From: Euglena gracilis
Taxonomy: Eukaryota
Length of the DNA: 64,000 nucleotides
Assembly (NCBI GenBank): GCA_039621445.1
Contig: CP154954.1
Span: 46,541,847 to 46,605,846, forward strand
Direction: 5' to 3'
In this document: positions 1-64,000 of the stretch, piece after piece
Position numbering within the stretch: position 1 is the first letter of the stretch
Layout: the number at the start of each line of letters is the position of its first letter
Program-made: the position numbers and the translations under genes
Notes under the pieces: model-generated
Told to the model about the DNA's origin: nothing
Databases searched by the model: none
The model's input: the letters and a program-made list of their open reading frames with translations, nothing else

Positions 1-382
1 TACAGAGTTGGGCCAGTGTCACATACTCAGGGATTCCCACAAATTCGTGCTGATGACCTTGATTCTGGGTCGTGATCATGACTAATTGAGCCACCAAAAA
101 AGCGTCCGTTTTTTCACATTTCCTGAGCAAATCAGCAATATACTTTCAATGCAATGCAATTTTTTTTGCAGCAGTTTGTGGCATTTTGCAGGGTTTCAGA
201 ATATCACAAAAAAAAACATTGTCTGAAAGATGGTGCAGGTGCCTGGGTCAAGCTGTTGGCCATTTTCGACTAAATTGTCAAAAACTTTGGGCCATTGGAT
301 CAATTTTGTCTGTGTTGGCCATGATGGTCAATCATTGTGGTCAATCATTACTGGCCCAATGTGGCCAATTTTGGAATATGCA

Positions 383-732
383 TTAACCCCCCCACTTACT
401 AACCCCCCCCTCGGGCCCACCAACTAAACCGGGACTTATAACCCCCCCCCCCCTTCGAGGAAGAAAAATGAAAACCGCCGGGGACGATTTTTTCGGCCGC
501 AAACCACCCAAAAACTGATTTTTTGGCAATTTTTTGAGATCAACCATCATCAAAAAATGCCATTTTTGACCAAATTTGAAAAAAAAATTGCCAATTTGGG
601 AGGGTTTCGGGGTCATTTTGGGGGTTCGGATTTTCACCAACAATTCCGGGACTTATAAACCCCCCCTTCGGCCGACCAACCAAACCAGATCCTACTAACC
701 GCGGGGGTTTATAAGTGGGGGGGGGGGGGTTA
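383..732. mobile_element. MITE with C/G-run terminal inverted repeats, TA-flanked
   Basis: taacccccccactta... versus ...taagtggggggggggggtta. Confidence 0.55.
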
Positions 733-1432
733 CCGAGGGGGGGGAATTGAAGCTGGATAAAATTAGAACCGACAAAATTGGAAGCCGAAAAAATTGGTGC
801 CAAACCTGAAACGGCCCGGAAAAAATTGGCAGGTTTCGTTGGCAAGATGACTGGAAAGGGGGTGATTTTGAAAATTTTGAGGCAGGATTTTCAAAAAGAA
901 CACAAAATCCAACGCTTGGTTGATTGACATTGTCGTGAAACTCAACCTGTGTTACACACGTGTACGTGTGGGGGGGGAGATGGGATTTTTATAAACCAAA
1001 TTTGGGCAAGCTGGCCCACCTACCCCCTGGGGGGGGGGGCAGGGGGGGGCCCACTGTTGGGGGGGGGGTCAATATTGGAATCCACAAAAAATTGGGACTT
1101 AACATAAACGCACAAATCTTTGCAATATTTTGGCAAAAACAGGTCGATTTCGAGGGGAAGAAGGGGGTGATTTCTGGCATTCTTACACCATTGCCCATCT
1201 CCCCCCAGAGCGTGAAAAAAATGTGTTTTGAGATTTTAATTTTTGACCCTGCTTCATCCCCAGACCGGCCATAAGCCATCCCTGAGGGAAAGGGCGGTCC
1301 TTGACGAAAAAAAGCATCTCGTCCCTTGTGGCCTTCCCCGCCGGGGGAAGGGAAGGGGGGCCAGTGAATGCTGAAGCACAAGCCTGATCGATGCCCATAT
1401 TTTGTGCGTGCTTCACACTGAGAAAATGAAAC

Positions 1433-15394
<13,962 letters not shown>

Positions 15395-15400
15395 TGCTGT

Positions 15401-15420
15401 CTGCAAAAAAAAAACAACGA
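15401..15420 (-). promoter_or_regulatory. Polypyrimidine tract and AG, probable spliced-leader trans-splice acceptor of psaD
   Basis: gttgtttttttttttgcag ends 6 nt upstream of the ATG. Confidence 0.65.
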
Positions 15421-15480
15421 AAAAGTCGGGTGTGGAATTTGTACATCGAAATTCCTAATTAGCCGCACACACACACAAAG

Positions 15481-15505
15481 CTTTCTGAGTGTCTATTTTT
15501 TTTCG
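15481..15505 (+). other. Genomic copy of the euglenid spliced-leader exon (relic SL, not followed by a GT donor)
   Basis: CTTTCTGAGTGTCTATTTTTTTTCG matches the 3' 25 nt of the Euglena-type SL; it is followed by CATAAT rather than GT. Confidence 0.9.
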
Positions 15506-15590
15506 CATAATACATGGCGGACAATTGAAAGCCCCTGGTGGGGTCAGGTATCCAAGTCAAGAGTTCAATTGCCATTGAGAGTCACTTACA

Positions 15591-15725
15591 AGTCCTGCTG
15601 GTGCAGGCAGAAGACGTCCTGAAGTCCTGCTGGTGCAGGCAGAAGCAGCCTTGAAGTCCTGCTGGTGCAGGCAGAGGAACTCCTGGTGGTGCAGCAGAAG
15701 AAGTCCTGCTGGTGCAGGCAGGAGC
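15591..15725 (+). repeat. Short tandem repeat (agtcctgctggtgcaggcag)
   Basis: Four to five near-identical units. Confidence 0.75.
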
Positions 15726-15803
15726 GGGTACTGGTGTACTGCTGCAGCTGGACATGCTGTCGTCATTGGCGTACTGGGCTGCTCAGCCCTGGTGGCACCT
15801 TAT

Positions 15804-15918
15804 GGGCCTGCAAAGGCCCCCTCATCTGGGCCTGCAAAGGCCCCCTCATCTGGGCCTGCAAAGGCCCCCTCATCTGGGCCTTCAAAGGCCCCCTCATCTG
15901 GGCCTGCAAAGGCCCCCC
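15804..15918 (+). repeat. 24-bp tandem repeat x5 with hairpin core GGGCCT-GCAA-AGGCCC
   Basis: Units start at 15804, 15828, 15852, 15876 and 15900; the same core recurs about six times in 16672-16842. Confidence 0.9.
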
Positions 15919-15930
15919 ATCTGCCAACCA

Positions 15931-16443
15931 TTAAACCCCCCCCCCCAAATATAAGAAACCCGTTTCTTATATTTGGGTGTCGGCCGATCGGCCCAAAGGG
16001 TTTCTTATATTTGGGGGTTTCTTAAATTTGGGTGTCGAAGGCCGGCCCCAAGGGTTTCTTATAAATGGAACTTTTTCTTCCTTCGGTTCCTTCATATAAA
16101 TAATTACATGTGACCACTGTGTGTAGGATTCAAACAGTGGGGAAGGGGGTCGTGACACGGACAGGTGTTTCCAAATAGCAGTTGCTTCTGAACTCTTGCT
16201 TTGCAAAGAAGAAATAGACTAGATTGGCTTCATCTTTGTGTTGATCACGCCTTGAGATTTGCTGTGACCCATGGTGAAAATGAGGGGTTTCTTATAATTG
16301 GATTGACGTCCAACAGCCCAGGGGTTTCTTATATTTGGGGGTTTCTTATATTTGGGTGTCGGCTGAAAATCAGCCAAAGGGTTTCTTATATTTGGGGGTT
16401 TCTTATAGCGAGGGGTTTCTTATATTTGGGGGGGGGGGTTTAA
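15931..16443. mobile_element. TTAA-flanked MITE
   Basis: ttaaacccccccccccaaatataagaaaccc / gggtttcttatatttgggggggggggtttaa; subterminal gggtttcttatatttggg repeats. Confidence 0.8.
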
Positions 16444-17092
16444 GTGCCACTTTCAGCTCCAGTGTCTTCTTTTCTGTGTTTTGCATTGCATCCCAAACTT
16501 CTGATCAATCGAAATGGCAAACCCGCTATGACACATTTTGCAGCAGTTTTGACTTGACATTGAAAAACATTCTGCCACCCCAACCCCTCAGTGACACATT
16601 TTGCAGCAGTTTTGACTTGACATTGAAAAACATTTTGCCACCCCAACCCCTCAATAACACTGTTTTACCCCAGTGGCCTGCAAAGGCCCTGGGCCTGCAA
16701 AGGCCCACCCCCAACACCATTTTGCTCCAGTGGCCTGCAAAGGCCCTGGGCCTGCAAAGGCCCCCCTGTGACACCTTTTTGTCATGTTTGCAGCATTTTG
16801 TCCCAGTGGCCTACAAAGGCCATGGGCCTGCAAAGGCCCCCCCGGACACCATTTTTGCACTCAGCCTGAAAAGCCCCCGACAAACTGGCAAACCACGCTC
16901 ACCCACATTTTGGCCTGCAACAGTGGCCCCCCAGCCAGACAGCACATCCACTTTTCGGTCTGCAACAGTGGCCCCCCAGCTAGGCAGTTCTGCCAGATTC
17001 TGCTCTCCTGCTCAGCAAAATGAACTTGACAACCCCCAGGTTCCCTCTCCGCTGACCGGAAAAAACCCCCAACGTCGGCCAAACAAATAAAA

Positions 17093-20000
17093 GTGCTTGT
17101 GCCTTCTACTCCTGCAAAAGACGGCACACAGCCTACCCTGGCAGCATCGGGGGGAGCAGGCCGAGGTCGGTCTTTACTGACCTGCGGGGACATTGAAAGT
17201 AACCCCGGACCTCCTACAGACCCACCATTTGTGTCGGTTGAGGATATTGACATGGCACCAGCATCACAAATCTCCATCCCTCCTAATTCACCACGCCCGC
17301 AGAGCCCCCATCGGTGTCGGGTGAGGACGTTGACATGGCGCCAGCATCACAAAACTCCATCCCCCCGACCGCACCACCACCACCCGCAGTGCCACCATTG
17401 GAAAGGGGATCTTGGTTCCCAAATCTGCCGGGTCCGTTGTTCTTTGGCCAACAAGGCCTCCCCTCAATGTGCTCCACGGTCATCATGGCGAACCCAATTG
17501 GCACACAAGGACCAGGACCCTTCCCCTCGTCAGATGTTGGGGCCATGTGGATGCAAGCAAATCAGGCGACGCCTTTCCTGAACTTCTCCAACCCCCCTTT
17601 GGGTGCCAGCTCTTCATCCTCAGTGGCAACAACCGCAGCAGCATCGTCACCAGCCCCAGCTAGACCCCCACCAAGCCCCATTGGTCAAAATCACATTGCT
17701 GGGGTTACGCCATTCTCTGCTCCATGCCCACCATCCCTTCATCCCACTTTTGAGGAAATTTCTTTTTGATGATCGAGGGACCCTTGTATACCTGCCACGT
17801 GGAGCCCTCCTCAATGTCAATCAAACCTACCTGCAACTGATGAAGCATTTCAACATGGAACCTGGCTGGGAAACCCTGCACGCCTTGTGGGCCTTCCCCA
17901 AAGCGGTGCTCTGTCCTTTGCAGCGTGGCGGGCGATCAAACTGGGCGATGGTGGGGAGAAAAATTGCAGAACGAGCTCGCCTGTATCTCACCCGTCCTGT
18001 GTTTGATTCTTGGTTGGACTCCAGTCTCCCACAAAAGCCGCAAGGCAGACAGACAAGGCAAAAAACAGCACTGGCGGCCAAGGCAACTGAAGAACGGTTC
18101 CTCTCCCGCATTGAAAGCCTTGTTGGCCACGGGGCCATTTCAAAAGCCTGCCGAGAGCTCACCTCTGAAGGGGTTCAGAACAGCAATGACCCAAAAGTGA
18201 TTCAAAGGCTACGTGACCTTCACCCACCAGAGCCTCCACCGCGCATCCCAGTGTCCGACTCTTCCCAAACGATCACCTTTCCTTCAGACCCGGAAAGCAC
18301 AAAAGAGCGATTGCAAAATCTGCGCAAAGCTATATTCGGGTTCCCAAAGGAGTCCGCACCGGGCCCTTCTGGCCTGAGACCCGACCACCTCAAGGCCATG
18401 GTTGGAGACTACCCAGGGGCTTGTGGAGATGACCTCCTCGAAGTGCTTGATACCTTCATCTGTCGGGCAATTACAAAGGGTGTTCACCCTGGCATGGCCC
18501 CAATTCTTTCCTCCGCCAGGTTGACGCCGCTGCGAAAACAAAACAAACAAACAGCAATGGAAGAGGATGCTTTTGGAAACCTTGTGGAGCACACGGTGTG
18601 TGATGAAGACACTCGCCACTCGCAGCAGGTGAAACCCTCCGCCGTTTGGTTGGCAAATGTCTCATGCGCCATCCAACAGTGGTAAACGCTTTGAAAGAAC
18701 TGAGTCCCCCACAATGTGGCGTTGGTGTGCCGAATGCTTGTCCACTGATCGCAATGGGAATCCAACAAATGGTGGACACTCTGCACTCGGACAGAGACAA
18801 TCGCTGGGGGCTGCTTCAAGTGGATTTCAGGAATGCCTTCAATTCTTTGTCACGGGAAAAAATCCTGCAATCCATCCGTAGACGATGCCCAGAAGCGTGC
18901 CCTTGGCTGGATTCATGCTACGCCCAACACAGCAAGCTGTATTGTGGAAACCATTGTCTGCCTTCCGAAAGGGGAGCTCAGCAAGGTGACCCATGTGGAC
19001 CAGCCGCTTTCGCCTGGGGAGTACAAGACCTTTGTGAGGGCCTCTCACCCTTGGTCGAATGGCAGGGCTGGTATTTGGATGACGCCCATCTGCTGGGATC
19101 GCCAGCCCAGCTGCACAATGCCCTTGCCTTTCTGATTCGCGAGGCAGCCGCGCTTGGGTTGGCCGTGAACCCTGCAAAGTGTCGATTGTGGGGACCAGCG
19201 TTCACATCAACAGAAGGTGTCCCTTGCATTCCCCCTGGCACGCCACAGGACAGCCCCTTACATCAAATACCACTGACCGCCTTTGTTGCTGGTTCTGGTT
19301 TGAAAGTTTTGGGGGTCCCTGTCCACCACCCCCAAGATGACCGCTTCTGTGAAGAAGTTTGGAATAAGCGCATTGAAGACATCCGACGTTCTTGCACAGT
19401 ACTTCAGCACCTACCTCAATCGCATGTGCAATTCACCTTGCTTCGTTTTTGTTTATCCGCTTGCAAAGTGAATGACCTCTTGCGCGCCTGCAAAATCGCC
19501 TCTGCAACAGCGGCATGCAAGACATTGTCGGGAATTATTCGGGAAACATTCAGTAGCATGGTCGGCTCCCCTTGCACCCCAGAAGAATGGTTGCAAGTTT
19601 CCCTGGCCATCAGATGCGGTGGACTGGGAATCTCCGATCCACTATTTCAACGTGCGCCTGCCAGATTGTCTCAAGTGGTGGACTTCTGTCGAAGAGCTCC
19701 CTCTGTCTTGGGCCTGCCCGCTGCCATGGACATCCTTCCCAAAGACGTTGACGATTGTTTACGGACAGCCCTCAATGAACTTGGTCATTTGGCCCCACTG
19801 CCACAATGGGCCAGTGACAAAAACTTGATCTCTCAGGCACAGTCTCCACACAATTCTCAACGGTGGTGGAATCAGCAGAGCATGCTTGCCCGCCAGAAAA
19901 CACTTCGGGACACATTGAATGGACCTGATGCTGTACGCTTTGCAAGCCAATGCCAACCTCACGCTATGGCATGGGCCGCCTTGACACCATCTCAAGGACT

Positions 20001-20691
20001 CCGCACCCTGTTACCCACGGCTGAATTCCGCTGCACACTTCGTTGGTCCCTCGGAATGACTCTCACACCAATGGAATCCGATCCCAACCTCTGTCCCAAG
20101 TGCTTTGGACAATCTGATTTTCTCGGACACCACCTCGTTTGCTGCAAATCAAACTTCATTACCCGGCGGCACGGGGCTGTCCAAGATTTTCTGACAACCA
20201 CAACACAGAAGGCAGGATTTACAGCCCATAAAGAACAACGAGCTGATGACCGTTCCCGGCCTGGGGACATCTTCATTCCTCGCTTGGACAGTGATGGACC
20301 CGTTGCAGTGGATGTGACAATCCGCCACACCCTTGCGCAAAGTCATCCGTTGCGAAGTGCAGAGAGCCTTTCACAATGGCAAACACGCCAGGAGGCTGAA
20401 AAGCATGCCAAATATGATGCAACATGCCAACGACTGGGCTGGCGGTTGATGCCATTCGTCATGGACTGCTATGGGGGCATGGGACAAGAAGCGCGCTCCT
20501 TGATGGCCACCCTCCTCAAGGCCCTTCTGGGGCAGCGGGAAGGGTGGCAACGGCGTGCCGCAGAAGCAGACATTTGGCAAGGCCTGTCCTTCACACTAAC
20601 CAGAGAAGTCAGCAGACAGCTCGTTTGGAGCTTGTATTCTTCCAAAGATGAGATCACCCTGTCTTCCGCCCACTCACCATATTCTGTCTGA
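17093..20691 (+). CDS. Non-LTR RT-RLE polyprotein (about three frameshifts) with N-terminal 2A-like peptide
   Basis: SAPGPSGLRPDHL, (R)PLAAGETLRRLVGK, VDFRNAFNSLSR, GAQQGDPCGP, WYLDD (19072-19083), LKVLGVPV, GGLGI, CPKC..HHLVCC, RRH, RPGD, VDVTI, EAEKHAKY; frameshifts near 17300, 17760 and 18615. Confidence 0.9.
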
Positions 20692-20709
20692 AGGCCTTTG
20701 AGCCCAAAC

Positions 20710-21306
20710 TGTCGGCTGCCGCTGGCGGCGGCAGCCAAAAATTTCCCAAAAATTCCCAGAAAATTCCCAGTAGGAACCTCCAAAGCAAGTCAACCGCCAC
20801 ACGAGTGGAATTGGAACCGCAGCAAATTTCAAGAAGAATTTGAGAATTCGATTTGAGAATCAGAAAAGAAGAAAAGTCAATTGGAGACTTGAAGAGCAAA
20901 AAGATCAATTCAAATAACATCAGGAAGCCAAGGCATTCATTTCCACATTCTTTGTCCCACTCAACACCTGAACTCAAAGGTACTTGCCCACCTTCTCAAG
21001 TCCAAGGTTTGTTGTGCTCTGCTGTGTGCTTCCAAGTAGGAGGGTTGGTTTGTCTTTGCTCACCTTTTGATCCAAATGTTTGAAAAGGCAAAACAGTGGA
21101 GGCTAAAAACGATCCTACGCGGGGAGACAGGGGGACCTGGGTCGGGGGGGCACACCTCACCCCCATTACCACCTGTGGATTTATTTGAAAACGGGGCCCA
21201 ACTTGCCAAAGGCCCTGGCCTGAGCCCACCAGGGCCAGAAAAAGGAAATTGTGGCCCCAGCGAAAGCAGCCCCCCGGGCGAGCAGGGTCCTCCAAACCCC
21301 CCAACA
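20710..21306 (+). repeat. 5' LTR
   Basis: Near-identical to 28192-28791. Confidence 0.92.
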
Positions 21307-21957
21307 TGGTACGCAGAGGTGGCTTCACTGACTCTGTCAGTGAAGAATTTTTAGATTCCGTTGATGACAAAGAAATCAAAGAATACTGTGACCAATTCAA
21401 ATTGTTGGGAATTCAATTCAGTGATACCCAAACAGAGGAACAAAGAAAAAGGGAGGCTGAATATCTGGCGTCTCAGAGGGAGTTTAGGAAACTCAGATGT
21501 GAAGCAGCCATTGGACATTCTCATGGCCCTGACTCATCTTCTCCATGTCAATCTTGTAAACCGTCAGGGGTAAGCCCAACAAGTTCACTGTCAGGAGAAC
21601 CTGAAGTTAAACAAGAAAGTTTTGACCCTTGTCCAAATGCTTTGCAAATGAGAGGTGTGCGGTGCGAATCTGAATCCGGACAGCTGAGTGTCAAATCAGA
21701 CAGTGTGCAAACTTCAGAGGTCACAAAACCTGAAACTTTTTATGACCCCTGGGATGAGTGGTGGCAAAAAGTTGAGGCAGGTATCACAGAATTGTTTTCA
21801 AACACTTTTCCTCTGAACGAGAGACTGACGAAACTGGAGGAAGTGCCCAGCCAAAGTGAGTCCAGCCACTTGGAGGGACGGACGGCTGAAATTGAAACCC
21901 GTCTGAGAAATTTGGCAGATGGTTTTCATGACCTTTTCACATGAACTTGCAGTGAAA

Positions 21958-23335
21958 TTAAAAACGTGTTCAGCCCGCCAAATGCCTGCCCTGAAATTCG
22001 TGGTCATGAACACGTTTTCAATGAGGGCATTTGTGGCAATGACACGTTTTCAGTGAAGGCATCTGTGTTCAGGCACGTTTTCAATGAGGGCATTTGTGGC
22101 AATGACACGTTTTCAGTGAAGGCATCTGTGTTCAGGCACGTTTTCAGTGAGGGCATCTGTGGCAACCCCCAGCAAGAAAAATCGGCGTGCAAAATCGCAA
22201 TCATGAAAAATCGGCGTGCGGTTGAGAGGCCGGGTGGTCCTCAACGGGTGAGGCGGGTCGGGGGCACTCCACAACACGAAGACGACAACAAGAAGGCTAC
22301 GTTGCCTTGGCACAACGACAGGGAAGGGGCGAAAATCACGGCACACGACAGGCTTTACACAAAAAAGAGCCATACTTTGGTGGCCGCCGCAAATCTTGGC
22401 AATGAAAATGATATGCCAAACCGCAGGCGTCACAGACAACTTTGTTCAGGTCCACACAATTTGGATTTTTCGGAATCGCAACACCACAAAAACCCACATT
22501 TCTCCTGTTCGCGCTCCAGGGAACGCGAAAACATCTCGTTGAAGTGGGGGAATTGGCGCTCTGAGGAAGGCAACACTACTCCCTCGGTCGTTGTTTTGCG
22601 GAATGCCCGAGCGACGGCATTCACGTATGTCTGAAAAGAGGTTGCCAAACGATTCCCTGAAACGAACAAAGTTCCCGACTGCTGCTCACGTTGAGCCACA
22701 CATTGTTCGATGACGCTCGCCTCATCGAACAACAGGCTGGGTTCCAGCTCCCATCCCGTCCAGGCAACAAAGAAAGCATCCAGCTCAGGATAAGAGGCTT
22801 GCCGATGTTGACACAGTTTGGCGAACTCCAAACAGTTGGCAACAGCAGCAAGCTCTGCACCCACGGAGCCGGACTTTTTCTTTGTGTTGCCCTGTGCCAG
22901 CAAGGTGCCATGAAGGGGGTCAACCTTCGGCTTCTTGGCATCTTGCTGGTATACCGCGAGAGCAGCCAGGAACAGTTCCGTTCTAGGGGGTGGTGGCAAA
23001 AGACCATTCACAAAGTTTGCTGTGCGTTTGGCCATATTGGCAGGGCTGCGGAAAAAAGAAAAAAAAAAAGGGGGCGGGGGTGACACGTTTTCAGTGAGGG
23101 CATTTGTGGCAATGACACGTTTTCAGTGAAGGCATCTGTGTTCAGGCACGTTTTCAGTGAGGGCATTTGTGGCAATGACACGCTTTCAGTGCAGGCATAT
23201 GTGTTCAGGCACGTTTTCAGTGAGGGCGCCGTTTTTTGGGTCCGAATTTCACAAATTCGCGTTTTTGACCCCTTGCGTGAATTATGACCACGAATTTCAG
23301 GGCAGGCATTTGGCGGGCTCTGAACACGTTTTTAA
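21958..23335. mobile_element. TTAA-flanked TIR element carrying an unknown ORF
   Basis: ~48-bp TIR aaacgtgttcagcccgccaaatgcctgccctgaaattcgtggtcat; subterminal cacgttttcagtga repeats at 22011-22160 and 23083-23226. Confidence 0.8.
22430..23035 (-). CDS. Hypothetical protein (~200 aa) inside the TIR element
   Basis: MAKRTANFVNGLL...; normal amino-acid composition; preceded by ttttttttctttttttccgcag. Confidence 0.45.
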   Translation of the reverse strand: MAKRTANFVNGLLPPPPRTELFLAALAVYQQDAKKPKVDPLHGTLLAQGNTKKKSGSVGAELAAVANCLEFAKLCQHRQASYPELDAFFVAWTGWELEPSLLFDEASVIEQCVAQREQQSGTLFVSGNRLATSFQTYVNAVARAFRKTTTEGVVLPSSERQFPHFNEMFSRSLEREQEKCGFLWCCDSEKSKLCGPEQSCL

Positions 23336-23450
23336 ACAAATTGTGGCTGAGCCCAGATTTCAGCCTGAAAACGTGTTCAGGGGGCCCCCTTCGGGGGCCC
23401 CCTGGCTGAACACGTTTTCAGGCTGAAATCTGGGCTCAGCCACAATTTGT
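23336..23450. repeat. 115-bp hairpin palindrome
   Basis: 45-bp perfect arms acaaattgtggctgagcccagatttcagcctgaaaacgtgttcag, with an inner GC stem and cTTCGg loop. Confidence 0.9.
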
Positions 23451-26400
23451 GTATAGAAAATCGTTTTTCTGAAAGGATCCAGTCCCTGTGTGAGAAGGGC
23501 GAGGCTCTGTCAAAACGGCTGGAGAGTGAAGAAAAGATTCTGGAGGAACGGCTGAAAATGTTTGAAATCACTGAAAAGTTGCAGTCCAGTGAAAAGTTTC
23601 CAGGTCCAGAAAATTTTGTGTCTGTGAACCTGAATTCTGGACATGTCACAAATTCGCAGCCGTCATCAGCATCTTCTGAAAAATCTTCCTCAGATTTTGC
23701 CACGCAGCCAAGGAAATTCAGACAGACGAAAAAATTCTGGAGGCCATCCAAAAGCAGTTGGAACGACTTTCAGATTTTGAGACCAAGTTGGTTTCAAGAT
23801 TGGTGGGGTTGGGACTGGCATTTAAATCCCTGGAACAGCTGGGGGTGGTTTCCACCATATCAGTGGTGGTGGTGATTTTTTTCAGCACAGGTCTAACCAC
23901 TGACTGGCACAGCACAGCACTTTACGGTGTCAAGTATGTTTCGGTGGTCTGTTTTTTGTGATTGTTGTTGTTTCATACGTTTTTCATCGTAATTTGGTGT
24001 TGGAGGCAGATGCGAAATCAGCCAGAAGTTTAATTCTGGATTTTCAGTTCACAGAGTTTGGCTTATGAAAAACAGCCAAGTCAAACATTTGTTGAATCTG
24101 GTTTCTGGGGTGCATGTTTTTTCCCCAGTTGCTTTCCACTTAAATGGAGACGCCCAGCCACGATGCTTGGGATTTTTCTCCTAGTGTTCAGGCAGCCAGA
24201 TCATGATTTTCAGTTTCAGAGTTTTCAGTTTTCGGTTGTCCCAAATGTCATTTGGGGTGGGGCACGGCACTGACATGTGTCACCATCCCTGACGGGGACA
24301 AATCAGGCATCTCAGGTGGAATTTTGGTTTGTGTTTTTGCTGGTCCCTTTTGTCACGGGACAGTTTTTCCAGAGAGAAACTTACCCCTGGACAGGGACAT
24401 ATGTTGGAGAATCGGCACAGTTTTTTCAGATTTTTCAGTCCAGTTTCATTGTGGTTTTCGAGTATGGAAGCCCAGCAGTCCTGTGGCAGGTTTTATCTGG
24501 GGTTTTGCCAAATCCTGAGGTAGGGGAGACCTCTGATTGACCACTCGAACCAAAAAGTTTTTTGGAAAGCGCGCAAAGAGGGGTTCCGAGGGTGGGGCTA
24601 GACCCAGGCAAGGAATAAACACCCCTGTGGCCACCCATCTAAGGGCTCAGGAAAGTTTTCAGTTTTCAGTCCAAGTGGGAACCAAGGTGGATTAACCCAG
24701 GAGGAAAAGACACCCCTGAGGAAAGTTCATTTTTGGGCCCATCAGTGGCACCATCATTTGGTTCAGTTTTCACTGAAAATCTGTTGATCTGTGGGTAACA
24801 CTTTCTGTTGCATTTTTTTTCAGCTGTAGGAGTCTGCTTAAGGGAGAAATACACAGGGCCCACGATGCAAAATTCCCAAAGGCAATTTTTGCAGTTGGAG
24901 GCTGCTCACACAGTTTTCGTGTGACCCATGTGGATTGATCAGATTTTAAGTGCCGTTCAGGTTGAATTGTGGTATTTTCAGTGAGAGAAAACTTAGGAAA
25001 AGTGAAAATATGCCTTGTGGATTGAAGTGGTGAAGTTGTTGTGTGTGTGTTATTTTTTGCGTTTTGGGTTTCTTTTTTGGAAGCGTAATGCATTTTTCAT
25101 CTTCTTTTGGTTTTTTCCAAATTTTGGATGGCCACTGCCCGTGGGGGTGGACGTGACTTGACCCCTGGGTGGGGGGGTGGGTGAGAGGTTGGGTGATCCC
25201 TGGTGTGGGGCGGGACAGGTGCTGGGTGGGGTGGGGGCCCTGGGCCCTCCCAGTATTGGGGGCTGTCAAGAGAGGTTGCGGTGGGGGGGTGCCTGGTTGT
25301 GTTTGGAAAGTCATGTGTGGGGGGGTTTGGGGAACTCCCCTGGGGTGGGGGAGGGGGAGGGGGGCAGGGGAGGAAGTCGGTCTGGACATAGGGGTTCGTC
25401 TTGGCACTTGGATCGAAGGGGGCCTCACGTGGGGGTGCGGGTTTGTTTGTTCAGTCCAGTGGGAGGGGGGTGATAGGGGGGTGGGGCACTCCTGGGTTTT
25501 GGGGTCACGGGGGCGGAGGGCGGGTGTGAACGGGGGTTGTGGTGTGGGGCAGCGGGTTTGGGGGTTCTGTTTTGGGGTGTTCCAAAGGGAAATGTTGAGA
25601 GGGGGGGCATTCACTACGTTTTTCGTAGTGTGTTTTGGGACCCATGGGGTCCGTGTGAAAGGGGCCGGGGGGTGAGGGAAGAGGTTAATTAGGTGCCGTG
25701 CGGGGTGGCAGTGGGGGTTGGGGGCCTGGTGGTACGGACAGGCGGTTGTTTGGGTGGGGAGGTTGCGGGGGCGTGTGTTGGGGCCTTTTGTTGGGCTGAG
25801 TTGTCATGCAGGTTCAAGCAGCAATCACGAAACGAAGGAGCAAAGCAGTCAAGTTATCAAGGATTTTTCACTGAACTTATTGAATTCAAGGATTTCAACA
25901 ATTTCAACATGACTTCAAAGACTGGGATGATGACATTGACATTTCAATGAGATGGTGAACAGACTTCAATGACATAAGTGGGACCCAAGCAATTGAATCA
26001 CATGCATTTGAATCACATGATTTACCATTGTCATGATCACAATTGTGGATTGTTTGTGGAGTCACAGAATGGTGGATACATTCATTTTCCCCAAGTTGCT
26101 GGGGAGAGAGTTGCTGGGGAGCTCAAAGCTGGGATATTGATTGGTGAATTTCATGTTCTGGCCGAGGAGTTTGAGTTCATTGGACTTCAGTCGCCTGGCT
26201 GGGGGAGAAGTCTAAATGGCTGACCTTCACCAAGCCGGGCGCGATTGCCCAAGCCCGGCTCAACAATCTGGTTGGCAGATCCCATGGTGCCAGGGGCTGA
26301 GTTTCAGTTTGCTTGCTTCTGAGGTTGAACTTGGTTTATTCTCCCCTCCTCGTGCAGCTGGGGGGGGGGGGGGGCTGTGTTAAGCCCTGTTTTTTTGTTG

Positions 26401-28191
26401 GTGTGGTGGATCAAAATCAGCTTTGGATTCGCGGCTGGAATTTTTTGACTCAGAATTGGATACCCCTGTGAGACGTTTGAGTGGGGACAGGATTGCATCA
26501 ATTGGTGACCGTGACTGTTTTGGTCATACCCCAGATATGGCGGGGTTTGATGAAAGATCCATTTTTCCCATTTTTTTCGTCAAATGGGGATTCCGGTTTT
26601 GCAGCCAGGAATTTTTAACCCGTGGCCCTCCCCGCATTGGTTGACGGTGGGGGGGGGGCGACATTGTGAAGGCCCGTCCTTTGACATGCGTGAGATTTCA
26701 GCCGGCTTGGATATTACGGCCCAGGTTTGTGATTTTTTTTGTTTGGAGGCTGAAGCCAGAGTGACCCCCATGGCCCCATGTGACTGGGGGGGGGGGGCAG
26801 CGAAAAATCGCCTTGGCTGAGAAAATTGGATTTGGATTTTCAGTATTTTTGAGTTTGCCATGTCATTTGACCCCCATTGCCCCGTGGACTGGGGGGGGGC
26901 AGTGAATTTTAATTGGCAAGCCGGATTGGTTGGCTACATGGCAGTGTGTTGGTTGGGCCAAAAGCTGGGCCGGATGGCCTGGCCCCTCAACAACGGTATG
27001 CTGCTGGATGCTTTTGTTTGGGTTGGTTGTTCTCAGCTGGATGTCAGGGGTTGGAATTCTGGACTGGATTTTGTTGAGGGCTTTTGTAAGCCCTGTGTTG
27101 GACTCAGATTTTTTGATTTTGATTTTTTGATGATTTTTGTTGCTGGAGGATTTTTATTCAAAGAGTTGGAAAAACCTGGGATTTTGATAATTTTTCTGGT
27201 GGACGACAAAACGATTTGGAGTTTTAAAACTCAGTTTTTTGATTCGGTTTGGACTATTGGATATTGGTCAAAGGCATTTTTTCACGGAACACAGCTTGGA
27301 GGCATCCGAACTCGGGGGGGGGGACCCTGGACCGGAGATGACCCCTACTCCGTCCACAGGCCCTGGTGTGGGCCAATGAAAAAAAAAACCAGCCACGTGG
27401 GCACTAAAGCCCTGTGATATAGTGGCTGAGGGCCAATGTGAAGCCCTGTTCTCTTTGCATTCAAAAAAAAATCGATCGACCCAGTCATTTTCGGTTGGAA
27501 TGCATGACAAGGAAGTGAGCGTGCATACACACAAAACACACAACCACAACGCACACGAACCCGCACACCCATCTGTACACTATTCCCCCATATAACCGTC
27601 TTACCTTTGCACCTCACCGTTTGCCTTTCCTTACCCATCACCTTTTCACCGTTTTACCTCTTCTGTCCCGAATTGGAAAGGAATGCCTGGGTTTCTGTTT
27701 TCTCTTTCCCCACACAATTCGTTTTCTGAGGCACTGTTGGCCAAAGTCCCTGATTTTTTTTAAAAAAATCGACAAATGAAGTTTCACACAATGAAAGCTG
27801 CCAAAAAACACAAAAAAAAAGAATTGTCACCAAGGGGGCAGCGTGGGACTTAGGCCTTGGGGTGGAGTGCCCAGAGTTTGTTTTGTTTGGAATCGGTTTT
27901 CAGATTTTGTGTTCAAAGACCCGTTCCCCATGCTTGTCGGAGGAAAGGGGTGGGGGGGCTTCCCCCGAAGACCTGATTTTTCAGAGTCCCCCAAGGTGCC
28001 CGAGATTATGGCTGGGGGGGGGTCGACTCGTAACACCGATTTTCAAAAAAAAAAAGCGACAGGACCCGTTTTAAAAAAAAAAACTCAGAATTTTCACCCC
28101 CCACAAAAAAAAAATCAATTTTACTCTCCCCGTTTTGGTTCGGGGGGGTGGGGCAGAAAAACGGGTCCGACTAACGTCGCAAGGGAGGGGG

Positions 28192-28791
28192 TGTCGGCTG
28201 CCGCTGGCGGCGGCAGCCAAAAATTTCCCAAAAATTCCCAGAAAATTCCCAGTAGGAACCTCCAAAGCAAGTCAACCGCCACGCGAGTGGAATTGGAACC
28301 GCAGCAAATTTCAAGAAGAATTTGAGAATTCGATTTGAGAATCAGAAAAGAAGAAAAGTCAATTGGAGACTTGAAGAGCAAAAAGATCAATTCAAATAAC
28401 ATCAGGAAGCCAAGGCATTCATTTCCACATTCTTTGTCCCACTCAACACCTAAACTCAAAGGTACTTGCCCACCTTCTCAAGTCCAAGGTTTGTTGTGCT
28501 CTGCTGTGTGCTTCCAAGTAGGAGGGTTGGTTTGTCTTTGCTCACCTTTTGATCCAAATGTTTGAAAAGGCAAAACAGTGGAGGCTAAAAACGATCCTAC
28601 GCGGGGAGACAGGGGGACCTGGGTCGAGGGGGCACACCTCACCCCCATTACCACCTGTGTATTTATTTGAAAACGGGGCCCAACTTGCCAAAGGCCCTGG
28701 CCTGAGCCCACCAGGGCCGGAAAAATGAAATCGTGGCCCCAGCGAAAGCAGCCCCCCCCCGGGCGAGCAGGGTCCTCCAAACCCCCCAACA
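28192..28791 (+). repeat. 3' LTR
   Basis: Preceded by the polypurine tract and followed by TSD AAAC. Confidence 0.92.
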
Positions 28792-29113
28792 AAACTCTGA
28801 ACCAAATAACCAACCTTGAACTCTCACCTGCTATTTTTACCCCTGGTTACCCCCTGAGCAGGGCCACACGGCAAGCCAAAGACAAATCAAGGGGTCACAT
28901 AGACGCGCAGAGAAGCAAAACACAACAAAAGCCAAAACCCGACACAAACACGCCATCCTGGGGCGAAAGAGGTACAAACATCCCCCCCTCCCCGCCCAAT
29001 ATATATTGAAGGTGACCTTTGCTCATCTTCGGCTAACCACTAACCACTGACCTTCGCACCCTGAACAAGTACATCTCATCACTCTTTTGTACATTACACC
29101 CGTAGTATAAGCT

Positions 29114-32100
29114 GACCATTCGGGCTCCGCACTGCGAGATGGTGAGGTCCTGCTTTCCTTGCCGGCTGTTCTGTTCTGGTGTGTTTGTGCGTGCGCGGGG
29201 GGTGCTTCTTACTGCTTTTTGTTGCCGGAGTTGGCTGATTCCTATTTCTGCCCTTCGACCTCAAGGAGAAAGAACTTTACTTCTACGAACTCAAGTGGAC
29301 GAAAATTCTCGGAACTTCAACTTCCTGACGGAAGAATTCAACTCTCGGAGATCAACAACGGGACTTCCATGAAAAATGAATTTCAAAGAGCTGAAGCTGG
29401 GGAAGGTGGAGACACAGCAGCAGCTGCAGAAGCTGGAGGGGCGGAAGCGACACGTCCGTCCGTGGCCATCGCAACCCCCCCACCACCCAGTACTTCAAAG
29501 ATTTCAAAATTCAAGGTTTCAGGCTCCCCCCCTAAAAATGATGGGCATGGACATGGACAACTGTGGTCAGGAAGAGAAGACAGAGGGGGACCACCATCAC
29601 AGGTCCAACAGACTCCACCCCTTTTTCTCAGTTCCTCCCCTTTCAGGGGAGAAAGCAAAGGCTATGGCAGCCTCAATCCAAAGGATTCAAATCAAAACCA
29701 AGGCTATGGCAGCCATCATTGGACAGGGCCTGGGGCCCAGAATCATGGCTATGGAAGCCATCATCCAAGAGGCAGTGGGCCCAGGAGCAAAGCTATGGCA
29801 GCCTGTGTCCAAACCTGGAAAGCTCCCACGGGGGAAAGGGTATGTCCAACTTACCCCACAGCTCTCTCAAACACAAAACCCTCAGGAGCTGCACATCCAA
29901 GCAACCAACCCTACAGGGGAAGGCCAATGGAGGCCATTATATGCAAGAGGCCAATGGGGGCCAGGGGAAGCATCAAAATATCAAGGCCAATGGAGGCCAT
30001 TATATGCAAAAGGCCAATGGAGGCCAGGAGAAGCATCAAGACTTCAAGGCCAATGGAGGCCATTTCAATCAAAATCAAGTGGCCATTGGAGGCCAGTGCA
30101 TTCAAGATCACATCAGCCCTTGGGGGGGAGGCCCAAGATTGGCTACACCAGGGCCCCCCCAGAAGGTAATCAGCCCACACCCCCCAGCTATATATGTACC
30201 TCCCCATTGCAGACACAGACTTTCCCCAATCTTTCAAAATCAGGGGGAAAGCCTGTCTTTGGACAGCCCTATGGCAGGGCCAGAGGTGACCCCAGTGATG
30301 GGGCAGCCAGGCAGGACCCCAGTGATGGGGCAGCCAGGTGTGACCCCAGTGATGGGGCAGCCAGGGGGAAGGACCCCAGTGATGGGGCCTGTGGAATCCC
30401 CAGACACATTACACCCAGGGGTACCCCCTTACAAGGCCCTGCAGGCCAGCATTCCCCATTGGGTCAAGGCAGGAGCCAGCACAGAGGTATTAAACCTGAT
30501 AAGGGAAGGGGTCAGGGCAGATCTTCCCCTCCCCCCTCAGATGTCCTTAAAAGTTCCCTTCAAAACTCCCCAAGAAATAATGACTGCCCAAAAAATTCTG
30601 AGGGAATACGAATGTGCAGGGGCAACCAGGCAAATCCCCCCAGAGGAAGCAAAACATTTTGTCCCTTATTTTATCATTTCCAAACAGGAAGGGGGAAAGA
30701 CAAAGGAAAGACTAATTTCAGATTGTCGACAGTTAAATCAACATTTCACCCCCCAGAAGTTCAGACTGGAACACATGGGAAACATATTCCCATATCTCAG
30801 AAAGGGTTGGTTCTGTGGAAAAATAGATCTGAAAGATGCTTATTTCCATTTAAAGCTGCACAGCAGCCTGGAAAAGCATGTTTGCATGCAGGTGGGGGGG
30901 GGAAACGTGGCAATTTCAAGCTGCATGCTTTGGGTTAAGCAGCCTGCCACAAAAGTTTATGACTCTCATGAGAGTCTGGGAAAGGAAATGGAGGAAGGAA
31001 GGAAAGGTAGTTTTCATCTACCTGGACGACATTTTGCTGTTAGCCCCCAGCAAAAAGACAGCAGCCCATCATTTGGCAGAAATGAAAAAAGATCTTTTGC
31101 TGGCAGGTTTCAGAATAAACCTCCCCAAATCATGTCTGGAACCAACACAGGAAATAAAGCATTTGGGCCAGTGGATCAATTTGAAAAAAGGCCAACTGGA
31201 AATTCCACAGGAAAAATTAAAATCCCTAAGAAAGGAATTAGGAAAGGTGCTGACAGCACAAAAAATGAGCTGCAGAAAACTCAGCTCTATTGTAGGGCAA
31301 GTCAGAAGCTATTTAGTTTCAATGCCTTTTCTCAGAATTCTGACAGATCAACTTTGCAAAATGGTGGATTTGCACACAAAGTGGGGTTGGGACCACACCC
31401 TAACCATTCCCCAGGGGGTCAAAGATCAAATTGTGGAGTTAAAGGCATTTTTGCAGCCAGGTGTGGGCAGAGCCTTTCAATCCCAGGCCTCTCAAGAACT
31501 GTTCTCAGACAGCAGCACCTGGCAATGGGGGGGGCTGGACAAAAATTCTGGTCAAAAGGTCCAAGATTTCTGGAGGGACCTGCATGTCCTTCACATCAAT
31601 CAAAAAGAATTGATGTCTGCAGTGGAAACTGTAAAGGCTTTGGCAAAACCAAAACAAACCATTGTTCTTCATGTGGACAGCCAGGTGGCAGTAAGTTATT
31701 TAACAAAATGGGGAGGCAAAAAGCCATACCTAAATTCCATCCTAAAACCCCTTCTGTACCATTGCCAAGAAAAGCAAATCAATTTGCAGGTGGTTTGGGT
31801 TCCCACAAAGGAACAATTGGCAGACTCCCTGACCAGGGAGCAAAAAGATCCAGGGGATTACACCCTGAACATGAACATTTTTCACCAGATTCTGAAATTT
31901 TTCAAGCACCACATCACCCCAGAGGTGGACATGTTTTGCACACCCAGCAACAAAAAATTCCCCAAGTTCATTTGTCGATACCCCCACCAAGGGGCCTTGC
32001 TGGTGGATGCCTTGAAGGCAGATTTAAGGGGTCTCCCCCCAGTTTATGCCAACCCTCCCTGGAGCATCATCCCCCAGTGGGTTCAGAGATTGATGCTAAA

Positions 32101-33684
32101 CCCAGACCTGAATTGTCTGTTGATTGTACCCCACTGGGCTTCGACATCATGGTGGCGCCAATTAATGTCAATCAGGCAGCCAGGCAGCAAGGTTTTGCTG
32201 GTACCCCCCAGTGGGGTCTGTTCACCAACTGCTGGGGGGAGGAGATGCCCCCCCCAAGGTGGAATTTGGCCTGCTTGATTGTGTCAGGCAAATATTACAA
32301 TCCCAGGAAGTTTCGATGTCCAGTATCGACACTTACATAAAAAATCTGGGGAATGTCAAAAGATATGATTCAGCATTCAAGGCTTTGATGGGCCAATTGT
32401 TGCACAAAGGGGTGCCCCTGCAGGACTGCACAGTCCACAGGATGGCTGAGGCCATCCTTGACCTGGCTGCCCACAGCCTCAACACTGCAAGAAATGCATA
32501 TGCAGCAGTTTTATTACTCCCAGGGTTTGGGTCATTGAGGTTTTCCCCTCTTTTGTCTCCATTGAAGAGGAAATGGAATTCCAATGTCTGCAAGTATGCC
32601 CATTTTTGGGACCCCACTGATTTCTTGGAGAACATCATCAGGAAATCCAAACCCCTCTCAGACCTATCTGTGAAAGAGCTCAGAAACAGGCTCATCATCT
32701 GTTGGAGGCTGTTGGCCCTCCACAGGGGGGTTGATTTAGCCAGGACACAGCGAAAAATCAGTTTCGTAGGAGAAAAAATTTTCATTTTATTGCAAAGGAA
32801 AGGATGGCAGTGCCCAAGGTGGGAGGAGATTTTGGTTTTGCCACACACCCCCCTCATCAGCCCCTGGCATTTATTGAAAGAGTATGTGGGAAGGACAGCC
32901 CACATGGTTGGGCACAAAAATCATTTGTTGTGGTCTTTGGATGGCAAAAGACCTTTGACTTCAGAAAGGGTGAATTCCCTGACCAAAGAAATTCTGCAGG
33001 AGGGGGGGGTGGACACCACCCACTGGAAACCCCACAGCACCAGAGGGGCTGGGGTTTTATGGTGGAAAAATGCTGGTTTGCAAGTGGAAGAAGTCCAGCA
33101 GCTGGGTCAGTGGAAAAATTTTGGGGCCTTCCAAGCTCATTATTTGAGGCTGGGTGTCGTTTCAAAAATTCAAACAATTATGGCCCAAAGGGGGGTGCAC
33201 AGTACCTCACCATCTCGCAGTGCGGAGCCCGAATGGTCTCGGACTCCCACGACAGAGGAAGGGGGAGGAAGGGACCAAGAGGGCGAAGCACAAGAAGATG
33301 GTGAGCCCAACCCTCCCACCCAAAAAATCAGCAGAAAAAGAAAGACATCCCAACCAGAAAGGGGACCCCCAACCAAGCAACCCCAGCCACCCACCCAGAA
33401 ACACAGAAAGAGACCACCATCCCCATCAGGGGGGGGGGGGCCCACCAAGCGACCATGGGTGAGGGGGGGGGGGGGCGGAGCCACGGCGGTTCAGCTTCGC
33501 CAAGGTGTCGGACGCGGCCTCATCATCGCCAACTCCGGCAACAAAGGCGCAGTAAGAAGCACCCCCCGCGCACGCACAAACACACCAGAACAGAACAGCC
33601 GGCAAGGAAAGCAGGACCTCACCATCTTCTTGTGCTTCGCCCTCTTGGTCACTTCCTCCCCCTTCCTCTGTCGTGGGCGTCCGA
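29114..33684 (+). mobile_element. DIRS1-like tyrosine-recombinase retrotransposon
   Basis: Left ITR 29114-~29230; ICR 33204-33305 complementary to both termini; right ITR plus extension ~33535-33684; RT, RNase H, MT and YR domains. Confidence 0.93.
29563..32340 (+). CDS. DIRS RT / RNase H / N6-adenine methyltransferase-like ORF (two compensating homopolymer frameshifts)
   Basis: RLISDCRQLN, KIDLKDAYFHL, FGLSSLP, YLDD (31019-31030), FSDSS, HINQKEL, VDSQ, ADSLTR, VDMFC, YANPPW (NPPW at 32051-32062); shifts at poly-G ~30894-30902 and poly-C ~32204-32209. Confidence 0.88.
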   Translation: MVRKRRQRGTTITGPTDSTPFSQFLPFQGRKQRLWQPQSKGFKSKPRLWQPSLDRAWGPESWLWKPSSKRQWAQEQSYGSLCPNLESSHGGKGMSNLPHSSLKHKTLRSCTSKQPTLQGKANGGHYMQEANGGQGKHQNIKANGGHYMQKANGGQEKHQDFKANGGHFNQNQVAIGGQCIQDHISPWGGGPRLATPGPPQKVISPHPPAIYVPPHCRHRLSPIFQNQGESLSLDSPMAGPEVTPVMGQPGRTPVMGQPGVTPVMGQPGGRTPVMGPVESPDTLHPGVPPYKALQASIPHWVKAGASTEVLNLIREGVRADLPLPPQMSLKVPFKTPQEIMTAQKILREYECAGATRQIPPEEAKHFVPYFIISKQEGGKTKERLISDCRQLNQHFTPQKFRLEHMGNIFPYLRKGWFCGKIDLKDAYFHLKLHSSLEKHVCMQVGGGNVAISSCMLWVKQPATKVYDSHESLGKEMEEGRKGSFHLPGRHFAVSPQQKDSSPSFGRNEKRSFAGRFQNKPPQIMSGTNTGNKAFGPVDQFEKRPTGNSTGKIKIPKKGIRKGADSTKNELQKTQLYCRASQKLFSFNAFSQNSDRSTLQNGGFAHKVGLGPHPNHSPGGQRSNCGVKGIFAARCGQSLSIPGLSRTVLRQQHLAMGGAGQKFWSKGPRFLEGPACPSHQSKRIDVCSGNCKGFGKTKTNHCSSCGQPGGSKLFNKMGRQKAIPKFHPKTPSVPLPRKANQFAGGLGSHKGTIGRLPDQGAKRSRGLHPEHEHFSPDSEIFQAPHHPRGGHVLHTQQQKIPQVHLSIPPPRGLAGGCLEGRFKGSPPSLCQPSLEHHPPVGSEIDAKPRPELSVDCTPLGFDIMVAPINVNQAARQQGFAGTPQWGLFTNCWGEEMPPPRWNLACLIVSGKYYNPRKFRCPVSTLT

Positions 33685-33697
33685 ACCGCGACCTGTG
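32211..33697 (+). CDS. Tyrosine recombinase
   Basis: LALHRGVD (Arg I), KG, HSTRGAG (HxxR), LGQW, FQAHY (catalytic Tyr). Confidence 0.9.
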
Positions 33698-33828
33698 NNN
33701 NNNNNNNNNNACCCGTTAACCCGTGGACTGGCTGGCCTTTTGAGACTGAGGAGGAGCGTCAACAGTATGAATATGCTGTGACGATCCAACGACAAATCGC
33801 ACGTCGCCCCCCTGTTTCCGCTGGCCAG

Positions 33829-34671
33829 TGTCGGCCGCCGGCTTTCGCCGGCAGCCAAAAATTGCCAGAAAGCGCAAATTTCAAAGTCGCGGGTAACAGC
33901 CAACCAGTTAAAAAAACCCGCGACTTAAATTGGAAGCGGGTCAAATTAGTTTGCGCTTTCGAATTCTGTTTTTTCACAGAACTTGAGGGGTTTTCCCCAA
34001 TATTTGGCAAGAAGGAATACTATTGTATTGAATTTGTCAATTGGACTTTGATTTGGAGTGGCAAGTTGAATTTCATTGTTGGTCATTGATCTATTGAAGT
34101 CATTGTCTTGAAGGAGCCTTTAACACCACCACCCACTCCTCTATACCACCGCCTTCGCCTCCATCACCTACCACTCCTTGCCCCAAGGTTTGCACATTTC
34201 ATACATTCACATTCCACAGTTTCAGTTTCAAGTGTCTTCTCATTCAAGTTTTGGAGTTTCAGAATTCAAGTTTCTTTCAGATTTGACTTCAAAGTTCCAA
34301 GGTTCAGTGGGTTGGTTTTTGCCAACAAGGTGTGCGAGAGAGAGAGAGAGGAGAAAAGTGAGATTTGAGAGAGAAAAGTTCGATTTCATTTCAAATGGCA
34401 GATTTTTCGTTTTTCACTAAAATTTCGGAAAACTTTGAAAAAACGATCCTACGCGCCGGCTGGGGTTGGGGAAATCACCTGGGTGAAAAAATGGGGGTTG
34501 GCTTGAGCCCACCAATTCCCCGAGAAAGCGCAGGCCCCACCCCGGAAACACCCACCCCCCTGCTGTCGGTGGTTATCCACGACGGCGAGGACCCCCCCGG
34601 GCCCTCGGCCCACCGGGACTCGCCGGTCGCGGGGGCGACCGGCGGCGCACAGGGGGTGGGGCCGGCGAACA
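33829..34671 (+). repeat. 5' LTR
   Basis: Virtually identical to 45284-46126 (one substitution noticed). Confidence 0.95.
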
Positions 34672-37600
34672 TGGTTAGCAGAGGTCGGCTCACTGACTTC
34701 GTCAGTGAGATTGTTTCAGATTCGGTGAACGTCGTTGCAGAGATTTGTTCCGCTGCCTCTGCCAGCAGAATCAGTGCAAAGTTTTCAGATTCGGCTGAAA
34801 TCACAAGCAAAGGTTGTTTCACTGGCCCAGTCAGTGAAAATTTTTCAGAGACGGTCGACACGGTCACAGAGATTTGTTCTGGTGGCTGTGCCAGCAGAAT
34901 GGTACACGAGGTCAATTTCATCAACCCTGTGGTCTGTGAATTTTCAGAAGAATCTGCAGAAATCTGCTCGTTTCCCAGTCAATCTGTCCGAATTTCAGAT
35001 TGTGATGAAAATTTTCTGAGATCTTTGGCAGAAAGCTGCATTCAGAACGAAACGGAAGCTGAATTTTCTGCAGCCCAGTTTTCAGAACCTGTGGCATCAT
35101 TGCAAATCATGATGGAATCTGTGGCAGAAAACAATTTTCAGGCTGCAGAAACTTTATCGGCTTCAGGATTTTCAGAAACGACACAGGAATCAGAATCTGA
35201 TTCTGATTCGGGGAGGGGGTCATTTACATGCATTAGGCCCATCACGGTGGTAGGGCCAGAAAATTTACAACTGGTTCCACTGCATGGCAGTGACGACGAA
35301 TCAGACCCCCCAGGTTGTGAAAGCGAATCGGAGGAAGAAAAACAGGCTGAAAACGCAATTATTCAGCAAATGGTTATGCAAAGAATGAAAGCTGCTGGCA
35401 TGTGGCCAGTAAATTTTTCAGGTTTTCAGCAAATTTCTGTGCCGTCACGAGACAGCAGCCCAGGGCCAGAACAAAAAATGTTGTGTTTAACAGCCCAGCC
35501 AGAACCATTACTGTTAACTCAGAGTTCAGAACCGTTGTCAGCACAGCCTGCTGCAGCCCAGCTGCAGGTTTTTCAGCCAGCCCAGCAGTTTTCAGCTGGG
35601 TCATCTGTTCAGCAATCATGGGGCCAGCCCAGATGACTGCACAGGGTATTCAGCCGGGCCAGCAGTTTTCGGCTGGGTCTGTTCCAGCAATCATGGGGCC
35701 AGCCCAGATGACTTCACAGGTTTTTCAGCCAGCCCAGCAGTTTTCGGCTGGGTCATCCGTTCCAGCAATCATGGGGCCAGCCCAGATGACTTCACAGGTT
35801 TTTCAGCCAGCCCAGCAGTTTTCGGCTGGGTCATCTGTTTCAGCAATCATGGGGCCAGCCCAGATGACTTCACAGGTTTTTCAGCCAGCCCAGCAGTTTT
35901 CGGCTGAGTCATCCGTTCCAGCAATCATGGGACCAGCCCAGATGCATGGGCAGGTTTTTCAGCCAGCGTTAACAGTGTCTTCAAACACAGGCCCAGCCCA
36001 GATTTTTCAGCCAATTCAGCCAGATTTTCCACAGACCCAGCCACAGAATTTACAGCCAAACACCAGTTTTTCTGCAGAAACTGGGTCCGAAAACCCTGAA
36101 AATCAACATGATGTGGAAATGGAATCGGGCTATGGTCAATCCGATGATGATTGGAACAATTGGGGTGAAGAAATCAGTTGCAAAATTGAATGTTTACATG
36201 GCAGACTTTTGGTGCAGGAAGGAAAAAATCCTGAAAAAACGGCTGAAAATCTGGTGGGGGAGGCAGAAAACAGGCTAAATCAGGCATTGGCCATGTCACA
36301 GGGGCAGACATTGAATCTGGTCAATGAGGCATTGGGCATGCATGATGGGCGAATGGCTGATCACATTGCCATGGTGAAACGTGAAATTCAGGCTGAACTG
36401 AGTGCAACTGTAAACGACTTGCTTTTGCAGTTTCAGCAAAATGGTGAAATGGTGCAAAATCTGGCCCAATGCCAACGGCATTTGTTGAGTGTGGAAATGG
36501 AACGGCAGTTTGCTGAAAAAGTTAAGAAAGTGCAGGGTGGAATAACCTCGTTTTTTGAGGCCCAGGTTGAGGAATTGAGAAAAAATGAGAGGTACATTTC
36601 TCAGAAGCTGTCGTTTTTGGAAAAATCTGTGGGGGAGATGCACGTGGTGGTGCAACAAGTGGGGGAGAAGGAAAAACAGCAGGAAATTGCTGTTAATCAG
36701 GTCAAATCTGCAGTCGGTGAGCTAAGCTCTGGTCTGGAGGGACGCTTTGGGATCATTTTTCAGCAATGCAAAGGTTTGGGGGAGACTGAGTGTGCCAAAT
36801 TTCAGGCACAGGCTGAGAAATTGAAGGAATTTTCACAGTCCCTGGAGCGAGAGAGCAAATTTAATTTTAAGCTTTAAAGCTCTGAATGATCGTTTGGGGA
36901 GGTTGGAGAATTTTCTGGGTCGGAAAGATTTTCCCATTGAGAAAGTCTGTGACCTGATTAACAAGAGTGAGGAAACAATTCGGTTGGAGGTGCAAAGGGA
37001 GTTGGGGCTGCAAACGAGAAAGAATTTGGAGGTCATTATCAGTGAAATGTTGCAGGAAAGGTTGAGGCTGAGTGAAAGGGAGGGGCAGTTTGAGAAAGTT
37101 CGGGCTGAAATGGAAAATTCGATGAAACAGCAGGTTGGAGTTTTACTGCAACAGCAGTCCAGTGAACTTTTTAAAGAACAGCAGGAGCGGAAAAAAATTG
37201 CAACAAAAGCTGGATTTATTTCAGGCTGAGTTTTTGGTGATGAAAAATCAGCAAGCTGAATCTGCCAAATCTGCGACAGTGGATCTGACAAAGGAAACGA
37301 GAGAAAAATCAGCTGGAAACCCAGAAATCGAAGAGTTTGATCTTTTTGGTTACAACGATTTACCTGTGATCGAGAAAAATCCGGTTGAAATTGAAGGCTA
37401 TGAATACGCTGAACCAGGATCACATGCGACACATGTCAGGCAGGTTTGTGCACGACCTGTGGGGGCAGTGCCTGCAGGTGCAGGGCTGGTTTCATCAAAT
37501 GCAGTGGCAACGCATCAATTGATGAAAAACCTGGTAGCTCCAAATTTTTCTGGACAGCCAAAAGACTGGTCGTCCTTTGTGCGGGATTGGGATCAATATT

Positions 37601-39011
37601 TCAGGACGTTGGTTATTTTGCAAAATGGACATATGTCTGATTCACTCAAGCTTCAGCTTTTTGCAATGACGCTGGACGACACAAATCAAAAGGAATTGCA
37701 ATTCCGACTGGAATTGAACGGAAAAACATCTTTCGAGGAGGAATTTGACAGGCTTGAAGGGAAATATGCTGGAACTCAATCCGAGTGTGCCAGAAAAAAA
37801 TGGTATGATGTGAACCTCGTGAACCAAGGGAAAATTACCGTACAGGAATGGCGAGATTTTGTCATAAATTTCAGAATAGCCTGGAGACAGGTGAAAAGCG
37901 CCACTGACGATGAGGCAGAAAGACTGGTCAAGGGAAAACTGCCAAATTTCATTTTGCATTGGGTCGCCGATGAGGAGGAAAGGAAATCAACGTGTGGACC
38001 GAAAGTCAAAATGTACCCTGGAGTGCCTGCAACCGAGGAAAACATTATTTGTGCTGTGGAACGTGTCACTGGGGAAAAGCCCTGCAAGGTTTCGAAAGTT
38101 TCACCGCTGGAGTTCGAAGTCTTTTTGCCCAACACTACGATTTGCGACAAACTGAAAGAGGTCAGTGGGAAACCAATCACAGGCACGGATAAAAGGATCA
38201 AAATTGTGGAGGAACAGCCAAAAATGGGAGTTGAAGAAATTTTCCGTTTTGTTGAGCGAAAATTGTCATCCAGGGATTCTCAAGACATGATACACAGTTC
38301 CAGGGAGCCAAATGCATTTGGAAACCGGAGGGCCAGGTCTGCTAAGGCAGATCGGGCCAAGGGGTCCAGGACACCCTCCCCAACACGGTCAGCAAAGGGG
38401 GGCGAAACGGTGGCAAAACCGTCCGTTGGAAAATCAGATTCACAGGTGGCAGCTCCTGCGACCAATGCAAACGTGAACCCCCCCGTGCAAAATCCAGTGC
38501 CAGTGGTTCGATCACAGTCATTGCCACCCCCCCAGCAATCTCAATTTGGCAATGGGGGGGGATGGAGAAATGATTCTGGGTGGAATTCCAATGCCAATGC
38601 CAATTTTCAGGGAAATCAGTGGTGGCACTCAAATCAACAGAATTTTGATTCACAGTCTGGTGGTGGCAAAGGCAAAGGCAAAGGCAAGGGAAAAGGGAAA
38701 CAATTCTTGGGGGAAAGGAAACAATGGAAATGACTGGTCTAGGGGAAAGGGCCAGGATGGTGGAAAAGGCAAAGGAAAAGGAAGGGGGAAAGGAAACCGT
38801 TGCTAGGACAGCCGGGGTGGACCGTTGGGGGCGGGAGCCGCCCCGGGCTCGCATACCCAGCCCCACACAAAGACATACGCAAATCCCAGGTGGCAAGAAA
38901 ATTCTCATGCGAGTGAAACCACGATGAAAAATCTGCCACCCCAGGAGAGCTCTACACAAGGTGTGTCCAGTGTGTCGGGTGCGTGTGCGTGACGTGCAAA
39001 TCGGTGACTAG
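34393..39011 (+). CDS. Long Gag-like region (several frameshifts) with 78-bp tandem repeats, coiled coil and capsid-like domain
   Basis: Chained ORFs 34365-35636, 35402-36877, 36894-37229 and 37135-38733; APNFSGQPKDWSSFVRDW is a gag-type motif; G/K-rich C-terminus. Confidence 0.65.
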
Positions 39012-42000
39012 GCCCAAATCTGTAAAAAAACAGACCTCATAAGAGGTCGTGCACAGCCTTCCGTAAAGAAAAGAGCTTTAGACCTTTTTTGCGGTAAAGG
39101 CTCGGTTGGGGATTGCCTGAGAGAGCAGGGGTTTAAGGTTGTGTCAGTGGACATAAACCCCAGATTTAACCCAACCCACTGTGCAAATATTTTGGAGTGG
39201 AGATATTGGAGGTACCCCCCCGGATATTTTCAGATCATCGCTGCGGGGGTGCCCTGTACAGAATATAGCTTGGCCAAAACATTGGGAGTCAGAAATTTGG
39301 AGGGGGCAGATCGGCTGGTCAAAAAAACTTTGGAGATTGTCGAATATTTCAAACCAAAGTTGTGGTGGATTGAAAATCCCCGTCATGGACTTTTGCGGAA
39401 AAGACCCTGTGTTCAAAATCTGACTTTTGTCGATGTTGAATATTGTCAGTTTTCAGATTGGGGATATCAAAAGCCCACCCGAATCTGGGGGAGCGAAAAT
39501 CTGAGCAAGCTACAAAACAAACTTTGTGATGGCCAGACCTGCCCGAATTTGATTCCTGGGGGGAGGAGTCACCGAGAAAAGTTGGGAGGATATGGAATGA
39601 CAGTTGGTACTCAGAAAAAATGGAGGATGCCCAAACAACTGGTGGAGTATTTGTTAACCGTGTTGGAACGAAAAAGCGGATATCGTAGGGAGGATTATGC
39701 TGTTAGGAAAGTTTGTATGGAGGAAATTGAGAAGGAATTTCGGGTTAAGGCGGAACGGGATTGTTTTGCAACCAGCCAAAATGCCAGGTGTGAAAAGTTT
39801 TACGGGGAGGATGATGATGCCATGAAAAAGGATTGGGGGGCGGAGGAAACGTTGTGGATGAACCCCCCCTGGACTTTGTGGCCTGAGGTGGCTGAAAAAT
39901 TGCAAAATTCCAATTGTCGGGGAATTTGTATTTGCCCAGACTGGAATAGGAGGTGGGTGAAAAATCTGGTGGCTATGGCTGTCAAAAAGATTTATTTTCC
40001 CAAGGGGACAAAGTTGTTTGAGGCTGATGGGAGGATTTTGAGGGGTACCCGTTGGGGGGTGTGGGCCTTGTTGATCGATAGAAGGCAACCCTCCCAGGGG
40101 GGGGCAGCCCCAGGGAAGAAAAAATTGGTGCGGCTGAAAAAAAGAATGTTGAGGGGGACGAAAACTCGGGGAGGAGCAAAGAAACTCGGGGAGGACAGAC
40201 AACTACTGGTGAAAACCCAGATTAGGTTGGCAAATGGGGAGGAAAAAACGGCCAGAATTTTGATTGACACGGGGGCGGAGGCAAACCTCATTCGACAAGG
40301 GTTGATAGGGGACCACCTAATGTATCCTGCTAAGGACCCGTTAAGGTTTGAAACTGCCAATGGGCAAACTTTGGCGGGGGGGAGCAGATGTGCAAGGGTG
40401 AAAATGATCCTACAACAAAATTGGAATGAGGAAAGGGAAATTGAGTGTGTGGAATATGAGGTTGAATTTTATGAGGCAAACATCAAAGTTGATGCAATTC
40501 TTTCTTATCCATGGTTGGCAGAAGCAAAACTGGGAATTTTTCCACACCACAAGGCGTTGGTGAAAGACAGCCCCGACCTGATTTTTTTGCGGGGTGTTGA
40601 AAGACGGAGGGGTCCGCAAAAATTCAGGGATGACACAAATTTTTCAGTGGACAATGTGACTGTGGCGGACGGGTCTGAGTTTCGGTTGCAAAAACTTGGT
40701 CTTTGTTTGCCATTGGAGGGGTTGGACCAGGAATTACAATTTTTGAGTGATGAGGACCTAGGGGAGGTTGCCACAAATTTGGAGGGAAGTGACCCCCCAG
40801 TGCAAGTTATCAACCGAATGATAATTGCAAGGGAGGGGGAGGACAAAAAAGAGGAGGAACGGGTAGTCAAGTTGAGGGAACAAGTTTTGGAAGATTACAG
40901 GGGGACGGTATTTCGGTCATCGCCATTTCCAGACCCCCCCGAAAGAGGACAATATGGTTATGCATACATACCGTTGAAGGAGGGGGCAAAGCCAACCAGA
41001 CAGAAGCCTTTTTTCATGCACGGTGAGCGGAAAGAGGCACTTGAAAAAATCACACAAGACTGGCTCGACAAAAAATACATTGAGCCAGCCACAGCCAAAA
41101 ATTCAGAATGGCTGTCCCAGACTTTTCCAGTTCCAAAAAAATCCAACGATTTTCCTTGGAGGGGGGTGGTGGACCTCAGGGGCCCAAACAGCCAAACAAG
41201 GCGATGCAACTACCCCCTACCCAAAATTGAAGACATTTTGGTCAAACATGGTGCAAACCAAATGTTTTCGATCATCGATTTGAAGCAAGCTTTTCACCAA
41301 CAACCTTTACACCCAGAAAGTCGACCCATAACGTGTTGTTTTACCCCCAAAGGCATTTTTCAGTGGAGGGTGAACGTAATGGGTTTGACAAATGCCCCCC
41401 AGCAATTTCAGCAAATGATCGATGACCGTTTGACACCAGTAAGGGATATCGCCACAGGGTACATAGACGACATACTGGTGGGGACAACGGTCGGGGAAGG
41501 GGAGGATCTGGTGGGGGCACATGAAAAAGATTTGAGGAGGGTGTTGGAGGTGCTGAAAACAGAACTTTTGGTGGCTGATGAATTCAAAGCCAAACTTTTT
41601 GTGGAGGAGGTTGAATTTTGTGGACAAATTTTAGGAAACGGGACTAGGAGGCCTGCACCGGGTAAGTTACGAGCGATCGAAAAGTGGGAGGTTCCAAAAA
41701 CAATTACGGCTTTGAGAGCCTTTTTGGGATTCACAAATTATTACAATGCATACATTCACATGTATGCGGAAGTAGCTGCCCGATTGCAAGACAAATTGAA
41801 AGTCCCCAGGGAGGTGGGAAAGAAAGGAAGTCGAAAACCTGTGGAATTTGATGGGGAGGATTTAAAAGCTTTTGAGGAGCTGAAAAAAAGGTTGTGTTCG
41901 GGCCTAATGTTGCAACGGGTAGACCCAGATAAACCCTTTGTGCTAAGGGTTGATGCCAGTGGGTACGCCGTGGGGGCAACGTTAGAGCAAATGAAGGAGG

Positions 42001-44273
42001 GGGGAGGAAGACCCACAGCCCAGGATGTGATTGAGAAAAAAACTGTGCCAGTGGCTTTTATGTCTCGAAAATTGACCGAGGGGCAAAGAAAATGGACCCC
42101 CAGGGAGTTGGAGACGTATGCCATAATTTTGGCACTACAAAAATGGGAGAGTTGGATTGGATTGCAACCCGTTTTGGTTTTAACCGACCACCAAAGTTTG
42201 GAGTCTTGGACAAGGGAGGTCCTAGACACCCCCAGTGGTCCGGTTGGGAGGAGGGCGAGATGGCATCAAATTTTCTCCAAGTATGATTTGACGGTGGGAT
42301 ATATCCCGGGTAAAGAAAATACCATAGCCGATATCCTTAGTCGGTGGGCATACCCAGCTTCACAGGCCCTAAGGGACATAAGTAAGCACGGGTCAGCCGA
42401 AGACAAGGATGAAATGGAAAATTTTATCCGGGAGGAAAAAGAAGAGGAAAAACAGTGTTTGGAGATAAGAATCAAAAACCAGCCCAATTTACGTAATGCC
42501 TGGATACGGGGGGTGACAACCCGTAGTGGCAAAAACGTAACACCCGAGGAGGAAAAAGGAGAGTGCACAAGGAGGGGAACCGAGGGTGGGGTAGACCCAG
42601 GAGGAAAAGACACCCCTGTGGACACCCACTCACAAGGGCCCAGGAAAGAAAAGAAACGAGTTCATTTTTGGGATGAGAAAGTGGGGGGGGAGACGACCCC
42701 TGTCCCGGAGACGGCTGAAAGTTCGAGGGGGGACACTCGTATGGAAGTGGGGGACGCCCTGCCAAGTACGACCCCTAAGGATATTAAGCCCGTATGGGAG
42801 CGTGATTGGGGGGAAGCATATTCCCAATGCCCCACATGGAAAGAAAAATGGGTAGCTACCAAAGGCGATTCAATTTGGCCAAAGGGTTTCAAAGTGCTAA
42901 ATGGCCAATTGTTTTTCGAGGAAAAGTTGTGTGTGCCTGAAAGTTTTCAACACTTGGTGATTCAAGAAATTCACGAGTTTTTGGGGCACGTTGGCCCTGA
43001 AAAAGTTTGGAAACACATGGCAATCCGTTTTGTTTGGGCTGATGAAAAGGCTGCAAAACAACTCAACCAAAGTTGCAGCAAAAATTGTTCCACATGCCAA
43101 GCGAGTGTGAGGGGGGAGAGTTTGAAAGGACCGATCGAGTCCACACCCATACCCCCTGCACTAATGACAAGTGTTGCCATCGATTTGTTTCGAATGCCAA
43201 GGGTTTTACACGATGGGGGGGAGTACGACACCCTAGCCCTTTGTGTGGATAGGCATTCGGGTTGGATTGTGGGGGTTGCATGCAAGGACAAGGGATTAAC
43301 CGGTGCCAAGTTGGCTAAGGAAATGGTGAAAAATCAGTGGAGGCCTTTTGGGGTTCCCTCGGTCATCTCAAGTGACCAAGGGAGCCATTTCACAAGCACT
43401 TGGTGGAAAAACATGTGTGCACTTTTGGGGATTAGGCAAGCGTATTCCCAAGCATACCACCACCAAGCAAACGGGAGGGTTGAGAGAGCCGGACAACAGG
43501 TAATGGAGGTGTTGAGAAAATTGTACGTGGAGGAAAAAATTAATTGGGTTGAAGCTTTACCCCAAGTTTTGGACCGAATTCACGACGTAAAGGGGGAAAG
43601 CGGGTTCAGCCCATATGAAATTGTGACTGGAAGGGAAAGACCATTGGCAGGGGTACCCTACCAACCACCCAAGGAATGTGAGGATTCGGTGGAGTTTTTC
43701 CGAAGGATGCGAGACATTGATGGGAGGGTGGCTAGGATACTCAACAAAAAGCACGAGGAGGAGGTGGCAAGGATAAATAAGGGGAGGAAAGAAATGGAAC
43801 CCCTAAAGGTGGGGACGACGGTTTGGTATAGGAGACCCGAGGGGTCGGGTGAGAAGCTTGACTCTAGGTGGGTGGGACCTGGGGTCGTGAAGGGTAGAGA
43901 AGGGGAACGGAGTTATGTAATTGAGATGAAATCTGGGGTGGAGACGAAAGCTCATAGGAGTTTTTTGAAGAAGTATCGGGAACCCCAAGTTGAAGGTAAG
44001 GGGGTGCCTCTTTTTTATTATAAACGGACCGAAAAAGAAGAAGAGGCATTACCTGATGAGTGGGAGGTGGAAAAAATTCTAAGGCACCGAAAAGGAAAAG
44101 ATGGAAAATGGGAATTTTTGACCAAGTGGGTCGGATATGAGGACGGGGAGGAGACCTGGGAACCGTCTGGGAATTTTATTCACAGATTCAGTGAAGAGTT
44201 TGTGAAATATTGTCGTGAGAAAAAAGTGAAAGTGGACGTAATGTCCGAACTAAAAATTGACGGTGGGCCGTAG
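39012..44273 (+). CDS. Pol polyprotein: C5-MTase - amino-MTase - protease - RT - RNase H - integrase - chromodomain
   Basis: Frame is open from 39012; DLFCGKG, GVPC, ENP; DCFA..NPPW; LIDTGA; YIDD; VDASG..RELE; SDQGSHF..GRVER; WEVEKIL..KWVGY..TWEP. Confidence 0.95.
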   Translation, partial: AQICKKTDLIRGRAQPSVKKRALDLFCGKGSVGDCLREQGFKVVSVDINPRFNPTHCANILEWRYWRYPPGYFQIIAAGVPCTEYSLAKTLGVRNLEGADRLVKKTLEIVEYFKPKLWWIENPRHGLLRKRPCVQNLTFVDVEYCQFSDWGYQKPTRIWGSENLSKLQNKLCDGQTCPNLIPGGRSHREKLGGYGMTVGTQKKWRMPKQLVEYLLTVLERKSGYRREDYAVRKVCMEEIEKEFRVKAERDCFATSQNARCEKFYGEDDDAMKKDWGAEETLWMNPPWTLWPEVAEKLQNSNCRGICICPDWNRRWVKNLVAMAVKKIYFPKGTKLFEADGRILRGTRWGVWALLIDRRQPSQGGAAPGKKKLVRLKKRMLRGTKTRGGAKKLGEDRQLLVKTQIRLANGEEKTARILIDTGAEANLIRQGLIGDHLMYPAKDPLRFETANGQTLAGGSRCARVKMILQQNWNEEREIECVEYEVEFYEANIKVDAILSYPWLAEAKLGIFPHHKALVKDSPDLIFLRGVERRRGPQKFRDDTNFSVDNVTVADGSEFRLQKLGLCLPLEGLDQELQFLSDEDLGEVATNLEGSDPPVQVINRMIIAREGEDKKEEERVVKLREQVLEDYRGTVFRSSPFPDPPERGQYGYAYIPLKEGAKPTRQKPFFMHGERKEALEKITQDWLDKKYIEPATAKNSEWLSQTFPVPKKSNDFPWRGVVDLRGPNSQTRRCNYPLPKIEDILVKHGANQMFSIIDLKQAFHQQPLHPESRPITCCFTPKGIFQWRVNVMGLTNAPQQFQQMIDDRLTPVRDIATGYIDDILVGTTVGEGEDLVGAHEKDLRRVLEVLKTELLVADEFKAKLFVEEVEFCGQILGNGTRRPAPGKLRAIEKWEVPKTITALRAFLGFTNYYNAYIHMYAEVAARLQDKLKVPREVGKKGSRKPVEFDGEDLKAFEELKKRLCSGLMLQRVDPDKPFVLRVDASGYAVGATLEQMKEGGGRPTAQDVIEKKTVPVAFMSRKLTEGQRKWTPRELETYAIILALQKWESWIGLQPVLVLTDHQSLESWTREVLDTPSGPVGRRARWHQIFSKYDLTVGYIPGKENTIADILSRWAYPASQALRDISKHGSAEDKDEMENFIREEKEEEKQCLEIRIKNQPNLRNAWIRGVTTRSGKNVTPEEEKGECTRRGTEGGVDPGGKDTPVDTHSQGPRKEKKRVHFWDEKVGGETTPVPETAESSRGDTRMEVGDALPSTTPKDIKPVWERDWGEAYSQCPTWKEKWVATKGDSIWPKGFKVLNGQLFFEEKLCVPESFQHLVIQEIHEFLGHVGPEKVWKHMAIRFVWADEKAAKQLNQSCSKNCSTCQASVRGESLKGPIESTPIPPALMTSVAIDLFRMPRVLHDGGEYDTLALCVDRHSGWIVGVACKDKGLTGAKLAKEMVKNQWRPFGVPSVISSDQGSHFTSTWWKNMCALLGIRQAYSQAYHHQANGRVERAGQQVMEVLRKLYVEEKINWVEALPQVLDRIHDVKGESGFSPYEIVTGRERPLAGVPYQPPKECEDSVEFFRRMRDIDGRVARILNKKHEEEVARINKGRKEMEPLKVGTTVWYRRPEGSGEKLDSRWVGPGVVKGREGERSYVIEMKSGVETKAHRSFLKKYREPQVEGKGVPLFYYKRTEKEEEALPDEWEVEKILRHRKGKDGKWEFLTKWVGYEDGEETWEPSGNFIHRFSEEFVKYCREKKVKVDVMSELKIDGGP

Positions 44274-44689
44274 GCTCTAAGGGGAGCCATGAGGCCCTGT
44301 CCAAGGCTCTACGGTGAGCCCAATGGGAAGGCAAAGTGCTGTTTTTAACCCAACACCAAAATTCAAAAACCCGATTTGCACGTCTGTGTGGGTGTGAGTG
44401 CACGCACACACGCATGAGCGTGTAAAGGAGAGAATGTACAAATGCAAGGATTTGCAAGGAGAATGGAGAAAGGTAAAAAAAAGGCCCCGCAAGGGGGCCG
44501 GGGCACCACAGTATATTCGCTGCACGTTCACTATATTGCCGTCCGCTGTCGCCCTTCCCTCCCTCTACCTTACCCCGCTGCCCTTACACCTTACCCCACA
44601 TTGCCGTCACGTCCCATATGGTGGTGTTGTAAGGAGTCCTTTTATTATGATGTGGTTGGGAGTCCTTGAGCCCCCCTTTCGGTTTGACA

Positions 44690-45062
44690 AATATCCCCCC
44701 GGCCCGAGGAGGGGGGGGGGGCGCTTGATTTTTTAAAAAATCCCCCCGGCCCGAAGAGAGAGGGGGGGGGGGGGCGTTTAAAAATCCCCCCGGCCCGAGG
44801 AGGGGGGGGGGCGCTCGATTTTTTTTGACAAATATCCCCCCGGCCCGAGGAGGGGGGGGGGGCGCTTGAATTTTGGACAAGAATCCCCCCGGCCCGAGGA
44901 GGGGGGGGGGGGGCTTGACGAATTTAAACCAAAAATCCCCCCGACCCGAGGGGGGGGGGCGCCAACCGAATTTTTACCAAAAATCCCCCGACCCGTTGGA
45001 AAGGGGGGGGGCAAATCTTCGTGAAGACCCTCATACCACCCGTGAGAAACGGGGGGGGGGGC
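44690..45062 (+). repeat. ~55-60-bp tandem repeats in the 3' UTR (aaatccccccggcccgaggagggggggg)
   Basis: Six to seven degenerate C-run/G-run units. Confidence 0.75.
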
Positions 45063-45283
45063 AGCCAAATATTCATTGGTTGGTGAACCGAGTCTTTCCC
45101 AAAGGCTTGAAGGCACTTGAAAGCCAAAGTCCCTGAATTTTATTTCCCGTTTGGTTGGTTCAAGGGAGCATGTGTGGGACATAGGCTTTGGGTGAGGAGT
45201 GCCGATTGGAGGAGTTCCCCCCTCTTTGTTGAGGGGGGGGGGGGGGAGTTTTTGGTGTCCGACTAAGGTCGCAAGGGAGGGGG

Positions 45284-46126
45284 TGTCGGCCGCCGGCTTT
45301 CGCCGGCAGCCAAAAATTGCCAGAAAGCGCAAATTTCAAAGTCGCGGGTAACATCCAACCAGTTAAAAAAACCCGCGACTTAAATTGGAAGCGGGTCAAA
45401 TTAGTTTGCGCTTTCGAATTCTGTTTTTTCACAGAACTTGAGGGGTTTTCCCCAATATTTGGCAAGAAGGAATACTATTGTATTGAATTTGTCAATTGGA
45501 CTTTGATTTGGAGTGGCAAGTTGAATTTCATTGTTGGTCATTGATCTATTGAAGTCATTGTCTTGAAGGAGCCTTTAACACCACCACCCACTCCTCTATA
45601 CCACCGCCTTCGCCTCCATCACCTACCACTCCTTGCCCCAAGGTTTGCACATTTCATACATTCACATTCCACAGTTTCAGTTTCAAGTGTCTTCTCATTC
45701 AAGTTTTGGAGTTTCAGAATTCAAGTTTCTTTCAGATTTGACTTCAAAGTTCCAAGGTTCAGTGGGTTGGTTTTTGCCAACAAGGTGTGCGAGAGAGAGA
45801 GAGAGGAGAAAAGTGAGATTTGAGAGAGAAAAGTTCGATTTCATTTCAAATGGCAGATTTTTCGTTTTTCACTAAAATTTCGGAAAACTTTGAAAAAACG
45901 ATCCTACGCGCCGGCTGGGGTTGGGGAAATCACCTGGGTGAAAAAATGGGGGTTGGCTTGAGCCCACCAATTCCCCGAGAAAGCGCAGGCCCCACCCCGG
46001 AAACACCCACCCCCCTGCTGTCGGTGGTTATCCACGACGGCGAGGACCCCCCCGGGCCCTCGGCCCACCGGGACTCGCCGGTCGCGGGGGCGACCGGCGG
46101 CGCACAGGGGGTGGGGCCGGCGAACA
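45284..46126 (+). repeat. 3' LTR
   Basis: Preceded by the PPT and followed by CCAG. Confidence 0.95.
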
Positions 46127-46349
46127 CCAGGGATACCCTGCCCGGGCGGAAATGACACGGGAAGAGCGGCAGCAGTATGATGCTGCTGTGTCGGCTCTCA
46201 CAGGAGTCCCAGCTTCATCACGATCGAGTCAACCAGCGTGACAGCAGGACGTTGCTGTGGCGGAAGCGCCTCCAGCACGGCCCACAAGCTCTGCCGCCGG
46301 CAAGCGTGACCGCGGCCCGGAAAATCTGACGCCGCAGCCACAGCACCGC

Positions 46350-46779
46350 TGTGTACCAGGCACGTCCCAGCTCTGTAGGATATCTGCAGAGTGGGTTCTG
46401 TGACGGTCGCACCACTGTGGAAACCCACAGCTGGTAAGATCGTGGCAGACCCTTCTGGGATCTGCCCCTGGACACGTCAGCACTTTTCTCTCCTTCCCCC
46501 ACAGGTGGTATTCTTTACTCTCACAATCTCCAAGTTTTCACCATTGGTTTTTGCAGAGGGAAAAACCCTCAGAACAATCGAACTTTGATCTCAGAAGAAA
46601 CTTCTGAATCTTTGCTTTGTGCTTTGCTTCTTGGGGAATTGGGAAGAAAAGGGGAAAACCACTTTTCGTTACTCCAAAGACTTTTCCCTACCATAAGTAG
46701 GCTGCGCACCAAGGCGAAAGCGAAAGGCTTTTACAGAAAGTTCCAAAAAGGGGAAAAGGGAAAGCTTTGGACGTACACT
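46350..46779 (+). repeat. 5' LTR
   Basis: Homologous to 62757-63183 with multiple substitutions. Confidence 0.9.
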
Positions 46780-47065
46780 TGGTAGCAGAATAGGTCAAAG
46801 ATCCTACAGAAAGAAAGGCTACCAGGTAATACACTTGGTAGCAGATTTAGGCAACGAACCTACACAGACGTTCCACACAGAGAAACTCTGTGGTTGACTG
46901 GTGGTGAGGATCGTACTGAGCCGTGAAACACGGTGAAAGTACTGTTCCTGGCCCCTAGCCAACCTTTAAGCAAGGATACAGGTCTCAGAAGGCTCTGTTC
47001 GGTAATCGCCGATACAACCTTTCTGGTCCCTGTTTCTCTGCTTATTTGTGTGAATTTTTGGGTTT

Positions 47066-50000
47066 TTGCCTTTTTACCCATCTCAAAAGATGCAGAGCAC
47101 AAGCCCCAACCCCAAATTTGATTATGACTTGTTGATGAGTTCATTGAGCAATTGTGATGAAGATTGCGGGGATTGGAACGGTTTGAATGAAACAAGTTCC
47201 AATTCCCGACCCCCCAAGCAAGAAGAAGGCAATTTGACTCATTTGTCATTGTCAAAAGGCGAAACGCCTTCATTATTGCATGGGGGTAATGAACCCTCTT
47301 CATCATCATTGTCATTGATTGTGCGGGATGTAGGTGGCAAAATGCCTTCCTCCATCCCGATTCACCCATCATTGATGCGGCGAGGGGATGAACCCCTTGA
47401 GATCTCACATTTGCTTACTCATGTTACCCATGAACAAAGTGAGGGGTATTTGCCCTTTGCTCTGTTCACACCCAAAAGATCCCCGGTGGAAGCACCGGTG
47501 GGCCTTTTGGAGTGCAACTCGGTGGAAACACCGTGTTTTTTCCAACCCCCCCCTCAATTACCACCCCCCACACCATTTCACGCTTTGCCGGGATTACCCG
47601 CGGAAGCTGCGGTTTTCCCTGCATTGCCATGGAACCCAGATATGCGTCTGGTGGTGCCGGAAATCTCTGGTGCCGTTTCCATTGTGGAGGACTATGAGGA
47701 AGATTTGAGGGATAACCTCACCCCCGGTGATGTTTACCGAATTCTCGGTCAACTCCCAGCGGATCACCCGCTTAGCAAGCAAATTTTGCATGTCCACCAA
47801 TGCGTTGCGGAATGCGCAACCATGCTCAACAAAGTTTTGCAGTTCGATGAGGACAATCAAAGGGTTGTCAACACCAAACTGGAATGTTGCTGGAATTATT
47901 TGCAGGAAATCGGCAAATATTGCCAACACAATTTTGAAAATGCGGGGAAAGACCTTCAGCATTTTCGAGAAAGTGTTGACAGTATTTTGCGCATCCAACT
48001 TCCACAAAATTTCCAACAAATCAGCGAAATGCTGCATGAAGCGGAAACGCGGAATGATTCCAAGTTTCTGCATGTGCAGGATGGTATGAGCCATCTTTTT
48101 GCCCAATTGGAATCCTGTTCAACCATGTTACTGCAATTGCAGCAGCAGTTACAAGCGCAAAATGCCACCCCCAAAATGCCGGAAATCGGTAACTTTGTCG
48201 CGGTTGAGCATTTTGCCGCACTTACCACTTCTTTCCAAGAAGCCCAACAACGGATTTTGCATCTTGGCTCGGAAATCGAGCACTTGAAGCAATTTCAGGC
48301 GAAAGTGCAAGAAAATTTTGTTCCCCGTACGCAAATCCAGCTTTTGGAGGAACGAATTTCACACTTGGAGCAAAAATCCTGCCATTGTGCCGCAAATCAG
48401 GATGGATTAACCACCTTGAACGCGAAAATCGCGGATTGCGCACAACGGTTGGATTTTACGCAACAACAAATGCAAACGGACATTGGCGGTATTAATGCCA
48501 CCGTTGTCGGTTTGCAGGAGCATGTTTCTGCACTTTCCAAGCGAATTCCCGACATTAGTGGTATTCAAGCCGCTATTGGGGAATTACAAACCCGTTGCAC
48601 CTTGTTGTCCACCACAGTGACGGAAATCCGCTCACTACCCCCCATTTCGCGTGCTCGGATATCCGAGTCACCGGAATTTCGCTCATTTTATGACAAAGTG
48701 CTTGGTGACAACAAGGAAACCTTGCAAGCATTTTGTACAAGTTTGCTCCAAATTGAGGAAAGCGTGAATCGGAATGCCCGATCCATGCAAGATGAGGTTT
48801 CTCGGTTGGATGGACGAATTTCTGCTTGTTTGAAAAACCAAACACAGAAAATTCGCGAACCACCATGGAAACCCCCACCAAATCACACCACAATTTGCAA
48901 ACCGTCTCCAATGCGGTGAAAGCGCTTGCGGGTCAACTCCGGAATGTGGAGGAGTCCCAAGGAAATCTTGCCCAAGAATTATACTTGGTTTCTGAAAAGA
49001 TGCCACACTTGGAAGATTTTTCCCGTTACCGCAAACGCATTAGGCATTTGGAGACTGAGGTTGTCCGTATTTGCGGCCAACTCCAGTTGGTGGAACATTT
49101 GGAAGAAACGGTGCATGACTTGTCCGCGAGTTTGGATAAAATGTCCACTCCGGTATCGGTTGTGCCACCATCCACCGCGGTAAGCGCTGCGGTTGGTATT
49201 CCAAATGTCCGGGAATCGCGTTCTCAAATTACCATTTCCGGAGTAGGAATCCCTACATCCACCGCGAATTTGGTACAACCACCCGCGAAAACGCGAATTG
49301 TACCACCTTTGCATTTGCCAACACCACAAACTCACTCTTCGCACGACATTTCCGATGAGGAAATTGACCCCCCACTCGAAAATTCGAGTCTCCACCAAGA
49401 AATTCAACATTCCAACCTTGTACGAGGAATGAGCCAACACCCCACACCTGGTATTGGTCATGTGTCGCATTCGCGATCATACCAACCACCAACGGGTTCT
49501 GGATTACCGAATCACCCATCGGGTTTTCGGCGGGAAACCCGCCCCACTGAGAGGATTTCACCACATTTTTCGCAATTAAATCCTGCCAACCTTACACTTG
49601 GTGCGGGAAATCCTGCACGGGTTACACATGGAGCGGAAAATCCGCGAAACGCGTTTGGTGTTAAGAATTACCCTGACCCAAACCCCTGGAATACCACCGA
49701 GGGTCAGCGGGTTACTCAGAGAGACTTCAAGGGCACCATCGCAATCGCGAACAAGGTGAAGCCCCAATGGGACGGGGATCCAACCACATGGAGACAATTT
49801 TTTCGGGACTGGGAGTACTATTGGGCACTAAAGGGACCCACCCAAGACCCGAATCCCGAGGTAGTCAAGATGGAATTCATCGATTGCCTACCGAGGGAGG
49901 AGCGAGAACGCGCACGCAATTTGGTGATACGTAATGGCGTATCATTCGATGACCTGGTTGAGCAATACGCTTCAACCAACTCAAGTTTGGTCACCAGGAT

Positions 50001-51158
50001 TACCCTGGAGAAGAAGTGGCGACAAAGCGCGCCATCGGATCGCAAATGGAAATCCATTGACCTTTGGTATGCCAAATGGTTAGCACTTGCTTCCGAAGTT
50101 GATGAACTTAGCGAGAAGCAAATGCGCGAACAATTCGATGCGGTTTTGTTGCATTTCACACCATCCCTCGTGAAGGATATCCATCGCGAGGAGTTGGCAG
50201 GGCATGAGATGACTCTTGCCCAACGTTGGAATTATGTGTCAAAGCAACTCAAGCTCACACAAGTTTTGGGACAAATACAGTCCGCTTTCCAAACGCATCC
50301 CACCGCGGGAATCCCTGCGGGTGCGGTTAATGCATTGCAAAAATCACCCATGTCACCAAGATCACCCACCACGGGACCGAAAACGCGGAATCAGCGTTCT
50401 TCGGACCAGGGCACGGATAAACTGTGCTTTTTGTGCAACAAATCTGGTCACATGTCTCGGGAATGCCCGAATCCCGATGCGCGAAAGCGTATTGGAAGCC
50501 CAAGGGGCTCGACCTCCTCACGGGGATCGGGTTCCTCGGCGTTTTCACGTCAATCGGGATTTTCACGTTCTTCGGAGAACCGCTTTAGCGGTAGTAGGCC
50601 CAAGTCACCATCGCGTGATGGTCGGGAAACCCGTCCTTCTCGCGGTCGGTCACCTGGACCCCCTGCCCGAAAACGGGATTTCAATCGCGATTCTTCACGA
50701 TCTCGTTCGCGAAGTGAATCATCCTCTACGCGGGAGTCACCGAAGAAACCCAAGTCCACCGGTCATGGTCGACGGGAAACCCGTTCACCACGACGGTTTG
50801 ACGGTCGAACGGAATACCGTTCCCCCCGTTATGCGGAATCCCGCCACAAATCCCGTTGTTCACTTTGCGGTTCCAAAGATCACCACGCATCCAAATGTCC
50901 CAGATCTCGTTTTCCCCCCGGCCCGGCTACGGAAATCGCGGTAAGCGCCGCGATGACCGTGGTTACTCCTCCAACCGGCAAAAGGTCGGTTTCAAGATAT
51001 CTTGTTTGGAGGAGGACACCCCGGCTTCGGGCAGGGAGGGGGATGAGACCTCGGACGGGGAATTTAATGAGGCCCGAATGGCGGTGCGCTCATTAAATTC
51101 CATCTATTCCACCAAAAAGTCCGTTGCCGGCTATGCGGCCGGTTCGGACTTGGAGTAG
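47066..51158 (+). CDS. Gag (coiled-coil N-terminus, capsid-like domain, two CCHC zinc knuckles; two frameshifts)
   Basis: PQWDGDPTTWRQFFRDW; CFLCNKSGHMSREC; CSLCGSKDHHASKC; shifts near 48840 and 50915; ends at TAG 51156-51158. Confidence 0.85.
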
Positions 51159-51203
51159 GGGAGCCCGAGGTCCGAGGGCACGGACCTCTGGGCTGATGAA
51201 CAG

Positions 51204-54200
51204 ATGGAGGTAAGACCTGATCAACCTTACCCCCCCTGCCCATCCGCCTTCACGGTCAGTACCCGGAATTATTTCGGGTCCCCTACCCCCCACTCCACAT
51301 TTCCGCTCGGAATGCTGAGCAAAGTAGGAAAGGGTTCATGGGAGAGCTGGCATGCAAACGTATTTCCGCCAGACCCTTCACTTTGCGTACCACCAATGGA
51401 ATTACTCGTCCAAGCGGAAATCCGCATTCAAAATTTCTCCACCAAAGTCAAAATTCTCATTGACACTGGTTGTCGCATTGCACTGCTCTTTCGGTTGGGG
51501 TTGATACCGACCCCGCTCTTGGTAAGCGCCAAGAAACCGATCAAAATTACAACCGCGGATAACACCCCCATGTGTGGTGGTGATTTGGGATGTGTGCTCG
51601 AGATACTCTTGCCCATCATTCCGAAGCATCACTCACAACCCACACAAATACAACATTTCACCAATATTTGGGGTTACGAGTCCGGAATTCACGGGTCTGA
51701 CGTAATTTTAGGATACCCATTTTTACGCCAGTACCGATTGGTTGTGGATTGCCACTCCCACGGTTTGCGCACAGCACCCACCACTCCATTGACACCCAAA
51801 CCACCATCACCGTTGGCATCCGCCATGATGACCACCACTTTTCCAACACCGTTACCCACAATGGCAACACCGTTATCCACCACACCAACAACCGTTTTCC
51901 ACACCCGGGGTACGGAGAAAGCCTCCCCCCTGCCCAATGACACACCAACATGCGTTCCACATGAGGCAGGGCAAGCGAGTAGCGGTACCCCCGCGGTTTC
52001 ACTGGGTTACAAGACGAAAGCCCAAAGGCCTGAAGATATATCGGTGTCGAGTAGTCGCCCAGCTACACCACCACTTCGTTTCCTACCAGTTGTGCCGAAT
52101 CCAGGCACACCTGTACAAGACTCACCGGCTAATGCCATCGACACCCACTTACACGCACACCTGTCACACCATCACACTTCCTTCCAATGTGTGCACTGCA
52201 GGAGAATTTCCACCCAATCGGATTTCGATTGTGGATGTTTAGTTCAAAATCCGACACTAATCGCAATTCCGAAAACGGAATCCACACCCCGAGATACACT
52301 TGGTTGTAGCCCGCAATGCGCGGAGATACACCGAGTACTCCAGCAACGCGGATTAGCCTCGTTGTTTGGAAACGCGAAAAGCGCCACTCCTAATTACAAT
52401 CGCGATCACACTTGGTACGGATTTGATGCGGAATGGGGAAACCCCCAACTTGTCCAAACTCCCTTGGGATTAACCCTTGAGGTAGTGGAAGACAACCCGC
52501 ATGTTTGTGGATCCATTCATTGTGTTTCTTCTCTTCAACCCGAAAATCGGGTGCATGAATACGCGAAACGCGTATGGAATGCTTTCAATTTTGGTCAATA
52601 TCGCATTTTGGAACGATGGTTTTCCAAAATCGCGACATTGGCTGATTCTTTTGATTTGGCATTGGAAATCGATGCCTTCTCATCCAATGCACATGCCCGT
52701 TTGCCACGTCATTGGTCACAACACTCCAACGCATTTGATAAATTTTGGGGTGATACGGTGTTATGGATGCACCCTCCCCCAAAACTTATCGAATGTGCGG
52801 TTGAGAAAATTCTGCGGGATGAAGCCCGTGGAGTTATTCTCATACCCATCATTCCGGAAGCGGAATGGTTCACCCAACTATCGTATGTATGTTTTCATTG
52901 GTGGGATTTACCCACTAATGTACCGATTTTTGAGGATTTTTGTGGTAAAATATTACCACCCTTGCAAGAAATCATTTTTCGCGTATGTTTCTTCGATGCA
53001 TTCGGAATGTCCGAATTCGCGGTACCGAGGAAGCTCGGTAGCCCCAGGGATACCCTGGCGGTTTCCGCAGTCATCGAGAGTGCAGGTCAGCATCCTAAGT
53101 CAGCCGAATTCTGTTCGCGGATTACCCGCGAATTCCACGGTGTGCTGGAAAATCCAGTATACGCGTGTGACATCGACCCCGCGATACGCGGTCCGTTCGG
53201 TGTTTGTAAGATCGAGCTTAAGGATGGAGCCAAACCAATGCACCGGAAATTTTTTCGTTGTTCGGGAGAACGCGAACAAGCTCTCAATGAAATGATTGAG
53301 AAGCTTATTCAGCGCAAGTGGATTGTACCCTCGAAAAGCGAGTGGACATCCCAGGCATTTGTTGTTCCTAAACCCCCAGACCCCTCAGGTCAGAAGAAAT
53401 GGAGGCTGGTGCTGGATTACCGGTACCTGAACTCCCAAACAAGGGATGATCCCTTCCCGCTCCCCCTGATCGAGGATTTGATCACCAAACAATCGGAAAA
53501 CCGGTTGTGGTCAATTTTCGATCTGGAGGACGGTTTTCACCAAATGCACTTACACCCTGACTCCCAACCATACACGGCATTCGTGACATCCAAGGGTGTG
53601 TACCAATGGACGGTACTCCCCATGGGTGTTAAGAATGGCCCAGCCATGTTTCAGCGCATGATACAATGGGTTCTACGCGATTTACCGTTTGCCATTGTGT
53701 ACATTGATGATGTGCTGGTGGGAACACCACCACCATCCGCAAAATCGAGCGAGGATATCCTCGTCACACACTTCCACCATGTTTGCGCGGTATTAACCGC
53801 TTTTCAAAAACATGTGCTTTTCGCGAAAGGCGCGAAAATGCATTTGTTTCGGATACTTATAAAATTTTGCGGTCACATCCTCAGCAATGGACAGCGGAAA
53901 GCCGCTCCGAGTAAACTCGAAGCCATTAAGAAATGGACCCCTGAGGTAATCAAAACGATTACTCACCTCAAAGGATTTTTGGGATTAGCCCAATACTACG
54001 CGATTTATATGAAGGACTTCGCGAAAATCGCGGTGCCCCTCACCAAACAGCTCAAAAACCGGGCTGTTGACAACACCAAAGTCATTTGGGATGCCCAAAT
54101 GCGCGAGGCCCTTGAGAAAATCAAGGTTTTGCTTTTGGAGAATGTTGTCCTCGAAATCGCGGACCCGTACAAACCATACGTGTTGGAAGTCGACAGCAGC

Positions 54201-56255
54201 GATTACGCTGTTGGCGGAGTTCTTAGCCAGCATAATGCGGCGAATGAGCTCCGACCTGTGGCTTTCTTCAGCAGAAAGTTACAGGGCGACGATGGAAAAG
54301 GTCAAGTCAAATGGAGTATACGCGAGAAGGAAACCTACGCAATCGTGCTTATACTCCAGAAATTCCGAAGCTGGGTAGCCAGCAGCCTCGTCCAGATCCT
54401 CGTCAAGACCGACCATGAGAGTCTCCAACACTGGTACACCGAGGATTTGAACAAGGCCATGTCATCGGTCGGAAGGCGATGCAGATGGCATGAGTTCTTG
54501 AGTCAATTCAACCTTGTGGTTATCTATACCCCTGGTCACACACAAAAAGTAGCGGATCCGCTCAGTCGGGCCCCTTGGTATTACCCTGGGAACCCGGATG
54601 AGGGAGACGCGACTTTTCATGGAAGTCAGGAAGCTGACGACTACGCACGTCGAAACGACGCTGCGGATAATCTTTTGGATTCTTTTCCCGTTTCACAACT
54701 ATTCCTGGTCGCACCAGTGCGAGGAAGGCGTCGACGTGGAAGCACGTCCGGGCCCCGGCGTATTACGCGCACGGAGTCCCCTTCCCCACTGTTCTTTCGC
54801 GAATGGGATTATAGTCGTGACCCGGTGTATGACACCATTGTCACCAGACTTCGTAATGGCGAAGTGCTGGACAATTACACTCTTTCACCTTTACGGTTGG
54901 TTTTTCGCAATGAATCGGGTTACAAATATTGTATCCCCCAGGACCTGGTTGATGATGTGATTTTGTGCTATCACAACCATGGTCACCCTGGGGCCCCCAA
55001 ACTTCTTTCGTTGGTGGGCCGCAGGTACTGTACAACCCTGAGCGAGAAAGAGCTTTACTCACGCTGTTTTCGAATAGCGCAACGGTGTCAAATTTGTCAA
55101 GCGGTAAAACCCCGCAGAGGTACCCCCCCTGGTACGATGGACTTTTTCCCTGTGCCCCCTGACATTTTTACATCCCTCTGCATGGATTTTCTGGAATTGG
55201 AACCGTGCAAAGGAACAGACGACAAAATTTACGATTACGTTTTTGTTGTCGTCTGCAGGCTGAGTGGGTACATTGTAGCCATTCCATGCCAGAAGTCAGG
55301 GTTGACTGCCCAAAGTTTGGCAGCTATATTTTTGGAGAAATGCATTTGCTTGATGGGTTTACCGAATGAAATCGTGAGTGATCAAGACCATTTGATTTCT
55401 TCAAGGGTTTTCACCACGTTGTGCAGTTTACTCGGAATCGAGCAACATTTTTCCATTATATACCGACCCAAAGGCAATGGTAGAGCCGAGGCAGCCGTGA
55501 AATCCGTCGTGAATATGCTTCTCTTTTCACTGGCTGACTCGCTCAACTGGATATCAGTTCTACCATGGTCTTTGTTTTATATCAATACCCTACCAGGGTT
55601 GGTTTTACCTCACTCCCCCTATAAATTAGTTTTCGGACGGGACCCTCCGGCCATAGGGGATGTCCCTTCGGAGAGACCCGCCCGAACGAGTGTCAGTTGC
55701 GAGACCTGGTTTGCGGAAGTAGAAAATCTACGTTCTGCAGTCCAGAAGCGCGTGACTGATATTCATGCAGCAAAACGGAAAACGTTTTTGCAGAATTTCA
55801 AGTCACCTGTTTACAATCCCGGTGACCGCGTGTGGGTACGGAATAGCCGTACTCGCATGCAGTCTTCCAAGCTGGACCCCCTCTGGCTCGGCCCCTGTGA
55901 AATCCTAGAAAGACTAGGTACCAGCGGGCGTTACAAGGTTGCATTACCGAATGGTGTTGAGGACGTTCATATGGACGACTTCAAGCCATACCTGTCGCCA
56001 CCGGATGGGAAACCCATCCCGTGTTTGCACTTCAAACCCCGTTCCAGATTACCTGAGACGGACGACTTTGTAGTCGATAAAATTATCGATCACAAAATCG
56101 ACAAAGGTATGCACCTTTGGAAGGTCCGATGGAAAGGGTATGGGCCCGAGGAGGACACTTGGGAGCCAGCAACCAGTTTTGTTGGGTATGTCCAGCAAGA
56201 TTGGAAGCTGTGGAACAAGAAGCATAACATTGATGTTTCCATGACAAACTTTTGA
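51204..56255 (+). CDS. Pol polyprotein: protease - amino-MTase-like - RT - RNase H - integrase - chromodomain
   Basis: LIDTGC; EIDAFSS..LWMHPPP; WRLVLDYRYLN; YIDD; VDSSD..EKE; SDQD..GRAE; FVVDKII..VRWKGY..TWEP. Confidence 0.95.
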   Translation: MEVRPDQPYPPCPSAFTVSTRNYFGSPTPHSTFPLGMLSKVGKGSWESWHANVFPPDPSLCVPPMELLVQAEIRIQNFSTKVKILIDTGCRIALLFRLGLIPTPLLVSAKKPIKITTADNTPMCGGDLGCVLEILLPIIPKHHSQPTQIQHFTNIWGYESGIHGSDVILGYPFLRQYRLVVDCHSHGLRTAPTTPLTPKPPSPLASAMMTTTFPTPLPTMATPLSTTPTTVFHTRGTEKASPLPNDTPTCVPHEAGQASSGTPAVSLGYKTKAQRPEDISVSSSRPATPPLRFLPVVPNPGTPVQDSPANAIDTHLHAHLSHHHTSFQCVHCRRISTQSDFDCGCLVQNPTLIAIPKTESTPRDTLGCSPQCAEIHRVLQQRGLASLFGNAKSATPNYNRDHTWYGFDAEWGNPQLVQTPLGLTLEVVEDNPHVCGSIHCVSSLQPENRVHEYAKRVWNAFNFGQYRILERWFSKIATLADSFDLALEIDAFSSNAHARLPRHWSQHSNAFDKFWGDTVLWMHPPPKLIECAVEKILRDEARGVILIPIIPEAEWFTQLSYVCFHWWDLPTNVPIFEDFCGKILPPLQEIIFRVCFFDAFGMSEFAVPRKLGSPRDTLAVSAVIESAGQHPKSAEFCSRITREFHGVLENPVYACDIDPAIRGPFGVCKIELKDGAKPMHRKFFRCSGEREQALNEMIEKLIQRKWIVPSKSEWTSQAFVVPKPPDPSGQKKWRLVLDYRYLNSQTRDDPFPLPLIEDLITKQSENRLWSIFDLEDGFHQMHLHPDSQPYTAFVTSKGVYQWTVLPMGVKNGPAMFQRMIQWVLRDLPFAIVYIDDVLVGTPPPSAKSSEDILVTHFHHVCAVLTAFQKHVLFAKGAKMHLFRILIKFCGHILSNGQRKAAPSKLEAIKKWTPEVIKTITHLKGFLGLAQYYAIYMKDFAKIAVPLTKQLKNRAVDNTKVIWDAQMREALEKIKVLLLENVVLEIADPYKPYVLEVDSSDYAVGGVLSQHNAANELRPVAFFSRKLQGDDGKGQVKWSIREKETYAIVLILQKFRSWVASSLVQILVKTDHESLQHWYTEDLNKAMSSVGRRCRWHEFLSQFNLVVIYTPGHTQKVADPLSRAPWYYPGNPDEGDATFHGSQEADDYARRNDAADNLLDSFPVSQLFLVAPVRGRRRRGSTSGPRRITRTESPSPLFFREWDYSRDPVYDTIVTRLRNGEVLDNYTLSPLRLVFRNESGYKYCIPQDLVDDVILCYHNHGHPGAPKLLSLVGRRYCTTLSEKELYSRCFRIAQRCQICQAVKPRRGTPPGTMDFFPVPPDIFTSLCMDFLELEPCKGTDDKIYDYVFVVVCRLSGYIVAIPCQKSGLTAQSLAAIFLEKCICLMGLPNEIVSDQDHLISSRVFTTLCSLLGIEQHFSIIYRPKGNGRAEAAVKSVVNMLLFSLADSLNWISVLPWSLFYINTLPGLVLPHSPYKLVFGRDPPAIGDVPSERPARTSVSCETWFAEVENLRSAVQKRVTDIHAAKRKTFLQNFKSPVYNPGDRVWVRNSRTRMQSSKLDPLWLGPCEILERLGTSGRYKVALPNGVEDVHMDDFKPYLSPPDGKPIPCLHFKPRSRLPETDDFVVDKIIDHKIDKGMHLWKVRWKGYGPEEDTWEPATSFVGYVQQDWKLWNKKHNIDVSMTNF

Positions 56256-56427
56256 GGATACATGGGAAACGCATGTTGTTTTCGTTTGGTGTTTCTATCA
56301 TTGAGTATTATAATTTTTTCTTTACACAAGAGTTTTGTTTGCCAACCAATACCCAAACCAGGGAGATACCCTTTCACTTGACAACAAACCACCCACACAA
56401 TGTACCGTACCGACCCCGGGCGGTATC

Positions 56428-59400
56428 ATGCTGCCCGGTGGAAGGGATTCAGGCGGAGGACCGCCTTACCACCCCACCACTCACCCTCAACCTGACCAGT
56501 ATGCGTACCGATACGGTACGCAGCCACCTGCACGGACTGCGGCTCAGGGAAACCCTGAAGCCAGCAGCAGTAGCAGGATGACCCAGATGCCCGCGGAAGC
56601 GCGGCCATCTCAGCCATCAGGCTCTCGTCGCCTCCCACCGTATGCGGGTGTGATGATCCACCGCACGGCGGAGACGATGAACCGGGTTATGCGTATGAGC
56701 GCAAACCCGGCACCAGACCAACTCACACAGGCATTGTGGGATGACCACTGCCGTAAAGCTTTGACCATCGCGAATACCCCTCCAGCCCTGTGGTGTGTGT
56801 GCGCCCAGGCGACGATGACCGGTCTGGTGTATTACACCGACCCGGACGCGTCGGGATTCGCGGCAGACATTACCATGCGTGACCTGGGCGTGGAAGACCC
56901 GCCACAGGTCGCAAGGCAGGTACCACCCGTTGGCACTTACACTGCACATTTTCGTGCTCACTCCCCCGGATTACCCGAGGAAGAGACAGTGGAAGCACCT
57001 GTCCGGAGTGAACACCCACGTGTGAAAGAAAGTATTTTTCGATCCCCTGAGCGCATGCCCCGGCGGGATTATCCTGCGCAGGAGCATGTGTCTCAGTACA
57101 CCGTCTCTGGGGATTATCCCCAGGAGGCGCCAAGGCCACAGGATCAGTACATATATCCACCTCAACCCCACCCCACTATTCCTGACCCTATCCCACGACG
57201 TCCTGCGGCGGGAAATCCTCCCCCGACGTCTGACTCTGCCCGAAGCGCTCGTCCGCGGCGGCGCCTCGTGCAGCACCAGTTCCCGCGGCACGGGATGAAC
57301 CCGTTAACCCGTGGACTGGTCGGCCGTTCGAGACTGAGGAGGACCGTCAACAGTATGAATATGCTGTGACGATCCAACGACAAATCGCACGTCGCCCCCC
57401 TGTTTCCGCTGGCCAGGGATACCCTGCCCGGGCGGAAATGACACGGGAAGAGCGCCAGCAGTATGATGCTGCTGTGTCGGCTCTCACAGGAGTCCCAGCT
57501 CCATCACGGTTAAGTCAACCAGCGCGACAGCGGGACGTGGCTGTGGCGGAAGCGCCACCAGCACGACCCACAAGCTCTGCCGCCGGCAAACGTGACCGCG
57601 GCCCGGAAAATCTGACGCCGCAGCCACAACGCCGCTCGCCGAGGTCGGAAAATCCCCCCGCGGCGATGCACGTCGACGCTGAGGAGGAAGCTCCGCCAGC
57701 GCCCGATGTGACGGCAGAACGGGCACGTCGGGAAACCCGACCATCCCCAGTCGCACCGGTTTACTCGAATCGTGGTGATGCTGAGCAGGAATTTGCTCGA
57801 ACACCAAGCACGGAATCCGTGACTTATCCTGTGTATACAGAAGAAGACCCAGAATACTGGGAATATTGGGACCCATATCGGGCGACGATAGAATGGCTGT
57901 CCAACACGAAGGGCAAGGGTAAAGGAAAAGGCAAGGGTAAGGGTAAAGGTAAAGGCCAGGAGAAAGGTGGGAAAGCCCCATCTGGGAAAGGCGGAAAACC
58001 CGCTGGACCATCTCCAGGCAAAGGCGGAAAATCTGCCGGACCCCCAGCAGGAAAAGGCGGAAAAGCCGCCGAGCCTTCGAAAACGAAGGATTACGACGTT
58101 AACCAGGTGTTCGACTACCTGGATGAGATCTGGCCGAAAATTGAAGAAAATCTTCAGCAGTACACGCGTGCAGGTAACGTCATCCACCGACCACCGGAAG
58201 CGGTGCTCGAAGTGGTACAGGATCGTACGTACGATCACTGCAAGCGATTTTTCTACAGTTCTGAACTTCATGCATTTGAGGGATACCCTCATTCGAATGA
58301 AGTCGTCCTGGACCGGATGCCCGGTTTCTGGGAGCTGTGGTTCTGGTTGGGATACCCCTGCCAGAACTTCGGCATCTTTACTGACCGAAACGGTCAGTCG
58401 TACGTGAACTGTTTGGGAACATGTCCTGACGATGAAACGTTCGTCGCACAGTTGAAGGAAATCTTCAACCACATGTATTCCGTCAGCGCACTGGGAATCC
58501 AGTGGAAGTATTACCCCCTGCCGGAGAAACTCCAGGTGCAGGCTGCGGTAATGTTCACGAACAACCTCCAAGTATTCTTGGATAGCATGTATGGCATGCT
58601 GTTCAAGGTACTGGACGTGGACCTCGCCTATCCTCAGCGATACAAGCTGGAATGCCAGTTTTGCAAAGAGCAACACATTGTTGATTTCTGGGGTTTCGGT
58701 GAGCGTGGAAAACCGCCTCCGACTGCCGAGAATGCCGGCAGCCCACTGACCAGGAGATTTCTCCTGCATCAGTGCCGAAAGCCCCAGATCGGAACGCAAG
58801 ATCGAAAGGTGCTGAAACAGCACCGGCAGAAAATATTTCTGCTTCAACAATACTGGCACAGGGCGTGGATTACCTACGTCCTGGAGGTGTACATTTATTT
58901 CCTGGAGTACATGACCACTGATGTGAATATTCACAGGAAGTGGTTACCTCGGGGATACACCGAGGAAGAAGCCAGACCGAATGACCAAGACCGACGCAGG
59001 ATGAACCTGCGGCCGGACTGGTACGAGGCCGAAATCGGTCTTCCGAAGCACATGGAAAACCAGTTCGGGAATATCCTGATCTGGGAAGATTTCCAGTCCT
59101 TCTACGCAGCAGACGTGGAAAAACAGCCACGTTATGCCTTGCCGCTGCCAGCCTTCCTGGAAGACACAGGAGAACGTGGCATGAGCTGGGATCGGCGAAT
59201 GCAGTGGGAAGACCTCTGCCGTAACAACGAGGACGAGCCAGAGCCCTTACCCGGAAGCTGGGTAAGACCGTCATGGCCACCCCCATATCCCAACTCTGAC
59301 AGGAGCGAAAGTATTAGCTTTTTCCGCCTGTCAGACGCACAGGGGTGCTATAGAACCGGGGAAGACCCGCGTTCTGCAGCACAGCTACACACAGAGGACT

Positions 59401-61862
59401 CACCTCCGGAAGCGGAGGAGACGGAAGAAGTGGTCCCAATGGCCGAGGATGAACCTCAGCCTGCGGAACCTCCGGCACGGGAAACCCGTAGCCCATCGGT
59501 TGTGATGCTGGACACTGTGGCGGAAACCGCCCAGCGCCCGGGATCACCGACAGGTGAAATGACGCCTATCCCACTGTCACCATCCTCACTGGGTACGCCA
59601 GGTGGACCGACCCCTCCGCGGAAAAACCCGCCGGAGACGGTAACCCATACGCCCGAGGTATTACGCCTCAAGCTTCCTGTCCCCGGGGAAATCCCGACGA
59701 CAGAGGAGACAGTGGAGGAGCCCACTTCAGGTGAAGGACCTGAACAGCGCCCCTCACTGGGCGGACGTGTACTCGGCGGTTTGCGATCACTGATCGCAGT
59801 TGTCACCCCACGTGGCACTGCGGCCAGTTCTTCCACTGCTGTGGCAGAAACGGCCCAGCCAGCAGACGAAACAACTGAAGCTGCAGCCATGGAGGAGGAT
59901 GAACCTCCCCCAATGGCCACGCCACCGCCGGTGTCGGAAACGACACGGACGGAGGGCGAACCAACGGTAATGTCAGTGGTGACAACGCTACCCGTGCCAG
60001 TGCAGGATGAACCAGCATTAGCACCGGTAGCGGCATCAGAGGCACGGGATGAGCCCGTAGCTCCACACGCATCGGCCACTGCACCGAAGCGTGCGGACAC
60101 ACGGACACCGGCACCTGAAAAACAGGCTGCACGGCCATCCATGCCCCCACCACAGACTCAGCCAACGCGAAGTGCAACGGCGACGCCCACACCCACACCA
60201 TCCCCCACGGCTGCTCCTGGGAAACCCACGACCGCAGCGAAAGAACGCATAGGTCGACCCTCAGCTCGGGAAACCCCTGCTGAAGGTCAACGACGCTCGG
60301 TGTTGGGGAAAAGACCCCCGGCCCAGCCGTCACCACGCACCTGGTCAAGCAAGCGTGACGCCGAACGGCGACCCTCGGATGCTCCGGAAAGCGGAAGTCC
60401 GAAGGCCCCGGCCAAATCAAAGCCCGGTGCCGCGCCTTGCAAACCCTTACCTAAGACAGGTGATCAGCCCCCACCGAAAGGCGGTGGTGGTGCTGGAGGC
60501 CAGGGTGCATCTTCTTCTCGAGGATTAGCCTCGGGAGGAGGATTCACGCAGGTCACATCATCCGGCTATGGGAAAACCTCACAGCCGAAACCACCTACGA
60601 AGGGGCAGGGAAAATCCCGCGCCTCTACGACTACGACACCTTCGGAAGGCGAAGTTGTCATCGACTGGAATGCGATGACTCAGGATGATCCTGAGACTCA
60701 TGACCTGAAAAACAGGTACATGATGATCGAACACAAGCTGCGAACAGACCAATGCCTCAATCGGTGGATTGAACCACTGTTCTGTCAAGGACGGAAATGG
60801 TCCTTTGACCAGAATGTCACCTGGAATTATTACAATTCCAGATCACCACGTGTTTTGGCCCAATACTTTGGCGAGGAATTCCTCGTCGACAGAACATCGG
60901 AAAACCGATTTGTGTGGCTCTGCACTGTTTGCCAGAGGATGTACAACAGTGCCCCTGACTTGGGATTACCCCTCGTCCATGTGTGCAACCCTGTGGATCG
61001 GAAATCGTTCCACAAGGATATGTACATACCCAACTGTGCCGCCTTGGTATGCGCCAAGTGCGTGGACAGTTGGACCCACAAGCACAATTTTAGCTACACG
61101 GATCGAGATGGTACGAATGTACCAGTACTCTGCGTCAACTGCCTGCGAGGTACCTTCTGGCACACTGCGGAAGGCGCAGTTCGCACAATCGTGCCGAGTG
61201 CCGAGAAGCCACTGGAGGAATACTCCACCTTGAACAAAAAGTTCAAGGACTTCTTCAAATATGCCAACCTCAAGCTCGACGACTACCGCCACACGGGAAT
61301 GGCCCGTGGGTGGCAGATCGACAGTGGGGCGATACGCCTCGCAGCTGAGGAAGCAGGGGTAAGATTACCTTACCTCTGGGAGACAGCGGACAGGGAAAAG
61401 ATACTTTTCCGCCTATTCACAACCCAGGACCGAAATGGTCGCTGGTGCCTACCACAATGGCCACCCGAAAAACACGGGATGACCTGGAAGGACTGGCTAG
61501 GGGCCGTATTGCGACCCCATACAGTCCGGGCGGAATGCGCCTATCATGTTCCCATCGACTTCCACTTGGGGAATGCCCCGCAGGTGTCAGCCAATCACCC
61601 TCGGAGAAACTACTTCATCTGGCCAGCGACTTTGCCCAGGAAATTCTGGGAAAAGCTGCAGTGGTTTCTCGCGGAAAGAGCGAGTGCCACCAAGCAGACA
61701 GTACCCGAAGGATGGGTTCGGGACTGGATTGCACCTGATTTCGACTACGACTCGCCAGAAACCTGGCTTGTCGACAGGCCACAGCCACCACAATTCCAGA
61801 TGGTCCTTGTGGAAGATCCCTTGGACTCCCGCCATGACTATTGGCGGCTGGAGCGGATGTAA
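56428..61862 (+). CDS. Extra ORF3 of unknown function (~1800 aa if one frameshift near 57250 is corrected)
   Basis: The 344-aa and 1498-aa ORFs overlap in adjacent frames; KG repeats, two globular Trp/Tyr-rich regions and a Cys8 finger at 60921-61142. Confidence 0.8.
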
Positions 61863-62756
61863 TGCCGAAACGGCATTACCAAGCCCATGTAAGGTAAGCG
61901 CCTTCATGGAGCTCATACACTATATATATACACTGGAAGCGGAAATCGCTAAACTGCCCTGGGATGAACCTGGGTCTGTGTCCCTCAGCGCTCTGGATGG
62001 AAGCATCCAGGAGCCCCCCCCTCCCCCCTGCCGACCCATTATACCAGTGACCATGCGGACGGAAACCGTCTGCGGGAGGTAATCGCCTCTTATTGCGTCG
62101 TGAAGGAGCTACTGCTGTGAAGAACTTGGCAGCCGGGAAACCTGGCAAGCCGCTAAGTGACGCACAGCACACAGCGCGCACGCCGTAATAATAGGCCAAC
62201 TTGTCACTTTTCGGCCCTAAGGCACTTAAGGCTGCCAGACAGCAAAAATTCTGTTCTGGCCTAAGCCAGCCCCCCTCTCCTCCCTACTTTCCCCCCACCC
62301 CCGCAAAGCTGTCGCCGGCAGTCGGTTTTGTAAGTAGGCTTTTGTTTCCTAGTGCGGATATGACCGCCTAGGACCCTTATCCGGGTATGACCAGGATAAG
62401 CGCCTGCCCCCCCCTTCCACACCTCTCCCTTGGGTTTTCAGCAAATCGCTTGACCAACCCCGCGTGCCTTTGGCACACCCAAACTGGGTGGATGGGCCAC
62501 TTTGTCAGGAAACCTGCCAAGCCCCGTTTCCCACAGTGGGCTTTTTCACACCCCACCTAAGCCGAAACGGCTAATAGGTAACCGCGAAACGCGGCTAACC
62601 TTTTGCGCGTTTTTGGGCTTTGGGTGGATGCCACTGTGTGGAAAGGAGAGACACCGAATGTAGAAGTGAACCCCACCTGGGGCAGCGTCAGATATCCTGA
62701 CTGGACTGGGAAACCCTGGTCCATGAAGGAAATCGGGCGTAGCCCTGGGAGGGGGA

Positions 62757-63183
62757 TGTGTACCAGGCACGTCCCAGCTCTGTAGGATATCTGCAGAGTG
62801 GGTTCTGTGACGGTCGCACCACTGTGAAACCCACAGCTGGTAAGATCGTGGCAGACCCTTCTGGGATCTGCCCCTGGACACGTCAGCACTTTTCTCTCCT
62901 TCCCCCACAGGTGGTATTCTTTACTGTCATCAATTCCAAGTTTCACCATTGGTTTTGTCAGAGGGAAAAACCCTCGGAACAATCAAGACTGAACTCAGAA
63001 GAAACTTCTGAGACATTGCTTTGTGCTTTGCTCCTTGGGGAAGTGGGAATCAAAGGGGGAAAACCACTTTTGTTACTCCAGAGACTTTTCCCTACCATAA
63101 GTAGGCCGCGTACCGAGGTGAAAGCGCAAGGCTTTTTCAGAAAGTTCCAAAAAGGGAAAAAGGGAAAGCTTTGGACGTACAGT
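62757..63183 (+). repeat. 3' LTR
   Basis: Follows the PPT; followed by accgc. Confidence 0.9.
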
Positions 63184-64000
63184 ACCGCTCGCCGAGGTCG
63201 CAAAATCCGCCCGCGGCGATGCACGTCGACGCTGAGGAGGAAGCTCCACCAGCGCCAGACGTGACGGCAGAACGGGCACGTCGGGAAACCCGACCATCCC
63301 CAGTCGCACCAGTTTACTCGAACCGTGGTGACGCTGATCAGGAATTTGCTCGAACGCCAAGCACGGAATCCGTCACTTACCCTGTGTTTACGCCAGAAGA
63401 CCTAGAATACTGGGATTAGTGGGCGACATTCGAATGGCTGTCTAACGCAAAGGGTAAGGGGAAGGGTAAAGGCAAGGGTAAGGGGAAAGGAAAAGGCCAG
63501 GAGAGAGGTGGGAAAGACCCACCTGGCAAAGGCGGAAAAGCCGCTTGGCCAACTCCAGGAAAAGGCGGAAAATCTGCCGGACCCCCAGCAGGCAAGGACG
63601 GAAAAGCCGCCGAACCTTATAAAACGAAGGACGATGACGTTACTGTAGTATTCACCTGCCTGCAGGACATCTGGCCGAAAATCGACGAAGATCTCCGGCA
63701 GTTTACACACACAAGCAACGCGATGCACCGACCACCGGATGCGGTGCTCGAAGTGGTGCAGAATCGTATGTACGATCACTGCAAACGTTTTTCTACAGCT
63801 CCGAACTTTATGCGTTTGAGGGATACCCTCATTCGGATGAAATTGTCCTGGACCGAATGTCCGGTTTCTGGGAGCTGTGGTTCTGGTTGGGATACCCCTG
63901 CCAGAACTTCGGCATCTTTACCGACCGAAACGGTCATACGTATGCCGACTGTTTGGGAACATGTCCTGACGACGAAACGTTCGTAGCACAGTTGAAGGAA
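63184..64000 (+). pseudogene. Degenerate older copy of ORF3 (target of both gypsy insertions; other pieces at 33711-33828 and 46127-46349)
   Basis: Collinear with 57630-58459 but with stops and frameshifts. Confidence 0.88.

Follow-up and report, generated by a model that had tools for sequence, protein, structure and literature searches.

A copy of the Euglena gracilis spliced leader (SL) is encoded in the DNA of the window (the whole stretch analysed, 64,000 nucleotides), where it directly precedes what its sequence indicates is a non-LTR retrotransposon of the R2/RLE group. Our preferred reading, which we rate slightly better than an even chance, is that this SL copy is the 5′ end of a full-length retrocopy of SL-trans-spliced retrotransposon RNA.

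The spliced-leader copy and its flank

The 25-mer at 15481–15505 on the plus strand was identical to nt 2–26 of the 26-nt E. gracilis SL, given as a 26-mer starting AC in the accessible text of PMC6242988; the same 25-nt string is included in a primer in an excerpt of PMC5654406. SL nt 1 was mismatched, with G at 15480 in place of A, hence the copy that the preliminary description had called perfect is exact over nt 2–26 and scores 25/26 over the whole leader. With up to three mismatches allowed the 25-mer matched once in the 64-kb window, and none of 100 dinucleotide-preserving shuffles contained a match. No partial SL relics were found elsewhere in the window except a 12-mer with one mismatch (41309–41320, minus strand), and no stacked truncated relics were present, this being the only SL copy in the window. 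As had been described, the copy follows an (AC)n tract and has no GT behind it: the last piece of the unique flank is a (CA)6 microsatellite (15466–15477) plus AAG (together 15466–15480, plus strand), and the copy runs into CATAAT with no donor GT 3′ of the exon end. The junction between SL copy and element lies exactly at the SL exon end, a feature of SL-tagged retrocopies, and such a junction with no GT is the product expected of splicing.

An 865-nt contig of the presumed DNA run X1 spanned 14644–15507, from the psaD-side flank through the SL to CA, at flank depth (191). As this run is independent, the contig establishes the SL junction as real DNA and not an artefact of the window's assembly. 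The contig showed 15 differences from the window, none of them beyond 15362, with (CA)6-AAG-SL-CA identical, and represents a somewhat diverged haplotype or strain. The same flank differed from the window at 15 of 864 positions in both DNA runs (X1 and X5), and a diverged flank with an identical SL junction places the insertion before that divergence, whether between strains or homeologues.

The DNA upstream of the SL copy is gene flank at unique depth plus (CA)n, and not an SL gene. Mean depth left of 15368 was ~130–360 (flank ~190 in X1 and ~130 in X5), and Rfam returned no hits in the whole window at gathering thresholds (no 5S, no SL RNA gene) and none in 15300–16000 at E up to 1. A junction at the exon end combined with a unique flank that is not an SL gene favours a retrocopy of SL-trans-spliced element RNA. 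The preliminary description had also proposed that the element inserted at the SL exon end, in which case the SL would be target DNA left of an element inserted site-specifically into an SL RNA gene, as for CRE1/2, SLACS, CZAR and NeSL. Members of the CRE and NeSL clades do insert into SL genes (accessible parts of PMC12278014 and PMC3636483), and the element has the RLE-type architecture common to both (RLE clades are listed in the accessible text of PMC3708506). However, (CA)6 and unique-depth gene flank stand where a repeated SL-gene upstream region would be, neither 5S nor SL RNA was detected by Rfam in the window, SL nt 1 is wrong, the break at the exon end resembles a splice product and not a nuclease site inside the exon, and the opposite strand carries the psaD acceptor at a distance of only 80 nt. 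The exon-end junction, the unique-depth (CA)n/psaD flank and the lack of an SL gene upstream disfavour this proposal, which we consider highly improbable.

The divergent neighbour is represented by a presumed RNA contig (X15 record 9) with three short introns, which ended at 15400 with 25 further unplaced letters, indicating that this minus-strand gene is trans-spliced at 15400/15401. Its first exon, with a plastid-type presequence, occupies 15158–15400 (minus strand), and its acceptor AG lies at 15402–15401 on the same strand, 80 nt from the SL copy. A Pfam scan of 53 of 74 candidate minus-strand frames, all outside 11.9–13.8 kb, placed a PsaD exon at 9844–10107 on the minus strand (E 1.1e-13). 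The exon ending at 15400 and the PsaD exon probably belong to one gene; the divergent trans-spliced acceptor described earlier at about 80 bp is therefore confirmed in distance and strand, and its assignment to psaD is probable. An interstitial degenerate CCCTAA-like (telomere-type) array at 8273–8507, between inverted repeats 7696–7819 and 8562–8685, lies in an apparent intron or flank of the psaD region.

The retrotransposon behind the leader

A 694-aa frame at 18607–20688 matched the Pfam family RVT_1 (E 1.4e-11; 44.9 bits, cutoff 29.6), the one hit among six frames scanned, and no APE domain was found by Pfam among those frames. A protein search with the same frame returned 72 homologues at E ≤1e-3, the best 55% identical, on 2–4 kb contigs. 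All 72 were unnamed or 'hypothetical' apart from one firefly and three Symbiodiniaceae entries, and they included neither a near-identical copy of the element nor any entry named CRE, NeSL, R4 or Hero. Residues C496, C499, H509, C513, R551, P552, D554, D569 and K599 were the same in all 12 sequences of an alignment. A CCHC knuckle and a restriction-like nuclease are described for R2-like elements in the accessible part of PMC3636483, and by this comparison and from general knowledge of such motifs the invariant columns are predicted to be a CCHC knuckle and a PD..D..K restriction-like nuclease; no nuclease domain model matched the element. A profile of the 12-sequence alignment matched R2 proteins best (E 2.9e-18), with L1 ORF2p at 4e-3. 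Both features of the RLE/R2 group were found, namely a non-LTR RT and a C-terminal CCHC followed by PD-(D/E)xK without APE. The earlier label "CRE-like" can be kept only for group membership, on RVT_1, the CCHC/PD..D..K motifs and the R2 profile match; the SL-gene site specificity of CRE elements is not shown by this copy. CRE-clade elements carry a 3′ poly(A) tail and one or two N-terminal zinc-finger motifs; a C..C..H..H stretch was seen by eye in relatives P0016 and P0017 and was not seen in the window copy.

A 2A-like ribosome-skipping motif, SLLTCGDIESNPGP, was located at 17171–17212 (plus strand), and its GDIESNPGP (17186–17212) fits, within the ORF, the 2A C-terminal motif, which is defined as D(V/I)ExNPGP in the accessible part of the source. 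The stretch is a candidate 2A (StopGo) peptide with predicted skipping, and relative P0032 (34% identical) carries SLLTCGDVESNPGP (GDVESNPGP) at the 2A position. A canonical 2A motif sits in an RLE-type (R2-group) retrotransposon; among non-LTR elements, the accessible text of a 2013 survey (PMC3708506) reports 2A only in the APE type.

The predicted layout comprises the SL, a 248-nt leader and one ORF of ~1476 codons (ATG 15754 to stop 20691, all on the plus strand), split at the 2A-like motif, which separates a repeat-rich N-terminal part from the RT protein. The element 5′ UTR (15506–15753) contains tandem 23/32-nt repeats (15590–15721) and one upstream ATG (15514, a 4-codon uORF), which together with the ORF's own at 15754 makes only two ATGs from the SL through the ORF start. 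So few ATGs between the SL and 15754 fit a real mRNA 5′ end at the SL. The putative start of the long ORF (15754–15930) consists of GLQRPPH repeats encoded by the hairpin motif described below and is open in all three frames, weak evidence if taken alone. The repeat-rich N-terminal coding region upstream of 2A (16440–17170) is open only in the predicted frame, with no stops over 16440–17067 compared to eight and nine in the other two frames. The main polyprotein (17213–20691) carries a conserved N-terminal region, the RT (~18700–19191), the CCHC knuckle (~20092–20145) and the PD..D..K nuclease (~20233–20403). The RT ORF had been taken to start at 17093; its reading frame can be traced back to ATG 15754.

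Relatives of ~1000 aa aligned by tblastn to frame 1 up to 17760, to frame 2 over 17774–18616 and to frame 1 again from 18616, these switches showing that the window copy is frame-shifted. Four frame-changing indels were located in it, near 17067 (in the 16440–17170 part), 17293, 17763 and 18616. The alternative states in other copies were an added A at 17067, an added C at 17293, one base fewer at 17763 and an added C at 18615; among the contigs listed, they were the minority at 17067 and 18615, the majority at 17763 and universal at 17293. The frame that holds a stop at 17579–17581 is not the one read at that point in other copies. All six segments between ATG 15754 and the stop at 20691 were stop-free in connecting frames once the miniature inverted-repeat element (MITE) described below was excised and each of the four indels was set to its state in other copies, this copy itself being broken.

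The MITE (15931–16443, no strand assigned) has perfect 31-nt terminal inverted repeats that include its TTAA target-site duplication (15931–15934 and 16440–16443), and is missing from other copies of the host retrotransposon. A MITE-less joint from 15930 to 16440, ambiguous over four letters, was present in at least four X1, at least four X5 and at least one X15 contigs, and a near-identical joint from 15928 to 16441 in X5 and X20. The MITE measures 505 bp, is of piggyBac style with its TTAA and is packed with GGGTTTCTTATATTTGGG units. Very high depth was recorded in the two bins spanning it (5.7e5 and 4.6e5 in X1).

The preliminary description had linked the region downstream of the SL to the RT ORF through shared hairpin repeats, and this was borne out. 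The hairpin motif GGCCTGCAAAGGCC, with one mismatch allowed, occurred 11 times, all on the plus strand, compared to a shuffle mean of 0.07, and was confined within the window to 15805–15914 and 16675–16838, on both sides of the MITE. The MITE-less bridging contigs, the motif on both sides and the connecting stop-free frames, which join into one ORF, make 15506–15930 part of the element and not of an unrelated retrocopy, and this continuity upholds the placement of the SL copy at the apparent 5′ end of the retrotransposon. Depth at 15620 was 144,721 in X1 and 70,218 in X5, against ~190 and ~130 in the flank, indicating that the 115 nt directly behind the SL are repeated to the same degree as the element, with the tandem repeats inflating the figure.

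The SL and some of the sequence behind it could also be chimeric, as a retrocopy of an unrelated host mRNA or through a switch of the RT to another SL-bearing RNA as template. Such a join could fall in 15506–15800, since 15506–15753 has no coding link and 15754–15930 is open in three frames, and loose ends in the presumed RNA contigs are host mRNAs that share the SL plus the next 6–11 letters with this locus. The depth at 15620 is, however, as high as that of the element even if inflated by tandem repeats, the hairpin motif and MITE-less contigs bind 15805–15930 to 16440 onward, ATG 15754 stands in a frame that runs on to the RT, and a switch onto SL RNA itself would import intron sequence, of which there is none. 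We judge a chimera to be very unlikely.

On the 3′ side, the element 3′ UTR begins at 20692–20709 and is cut off by a nested LTR element without recognisable pol (20710–28791, 8.1 kb, plus strand). Its ~600-nt LTRs (20710–21306 and 28192–28791) are 98.3% identical with TG..CA ends, and a 4-bp duplication, AAAC, lies at 20706–20709 and 28792–28795. At least 11 X1 contigs and at least one X20 contig passed from 20710 straight into the sequence of 28796 onward, and these empty-site contigs show that the retrotransposon 3′ UTR resumes at 28796 (28796–29112, plus strand, the same continuation being found in contigs without the LTR element). An assignment of 20710–21306 to the element 3′ UTR, with a 5′-truncated copy at 28192, was considered and rejected, as the TG..CA ends, AAAC duplication and empty-site contigs identify an LTR element. 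The first ORF of the nested element starts on the last base of its 5′ LTR (ATG 21306–21308). No poly(A) was visible in 28796–29112, and further repeats begin at 29113, at the presumed 3′ side of the retrotransposon. The search for a target-site duplication that had been suggested earlier, comparing the 5′ flank with 28792–29400, 33600–33900 and 46100–46500, yielded none; a shared 9-mer 35 nt from the SL would arise by chance with a probability of ~10%.

Abundance and the route from RNA to DNA

Depth was 1e5 to 1e6 from 15368 to 22300 in both DNA runs (X1 and X5). Summed contig depth is not a copy number, and it is the roughly thousandfold contrast with the flank that marks a very abundant repeat. 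The SL itself reached 128,476 in X1, a value to which SL RNA genes may be the main contributors.

In X1 the flank contig breaks off at 15507. The run indexes use words of 31 letters, from which the contigs were presumably built, and an end at 15507 then means that the next word, 15478–15508 (AAG+SL+CAT), has a second predecessor elsewhere. SL RNA genes cannot supply this word, because their nt 1 would be A and their exon would be followed by GT. This single X1 contig end suggests that SL+CA(T) also follows a different flank at one or more further loci and, by the same 31-letter logic, that the repeat common to other loci begins at ~15478. If the family had some tens to hundreds of members headed by the SL, each in a random flank, three upstream bases would be expected to match by chance. 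Other copies of the element may also start with the SL. In X5 the flank contig ends within an A run, at 15411, and contig ends have other causes too.

If the SL copy is the end of a retrocopy, the element would be transcribed from a master copy or by read-through, and host trans-splicing would join the 26-nt SL to an acceptor directly before CATAAT; the resulting mRNA would be capped and translatable and have a 5′ UTR of 248 nt. One long ORF would be translated, with 2A splitting the repeat-rich N-terminal protein from the RT/CCHC/nuclease protein. The element protein would then nick its target and copy its own RNA by target-primed reverse transcription (TPRT), and a cDNA reaching the 5′ end of the RNA would fix the SL in DNA up to nt 2, nt 1 being lost or misread next to the cap. 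Reverse transcriptases can misread next to the cap or add a cap-derived base, and the G at 15480 may have arisen in either way. Both the trans-splicing of element RNA and the TPRT route are steps that we infer. Reverse transcription of SL-trans-spliced RNA to its cap, as proposed in the preliminary description, fits the exon-end junction and unique flank best, except that the copy stops one base short. The lack of a target-site duplication and of poly(A) and the G at nt 1 count against this reading. This SL-bearing copy has CG, not AG, before CATAAT, and SL-bearing copies without AG at that point cannot remake the same RNA by trans-splicing. The model therefore requires either hypothetical master copies with an acceptor or transcription of the DNA-encoded SL itself.

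The second of these options leads to a different history, in which the SL entered the DNA of the family once, via a single retrocopy of trans-spliced RNA, and became ordinary element sequence, and later copies were transcribed from or near its first base without re-splicing, the SL copy possibly forming part of an internal start signal. Without AG before CATAAT, SL-bearing copies could propagate only via transcription that includes the DNA-encoded SL, and the inferred repeat boundary at 15478–15481 also fits precise initiation at the SL. A variant with an extra T in the T run of the SL, seen at 15495 in at least six X1 and at least 14 X5 contigs, would point to SL-bearing sequences that diverged as DNA, but these contigs may equally represent SL RNA gene variants. 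If transcription began further upstream, daughter copies would inherit pieces of flank and the boundary would lose its sharpness, and promoter activity of the SL is purely hypothetical. SL sequences can reportedly act as intragenic promoter elements in a nematode; we know of nothing comparable for Euglena. We regard inheritance of a fossil SL as rather unlikely, and hold it decidedly unlikely that the DNA-encoded SL is a working, portable 5′ module of the family, in effect a LINE internal promoter built from the host SL. Such a module would start transcription at its own first base, or would yield an SL-type 5′ end for SL-dependent translation and export machinery, and full-length daughters would remain active even with no promoter at the landing site and no fresh trans-splicing.

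On the RNA side, presumed RNA contigs covered the element, 15620 included, at a depth of ~2–10, a coverage that could be DNA carry-over given the ~1e3-fold DNA multiplicity. Among the contigs listed none ran from the SL into the element, and such a contig could not tell a spliced SL from a DNA-encoded one. Contigs of run X20, a leaf-litter metatranscriptome, covered 15635–22300, with none in 14300–15634. Their similarity to this retrotransposon, and to the nested LTR junction at 28171–28192, was 88–99%, which indicates that a close relative or the organism itself was present, with these repeats in its RNA fraction. A metagenome scan for the 27-mer across the SL/element junction gave no matches. 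Scanning with the RT profile gave 72 loci, all ≤46% identical over the best segment, and none of the 72 contained the SL with up to five errors; ten loose T-rich 14-mer matches in these loci were rejected as SLs. In viral contigs neither SL matches nor relatives of the element were found.

Comparison with known systems and neighbouring elements

The element shares with the CRE clade (CRE1, CRE2, SLACS, CZAR) and with Caenorhabditis NeSL, which insert in SL RNA genes according to the accessible parts of PMC12278014 and PMC3636483, a non-LTR organisation with RT and restriction-like endonuclease, an association with the SL and a trans-splicing host; Euglena and the trypanosomatid hosts of CRE elements belong to the same phylum. 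CRE-clade and NeSL elements have one ORF, whereas the single ORF here is a reconstruction from a broken copy. They also occupy a fixed position inside SL RNA genes, with SL-gene DNA on both sides. In the one copy examined here, by contrast, there is no such position: SL nt 2–26 abut the element at the exon end, next to a unique gene flank and with no SL gene.

In dinoflagellates a DNA-encoded SL at the splice point is the mark of a reverse-transcribed trans-spliced mRNA (accessible parts of PMC12014239, PMC6050394, PMC5585692 and PMC3942190), and a genomic SL of this kind, continuous with transcript sequence from the splice point on, was likewise observed here. The dinoflagellate relics are retrocopies of host genes, often with truncated relics stacked behind a new SL, whereas here the retrotransposon itself is SL-tagged, there is one relic only, almost complete, and the host is a euglenid. 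The other hallmarks of retrocopies (poly(A), target-site duplication, stacked relics) were absent from the stretches searched. In the literature, taken here as main texts outside subscription journals, euglenid SL relics and retrotransposons carrying an SL did not turn up, and neither is mentioned in the accessible parts of the Euglena genome papers PMC11252322 and PMC6366073.

The trypanosomatid LINE L1Tc/ingi likewise has a euglenozoan trans-splicing host and a 2A near the polyprotein N-terminus (PMC1874656, PMC8190864 and PMC3708506, accessible parts), and it faces the same problem of forming an RNA 5′ end. As described there in part, L1Tc is APE-type with unspliced transcripts from its own 77-nt Pr77 promoter, whereas the present element is RLE-type with a 5′ SL copy. 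R2 (solved structures 9nl3, 9dou and 8gh6) is similar in its RT and overall RLE-group architecture. It is, however, specific to 28S rDNA and processed from a co-transcript, while the element described here has inserted into unique DNA, is present as very many dispersed copies and has a 2A. To our knowledge, only two routes to capped full-length retrotransposon RNA are known in Euglenozoa, the hijack of SL genes (CRE/SLACS) and the Pr77 internal promoter (L1Tc). If our reading is correct, an RLE element with SL-trans-spliced RNA, stamping an SL at each full-length insertion, would be a third. SL relics, so far markers of retroposition in dinoflagellates, would then exist in euglenids too and provide a simple sequence tag by which insertions of full length, as well as retrocopies of host genes, could be counted in the Euglena genome, which is 2.4 Gb in size and rich in repeats, and dispersed SL copies could mislead SL-based mapping of transcript ends.

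The window from 15.4 kb onward consists largely of nested retroelements. An 844-bp LTR pair, 99.9% identical, encloses a Ty3-like polyprotein in 33828–46126 (pol 39012–44270), with hits to Dam methyltransferase, RT, RNase H, integrase and chromodomain; it fits the Euglena 'DAM-LTR' class as described in the accessible part of bioRxiv 10.64898/2026.05.21.726589. A second Ty3-like pol at 51159–56252 (RT, RNase H, integrase, chromodomain and SH3_Tf2-1, with no Dam hit) is preceded by an ORF with a zinc knuckle at 48796–51093. An unclassified element at 29113–33651, adjoining the presumed 3′ end of the retrotransposon, has long ORFs of 932 and 517 aa with no Pfam hit at 1e-5, and its 4.3 kb are bracketed by 103-nt inverted repeats that are 90% complementary.

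Follow-up and report, generated by a model that had tools for sequence, protein, structure and literature searches.

Does a virus-type 2A (StopGo) peptide belong to a non-LTR retrotransposon (LINE) whose nuclease is of the restriction-like type (RLE)? The question is raised by the window, the 64,000-nucleotide stretch of Euglena gracilis DNA analysed here, for which the original prediction reported a full D(V/I)ExNPGP consensus at the start of a frame encoding a reverse transcriptase (RT) and an RLE. The RLE LINEs (R2, NeSL, R4, HERO and CRE) are regarded as ancient, and in the textbook picture they encode one multifunctional protein and no ORF1. In the available part of Odon et al. 2013 (PMC3708506), 2A-like peptides are described in APE-type non-LTR elements: L1Tc/ingi and the Rex1, Crack, L2 and CR1 clades. 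The sequence comparisons described below indicate that the window motif is probably a true class-A 2A (StopGo), conserved in its family, that marks the N-terminal edge of an R2-like RT-nuclease protein and would act by ribosomal skipping.

The peptide GRGRSLLTCGDIESNPGP is the exact translation of positions 17159-17212 of the plus strand and lies in a stop-to-stop frame spanning 17030-17581. A six-frame scan of the window returned three NPGP strings, of which this one alone has the full D[VI]E.NPGP, confirming the predicted consensus. Its last residues, GDIESNPGP (17186-17212), conform to the class-A C-terminal pattern D(V/I)ExNPG followed by P. The tract SLLTCGD is identical to that of Providence virus 2A1, and an upstream signature of the LLxxxGD type, about 10 residues long, is therefore present. 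The predicted skip site falls between G (17207-17209) and P (17210-17212). A chance match in a low-complexity, Pro/Gly-rich region might be suspected from the repeat-rich surroundings with their gene-less open frames, but its probability is negligible: only 0.00024 full motifs are expected per window from six-frame residue frequencies, 300 shuffles gave none, and conservation of the motif's position in relatives has already refuted it. Coordinates of the element are collected in Table 1.

Table 1. Features of the LINE copy and of its borders, in window coordinates.
Feature	Position	Strand	Basis or remark
Short tandem repeats, 63-, 67- and 45-nt units	16440..17029	+	Repeat families D5, D8 and D10; directly 5' of leader
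Open leader, 43 codons, in 2A frame, no ATG	17030..17158	+	Closed upstream by TGA at 17021-17023 and 17027-17029
2A/StopGo peptide	17159..17212	+	Aligns with RT-proximal 2A of relatives
Tandem duplication of a 28-residue stretch, spacing 83 nt	17217..17377	+	Repeat D9; directly after 2A; holds frame break 1 (17293)
Pro-rich lineage-specific linker, frame 1	17293..17763	+	Alignment; ends in conserved TPF..PCP..P.FEEI box; frame break 2 in T-run at 17763
Conserved N-terminal domain of RT protein, frame 2	17765..18615	+	tblastn; frame break 3 at 18615/18616
Reverse transcriptase	18700..19191	+	Pfam RVT_1, 44.9 bits (cut-off 29.6); YLDD at 19072-19083
CCHC zinc knuckle, CPKC...H...C	20092..20145	+	Invariant columns C496, C499, H509, C513; aligns to R2 knuckle
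PD-(D/E)xK nuclease: RRH, KEQ, RPGD, AVDVT, EKHAKY	20167..20403	+	Family profile aligned to R2Tg and other R2 chains; conserved residues kept
Junction with a different repeat	20710..21306	+	98.3% identical to 28192-28791

The RT and restriction-like nuclease expected downstream of the 2A are present as an RVT_1 domain, a CCHC knuckle and a PD-(D/E)xK region. The best PDB matches of the family profile were R2, then L1 ORF2p. The R2 chains 9nl3_A (E 3e-41) and 9dou_A (E 4.9e-41) were aligned from the RT through the CCHC to PD..D..K, the aligned blocks including CxxC..H..C, RH, PD, DVTV and K..KY. R2 was reached only by the family profile; a phmmer search of PDB with the single RT-RLE ORF gave no match. 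The RT residues D158 and D159 are invariant across the family, and the YLDD is kept in the window copy. The N-terminal part of the profile aligns to the R2 region 5' of the RT, and with this region included L1 ORF2p was matched in its RT part only and no APE chain was found at E 0.01 or better. Likewise, neither the window ORFs nor the 17 relatives searched gave an APE (exo-endo-phosphatase) Pfam match. The element type, a C-terminal RLE without APE, is thus upheld by the R2-structure alignment through the nuclease.

The order of parts (RT, linker, CCHC, restriction-like nuclease) is the same as in R2 (9dou R2Tg, 9nl3 and 8gh6 R2Bm), the PDB R2 proteins being the named LINEs covered by the comparison. 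R2 is rDNA-specific, whereas the window family is of very high copy number and no rRNA gene lies in the window: a search for Rfam families, including rRNA, found none in it, and the 28S insertion that marks the strict R2 clade was not seen. R2 is also described, in the available text of PMC3708506 and PMC3894237, as a single multifunctional protein made from one ORF without a 2A, whereas the window family carries one.

The window copy is a defective member of its family. Three single-base frame breaks (17293, 17763 and 18615) divide it into four ORF segments without internal stops. The stop codon of the RT-nuclease ORF is at 20689-20691, and the 3' region ends 19 nt past it, cut by another repeat at 20710; contigs of other copies diverge on either side of this point with loose ends. 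Upstream of the 2A no in-frame ATG was found, and a Pfam search of the copy gave no N-terminal zinc finger or Myb match. The N-terminal domain, which has no Pfam match, is 41-51% identical by tblastn to P0004, P0005, P0073, P0074 and P0075; the linker (17287-17766), used alone as a database query, retrieved no relatives. The upstream modules of relatives were compared with 12000-17300 (tblastn, E 5 or better), and only the 2A itself matched; no upstream module was found within 5 kb 5' of the 2A or elsewhere in the window's LINE. Given the three frame breaks, the lack of a start codon and upstream module, and the cut 3' end, the motif here is a well-preserved fossil. 

Contig pieces mapping to the element number in the tens of thousands. 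The evidence from these other copies consists of short contigs of at least 85% likeness, which may include the window's own sample, and their depth and cover were left out of copy-number and expression estimates. At the first break, an extra C behind 17293 is found in X1 (5 contigs, all the depth there) and in X3 (10 contigs, depth 10050 of 19032), so the spacing of the D9 repeat becomes 84 nt and is in frame. At the second, one base is missing at 17763 in most other copies (14 contigs of X1, depth 68396 of 96750; 18 contigs of X3, depth 49745 of 80884). At the third, an extra C behind 18615 is carried by 7 contigs of X1, 3 of X3 and the single X19 and X15 contigs there. Since copies from the same organism have a compensating 1-nt indel at every break, the family ORF is unbroken from the 2A to the nuclease. 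Frame continuity was also seen in relatives, in which the motif and the RT share one frame. Placement of the motif at the N-terminus of the RT-RLE frame, inside an ORF continuous with the downstream protein as is characteristic of class A, therefore holds for relatives and other copies but fails for the window copy as assembled, with its frame changes near 17293, 17763 and 18615. Two of the contig sources bear an RNA label, X19 on record and X15 by a guess, at most a weak hint of transcription.

The motif is also conserved in relatives. A strict 2A occurs at the equivalent position relative to the RT in eight relatives (P0032, P0073, P0074, P0075, P0089, P0091, P0092 and P0096); P0032, for example, carries RGRGSLLTCGDVESNPGP in frame with its RT. 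The closest long relatives are 54% identical over the RT-RLE region. P0073 (1849 aa) and P0074 (1736 aa) have three strict 2A motifs each within one ORF, and P0075 has two strict motifs and a degenerate one; it is the RT-proximal 2A that aligns with the window motif. The tree places the window in a clade of 8 rows (support 100), nested in one of 18 rows (support 97). The larger clade contains every GRG-type 2A row of the tree, and GRG precedes 14 of its 15 complete motifs. The motif is missing from two members of the same clade, P0016 and P0086; in P0086 and P0017 the protein instead opens with Met and a zinc finger. Across the superfamily, 62 retrieved relatives extend 335 aa or more ahead of the RT; 9 of them have a strict motif and 14 any NPGP-type motif. 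The class-A motif was absent from all 80 metagenome loci searched (24-42% identity; 59 with more than 1000 nt upstream). The 2A motif is clade-restricted, and most other lineages of the superfamily are without it. As the relatives are metagenome or metatranscriptome contigs, chimeric assembly of these proteins is formally possible.

The named relatives are from Symbiodinium and Durusdinium, at 22-28% identity, plus one firefly protein. The string W..G(R/I)R(I/V)GEAx(N/H)PGP of Symbiodinium-type relatives (P0037, P0042, P0052, L068 and L075) was considered as a class B peptide, a label that was dropped because class B entries in the PMC12338488 supplement have the form W.RD.TEEGIEP(H/N)PGP.

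What lies before the 2A in long relatives bears on its function. The three 2As of the relatives separate an SLBP-like leader, a Cys-rich module, a Dam-like module and the RT-nuclease protein. The leader of P0073 has an SLBP_RNA_bind domain (Pfam, 50.6 bits) and matches PDB 4l8r_C (E 4e-6), and a Dam-like domain (Pfam Dam, PF05869) precedes the RT-proximal 2A in P0073, P0074, P0089, P0091 and P0092. A GRG-type 2A stands upstream of the RT in seven non-redundant proteins, five of which also have the Dam-like module before it. A Dam-like methyltransferase module is also known from DIRS-type retrotransposons. PF05869 is matched in the window too, at 31.8, 39.7 and 52.7 kb, by other transposons, namely a DIRS-like element and two Ty3/gypsy elements; unlike the DIRS module, that of the relatives would be freed through 2As from the polyprotein of an RLE LINE, and the window's own LINE lacks it. 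From these domains we infer the roles of the modules, for instance an ORF1-like role for the SLBP-type leader. Separation of a leader or ORF1 from the RT protein, as the original prediction had proposed, fits the relatives that have this RNA-binding module upstream.

The 5' side of the window copy can be read in another way. Instead of being the last of several, the 2A may be separated from the true N-terminus by a short leader alone, the arrangement of the single-ORF LINEs of APE type in Odon et al.; the repeat block 16440-17029 would then be the element's own monomer-like 5' UTR and the copy not 5'-truncated. This is a possibility of some substance, though we lean against it. The block is of high copy number, and in other copies the joints between its repeats vary, repeats being skipped. 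The summed depth at 16907-17107, 105k, is comparable with the 137k over the 2A; depth is uninformative for the 5' boundary because the whole 6-kb stretch is of high copy. A 585-nt X15 contig bridges 16734-17293, but it differs by only 3 letters and may come from the same locus. Against a short leader are the lack of an in-frame ATG, the two TGA codons just upstream, and the presence of a module before the 2A in 5 of the 5 clade proteins that have a 2A and reach at least 480 aa upstream. The leader is weakly similar to the tail of P0074 that precedes its RT-proximal 2A, and a minority of the remaining copies, the two RNA-labelled contigs among them, have +1 indels at 17065/17067. No homology was seen between the repeat block and the upstream modules of relatives; the block may belong to the element, as a monomer-like 5' region, or be a satellite unrelated to it. 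Strings like CCATTTTG in these repeats were considered as spliced-leader relics and rejected, as no dinoflagellate spliced-leader match was found with 3 or fewer mismatches.

The peptide itself resembles those of insect tetraviruses. The 2As of Providence virus (2A1) and Thosea asigna virus (T2A) have the signature GRG-x-LLTCGD(V/I)E-x-NPGP in common with the window family. The Providence virus 2A1 (...GGRGSLLTCGDVESNPGP) is listed with an activity of 0.99 in the supplementary table of PMC12338488; the P0032 peptide equals its last 17 residues as listed, and by eye 14 of the 18 positions of the window peptide agree with it. Such likeness could mean that the motif lies in the remnant of a tetravirus- or picorna-like RNA virus, an endogenous viral element that integrated and happens to stand beside the LINE. 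This origin is highly improbable. In the polyproteins of RNA viruses, 2As stand between portions of the capsid or of the replicase, whereas the flanks here are those of a retrotransposon without a viral domain; the motif is in frame with the RT in relatives and other copies, and single elements have two or three GRG-type peptides, placed between modules that are not viral.

A last alternative concerns what the peptide does rather than where it came from. The NPGP peptide might mainly attenuate translation or lower abundance, keeping the RT-nuclease low, with skipping as a side outcome. Most tested retrotransposon 2A-like peptides reduced protein abundance, 59% of the ORF2p cases, in the available text of 10.64898/2026.06.17.732966, and no upstream protein is evident in the window's lineage. 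We consider attenuation an unlikely main role, in view of the near match to the highly active Providence virus peptide and of the layout in relatives, whose 2As sit exactly between distinct folded modules (SLBP-like, Dam-like and RT), as separators would.

We infer skipping activity for the window 2A. In the proposed mechanism, when an intact element is translated, a nascent chain ending in ...LLTCGD(I/V)ExNPG would occupy the exit tunnel of the ribosome and prevent the next Pro from being joined to it. The upstream product would be released and the ribosome would continue, making an RT-nuclease protein that starts with Pro. Two or three 2As would in this way split the one long ORF of the closest full-length relatives like a picornavirus polyprotein, giving four products: an SLBP-type RNA-binding leader (ORF1-like), the Cys-rich module, the Dam-like module and the RT-nuclease. 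A broader proposal is speculative and rather improbable as a whole: that this clade of R2-like RLE LINEs adopted picornavirus-style expression through tandemly acquired GRG-type 2As, yielding a functional ORF1 in the form of an SLBP-domain RNA-binding protein, alongside a zinc-binding module, a protein like the Dam methyltransferase of DIRS elements and the RT-nuclease, and that the GRG-LLTCGD(V/I)ExNPGP cassette has a common origin with the tetravirus 2As of Providence virus and Thosea asigna virus. A common origin, if true, would imply that retroelements and RNA viruses have exchanged such sequences horizontally.

The arrangement differs from that of the 2A-bearing LINEs in the works compared here. 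The APE-type elements, in the accessible portions of PMC3708506, have an N-terminal APE and one 2A, whereas the window family has a C-terminal CCHC and PD-(D/E)xK and no APE, and its relatives have up to three 2As between distinct modules; the proposed role, detaching a leader or ORF1-like part from the enzyme, is the same. Two preprints (10.64898/2026.06.17.732966 and 10.64898/2026.09.24.754024), in their available text, together report ORF2p-like 2As in 16 species, including Haematococcus Dualen/RandI and Symbiodinium ORF2p, and 580 RT contigs (about 79% non-LTR-like) in which the 2As are distributed over the length of the ORFs. As far as its available text goes, the first finds an APE domain in most ORF2p cases, names the dual-endonuclease Dualen/RandI clade and does not use the terms RLE or restriction-like; the corresponding text of the second lacks the terms endonuclease, RLE, APE, SLBP and methyltransferase. 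Elements with an RLE alone are described in neither text, nor are SLBP-like and Dam-like modules such as those of the window family's relatives. The view that a 2A is unfamiliar in RLE elements stands to this extent: published reports of 2As concern APE-type LINEs, but the preprints already report many 2As with LINE-like RTs, none of them in an RLE-only element in the text available.

If skipping operates as proposed, the host range of 2As among retroelements would be widened beyond APE-type LINEs, and StopGo release of an RNA-binding protein and further modules would give RLE LINEs ORF1-like functions without a second cistron. The relatives also supply natural two- and three-2A polyproteins, and they raise the question of 2A cassette exchange between retroelements and RNA viruses. 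R2-type proteins are currently being engineered for gene insertion, and natural multi-protein R2-like systems may have practical interest.

The full D(V/I)ExNPGP consensus reported in the original prediction is confirmed by direct translation of 17159-17212 on the forward strand, which gives GRGRSLLTCGDIESNPGP, and by a six-frame scan of the 64 kb. Of the three NPGP strings found, only this one completes D[VI]E.NPGP; judged from the residue frequencies of all six frames, chance would yield 0.00024 per window, and none appeared in 300 shuffles. The motif is nearly identical to the active viral 2A1 of Providence virus (...GGRGSLLTCGDVESNPGP; activity 0.99), and the exact window string LLTCGDIESNPGP is entered once, from a metagenomic record, both in the supplementary table of PMC12338488. 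The T2A string to which the motif had originally been likened occurs in 105 papers.

The window element is, by its sequence, an R2-like LINE with a restriction-like endonuclease (RLE) and without APE. A PDB search with the single window RT-RLE sequence gave no match; the family profile matched 9nl3_A (E 3e-41), 9dou_A (R2Tg, 4.9e-41) and 8gh6_A (R2Bm, 2.1e-22). The alignments to the first two span the RT, the knuckle and the PD-(D/E)xK nuclease. Human L1 ORF2p aligned with the profile in the RT part only. A second profile, extended N-terminal of the RT, matched R2 again and no APE-type chain at E <=0.01. Neither the window ORFs nor 17 relatives gave a Pfam hit to an exo-endo-phosphatase domain. 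The assignment first made from the window alone is thus upheld. Segment 18616-20691 scores 44.9 bits with Pfam RVT_1 and retains all residues invariant in a 26-sequence family alignment. The element is not R2 in the strict sense, since no rRNA gene was found in the 64-kb window (nor any other Rfam family) and the family is very abundant, with 20362 and 17605 contig pieces over 15500-21500 in two DNA runs.

Features of the window LINE, single-base differences in other copies, and modules of relatives (X1, X3: DNA contig runs; X19: metatranscriptome; X15: guessed-RNA run)
Feature	Location	Strand	Details
Open segment	17030-17293	+	frame 2, no internal stop
Open segment	17293-17763	+	frame 1, no internal stop
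Open segment	17765-18615	+	frame 2, no internal stop
Open segment	18616-20691	+	frame 1, no internal stop
Invariant residues kept in window	within 18616-20691	+	YLDD, CxxC...H...C knuckle, RH, E, D of AVDVT, K of EKHAKY
Extra C	behind 17293	+	X1: 5 contigs, all depth there; X3: 10 contigs, 10050/19032; X19, X15: none
One base fewer	17763 (T-run)	+	X1: 14 contigs, 68396/96750; X3: 18 contigs, 49745/80884; X19, X15: none
Extra C	behind 18615	+	X1: 7 contigs, 33085/152571; X3: 3 contigs, 26451/94036; X19, X15: single contig each
SLBP-type RNA-binding domain	P0073		Pfam PF15247 50.6 bits, cut-off 27; PDB 4l8r_C E 4e-6
SLBP-type RNA-binding domain	P0074		20 bits (PF15247 cut-off 27)
Cys/His-rich stretch	relatives		module delimited by 2As
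Dam-like domain PF05869	relatives		22.9-31.5 bits, cut-off 28.1
RT-nuclease protein	relatives		last module after 2As

The 2A had been placed at the N-terminus of the RT-RLE frame. This holds for relatives and, through compensating indels, for other copies, but not for the window copy, which carries three breaks. Tblastn with relatives places the frame changes at ~17293, 17760-17774 and 18616. Contigs of the two DNA runs, one metatranscriptome and one guessed-RNA run were compared over 15500-21500, and single-base differences were found in other copies exactly at these sites (Table). Each restores the frame, so other copies have one ORF from the 2A through the nuclease. A tandem repeat directly after the 2A measures 83 nt in the window and 84 nt, or 28 residues, in copies with the extra C. 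Each of the three sites falls at or next to a short single-base run; the breaks may be real mutations or assembly errors. The window copy has no in-frame ATG between the upstream stops and the 2A, and an ATG at 17020 is in a different frame and terminates at 17053. At 20710, 19 nt past its stop codon, the LINE joins a different repeat, and contigs diverge either side of this junction. The stretch 20710-21306 is 98.3% identical to 28192-28791, a ~600-nt repeat whose second copy lies upstream of a DIRS-like element. The window locus is a dead LINE copy.

The RT-RLE ORF retrieved 72 proteins in a word-indexed search, and 9694 cluster representatives at E <=0.001 (582 at <=1e-30) in an exhaustive one. 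Nearly all are metagenome or metatranscriptome proteins; organism names are given for a few, namely Symbiodinium and Durusdinium at 22-28% identity, plus a firefly protein. The closest long relatives, retrieved with the N-terminal domain as query, support the view that relatives encode a putative multi-2A polyprotein including an SLBP-like RNA-binding leader. P0073 (1849 aa) and P0074 (1736 aa), 54% identical to the window over RT-RLE, each carry three strict 2A motifs in one ORF; P0226 (2000 aa, P0074 cluster) has the same pattern, the 5'-incomplete P0075 shows one degenerate motif beside two strict ones, and P0032 (34% identity) has RGRGSLLTCGDVESNPGP in frame with the RT. The 2As stand between distinct modules (Table), among which PF05869 exceeds its cut-off in P0089 and P0092 and falls slightly under it in P0073, P0074 and P0091. 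The strict motif is conserved, the RT-proximal 2A of the relatives aligning with that of the window. Behind this 2A come first a Pro-rich linker of variable sequence and next a conserved TPF..PCP..P.FEEI....R.TL.H.PRGA at the N-terminal domain entry. As a separate observation, an MLLE (PABP C-terminal) domain occurs in the RLE-LINE relatives P0204 (46.8 bits) and P0188 (18.5 bits), and P0204 also has a strict 2A close to its N-terminus.

In StopGo, the nascent 2A in the exit tunnel blocks formation of the final Gly-Pro peptide bond, the upstream chain is freed, and translation resumes from the Pro (PMC12846837, PMC3326317, PMC3894237). We infer skipping in an intact element; the motif itself is canonical, nearly matches an active viral 2A, lies between modules and is conserved. 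Every upstream module would be freed at its 2A, and the RT-nuclease protein would start with the Pro after the last 2A, the window product being PPTDPPF...

No upstream module of the kind seen in relatives was detected in the window, and the linker after the 2A, used as query, found no database relative. Tandem repeats upstream of the 2A are high copy, with joints that vary among other copies. We lean slightly towards a window copy that is 5'-truncated or rearranged; a live alternative is a lineage whose 5' region consists of repeats, with a short leader before the 2A. The stretch 15590-16440 (+) holds short tandem-repeat families (32-nt x4, 24-nt x5 and 17/20-nt GGTTTCTTATATTTGGGGGT units), very high copy in the organism's runs. 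At 17040-17090 (+), frame 0, VPSPLTGKNPQRRP looks similar to the lead-in (S/P)PLTGRG...NPGP that P0074, P0075 and P0089 have at their upstream 2As; speculatively, it could be what is left of a second 2A after an internal deletion. Indels of +1 at 17065/17067, seen in a minority of other copies and in both RNA-labelled contigs (X19, X15), would connect its frame with that of the 2A.

In 62 fetched proteins the sequence before the RT-ORF start is 335 residues or longer; a strict 2A occurs in 9 of them, a class-A-like motif in 11 and W..G.R(I/V)GEAx(N/H)PGP in 3. Where this sequence reaches 480 residues or more (29 proteins), 10 have one or other of these motifs. Trees were built from the RT-RLE part with FastTree (126 rows, 96 too short upstream for 2A scoring) and IQ-TREE (quick tree, 39 rows), both omitting P0032 and P0075, in which the RT-RLE part is incomplete. 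In the latter, the window falls in an 8-row clade with P0073 and P0074 (SH-aLRT 100), nested in an 18-row clade (SH-aLRT 97). The larger clade contains all GRG-type 2A rows of the tree (P0073, P0074, P0089, P0091, P0092, P0096) and also two rows without 2A (P0016, P0086). Over the scored rows the 2A state changes five times; outside the 18-row clade it occurs singly in P0188, P0204 and P0218, and P0086 and P0017 start with Met and a C2H2-like finger, without 2A. In seven non-redundant proteins of the clade, 14 of 15 complete motifs are preceded by GRG, against none of four outside, which points to one 2A cassette duplicated within the clade and to separate origins elsewhere. The data support an R2-like, APE-less LINE clade with GRG-type putative StopGo peptides.

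More distant still are 80 metagenome loci at 24-42% identity, of which 59 extend >1000 nt upstream; none has a class-A motif, and a RIGEA-type motif occurs in two, in frame and open to the RT. The string W..G(R/I)R(I/V)GEAx(N/H)PGP precedes the RT, in frame with it, in P0037, P0042, P0052 and the metagenome loci L068:3858 and L075:865, in a clade of this RLE superfamily that also contains Symbiodinium. It departs from the D(V/I)ExNPGP consensus and equally from the class B peptides of PMC12338488, and it may serve as another signal for recoding or processing.

Odon et al. 2013 (PMC3708506) and the commentary on it (PMC3894237) report the 2A solely in APE-type LINEs, from which the window family differs as RLE-type without APE. 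The ~2,200 2A peptides catalogued in PMC12338488 include many dinoflagellate or metagenomic ones; "reverse transcriptase" is absent from its available text and three supplementary files. In 16 species, bioRxiv 10.64898/2026.06.17.732966 reports 2A-like peptides within ORF2p-like proteins, most of which have APE; Haematococcus Dualen/RandI elements and a single Symbiodinium protein are among them. Neither "RLE" nor "restriction-like" appears in its text. Another preprint (bioRxiv 10.64898/2026.09.24.754024) reports 580 RT-containing contigs with predicted 2As spread along ORFs, ~79% non-LTR-like; its text contains no mention of endonuclease, RLE, APE, SLBP or methyltransferase. Full-text literature searches returned only the 2013 papers for RLE and 2A terms jointly, and preprint supplements or figures may already show such architectures; nothing relevant was returned for SLBP with non-LTR retrotransposon.

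Other elements share the window. A Ty3/gypsy chromovirus at 39012-44270 (+) has a 1753-aa open frame with RT, RNase H, integrase and chromodomain; its N-terminus scores 39.5 bits for a Dam-like domain and, weakly, 20 bits for a C5 DNA-methylase (cut-off 22). A second chromovirus pol ORF (51159-56252 (+), 1698 aa) has a weak Dam-like stretch at 52665-52844 and, upstream, a gag-like ORF with a CCHC knuckle (47054-51093 (+)). In the DIRS-like element at 29542-33696 (+), a long ORF includes an RT-like YLDD motif, tblastn marks a Dam-like stretch (31820-32146), and a tyrosine-recombinase match stays under the cut-off (Phage_integrase 23.7 bits, cut-off 27.1); a 13-N gap (33697-33709) follows directly. 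Long low-complexity G- and C-runs at 1-14000 give rise, on either strand, to many Pro/Gly-rich open frames that are spurious, and a 1542-aa open frame at 57234-61859 (+) has zero Pfam matches.

Follow-up and report, generated by a model that had tools for sequence, protein, structure and literature searches.

EpiLTRs were introduced in a preprint of 22 May 2026 as Euglena gracilis LTR elements that carry a DAM domain, a DNMT domain, and a chromodomain (10.64898/2026.05.21.726589). The available part of that preprint describes CG 5mC as near-default in the E. gracilis genome, DAM-LTRs as 6mA-methylated more often than other LTR elements, and the expression of E. gracilis LTR elements as low or undetectable (10.64898/2026.05.21.726589). 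It further places the Euglena EpiLTR DNMT as sister to DNMT4, joins the Cymbomonas and Euglena DNMTs in one clade, and reports that eukaryotic DAM domains did not raise 6mA in dam-deficient Escherichia coli (10.64898/2026.05.21.726589). A C5 DNMT within a retrotransposon polyprotein is also found in KnitGypsy-Dnmt3, SymbioDIRS-Dnmt3, and SymbioLINE-Dnmt, where the catalytic residues are conserved and purifying selection acts on the DNMTs (de Mendoza et al., 2018; PMC5890265).

The window analyzed here is a 64,000-nucleotide stretch of E. gracilis contig CP154954.1. A sequence-only reading of it had proposed a gypsy-type Pol headed by two different DNA methyltransferases (MTases) in tandem and had regarded this combination as unreported. 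That novelty does not stand, as E. gracilis LTR elements with DAM, DNMT, and chromodomain already appear in the available part of the preprint (10.64898/2026.05.21.726589), beyond which no other literature report of a C5 plus Dam tandem was found. All three domains are detected by Pfam in one LTR retrotransposon in the window, as in the definition of EpiLTRs given in the accessible text; the tandem design is already known, and the element belongs to the EpiLTRs with no essential difference from those described there.

Structure and Insertion of the Element

The window contains an intact, recently inserted Ty3/gypsy chromovirus of the EpiLTR kind (Table 1). Its LTRs are direct and bounded by TG..CA, a PBS and PPT adjoin them, and the insertion is flanked by a target-site duplication (TSD); the Pfam positions within Pol follow the Ty3/gypsy chromovirus order of protease, reverse transcriptase, RNase H, and integrase with a C-terminal chromodomain. 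The full order is C5-MTase, Dam-like N6A-MTase, protease, reverse transcriptase, RNase H, integrase, and chromodomain. This anatomy, together with the identity of the domains, is hardly open to doubt. Both MTases were found to lie in the single uninterrupted frame that the sequence-only reading had described, which stays open for 1753 codons.

Table 1. Features of the Euglena EpiLTR and its insertion site, in window coordinates.
Feature	Position	Strand	Basis or remark
Left TSD copy CCAG, 4 bp	33825..33828	+	Read from sequence
Whole element	33829-46126	+	Gypsy-type LTR retrotransposon
5' LTR, 843 bp, TG...CA ends	33829..34671	+	blastn of window vs itself
PBS-like sequence, begins TGG, abuts 5' LTR	34672..34689	+	Read from sequence
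ORF1, 508 aa	35351..36877	+	78-bp tandem repeats inside, 35565-35967
ORF2, 535 aa, gag-like, C-terminal Gly-Lys repeat	37126..38733	+	ORF list, weak likeness
Pol open frame, 1753 aa	39012..44273	+	First ATG not before residue 195
Candidate -1 frameshift site	39024..39048	+	Within 28-nt overlap; putative, from sequence and fold
Compact C5-cytosine MTase domain, aa 20-215	39069..39656	+	PF00145, AF2, Foldseek, VIA
Dam-like N6-adenine (amino) MTase domain, aa 225-366	39684..40109	+	PF05869, PHROG, AF2, VIA
Aspartic protease, DTGA aa 419-422	40233..40559	+	Weak Pfam matches and motif
Reverse transcriptase (YIDD aa 817-820) and RNase H	41133..42284	+	RVT_1 E 8.6e-18, RT_RNaseH E 8.3e-24 (Pfam)
Integrase, H2C2 zinc domain and DDE core	42933..43460	+	Integrase_H2C2 E 7.1e-7, rve E 2.9e-10 (Pfam)
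C-terminal chromodomain	44061..44192	+	Pfam Chromo E 2.2e-9, 37.6 bits vs cut-off 25.1
Polypurine tract AAGGGAGGGGG, abuts 3' LTR	45273..45283	+	Read from sequence
3' LTR	45284..46126	+	blastn self-comparison
Right TSD copy CCAG	46127..46130	+	Read from sequence, empty-site comparison
Empty site, uninterrupted paralog of the insertion site	57299..57636	+	Single CCAG

The two LTRs differ by 1 mismatch in 844 aligned bases (99.88% identity), in agreement with the near-identity that had been noted. The flanks of the element align with the empty site in two segments, 33711-33828 with 57299-57416 (95.8% identity) and 46127-46350 with 57413-57636 (94.2%), and these matches overlap by exactly the 4-bp CCAG. 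The near-identical LTRs, the TSD, and the empty-site paralog together mark the insertion as recent, and its target is a repeat of another chromovirus. The proposal that the element was "recently active" therefore holds for its insertion; its autonomy is put in doubt by an ATG-less Pol start and three stops upstream of it. A run of 13 Ns (33697-33709) lies 120 bp ahead of the 5' LTR.

ORF1 has no significant match in a Pfam scan, and the best Pfam family for ORF2 is DUF1759 at an E-value of only 0.1. ORF2 weakly resembles the CCHC-bearing ORF of the neighboring chromovirus (21.6% identity over 153 aa, E 6e-5). The protease region shares 30.6% identity with that of the same neighbor. A tRNA scan of the window returned 0 genes, and thus none that matches the PBS-like sequence.

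Two further elements with Dam-like domains adjoin the EpiLTR. The DIRS-like element directly upstream combines a Dam-like domain bearing NPPW with a tyrosine recombinase (32166-33716), and its Dam domain is 26% identical to that of the EpiLTR. Assignment of the EpiLTR itself to DIRS was considered and rejected, since it has the rve and H2C2 domains of an integrase and the tyrosine recombinase is the neighbor's. In the Dam-like domain of the neighboring chromovirus, which occupies 47-56 kb of the window and has no DNMT, the catalytic motif has decayed to HPPP. The observed/expected CpG ratio is 0.55 in the EpiLTR internal region, 0.98 in the neighboring chromovirus, and 0.18 in the DIRS-like element, figures that come from one copy of each element and for that reason carry no evidential weight.

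A Compact C5-Cytosine Methyltransferase Module

The first domain had been read as a C5-MTase, and PF00145, PHROG, AlphaFold2, and the fold searches agree on that identity. When the first 223 aa are searched alone, Pfam DNA_methylase (PF00145) is matched at E 1.5e-5 with 25.1 bits, above the cut-off of 22; a search with the whole Pol yields 20.0 bits, under that cut-off, and the match spans profile positions 3-136 of 324 only. Comparison of the C5 part with PHROG DNA-methyltransferase families gives E 4.7e-13, and a PDB sequence search gives weak matches only, with DIM2 ranking first at E 0.018. The AlphaFold2 model (pLDDT 93.8) retrieves DIM2, DNMT3 (DNMT3A/B), DNMT1, and M.HhaI as top Foldseek matches with a probability of 1.00 and E about 1e-8. 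In VIA comparisons, it aligns with DNMT3A 628-908 at Z 15.3 over 198 residues and with M.HhaI 11-326 at Z 15.3 over 194 of 327 residues.

The motifs expected of such an enzyme are present and conserved in an alignment of 33 sequences that are 41-61% identical to the window. Motif I, F-x-G-x-G, occurs as LDLFCGKGS (LDLFCGKG, 39078-39101; F26 and G28), with F and G invariant in 33/33 sequences. The Pro-Cys of motif IV lies in GVPCTEYS (39246-39269; P81 and the catalytic C82) and is likewise invariant (P68 and C69 in domain numbering). The canonical motif VI of C5 methyltransferases is E-N-V. It appears here as W-I-E-N-P (WIENP, 39366-39380, the E of ENP at 39372; E121-N-P123), in which E and P are invariant and N is replaced by T (ETP) in some relatives. 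The KPTRIW motif (39471-39488) contains K154-P-T156-R, and a Cys/His cluster, a putative zinc site, is formed by C145, C172, C177, and H187; in domain numbering, the other invariant columns are F13, G15, E108, P110, K141-P-T143, C132, C159, C164, and H174.

Motifs for SAM binding and catalysis are retained in the module, which covers the fold of M.HhaI and DNMT3A from motif I through to the C-terminal helix, but no target-recognition domain was found between motifs VIII and IX in the model. Only about 47 residues, the Cys/Cys/Cys/His cluster among them, separate YQKPTRIW from the C-terminal helix, and because 194 of 327 M.HhaI residues align while the aligned range extends from 11 to 326, some 130 M.HhaI residues have no counterpart. 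As modeled, the C5 module is a phage-type mini-MTase of ~200 aa almost without a target-recognition domain, which leaves its dsDNA binding and its specificity uncertain. Small phage C5 MTases are collinear with it over 93-96% of a 210-aa query at 27-30% identity, and its relatives include small ssDNA phage genes. A related-locus search of viral contigs with P0169 as query returned a single 26-residue match, involving ORFs of one giant-virus bin, which is not interpretable; with an alignment as query, no sufficiently conserved stretch emerged in viral or prokaryotic contigs.

A Minimal Dam-Like Adenine Methyltransferase Module

The second domain was confirmed as a Dam/DIRS-like amino-MTase by PF05869, phrog_111, AlphaFold2, and fold searches. 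Alone, it matches Pfam Dam (PF05869) at E 2.7e-11, its 43.9 bits exceeding the cut-off of 28.1, and it still reaches 39.5 bits when the whole Pol is scanned; the match is confined to profile positions 19-70 of 169. PHROG comparison yields phrog_111 at E 1e-11. The NCBIfam model TIGR01712 (phage N6A methyltransferase) is matched at E 8.3e-11 with 41.7 bits, under its cut-off of 97.05 bits, so that the module is a relative and not an equivalog of that family. A search of a phage collection with the Dam query (tblastn) returned 625 records, and each of the 15 listed carries a DNA (adenine) methyltransferase annotation; a PDB sequence search with the Dam part gave 0 matches.

The key residues are D250-x-F252-A253 in DCFA (39759-39770) and N284-P-P-W287 in NPPW (39861-39872), the latter conforming to the (D/N)PP(Y/F/W) catalytic motif, and are followed by ICPDW (39930-39944). 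An alignment of 12 collinear sequences, from which relatives with other domain orders were left out, has invariant columns at N61-P62-P63, F29, W52, and W59 (domain numbering), and NPP is retained in at least 90% of 22 rows of a wider local alignment. The module is a minimal amino-MTase of the class I Rossmann type, and its NPP(W/F/Y) motif is invariant. Its AlphaFold2 model (pLDDT 89.8) has the expected methyltransferase fold, as does that of the C5 module, and retrieves PCIF1 as its best Foldseek match (E 1.4e-4); VIA gives PCIF1 at Z 10.9 (127 residues), T4 Dam at Z 8.6, and E. coli Dam at Z 8.5.

For both domains, the motifs that the sequence-only reading had named were located at, or a few bases from, the positions it gave, and the catalytic motifs proved to be intact and conserved in relatives of 40-60% identity.

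The tandem is one arrangement among several. Among relatives, the two MTase modules occur in at least four different orders; of the 34 relatives found, 7 have C5 followed by Dam within a single protein. Most of the relatives come from environmental contigs, and their spread hints at a host range wider than the two lineages reported so far.

Expression of Pol and Selection

The Pol frame has no ATG upstream of the MTases. Three stops (38731, 38740, and 38914) lie between the gag-like ORF and a short frame (38917-39039) that overlaps the Pol frame by 28 nt. The candidate frameshift site within this overlap consists of the heptamer A AAA AAA (39024-39030) followed by a 6-bp hairpin, GACCUC/GAGGUC (39033-39048), and the fold of 93 nt at this point has a z of -2.18. 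Judged from the reading frames, entry into Pol would need a frameshift or another non-standard route. No splice joints were seen at the gag-pol junction in RNA reads, which reach a depth of only about 1 there and may miss splicing. An ancestral, longer Pol frame was considered on the basis of a 12-residue likeness between the N-terminus of relative P0002 and frame 2 at 38942-38977, which is too weak (E 0.58) to be accepted.

The family is transcribed. The transcript-derived protein eukprot:EG_transcript_113 is 97.5% identical to Pol, in a match that starts at the Dam domain and reaches the chromodomain, which confirms that the element resides in a euglenid. Raw reads from four RNA runs labeled as the same species span the entire Pol, including the MTase part, at a low depth of about 1-3 and in both orientations. 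Per run, 285 of 313, 235 of 258, 264 of 299, and 44 of 53 reads are only 95-99% alike to the element, so that most stem from other copies. A peak of reads at 38657-38907 was rejected as expression of the element, its source being Gly-Lys repeat transcripts with loose ends. Codon positions of the variants in these reads of related copies served as the measure of selection in place of dN/dS: among the 36 Pol variants listed (8 further differences besides), 29 affect the third base of a codon; 27 are synonymous versus 9 non-synonymous.

Possible Roles of the Two Methyltransferases

The best explanation of the locus, and a probable one, is an intact EpiLTR chromovirus whose MTases, predicted to be active, may mark its own cDNA or new insertions. 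As parts of Gag-Pol, both modules would enter the virus-like particle with reverse transcriptase and integrase. Acting as SAM-dependent enzymes, they may place 5mC and 6mA in the particle or the pre-integration complex, either on products of the element's own reverse transcription or on the newly inserted copy, while the chromodomain would direct integration via histone marks. The new copy would then resemble a host genome with near-default CG methylation and 6mA on permissive promoters. Of the parts of this reading, catalysis by both predicted enzymes is favored on balance, and the putative self-marking of cDNA or new insertions is put forward tentatively, at somewhat less than an even chance. 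A more speculative variant, to which we give a low probability, treats the mini C5 and minimal N6A MTases as a portable unit for "pre-integration imprinting" that acts with little specificity on ssDNA or RNA:DNA intermediates; such substrates would account for the negative dsDNA assays in E. coli, and a portable pair for the shuffling of loose modules into different orders.

Alternatively, the modules may be true methyltransferase folds that have lost catalysis and act within Gag-Pol by binding nucleic acid or SAM, for instance during packaging or as a tether to methylated chromatin. The E. coli result for eukaryotic DAM domains (10.64898/2026.05.21.726589, in its available part), the near-absence of a target-recognition domain from the C5 module, and the retention of a Dam-like domain with decayed HPPP in the adjoining chromovirus all fit such a role. 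We nevertheless judge it unlikely, because FxG, PC, ENP, and NPP(W/F/Y) are invariant at 40-60% identity, a constraint that pure binding would not need, and because free-standing homologs of ~200-220 aa occur in phages and metagenomes as sole MTase genes.

Similarly unlikely is an action in trans, with 5mC and 6mA placed on host chromatin or other elements, near insertions or genome-wide, and the element's own cDNA left unmarked. A Pol enzyme freed by the protease could diffuse, and recruitment of host AMT1 and local chromatin effects are discussed in the accessible text of the preprint (10.64898/2026.05.21.726589). Packaging of the polyprotein with its own template would favor cis, while the sequence itself is neutral between the two.

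An activity of the Dam-like module on RNA or an RNA:DNA hybrid instead of dsDNA, leaving m6A on genomic RNA or reverse-transcription intermediates, seems improbable. Its top structural match is PCIF1, a cap-specific RNA adenosine N6-methyltransferase (Z 10.9 vs 8.5-8.6 for Dam), and the preprint authors, in the part available, themselves suggest a hybrid substrate alongside their negative assay of E. coli genomic DNA (10.64898/2026.05.21.726589). By sequence, however, the module groups with phage DNA adenine MTases (PF05869, TIGR01712, phrog_111, and the 625 phage records), and Z-scores of 8-11 among Rossmann methyltransferases cannot tell substrates apart.

Finally, an assembly chimera or an MTase gene nested in a gypsy element, suggested by the run of Ns near the 5' LTR and by the caution, in the available part of the preprint, that DAM elements of Euglena may include assembly artefacts and nested insertions (10.64898/2026.05.21.726589), can be set aside as highly implausible, given a frame unbroken through both modules and Pol, a single insertion delimited by LTRs, TSD, and empty site, the recurrence of the same tandem in relatives, and a transcript-derived protein that runs from the Dam domain through the chromodomain.

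Comparison With Known Systems

Writers of both DNA marks joined to a reader of histone marks suggest that mobile elements can manipulate host epigenetic control and do not merely suffer it. This point is already made in the available part of the preprint (10.64898/2026.05.21.726589), and the window therefore adds no new class. Its value lies in a clean and complete reference copy, with exact ends, TSD, empty site, and two more Dam-bearing elements adjacent, and in three leads, namely that the DNMT module resembles a phage mini-enzyme lacking a target-recognition domain, that the DAM module is at least as similar to an RNA adenosine methyltransferase as to Dam, and that Pol would have to be entered by a frameshift or some other non-standard route.

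The E. gracilis EpiLTRs of the preprint share the same three epigenetic modules, a Ty3/gypsy-like organization, and a conserved Asn-Pro-Pro pocket in DAM, as far as its available text describes them (10.64898/2026.05.21.726589). In that main text, no mention was found of a near-absent target-recognition domain in the DNMT module, of the resemblance that this module shows along its full length to ~220-aa phage methyltransferases, of PCIF1 as the top structural match of DAM, or of an ATG-less Pol with a candidate frameshift site. Relative to this text, the present analysis adds the mini C5 module, the variety of module orders, the ATG-less Pol, and the Dam domains in both neighbors. The EpiLTRs of Cymbomonas tetramitiformis are likewise chromoviruses with DAM and DNMT, as the same portion reports, but their DNMT is appended at the 3' end of pol, whereas both MTases of the Euglena element are N-terminal and precede the protease (10.64898/2026.05.21.726589).

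The DNMTs of KnitGypsy-Dnmt3 and its companions are DNMT3-like or dinoflagellate-specific and come without an adenine MTase (PMC5890265), whereas that of the Euglena element is compact, phage-like, and paired with Dam. DIRS-type retrotransposons have the Dam-like domain family in common with it, but they rely on a tyrosine recombinase and have repeats that are inverted or split, in contrast to the DDE integrase, direct LTRs, and TSD of the Euglena EpiLTR. Size and motifs of the C5 module are shared with a 224-aa "DNA methyltransferase" of Bacillus phage BCP8-2, a 218-aa protein of Inoviridae sp., phrog_757, and phrog_363; these small phage C5 MTases are free-standing genes, whereas the Euglena module is fused into a retroelement polyprotein.

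Domain Organization of Pol

The Pol of this chromovirus is encoded by 1753 codons without a stop (39012-44273), and two different DNA methyltransferase domains, a C5-cytosine enzyme and then a Dam-like N6-adenine enzyme, precede its protease. The sequence-only reading had recognized both from their motifs, every one of which was found in the Pol frame at the position given for it, and had expected a PF00145-like followed by a PF05869-like match; both were obtained in that order, with the C5 domain above the Pfam cut-off only when scanned alone. In PHROG, the C5 part matches the DNA-methyltransferase families phrog_363 (E 4.7e-13) and phrog_757 (E 3e-11) and the Dam part matches phrog_111, a family of the same function (E 1e-11), while the NCBIfam matches to dcm (E 7e-5) and phage_N6A_met (E 8e-11) both lie well under the curated cut-offs. 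AlphaFold2 models compared through Foldseek and VIA have methyltransferase folds for both domains, and the finding as a whole is real and was correctly read.

Features of the chromovirus, its Pol domains and its neighbors (window positions, Pol frame on the + strand; aa, protein residues)
Feature	Position	Details
5' LTR	33829-34671	TG...CA ends
Primer-binding-like site	directly 3' of 5' LTR	starts TGG
ORF1	35351-36877	family not recognized; holds 78-bp tandem repeats
ORF2	37126-38733	gag-like
Pol: DNA_methylase (C5)	aa 22-153	Pfam E 1.5e-5, 25.1 bits (cut-off 22), first 223 aa scanned alone; 20.0 bits in whole Pol
Pol: Dam (PF05869)	aa 236-288	Pfam E 2.7e-11, 43.9 bits (cut-off 28.1), domain scanned alone
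Pol: aspartic protease	aa 408-465	Pfam, weak
Pol: RVT_1	aa 708-873	Pfam E 8.6e-18
Pol: RNase H	aa 949-1091	Pfam RT_RNaseH E 8.3e-24
Pol: Integrase_H2C2	aa 1308-1364	Pfam E 7.1e-7
Pol: rve	aa 1407-1483	Pfam E 2.9e-10
Pol: Chromo	aa 1684-1727	Pfam E 2.2e-9
Purine tract	directly 5' of 3' LTR	AAGGGAGGGGG
3' LTR	45284-46126	TG...CA ends
DIRS-like element	29137-33627	CpG observed/expected only 0.18
DIRS-like: inverted terminal repeats	29137-29239, 33627-33525	103 bp, 96%
DIRS-like: Dam-like ORF	30854-32275	NPPW intact; family HMM E 7e-17
DIRS-like: tyrosine-recombinase ORF	32166-33716	Phage_integrase E 4.6e-5
Assembly gap	33697-33709	13 N
Second chromovirus	47054-56252	has ORF1; CpG observed/expected 0.98
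Second chromovirus: gag	48796-51093	CCHC knuckle
Second chromovirus: Pol	51159-56252	Dam-like domain aa 479-599, between protease and RT
Repeat A	33711-33828 + 46127-46350	matches 57299-57636
Repeat B	46350-46777	matches 62757-63181
Repeat C	57632-58460	matches 63185-64000
RT-bearing ORF	17582-20688	RVT_1 E 1.4e-11
600-bp direct repeats	20710-21306, 28192-28791	98.3% identical, 7.5 kb apart
1542-aa open frame	57234-61859	overlaps repeats A and C

The C5 Module

The C5 model (residues 14-223, AlphaFold2, alignment of 33 sequences) has a pLDDT of 93.8, and its top Foldseek matches in the PDB are C5 DNA methyltransferases only (DIM2, DNMT3A/B, DNMT1, and M.HhaI; E ~1e-8, probability 1.00). VIA aligns it with DNMT3A 628-908 (Z 15.3, 198 residues) and with M.HhaI 11-326 (Z 15.3, 194 of 327 residues), and from these ranges the model starts with motif I and reaches as far as the C-terminal helix. 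The target-recognition part of M.HhaI, of ~130 residues, has no counterpart in it, and only ~47 residues lead from YQKPTRIW to the last helix. They include C159, C164, and H174 (C5-domain numbering), which together with C132 are invariant across the 33-sequence alignment and are suspected to form a zinc site. The SAM-binding and catalytic residues are likewise invariant in 33 sequences, at 41-61% identity.

When the C5 part was searched by HMMER against all 1.84 billion representatives, 3043 matches were obtained at E <= 1e-3, 237 of them at E <= 1e-30. Complete proteins of 200-221 aa among the best 150 of the 3043, at 39-43% identity, begin just before motif I and stop just past the last helix; one of these compact proteins, P0211 (in the cluster of P0145), carries the source annotation "site-specific DNA-cytosine methylase," and some compact homologs come from contigs as long as 45.7 kb. 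Annotated phages contribute 35 matching records, of which 30 span 80% or more of the 210-aa query (27-30% identity). Free-standing C5 methyltransferase genes collinear with the module are found in Bacillus phage BCP8-2 (592-1266 of the locus, 224 aa) and in Inoviridae sp. MW202486.1 (592-1248 of the locus, 218 aa), a 4.6-kb circular ssDNA phage in which a replication-associated protein adjoins the gene. Bit scores of the C5 part are 55-84 to compact phage-size proteins vs. 17.6 to DIM2, the best solved eukaryotic DNMT. By these comparisons, the module is a compact, phage-type C5 enzyme.

The Dam-like Module

The Dam model (residues 224-373, 12 aligned sequences) has a pLDDT of 89.8. Its best structural match is PCIF1, an RNA cap adenosine N6-methyltransferase (Foldseek E 1.4e-4; VIA Z 10.9, 127 residues), followed by a plateau of Rossmann methyltransferases at Z 8-9, among them the Dam enzymes of T4 (8.6) and E. 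coli (8.5). The NPP motif and its flanking aromatics are invariant in the 12 sequences and, in a wider alignment of 22 rows, are kept by at least 90%, and the catalytic motifs called intact from the window alone are thus conserved among relatives in both modules (n = 33 and n = 12). A rival explanation is that the modules are nonetheless non-catalytic. A bioRxiv preprint (10.64898/2026.05.21.726589, dated 22 May 2026) reports that eukaryotic DAMs keep the Asn-Pro-Pro pocket and that no 6mA arose when they were expressed heterologously in E. coli deficient in dam. A second rival is that the Dam-like part acts on RNA or a hybrid, as the match to PCIF1 might suggest; the 625 matching phage records, mainly of T1-like Klebsiella and Escherichia phages, include 15 listed ones, all annotated as DNA (adenine) methyltransferase.

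Module Orders Among Relatives

Pol residues 1-375, used as the query, matched 34 of 1655 candidate proteins (964-3068 aa), whose arrangement was sorted by blastp. Seven have C5 then Dam in tandem as in the element, seven have Dam upstream of C5, and four have C5 near the N-terminus with Dam hundreds of residues downstream. Fifteen have C5 only, an upper bound because many relatives are truncated gene calls on short contigs, and one, the transcript-derived P0011 that starts at M236, has Dam only; the match to Dam is weak in three cases (E 1e-6 to 1e-10). Pfam domain order was checked for six relatives, among them P0008 (Dam-C5-RT-RH-IN-Chromo), P0013 (C5-Dam-RT-RH-IN-Chromo), and P0015 (C5-RT-RH-Dam). 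At least four module orders occur. The related chromovirus Pol P0018 carries SLBP_RNA_bind, the RNA-binding domain of the histone-mRNA stem-loop-binding protein, between its C5 and Dam modules (aa 553-623, E 6.4e-23).

Insertion and Possible Route of Entry Into Pol

The LTRs differ by one mismatch in 844 aligned bases, and CCAG stands at both ends of the element. Its flanks are contiguous in the paralogous repeat A copy (57299-57636), where CCAG occurs once, and this copy is an empty site within the same window; the boundaries are thereby fixed, and the element is shown to have inserted with duplication of 4 bp. With the near-identical LTRs, the insertion is recent.

The first ATG in the Pol frame does not occur before residue 195. 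Stops at 38731, 38740, and 38914 lie between ORF2 and a short frame (38917-39039) that shares 28 nt with the Pol frame. This overlap contains A AAA AAA (39024-39030), followed 2 nt later by a 6-bp hairpin, and a -1 shift at this candidate site would enter Pol, from a short frame behind three stops.

Transcription and Selection

The element family is transcribed at a low level. A protein named eukprot:EG_transcript_113 matches Pol 236-1753 at 97.5% identity, which makes E. gracilis, for which EG would stand, the very probable source of the window. Four RNA runs under the same species label, each sampled at ~5-6 reads in 100, placed 313, 258, 299, and 53 reads on the element, covering the whole of Pol at a depth of ~1-3 in both orientations. 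The reads are mostly 95-99% alike to the element and therefore derive from sister copies. Of 36 listed Pol variants, 27 are synonymous and 29 affect the third base of a codon (8 further differences lie on the read-covered stretch outside this list); in the methyltransferase part, four of six are synonymous, one of them within the N codon of NPPW. These codon positions, read from variants and distinct from a formal dN/dS, indicate purifying selection on the family. The Gly-Lys repeat that closes the gag-like ORF (38657-38907) draws ~10 times as many reads as the remainder of the element; almost all of these continue through loose ends into other sequence and so belong to other transcripts that hold similar repeats.

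Neighboring Elements

The DIRS-like element lies directly upstream, and the assembly gap, 120 bp upstream of the 5' LTR, separates that element from the insertion-bearing repeat. The second chromovirus, directly downstream, is without a C5 module, and its Dam catalytic motif has decayed to HPPP. The repeats around it run A-B ... A-C ... B-C, not as a simple LTR pair, and the element under study sits within the first A copy. The 1542-aa frame matched no Pfam family at E <= 0.001. The RT-bearing ORF and the 600-bp repeat pair that follows it are another retroelement.

Proposed Mechanism and Comparison With Known Elements

We infer that both methyltransferases may be active and, as parts of Gag-Pol, would enter the particle together with the template and there or at the new insertion methylate the element's own DNA copy, and that the chromodomain would guide its integration. 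Chromodomain-guided integration is established for chromoviruses generally. A further rival to this marking in cis is that the enzymes act in trans on host chromatin. In E. gracilis, the preprint describes CG methylation as near-default, DAM-LTRs as more often 6mA-methylated, and LTR expression as low. An assembly artefact, the last rival, is argued against by three things: the frame is single and uninterrupted, the target-site duplication has a matching empty site, and there are relatives with the modules in collinear order.

What the present analysis adds amounts to leads rather than discoveries: a mini-DNMT that lacks a target-recognition domain and has relatives of phage size, the several module orders, the likeness of the Dam part to PCIF1, the candidate route of entry into Pol, and the clustering of three elements with Dam-like domains within the window. 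A term search of the preprint's main text found neither PCIF1 nor frameshift nor zinc, and "target recognition" for Dam only; beyond the preprint, literature searches returned no further report of the C5 and Dam tandem.

LINE and DIRS elements of dinoflagellates and a gypsy element of Klebsormidium have been described as carrying DNMTs, and Dam-like domains were noted in DIRS elements (de Mendoza et al., 2018, PMC5890265). The sequence-only reading knew of no such tandem in one chromodomain gypsy polyprotein or in euglenids; the preprint, which describes Dam-carrying LTR elements, already has it for E. gracilis. By its own statement, the combination of DAM, DNMT, and chromodomain was previously undescribed; these EpiLTRs, with DNMTs sister to DNMT4, were assembled independently in E. 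gracilis and Cymbomonas tetramitiformis (10.64898/2026.05.21.726589), and the unusual biology of the present element is thus already in preprint form for its own species.

Follow-up and report, generated by a model that had tools for sequence, protein, structure and literature searches.

A Euglena gracilis chromovirus with a Dam-like domain in which histidine replaces the motif-IV asparagine

Element 3 is a 16.8-kb Ty3/gypsy chromovirus, an LTR retrotransposon found at positions 46350-63181 of a 64-kb stretch of Euglena gracilis DNA (64,000 nucleotides in full, hereafter the window). Its pol frame carries a Dam-like domain between the protease (PR) and the reverse transcriptase (RT), in which the asparagine of methyltransferase motif IV is replaced by histidine, and this histidine is family-wide and recurrent rather than specific to one copy. 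The domain appears to be constrained, but it is probably not a conventional N6-adenine methyltransferase and would most likely serve as a non-catalytic binding module. An inactive, nucleic-acid-binding version of the domain had been one of the options offered in a preliminary description of this DNA, and it is the reading favoured here.

Anatomy of element 3

The features of the element are collected in Table 1. The two LTRs lie in the same orientation, have TG...CA ends and are 93.0% identical (430 aligned columns, 23 mismatches and 7 gaps). The target duplication is of approximately 5 bp, with two ambiguous bases at the 3' junction, and the flanks of the element correspond to an uninterrupted paralog (an empty site) at 57596-57660. 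The large extra frame downstream of pol holds an uninterrupted paralog of both this insertion site and that of element 2, a second LTR element of the window, and the primer-binding-site-like stretch of element 3 is also similar to the sequence that follows the 5' LTR of element 2. The pol order of PR, RT, RNase H (RH) and integrase (INT) with a C-terminal chromodomain, as defined by Pfam and, for the protease, by similarity to element 2, is that of a chromovirus. No matches were returned by Rfam at gathering thresholds across the 64-kb window.

Table 1. Features of element 3, and the other two Dam-like domains of the window (window coordinates; aa, residues of the pol frame)
Feature	Position	Strand	Remarks
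5' LTR, element 3	46350..46777	+	TG...CA ends; direct repeat of 62757-63181
Primer-binding-site-like TGG... stretch	46780..46796	+	directly 3' of 5' LTR; read from sequence
First open frame, coiled-coil-like	47054..48919	+	Pfam: weak coiled-coil matches only
Gag-like frame with CCHC zinc knuckle	48796..51096	+	zf-CCHC E 1.6e-6, 28.4 bits, over cut-off
Pol frame, 1698 codons, stop-free	51159..56255	+	order PR, Dam-like, RT, RNase H, INT, chromodomain
Aspartic protease region	51390..51767	+	DTG within LIDTGC at 51456-51473 (aa 100-105)
Conserved Cys motif: CxxC, ~11 residues, then CxC	52185..52256	+	upstream of Dam-like domain; common to P0002 and P0004 in alignments
Dam/PCIF1-like methyltransferase-fold domain (predicted fold), ~155 residues	52551..53018 (about)	+	phmmer relatives, Pfam Dam, AlphaFold model
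HPPP replacing motif IV NPP(F/W/Y)	52770..52781 (aa 538-541)	+	His codon CAC, 52770-52772
Reverse transcriptase RVT_1	53367..53879 (aa 737-907)	+	Pfam E 3.7e-24
RNase H	54087..54509 (aa 977-1117)	+	Pfam RT_RNaseH E 1.1e-22, RT_RNaseH_2 E 4.4e-23
Integrase: H2C2 zinc domain and rve core	54933..55469 (aa 1259-1437)	+	Pfam E 8.7e-6, 6.9e-10
Chromodomain	56067..56174 (aa 1637-1672)	+	Pfam Chromo E 7.2e-10
Additional large frame of 1542 codons, downstream of pol and upstream of 3' LTR	57234..61862	+	Pfam: no known family
Putative polypurine tract (purine run)	62747..62756	+	abuts 3' LTR; read from sequence
3' LTR, element 3	62757..63181	+	direct repeat of 46350-46777
NPPW Dam-like domain, element 2	39717..40040	+	Pfam Dam E 5.8e-10, 39.5 bits, over cut-off; tblastn
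NPPW Dam-like domain, DIRS-like element	31787..32263	+	Pfam Dam E 8e-4, adjoins RVT_1 and RNase_H; tblastn

The peptide quoted in the preliminary description is the frame-1 translation of 52560-53010 and lies inside the pol frame. The domain was also correctly placed between protease and RT, since the DTG motif, the alignment with the element 2 protease region (BLASTP E 2e-14) and a weak Peptidase_A3 match (E 0.013) all fall upstream of it, with RVT_1 downstream. Two other uses of the same DNA were considered and set aside: there is no reverse-strand frame of at least 80 codons over 52390-53099, and a plus-strand frame at 52486-53295 that overlaps the domain was taken to be a chance open frame.

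Homology and predicted fold of the domain

The likeness to amino-methyltransferases that had been noticed by eye was borne out by profile and sequence searches. A Pfam search with 150 isolated residues found Dam (PF05869) at E 5.5e-5 and 23.3 bits, below the gathering cut-off of 28.1 bits; with the whole frame as query, the match spans pol residues 494-573 (E 0.0019, 18.4 bits). Using phmmer against 1.84 billion representatives, 340 related proteins were found at E<=1e-3, of which 95 reach E<=1e-10 and 10 reach E<=1e-30; the relatives align to residues 28-183 of the translated 52470-53100. Several of these relatives exceed the Pfam cut-off themselves (P0025 with 39.7 bits, P0021 with 37.9 bits and P0119 with 49.2 bits), and the Dam homology of the element 3 domain thus holds transitively. 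Chance similarity was rejected on the strength of these 340 relatives and of the BLASTP match to the domain of element 2 (E 8e-11, 28% identity to the translated 39612-40110). Matches in the ESM Atlas were to eukaryotic clusters only, in one of which 11% of the members carry PF05869. A word-indexed protein search gave one match among 320 candidates, and scans of metagenome contigs with the domain and with an alignment gave 99 and 116 pattern matches, respectively, with no confirmed relatives.

The domain is predicted to adopt a class-I Rossmann-like methyltransferase fold, as judged from an AlphaFold model of high confidence (pLDDT 92.4, pTM 0.85) in which HPPP follows directly on the strand formed by residues 77-80. 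When the model was compared with the PDB using Foldseek, all six matches at E<=1e-3 were chains of PCIF1 (best 6irw_B, E 6.4e-5, TMq 0.55). VIA-align likewise ranked PCIF1 first (6irx_A, Z 10.7, with 130 residues superposed at an rmsd of 3.0), in a tie with PH1948 at Z 10.0, whereas T4 Dam scored Z 8.0 and the Dam of E. coli Z 7.8; 14 chains reached Z>=8, and among the matches listed all are methyltransferases or methyltransferase-like. This structural likeness comes without a match at the sequence level in the PDB, where the single domain found just a chance antibody match (E 1.5) and the family profile found no chain at E<=1.

Three Dam-like domains in the window

Each of three retroelements in the window has the module at a different place in its polyprotein, as the preliminary description had proposed and as Pfam and tblastn now agree: a tblastn search of the 64-kb window with the three domains matched exactly three places. 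In the DIRS-like element, which has a tyrosine recombinase in the next frame (Pfam E 4.6e-5), the domain lies after RT/RNase H; in element 2 it precedes the protease and follows a C5-DNMT-like stretch; and in element 3 it occupies the interval between PR and RT. Element 2 spans 33828-46126 and is flanked by LTRs (33828-34671 and 45283-46126) that are 99.88% identical over 844 nt, with a 4-bp target duplication. Its domain and that of the DIRS-like element, both of which read NPPW, match one another with a BLASTP E of 3e-11, whilst the element 3 domain matches the DIRS domain at E 0.052 only. The DIRS domain also has a faint match to PCIF1_WW in Pfam (E 0.085).

Elements 2 and 3 had been described as unrelated gypsy families. 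Both are chromoviruses, with 43% identity across RT-RH and 29% across the integrase, and represent distinct families within a single group. On the proposal of the preliminary description, this host would have gained or reshuffled the module several times; any transfer may have taken place in another host. The domain tree places the element 3 domain in a different major clade from the domains of element 2 and the DIRS-like element, and the PR-Dam-RT layout was found in 9 of 20 long relatives scanned, all from metagenome assemblies; the layout is therefore older than this copy of element 3.

Histidine at motif IV

Motif IV of active amino-methyltransferases has the form (D/N/S)-P-P-(Y/F/W), and HPPP of element 3 departs from it at the first and fourth residues. 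The substitution reported in the preliminary description, HPPP for NPPW, is evident from the alignment with element 2, where LWMHPPP is set against LWMNPPW and His takes the place of the motif-IV Asn. The same histidine is found in diverged relatives. P0002, whose domain aligns over 156 of 156 residues at 72% identity, reads HPPL; P0014 reads HPPP, P0118 reads HPPQ, and HPMF is found both in P0011 and in P0154, the latter a full chromovirus pol of 1677 residues that is 81% identical in RT. A diverged contig from sequencing run X15 encodes Leu-Trp-Met-His-Pro-Pro with CAT as its His codon, compared with CAC here. In a set of 151 relatives, of which 138 cover the motif, the first residue is Asn in 90, His in 31, Cys in 10 and another residue in 7, the non-Asn counts being possibly inflated by short metagenome gene calls that may include decayed copies.

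The histidine is accompanied by other differences. An aromatic fourth residue is found in 68 of the 90 Asn-bearers versus 7 of the 31 His-bearers, and Trp, present at positions 108 and 148 of the model in 82% and 62% of the Asn rows, is the commonest residue at neither position in the His rows. Much else is conserved: His-Pro-Pro is kept in 24 of the 31 His-bearers; Asp48, Phe50, Trp73, Lys93, Gly101, Pro106 and Trp113 are kept in 81-100% of His rows; and the Asp-x-Phe of beta1, which may take part in SAM binding, is present in 81-86% of them and in the element 3 copy. In the domain tree 13 rows form an all-His clade with an SH-aLRT of 96. When the motif columns are dropped, supported branches force at least two changes to or from His, and the best tree has six; when they are kept, at least four are forced and six are needed. 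Whether Asn and the aromatics were lost together was tested on only two independent pairs from supported branches, which leaves the test without power.

It had been suggested that the degenerate motif might be a copy-specific mutation. The notion that HPPP arose by mutation or sequencing error in one copy of a family whose norm is NPP(F/W) now seems barely credible. Asn to His is a single base change, and P0003 (NPPI), the closest relative that bears Asn, groups with the element 3 copy (SH-aLRT 96); against this, the histidine is common to P0002, P0014, P0118 and P0154/P0011, the X15 contig encodes it with another codon, and no change at 52770-52772 is seen among the best-supported 40 of 244 variant places in contigs from the sequencing runs, a view in which a minority of Asn-reading copies may nevertheless exist.

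Constraint on the domain

Of the folded domains of pol, the Dam-like one shows the lowest conservation, and it has evolved faster than RT, RH and INT: it is 72% identical to that of P0002 compared with 84-90% for RT/RH/INT, and 44% identical to that of P0154 compared with 81-82%. Both alignments of the domain are gap-free, whilst the linker upstream of it is 44% identical to that of P0002 and contains gaps. Among the best 40 of the 244 variant places, the linker accounts for 23 across its 297 nt and the domain for 7 across its 468 nt.

These data bear on the proposal that the domain is a functionless relic decaying within pol, which we regard as quite improbable. Its rapid evolution relative to RT/RH/INT also fits weak constraint, its catalytic motif is degenerate, and the element 3 copy is not young, as its LTRs have diverged to 93% identity. 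However, pol is open across all of its 1698 codons, the domain aligns without gaps at 72% and even 44% identity next to a linker that does not, its core residues are highly conserved in His-bearers, the model is a confident one, and 9 of the 20 long relatives retain the layout.

RNA-labelled sequencing runs contain contigs that extend over the domain; the presence of such contigs does not equate to transcription, nor does contig depth equate to expression level.

Binding or catalysis

Element 3 is a chromovirus of the 'DAM-LTR' kind (see below) with a compact class-I methyltransferase-fold domain between protease and RT, whose Dam (PF05869)/PCIF1-like lineage is known elsewhere from DIRS elements. 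In its family the motif-IV Asn has given way to His and the aromatic fourth residue to Pro, Leu or Gln, and two Trp residues conserved in the Asn-bearing relatives are missing, with retention of the beta1 Asp-x-Phe, of Pro-Pro and of most core residues. If the domain binds rather than methylates, as we favour, its putative ligand may be the RNA or cDNA of the element, SAM or a host factor, and the domain might either be released from Pol or work inside it.

There is a modest chance that the domain is instead still an active methyltransferase, in which His would provide the hydrogen-bond acceptor, or the base, at motif IV and the substrate may have changed (for example to the element's own RNA, a cap-adjacent adenosine or an RNA:DNA intermediate). 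Histidine accepts a hydrogen bond and might replace Asn, and the retained Asp-x-Phe and Pro-Pro would fit both SAM binding and catalysis. The persistence of His-Pro-Pro, a clade of 13 diverged representatives, all with His, that suggests selection for His itself, the conserved core, and a best structural match that is an RNA N6-adenosine methyltransferase are all consistent with activity. What argues against it is that the aromatic base-stacking residue has been lost in 24 of 31 His-bearers and in the element 3 copy, and that the two Trp residues typical of Asn-bearers have gone; to our knowledge, no characterised amino-methyltransferase has His at the first position of motif IV. Evidence from outside the window points both ways, in that DAM-LTR insertions have been found to carry more 6mA, whilst even Asn-type DAM domains of transposable elements gave no 6mA in E. 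coli (Fernandez-Moreno et al. 2026, bioRxiv 10.64898/2026.05.21.726589).

A bolder idea, to which we give a rather slim chance, is that the catalytic residue has been switched repeatedly and under selection, giving the His-Pro-Pro lineages and a separate Cys-Pro-Pro-Phe lineage. These could represent either a novel catalytic motif acting on a novel substrate (perhaps capped RNA of the element itself, or an RNA:DNA intermediate), or a PCIF1-mimicking pseudo-enzyme that engages the host transcription or 6mA machinery. If this were true, 'DAM-LTRs' would split into functionally different classes.

Comparison with known systems

Amongst solved structures, the model of the domain most resembles PCIF1/CAPAM, the cap-specific mRNA adenosine N6-methyltransferase (6irw, 6irx), although sequence identity is only 12-13% and the TM-score is 0.55-0.59 of the query. 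Neither a WW domain nor a helical domain was found in the element 3 pol by Pfam, and the PCIF1 motif, NPPF, is not kept in element 3. A methyltransferase domain of DIRS1-type retrotransposons was reportedly described by Poulter and Goodwin in 2005, and the element 3 domain belongs to the same lineage. DIRS elements are tyrosine-recombinase elements with the domain after RT/RNase H, whereas element 3 is an integrase-bearing LTR element with the domain before RT; the DIRS copy of the window retains NPPW where element 3 reads HPPP. By analogy, the domain may also be likened to METTL14-type pseudo-methyltransferases, which keep the fold, have a degenerate motif IV and for which a binding or scaffold role has been proposed. 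The METTL14 clade is of the MT-A70 type, circularly permuted, and differs from the clade of the element 3 domain. Disrupted active-site motifs have been noted in METTL14-type proteins, and the DIRS1 methyltransferase was placed in the PCIF1 clade as likely inactive and possibly directed at RNA or Pol II (Iyer, Zhang and Aravind 2016, PMC4738411); both the predicted fold and the favoured non-catalytic reading agree with that account.

The class to which element 3 belongs has already been described. DAM-LTR elements, together with 'EpiLTRs' that combine DNMT, DAM and a chromodomain, were reported in a recent preprint, as were mixed DIRS/LTR clades and nested insertions in E. gracilis (Fernandez-Moreno et al. 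2026). In the model put forward there, a DIRS-type adenine methyltransferase was captured by LTR elements, which use it to mark their own copies with 6mA and thereby remain transcribed. The DAM domains of transposable elements are argued to keep their catalytic pocket and DAM-LTR insertions are enriched in 6mA, yet eukaryotic DAMs expressed in E. coli lacking Dam gave no gain of 6mA (Fernandez-Moreno et al. 2026). The His lineage is a variant absent from the main text of the preprint, which mentions neither His-type nor Cys-type lineages and contains neither 'histidine' nor 'inactive'. In the preprint text, the position of DAM is given for one clade only, between RT and integrase.

DAM-LTRs and element 3 have in common that they are Ty3/gypsy-like, often chromoviruses, with a PF05869-type, DIRS-related DAM in pol, and element 3 carries its DAM domain inside a non-DIRS LTR retrotransposon, as the definition of DAM-LTRs has it. 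The neighbours of DAM-LTRs are DIRS elements and DNMT/DAM/chromodomain elements, of which element 2 is one. The difference lies in motif IV, since Asn-Pro-Pro is present in almost all DAMs sampled (Fernandez-Moreno et al. 2026) and element 3 has His-Pro-Pro-Pro. Apart from this, element 3 is an ordinary member of the class. With fold, Pro-Pro and core kept and the catalytic Asn replaced, its family offers a natural test between the view that these domains write 6mA and the view that they are PCIF1-derived and inactive, a test that is also served by the Asn-type family adjoining it in the same genome. A lack of 6mA enrichment in His-type elements would favour the methylation model; enrichment would mean that the domain works by a route other than classical catalysis, such as recruitment.

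A Dam-like domain in the pol frame of element 3

Translation of 52560-53010 reproduces the peptide of the preliminary description and lies inside the long pol frame of element 3, a 16.8-kb Ty3/gypsy chromovirus. The Pfam Dam model (PF05869) matches amino acids 494-573 of this frame. Both of its scores, 18.4 bits for the full-length protein and 23.3 bits (E 5.5e-5) for the 150 residues taken alone, fall short of the 28.1-bit cut-off. When phmmer was run exhaustively against 1.84 billion representatives, 340 proteins matched at E<=1e-3; of these, 95 reached E<=1e-10 and 10 reached E<=1e-30. With several long relatives also passing the Pfam Dam cut-off, the domain is amino-methyltransferase-like as had been proposed, its similarity being found by both Pfam and phmmer. 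It had also been placed between protease and reverse transcriptase (RT), and this position holds: RT lies downstream, and upstream are found a DTG (amino acids 100-105), a stretch that BLASTP aligns (E 2e-14) with the protease region of element 2, likewise a chromovirus, and a weak Pfam match to Peptidase_A3. In a Pfam scan of the domain layout of 20 long relatives, nine carry the Dam-like region N-terminal of RT (Dam and RVT_1 both by Pfam in seven; by phmmer only for the Dam-like region of P0154 and P0022), P0119 has the order RT-RH-Dam-INT, P0117 has a copia-like order (integrase, Dam, RVT_2) and the remaining nine are fragments. Copia-type carriers of a Dam-like domain such as P0117 do not come up in the available portion of a preprint on Dam-carrying elements (bioRxiv 10.64898/2026.05.21.726589).

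Apart from one TAG, the open pol frame extends back to 50802, and this upstream part overlaps the gag frame; gag-pol expression would need a frameshift and read-through, or else the TAG would be a nonsense change in this copy. At 1677 aa, the gene call of P0154 is about as long as the part of the frame that follows the TAG. A Cys motif upstream of the domain, conserved in P0002 and P0004 unlike the surrounding linker, may represent a zinc-binding appendage of the Dam-like domain.

Features of the three elements and their surroundings
Feature	Position	Particulars
DIRS-like element	29111-33719	RT, RNase H, Dam (E 8e-4, NPPW), tyrosine recombinase
Its overlapping frames	29373-30938, 29542-32340, 30854-32278, 32166-33719	
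Assembly gap	33698-33710	13 N
Flanks of elements 2 and 3	33711-33828, 46127-46349, 63182-64000	86-96% identical to element 3 DNA (57299-58460)
Element 2	33828-46126	844-bp LTRs, 99.88% identical; 4-bp target duplication; pol order C5-DNMT-like stretch, Dam (NPPW), PR, RT, RH, INT, chromodomain
Tandem units, element 2	44659-45010	seven, imperfect, ~47-52 nt
LTRs of element 3	46350-46777, 62757-63181	93.0% identical (repeat and BLAST analysis)
gag/pol overlap	50802-51096	295 nt
TAG codon	51156-51158	
pol frame of element 3	51159-56255	1698 codons; Pfam order RVT_1, two RNase H models, integrase zinc and core, SH3, chromodomain
Cys motif	52185-52256	CxxC, ~11 residues, then CxC
His codon	52770-52772	CAC
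Open frame between pol and 3' LTR of element 3	57234-61862 (and 56314-57369)	1542 codons at 57234-61862
Uninterrupted paralog of insertion site	57596-57660	

Histidine at motif IV

The reported HPPP in place of NPPW is confirmed by alignment with the element 2 domain (E 8e-11); element 3 matches the domain of the DIRS-like element at E 0.052 only, and the two NPPW domains match each other at E 3e-11. The suggestion that HPPP is a mutation specific to this copy did not survive comparison with relatives. P0002, the only match of a word-indexed search, reads HPPL (72% identical and gap-free over the domain, 44% in the upstream linker, 84% in RT); P0154, a full pol with the layout of element 3 and an RT 81% identical, reads HPMF; and a diverged contig of sequencing run X15 has histidine encoded by CAT. 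The motif is covered by 138 of 151 relatives (P0002 and the best 150 of the 340); in 90 of them it begins with N, in 31 with H, in 10 with C and in 7 with another residue. A quickly built maximum-likelihood tree with 100 domain rows groups element 3 with P0002 (SH-aLRT 99) and next with P0003, which reads NPPI (96), within a 15-row clade (98) of nine N, five H and one Y. His is found throughout a different clade, of 13 rows (96), and the element 2 and DIRS domains fall in another major clade, with N in 22 of its 23 rows. The best tree needs six His changes; supported branches force at least four, and at least two with the motif columns left out. Histidine is therefore a lineage trait, arisen or reverted more than once, rather than a lesion of this copy, and a copy-specific mutation is very improbable.

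The element 3 pol stretch was found, whole or in part, in 20 of 24 listed sequencing runs, and in run X1 as many as 11,444 contig pieces lie on 1.1 kb of it, so the family is highly repeated. Regional counts rest on 40 of 244 variant places: 23 in the 297-nt linker (17 non-synonymous), seven in the 468-nt domain (three) and ten in the 376 nt 3' of it (one). None of these 40 changes the His codon; Asn-reading copies could still exist. This distribution hints that the domain may be under constraint.

A seven-row clade (SH-aLRT 95) has Cys-Pro-Pro-Phe for Asn-Pro-Pro-Phe, with the aromatic residue kept; Cys-type relatives include P0020, P0027, P0033, P0035, P0045, P0141 and others. The clade is a second non-canonical motif-IV lineage.

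Companion changes and predicted fold

The fourth motif residue is aromatic in 68/90 N-bearing, 7/31 H-bearing and 9/10 C-bearing relatives; for this association a phylogenetically controlled test is without power. The H rows have lost two Trp (108 and 148 in the model) and keep Asp48, Phe50, Trp73, Trp79, Pro-Pro, Lys93, Gly101, Pro106 and Trp113. In an AlphaFold2 model built from a 71-row alignment (pLDDT 92.4, pTM 0.85), His81 is predicted at the end of strand 77-80, the motif IV site. With this model, Foldseek retrieved six PDB chains at E<=1e-3, all PCIF1, and PCIF1 headed the VIA-align ranking (Z 10.7, with an rmsd of 3.0 across 130 residues), tied with PH1948 (Z 10.0) and followed by METTL5 (Z 8.8) and the Dam enzymes of T4 and E. 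coli (~8); the PDB searched by sequence gave no match to the domain. We favour, as the rather more probable reading, a constrained and probably non-catalytic module. That the domain is instead an active His-type enzyme is possible but doubtful; we know of no characterised amino-methyltransferase with His at motif IV. A relic is considered unlikely.

Three carriers and nested insertion

Three retroelements had been described as carrying the module, and tblastn indeed finds exactly three Dam-like places in the window: elements 2 and 3 and the DIRS-like element. Elements 2 and 3 belong to different chromovirus families, with 43% identity in RT-RH and 29% in INT. Element 2, with its near-identical LTRs, is very young; its Dam passes the Pfam cut-off (E 5.8e-10), and its short, N-terminal C5-DNMT-like stretch falls just below it (E 5e-4). 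The tandem units just upstream of its 3' LTR each consist of a G run, an AT-rich core and a C run. The DIRS-like coding region is spread over overlapping frames, and this copy probably carries frameshifts.

Element 3 has a TGG-led stretch following its 5' LTR, and its 3' LTR is preceded by a run of purines. Its flanks join up in an uninterrupted paralog within element 3 itself, in the 1542-codon frame, so this copy was inserted into the equivalent region of another member of its family. DNA flanking elements 2 and 3 resembles the same region, and both elements were therefore inserted into another element-3-family copy. The arrangement is a nested self-insertion, a single outer copy, interrupted by the assembly gap, having been hit by both. 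The 1542-codon frame, located after pol and before the 3' LTR, matched no Pfam family and could represent a third gene in this chromovirus family. It abounds in Pro, Ala and Lys-Gly repeats, and its C-terminal part is Cys-rich.

Comparison with described elements

In the portion of the preprint available, DAM-carrying LTR elements form five lineages, the domain has been transferred repeatedly from DIRS elements, Asn-Pro-Pro is almost universal in DAMs, no gain of 6mA was seen in E. coli and 6mA is higher on DAM-LTR insertions; the main text, as far as available, does not mention His variants (bioRxiv 10.64898/2026.05.21.726589). From the part available of an earlier study, the DIRS1 methyltransferase belongs to the PCIF1 clade, is likely inactive and was suggested to bind the element's transcript or to mimic PCIF1 (Iyer, Zhang and Aravind 2016; PMC4738411). 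The class is already known, and the observation on element 3 is confirmed; its His-type lineage and eroded substrate pocket are a variant of that class, worth a line and no discovery. Elements combining DNMT, DAM and chromodomain have been described from Euglena gracilis and Cymbomonas, and element 2 shares this combination with the EpiLTR as presented in the available text, its DNMT being N-terminal (bioRxiv 10.64898/2026.05.21.726589).
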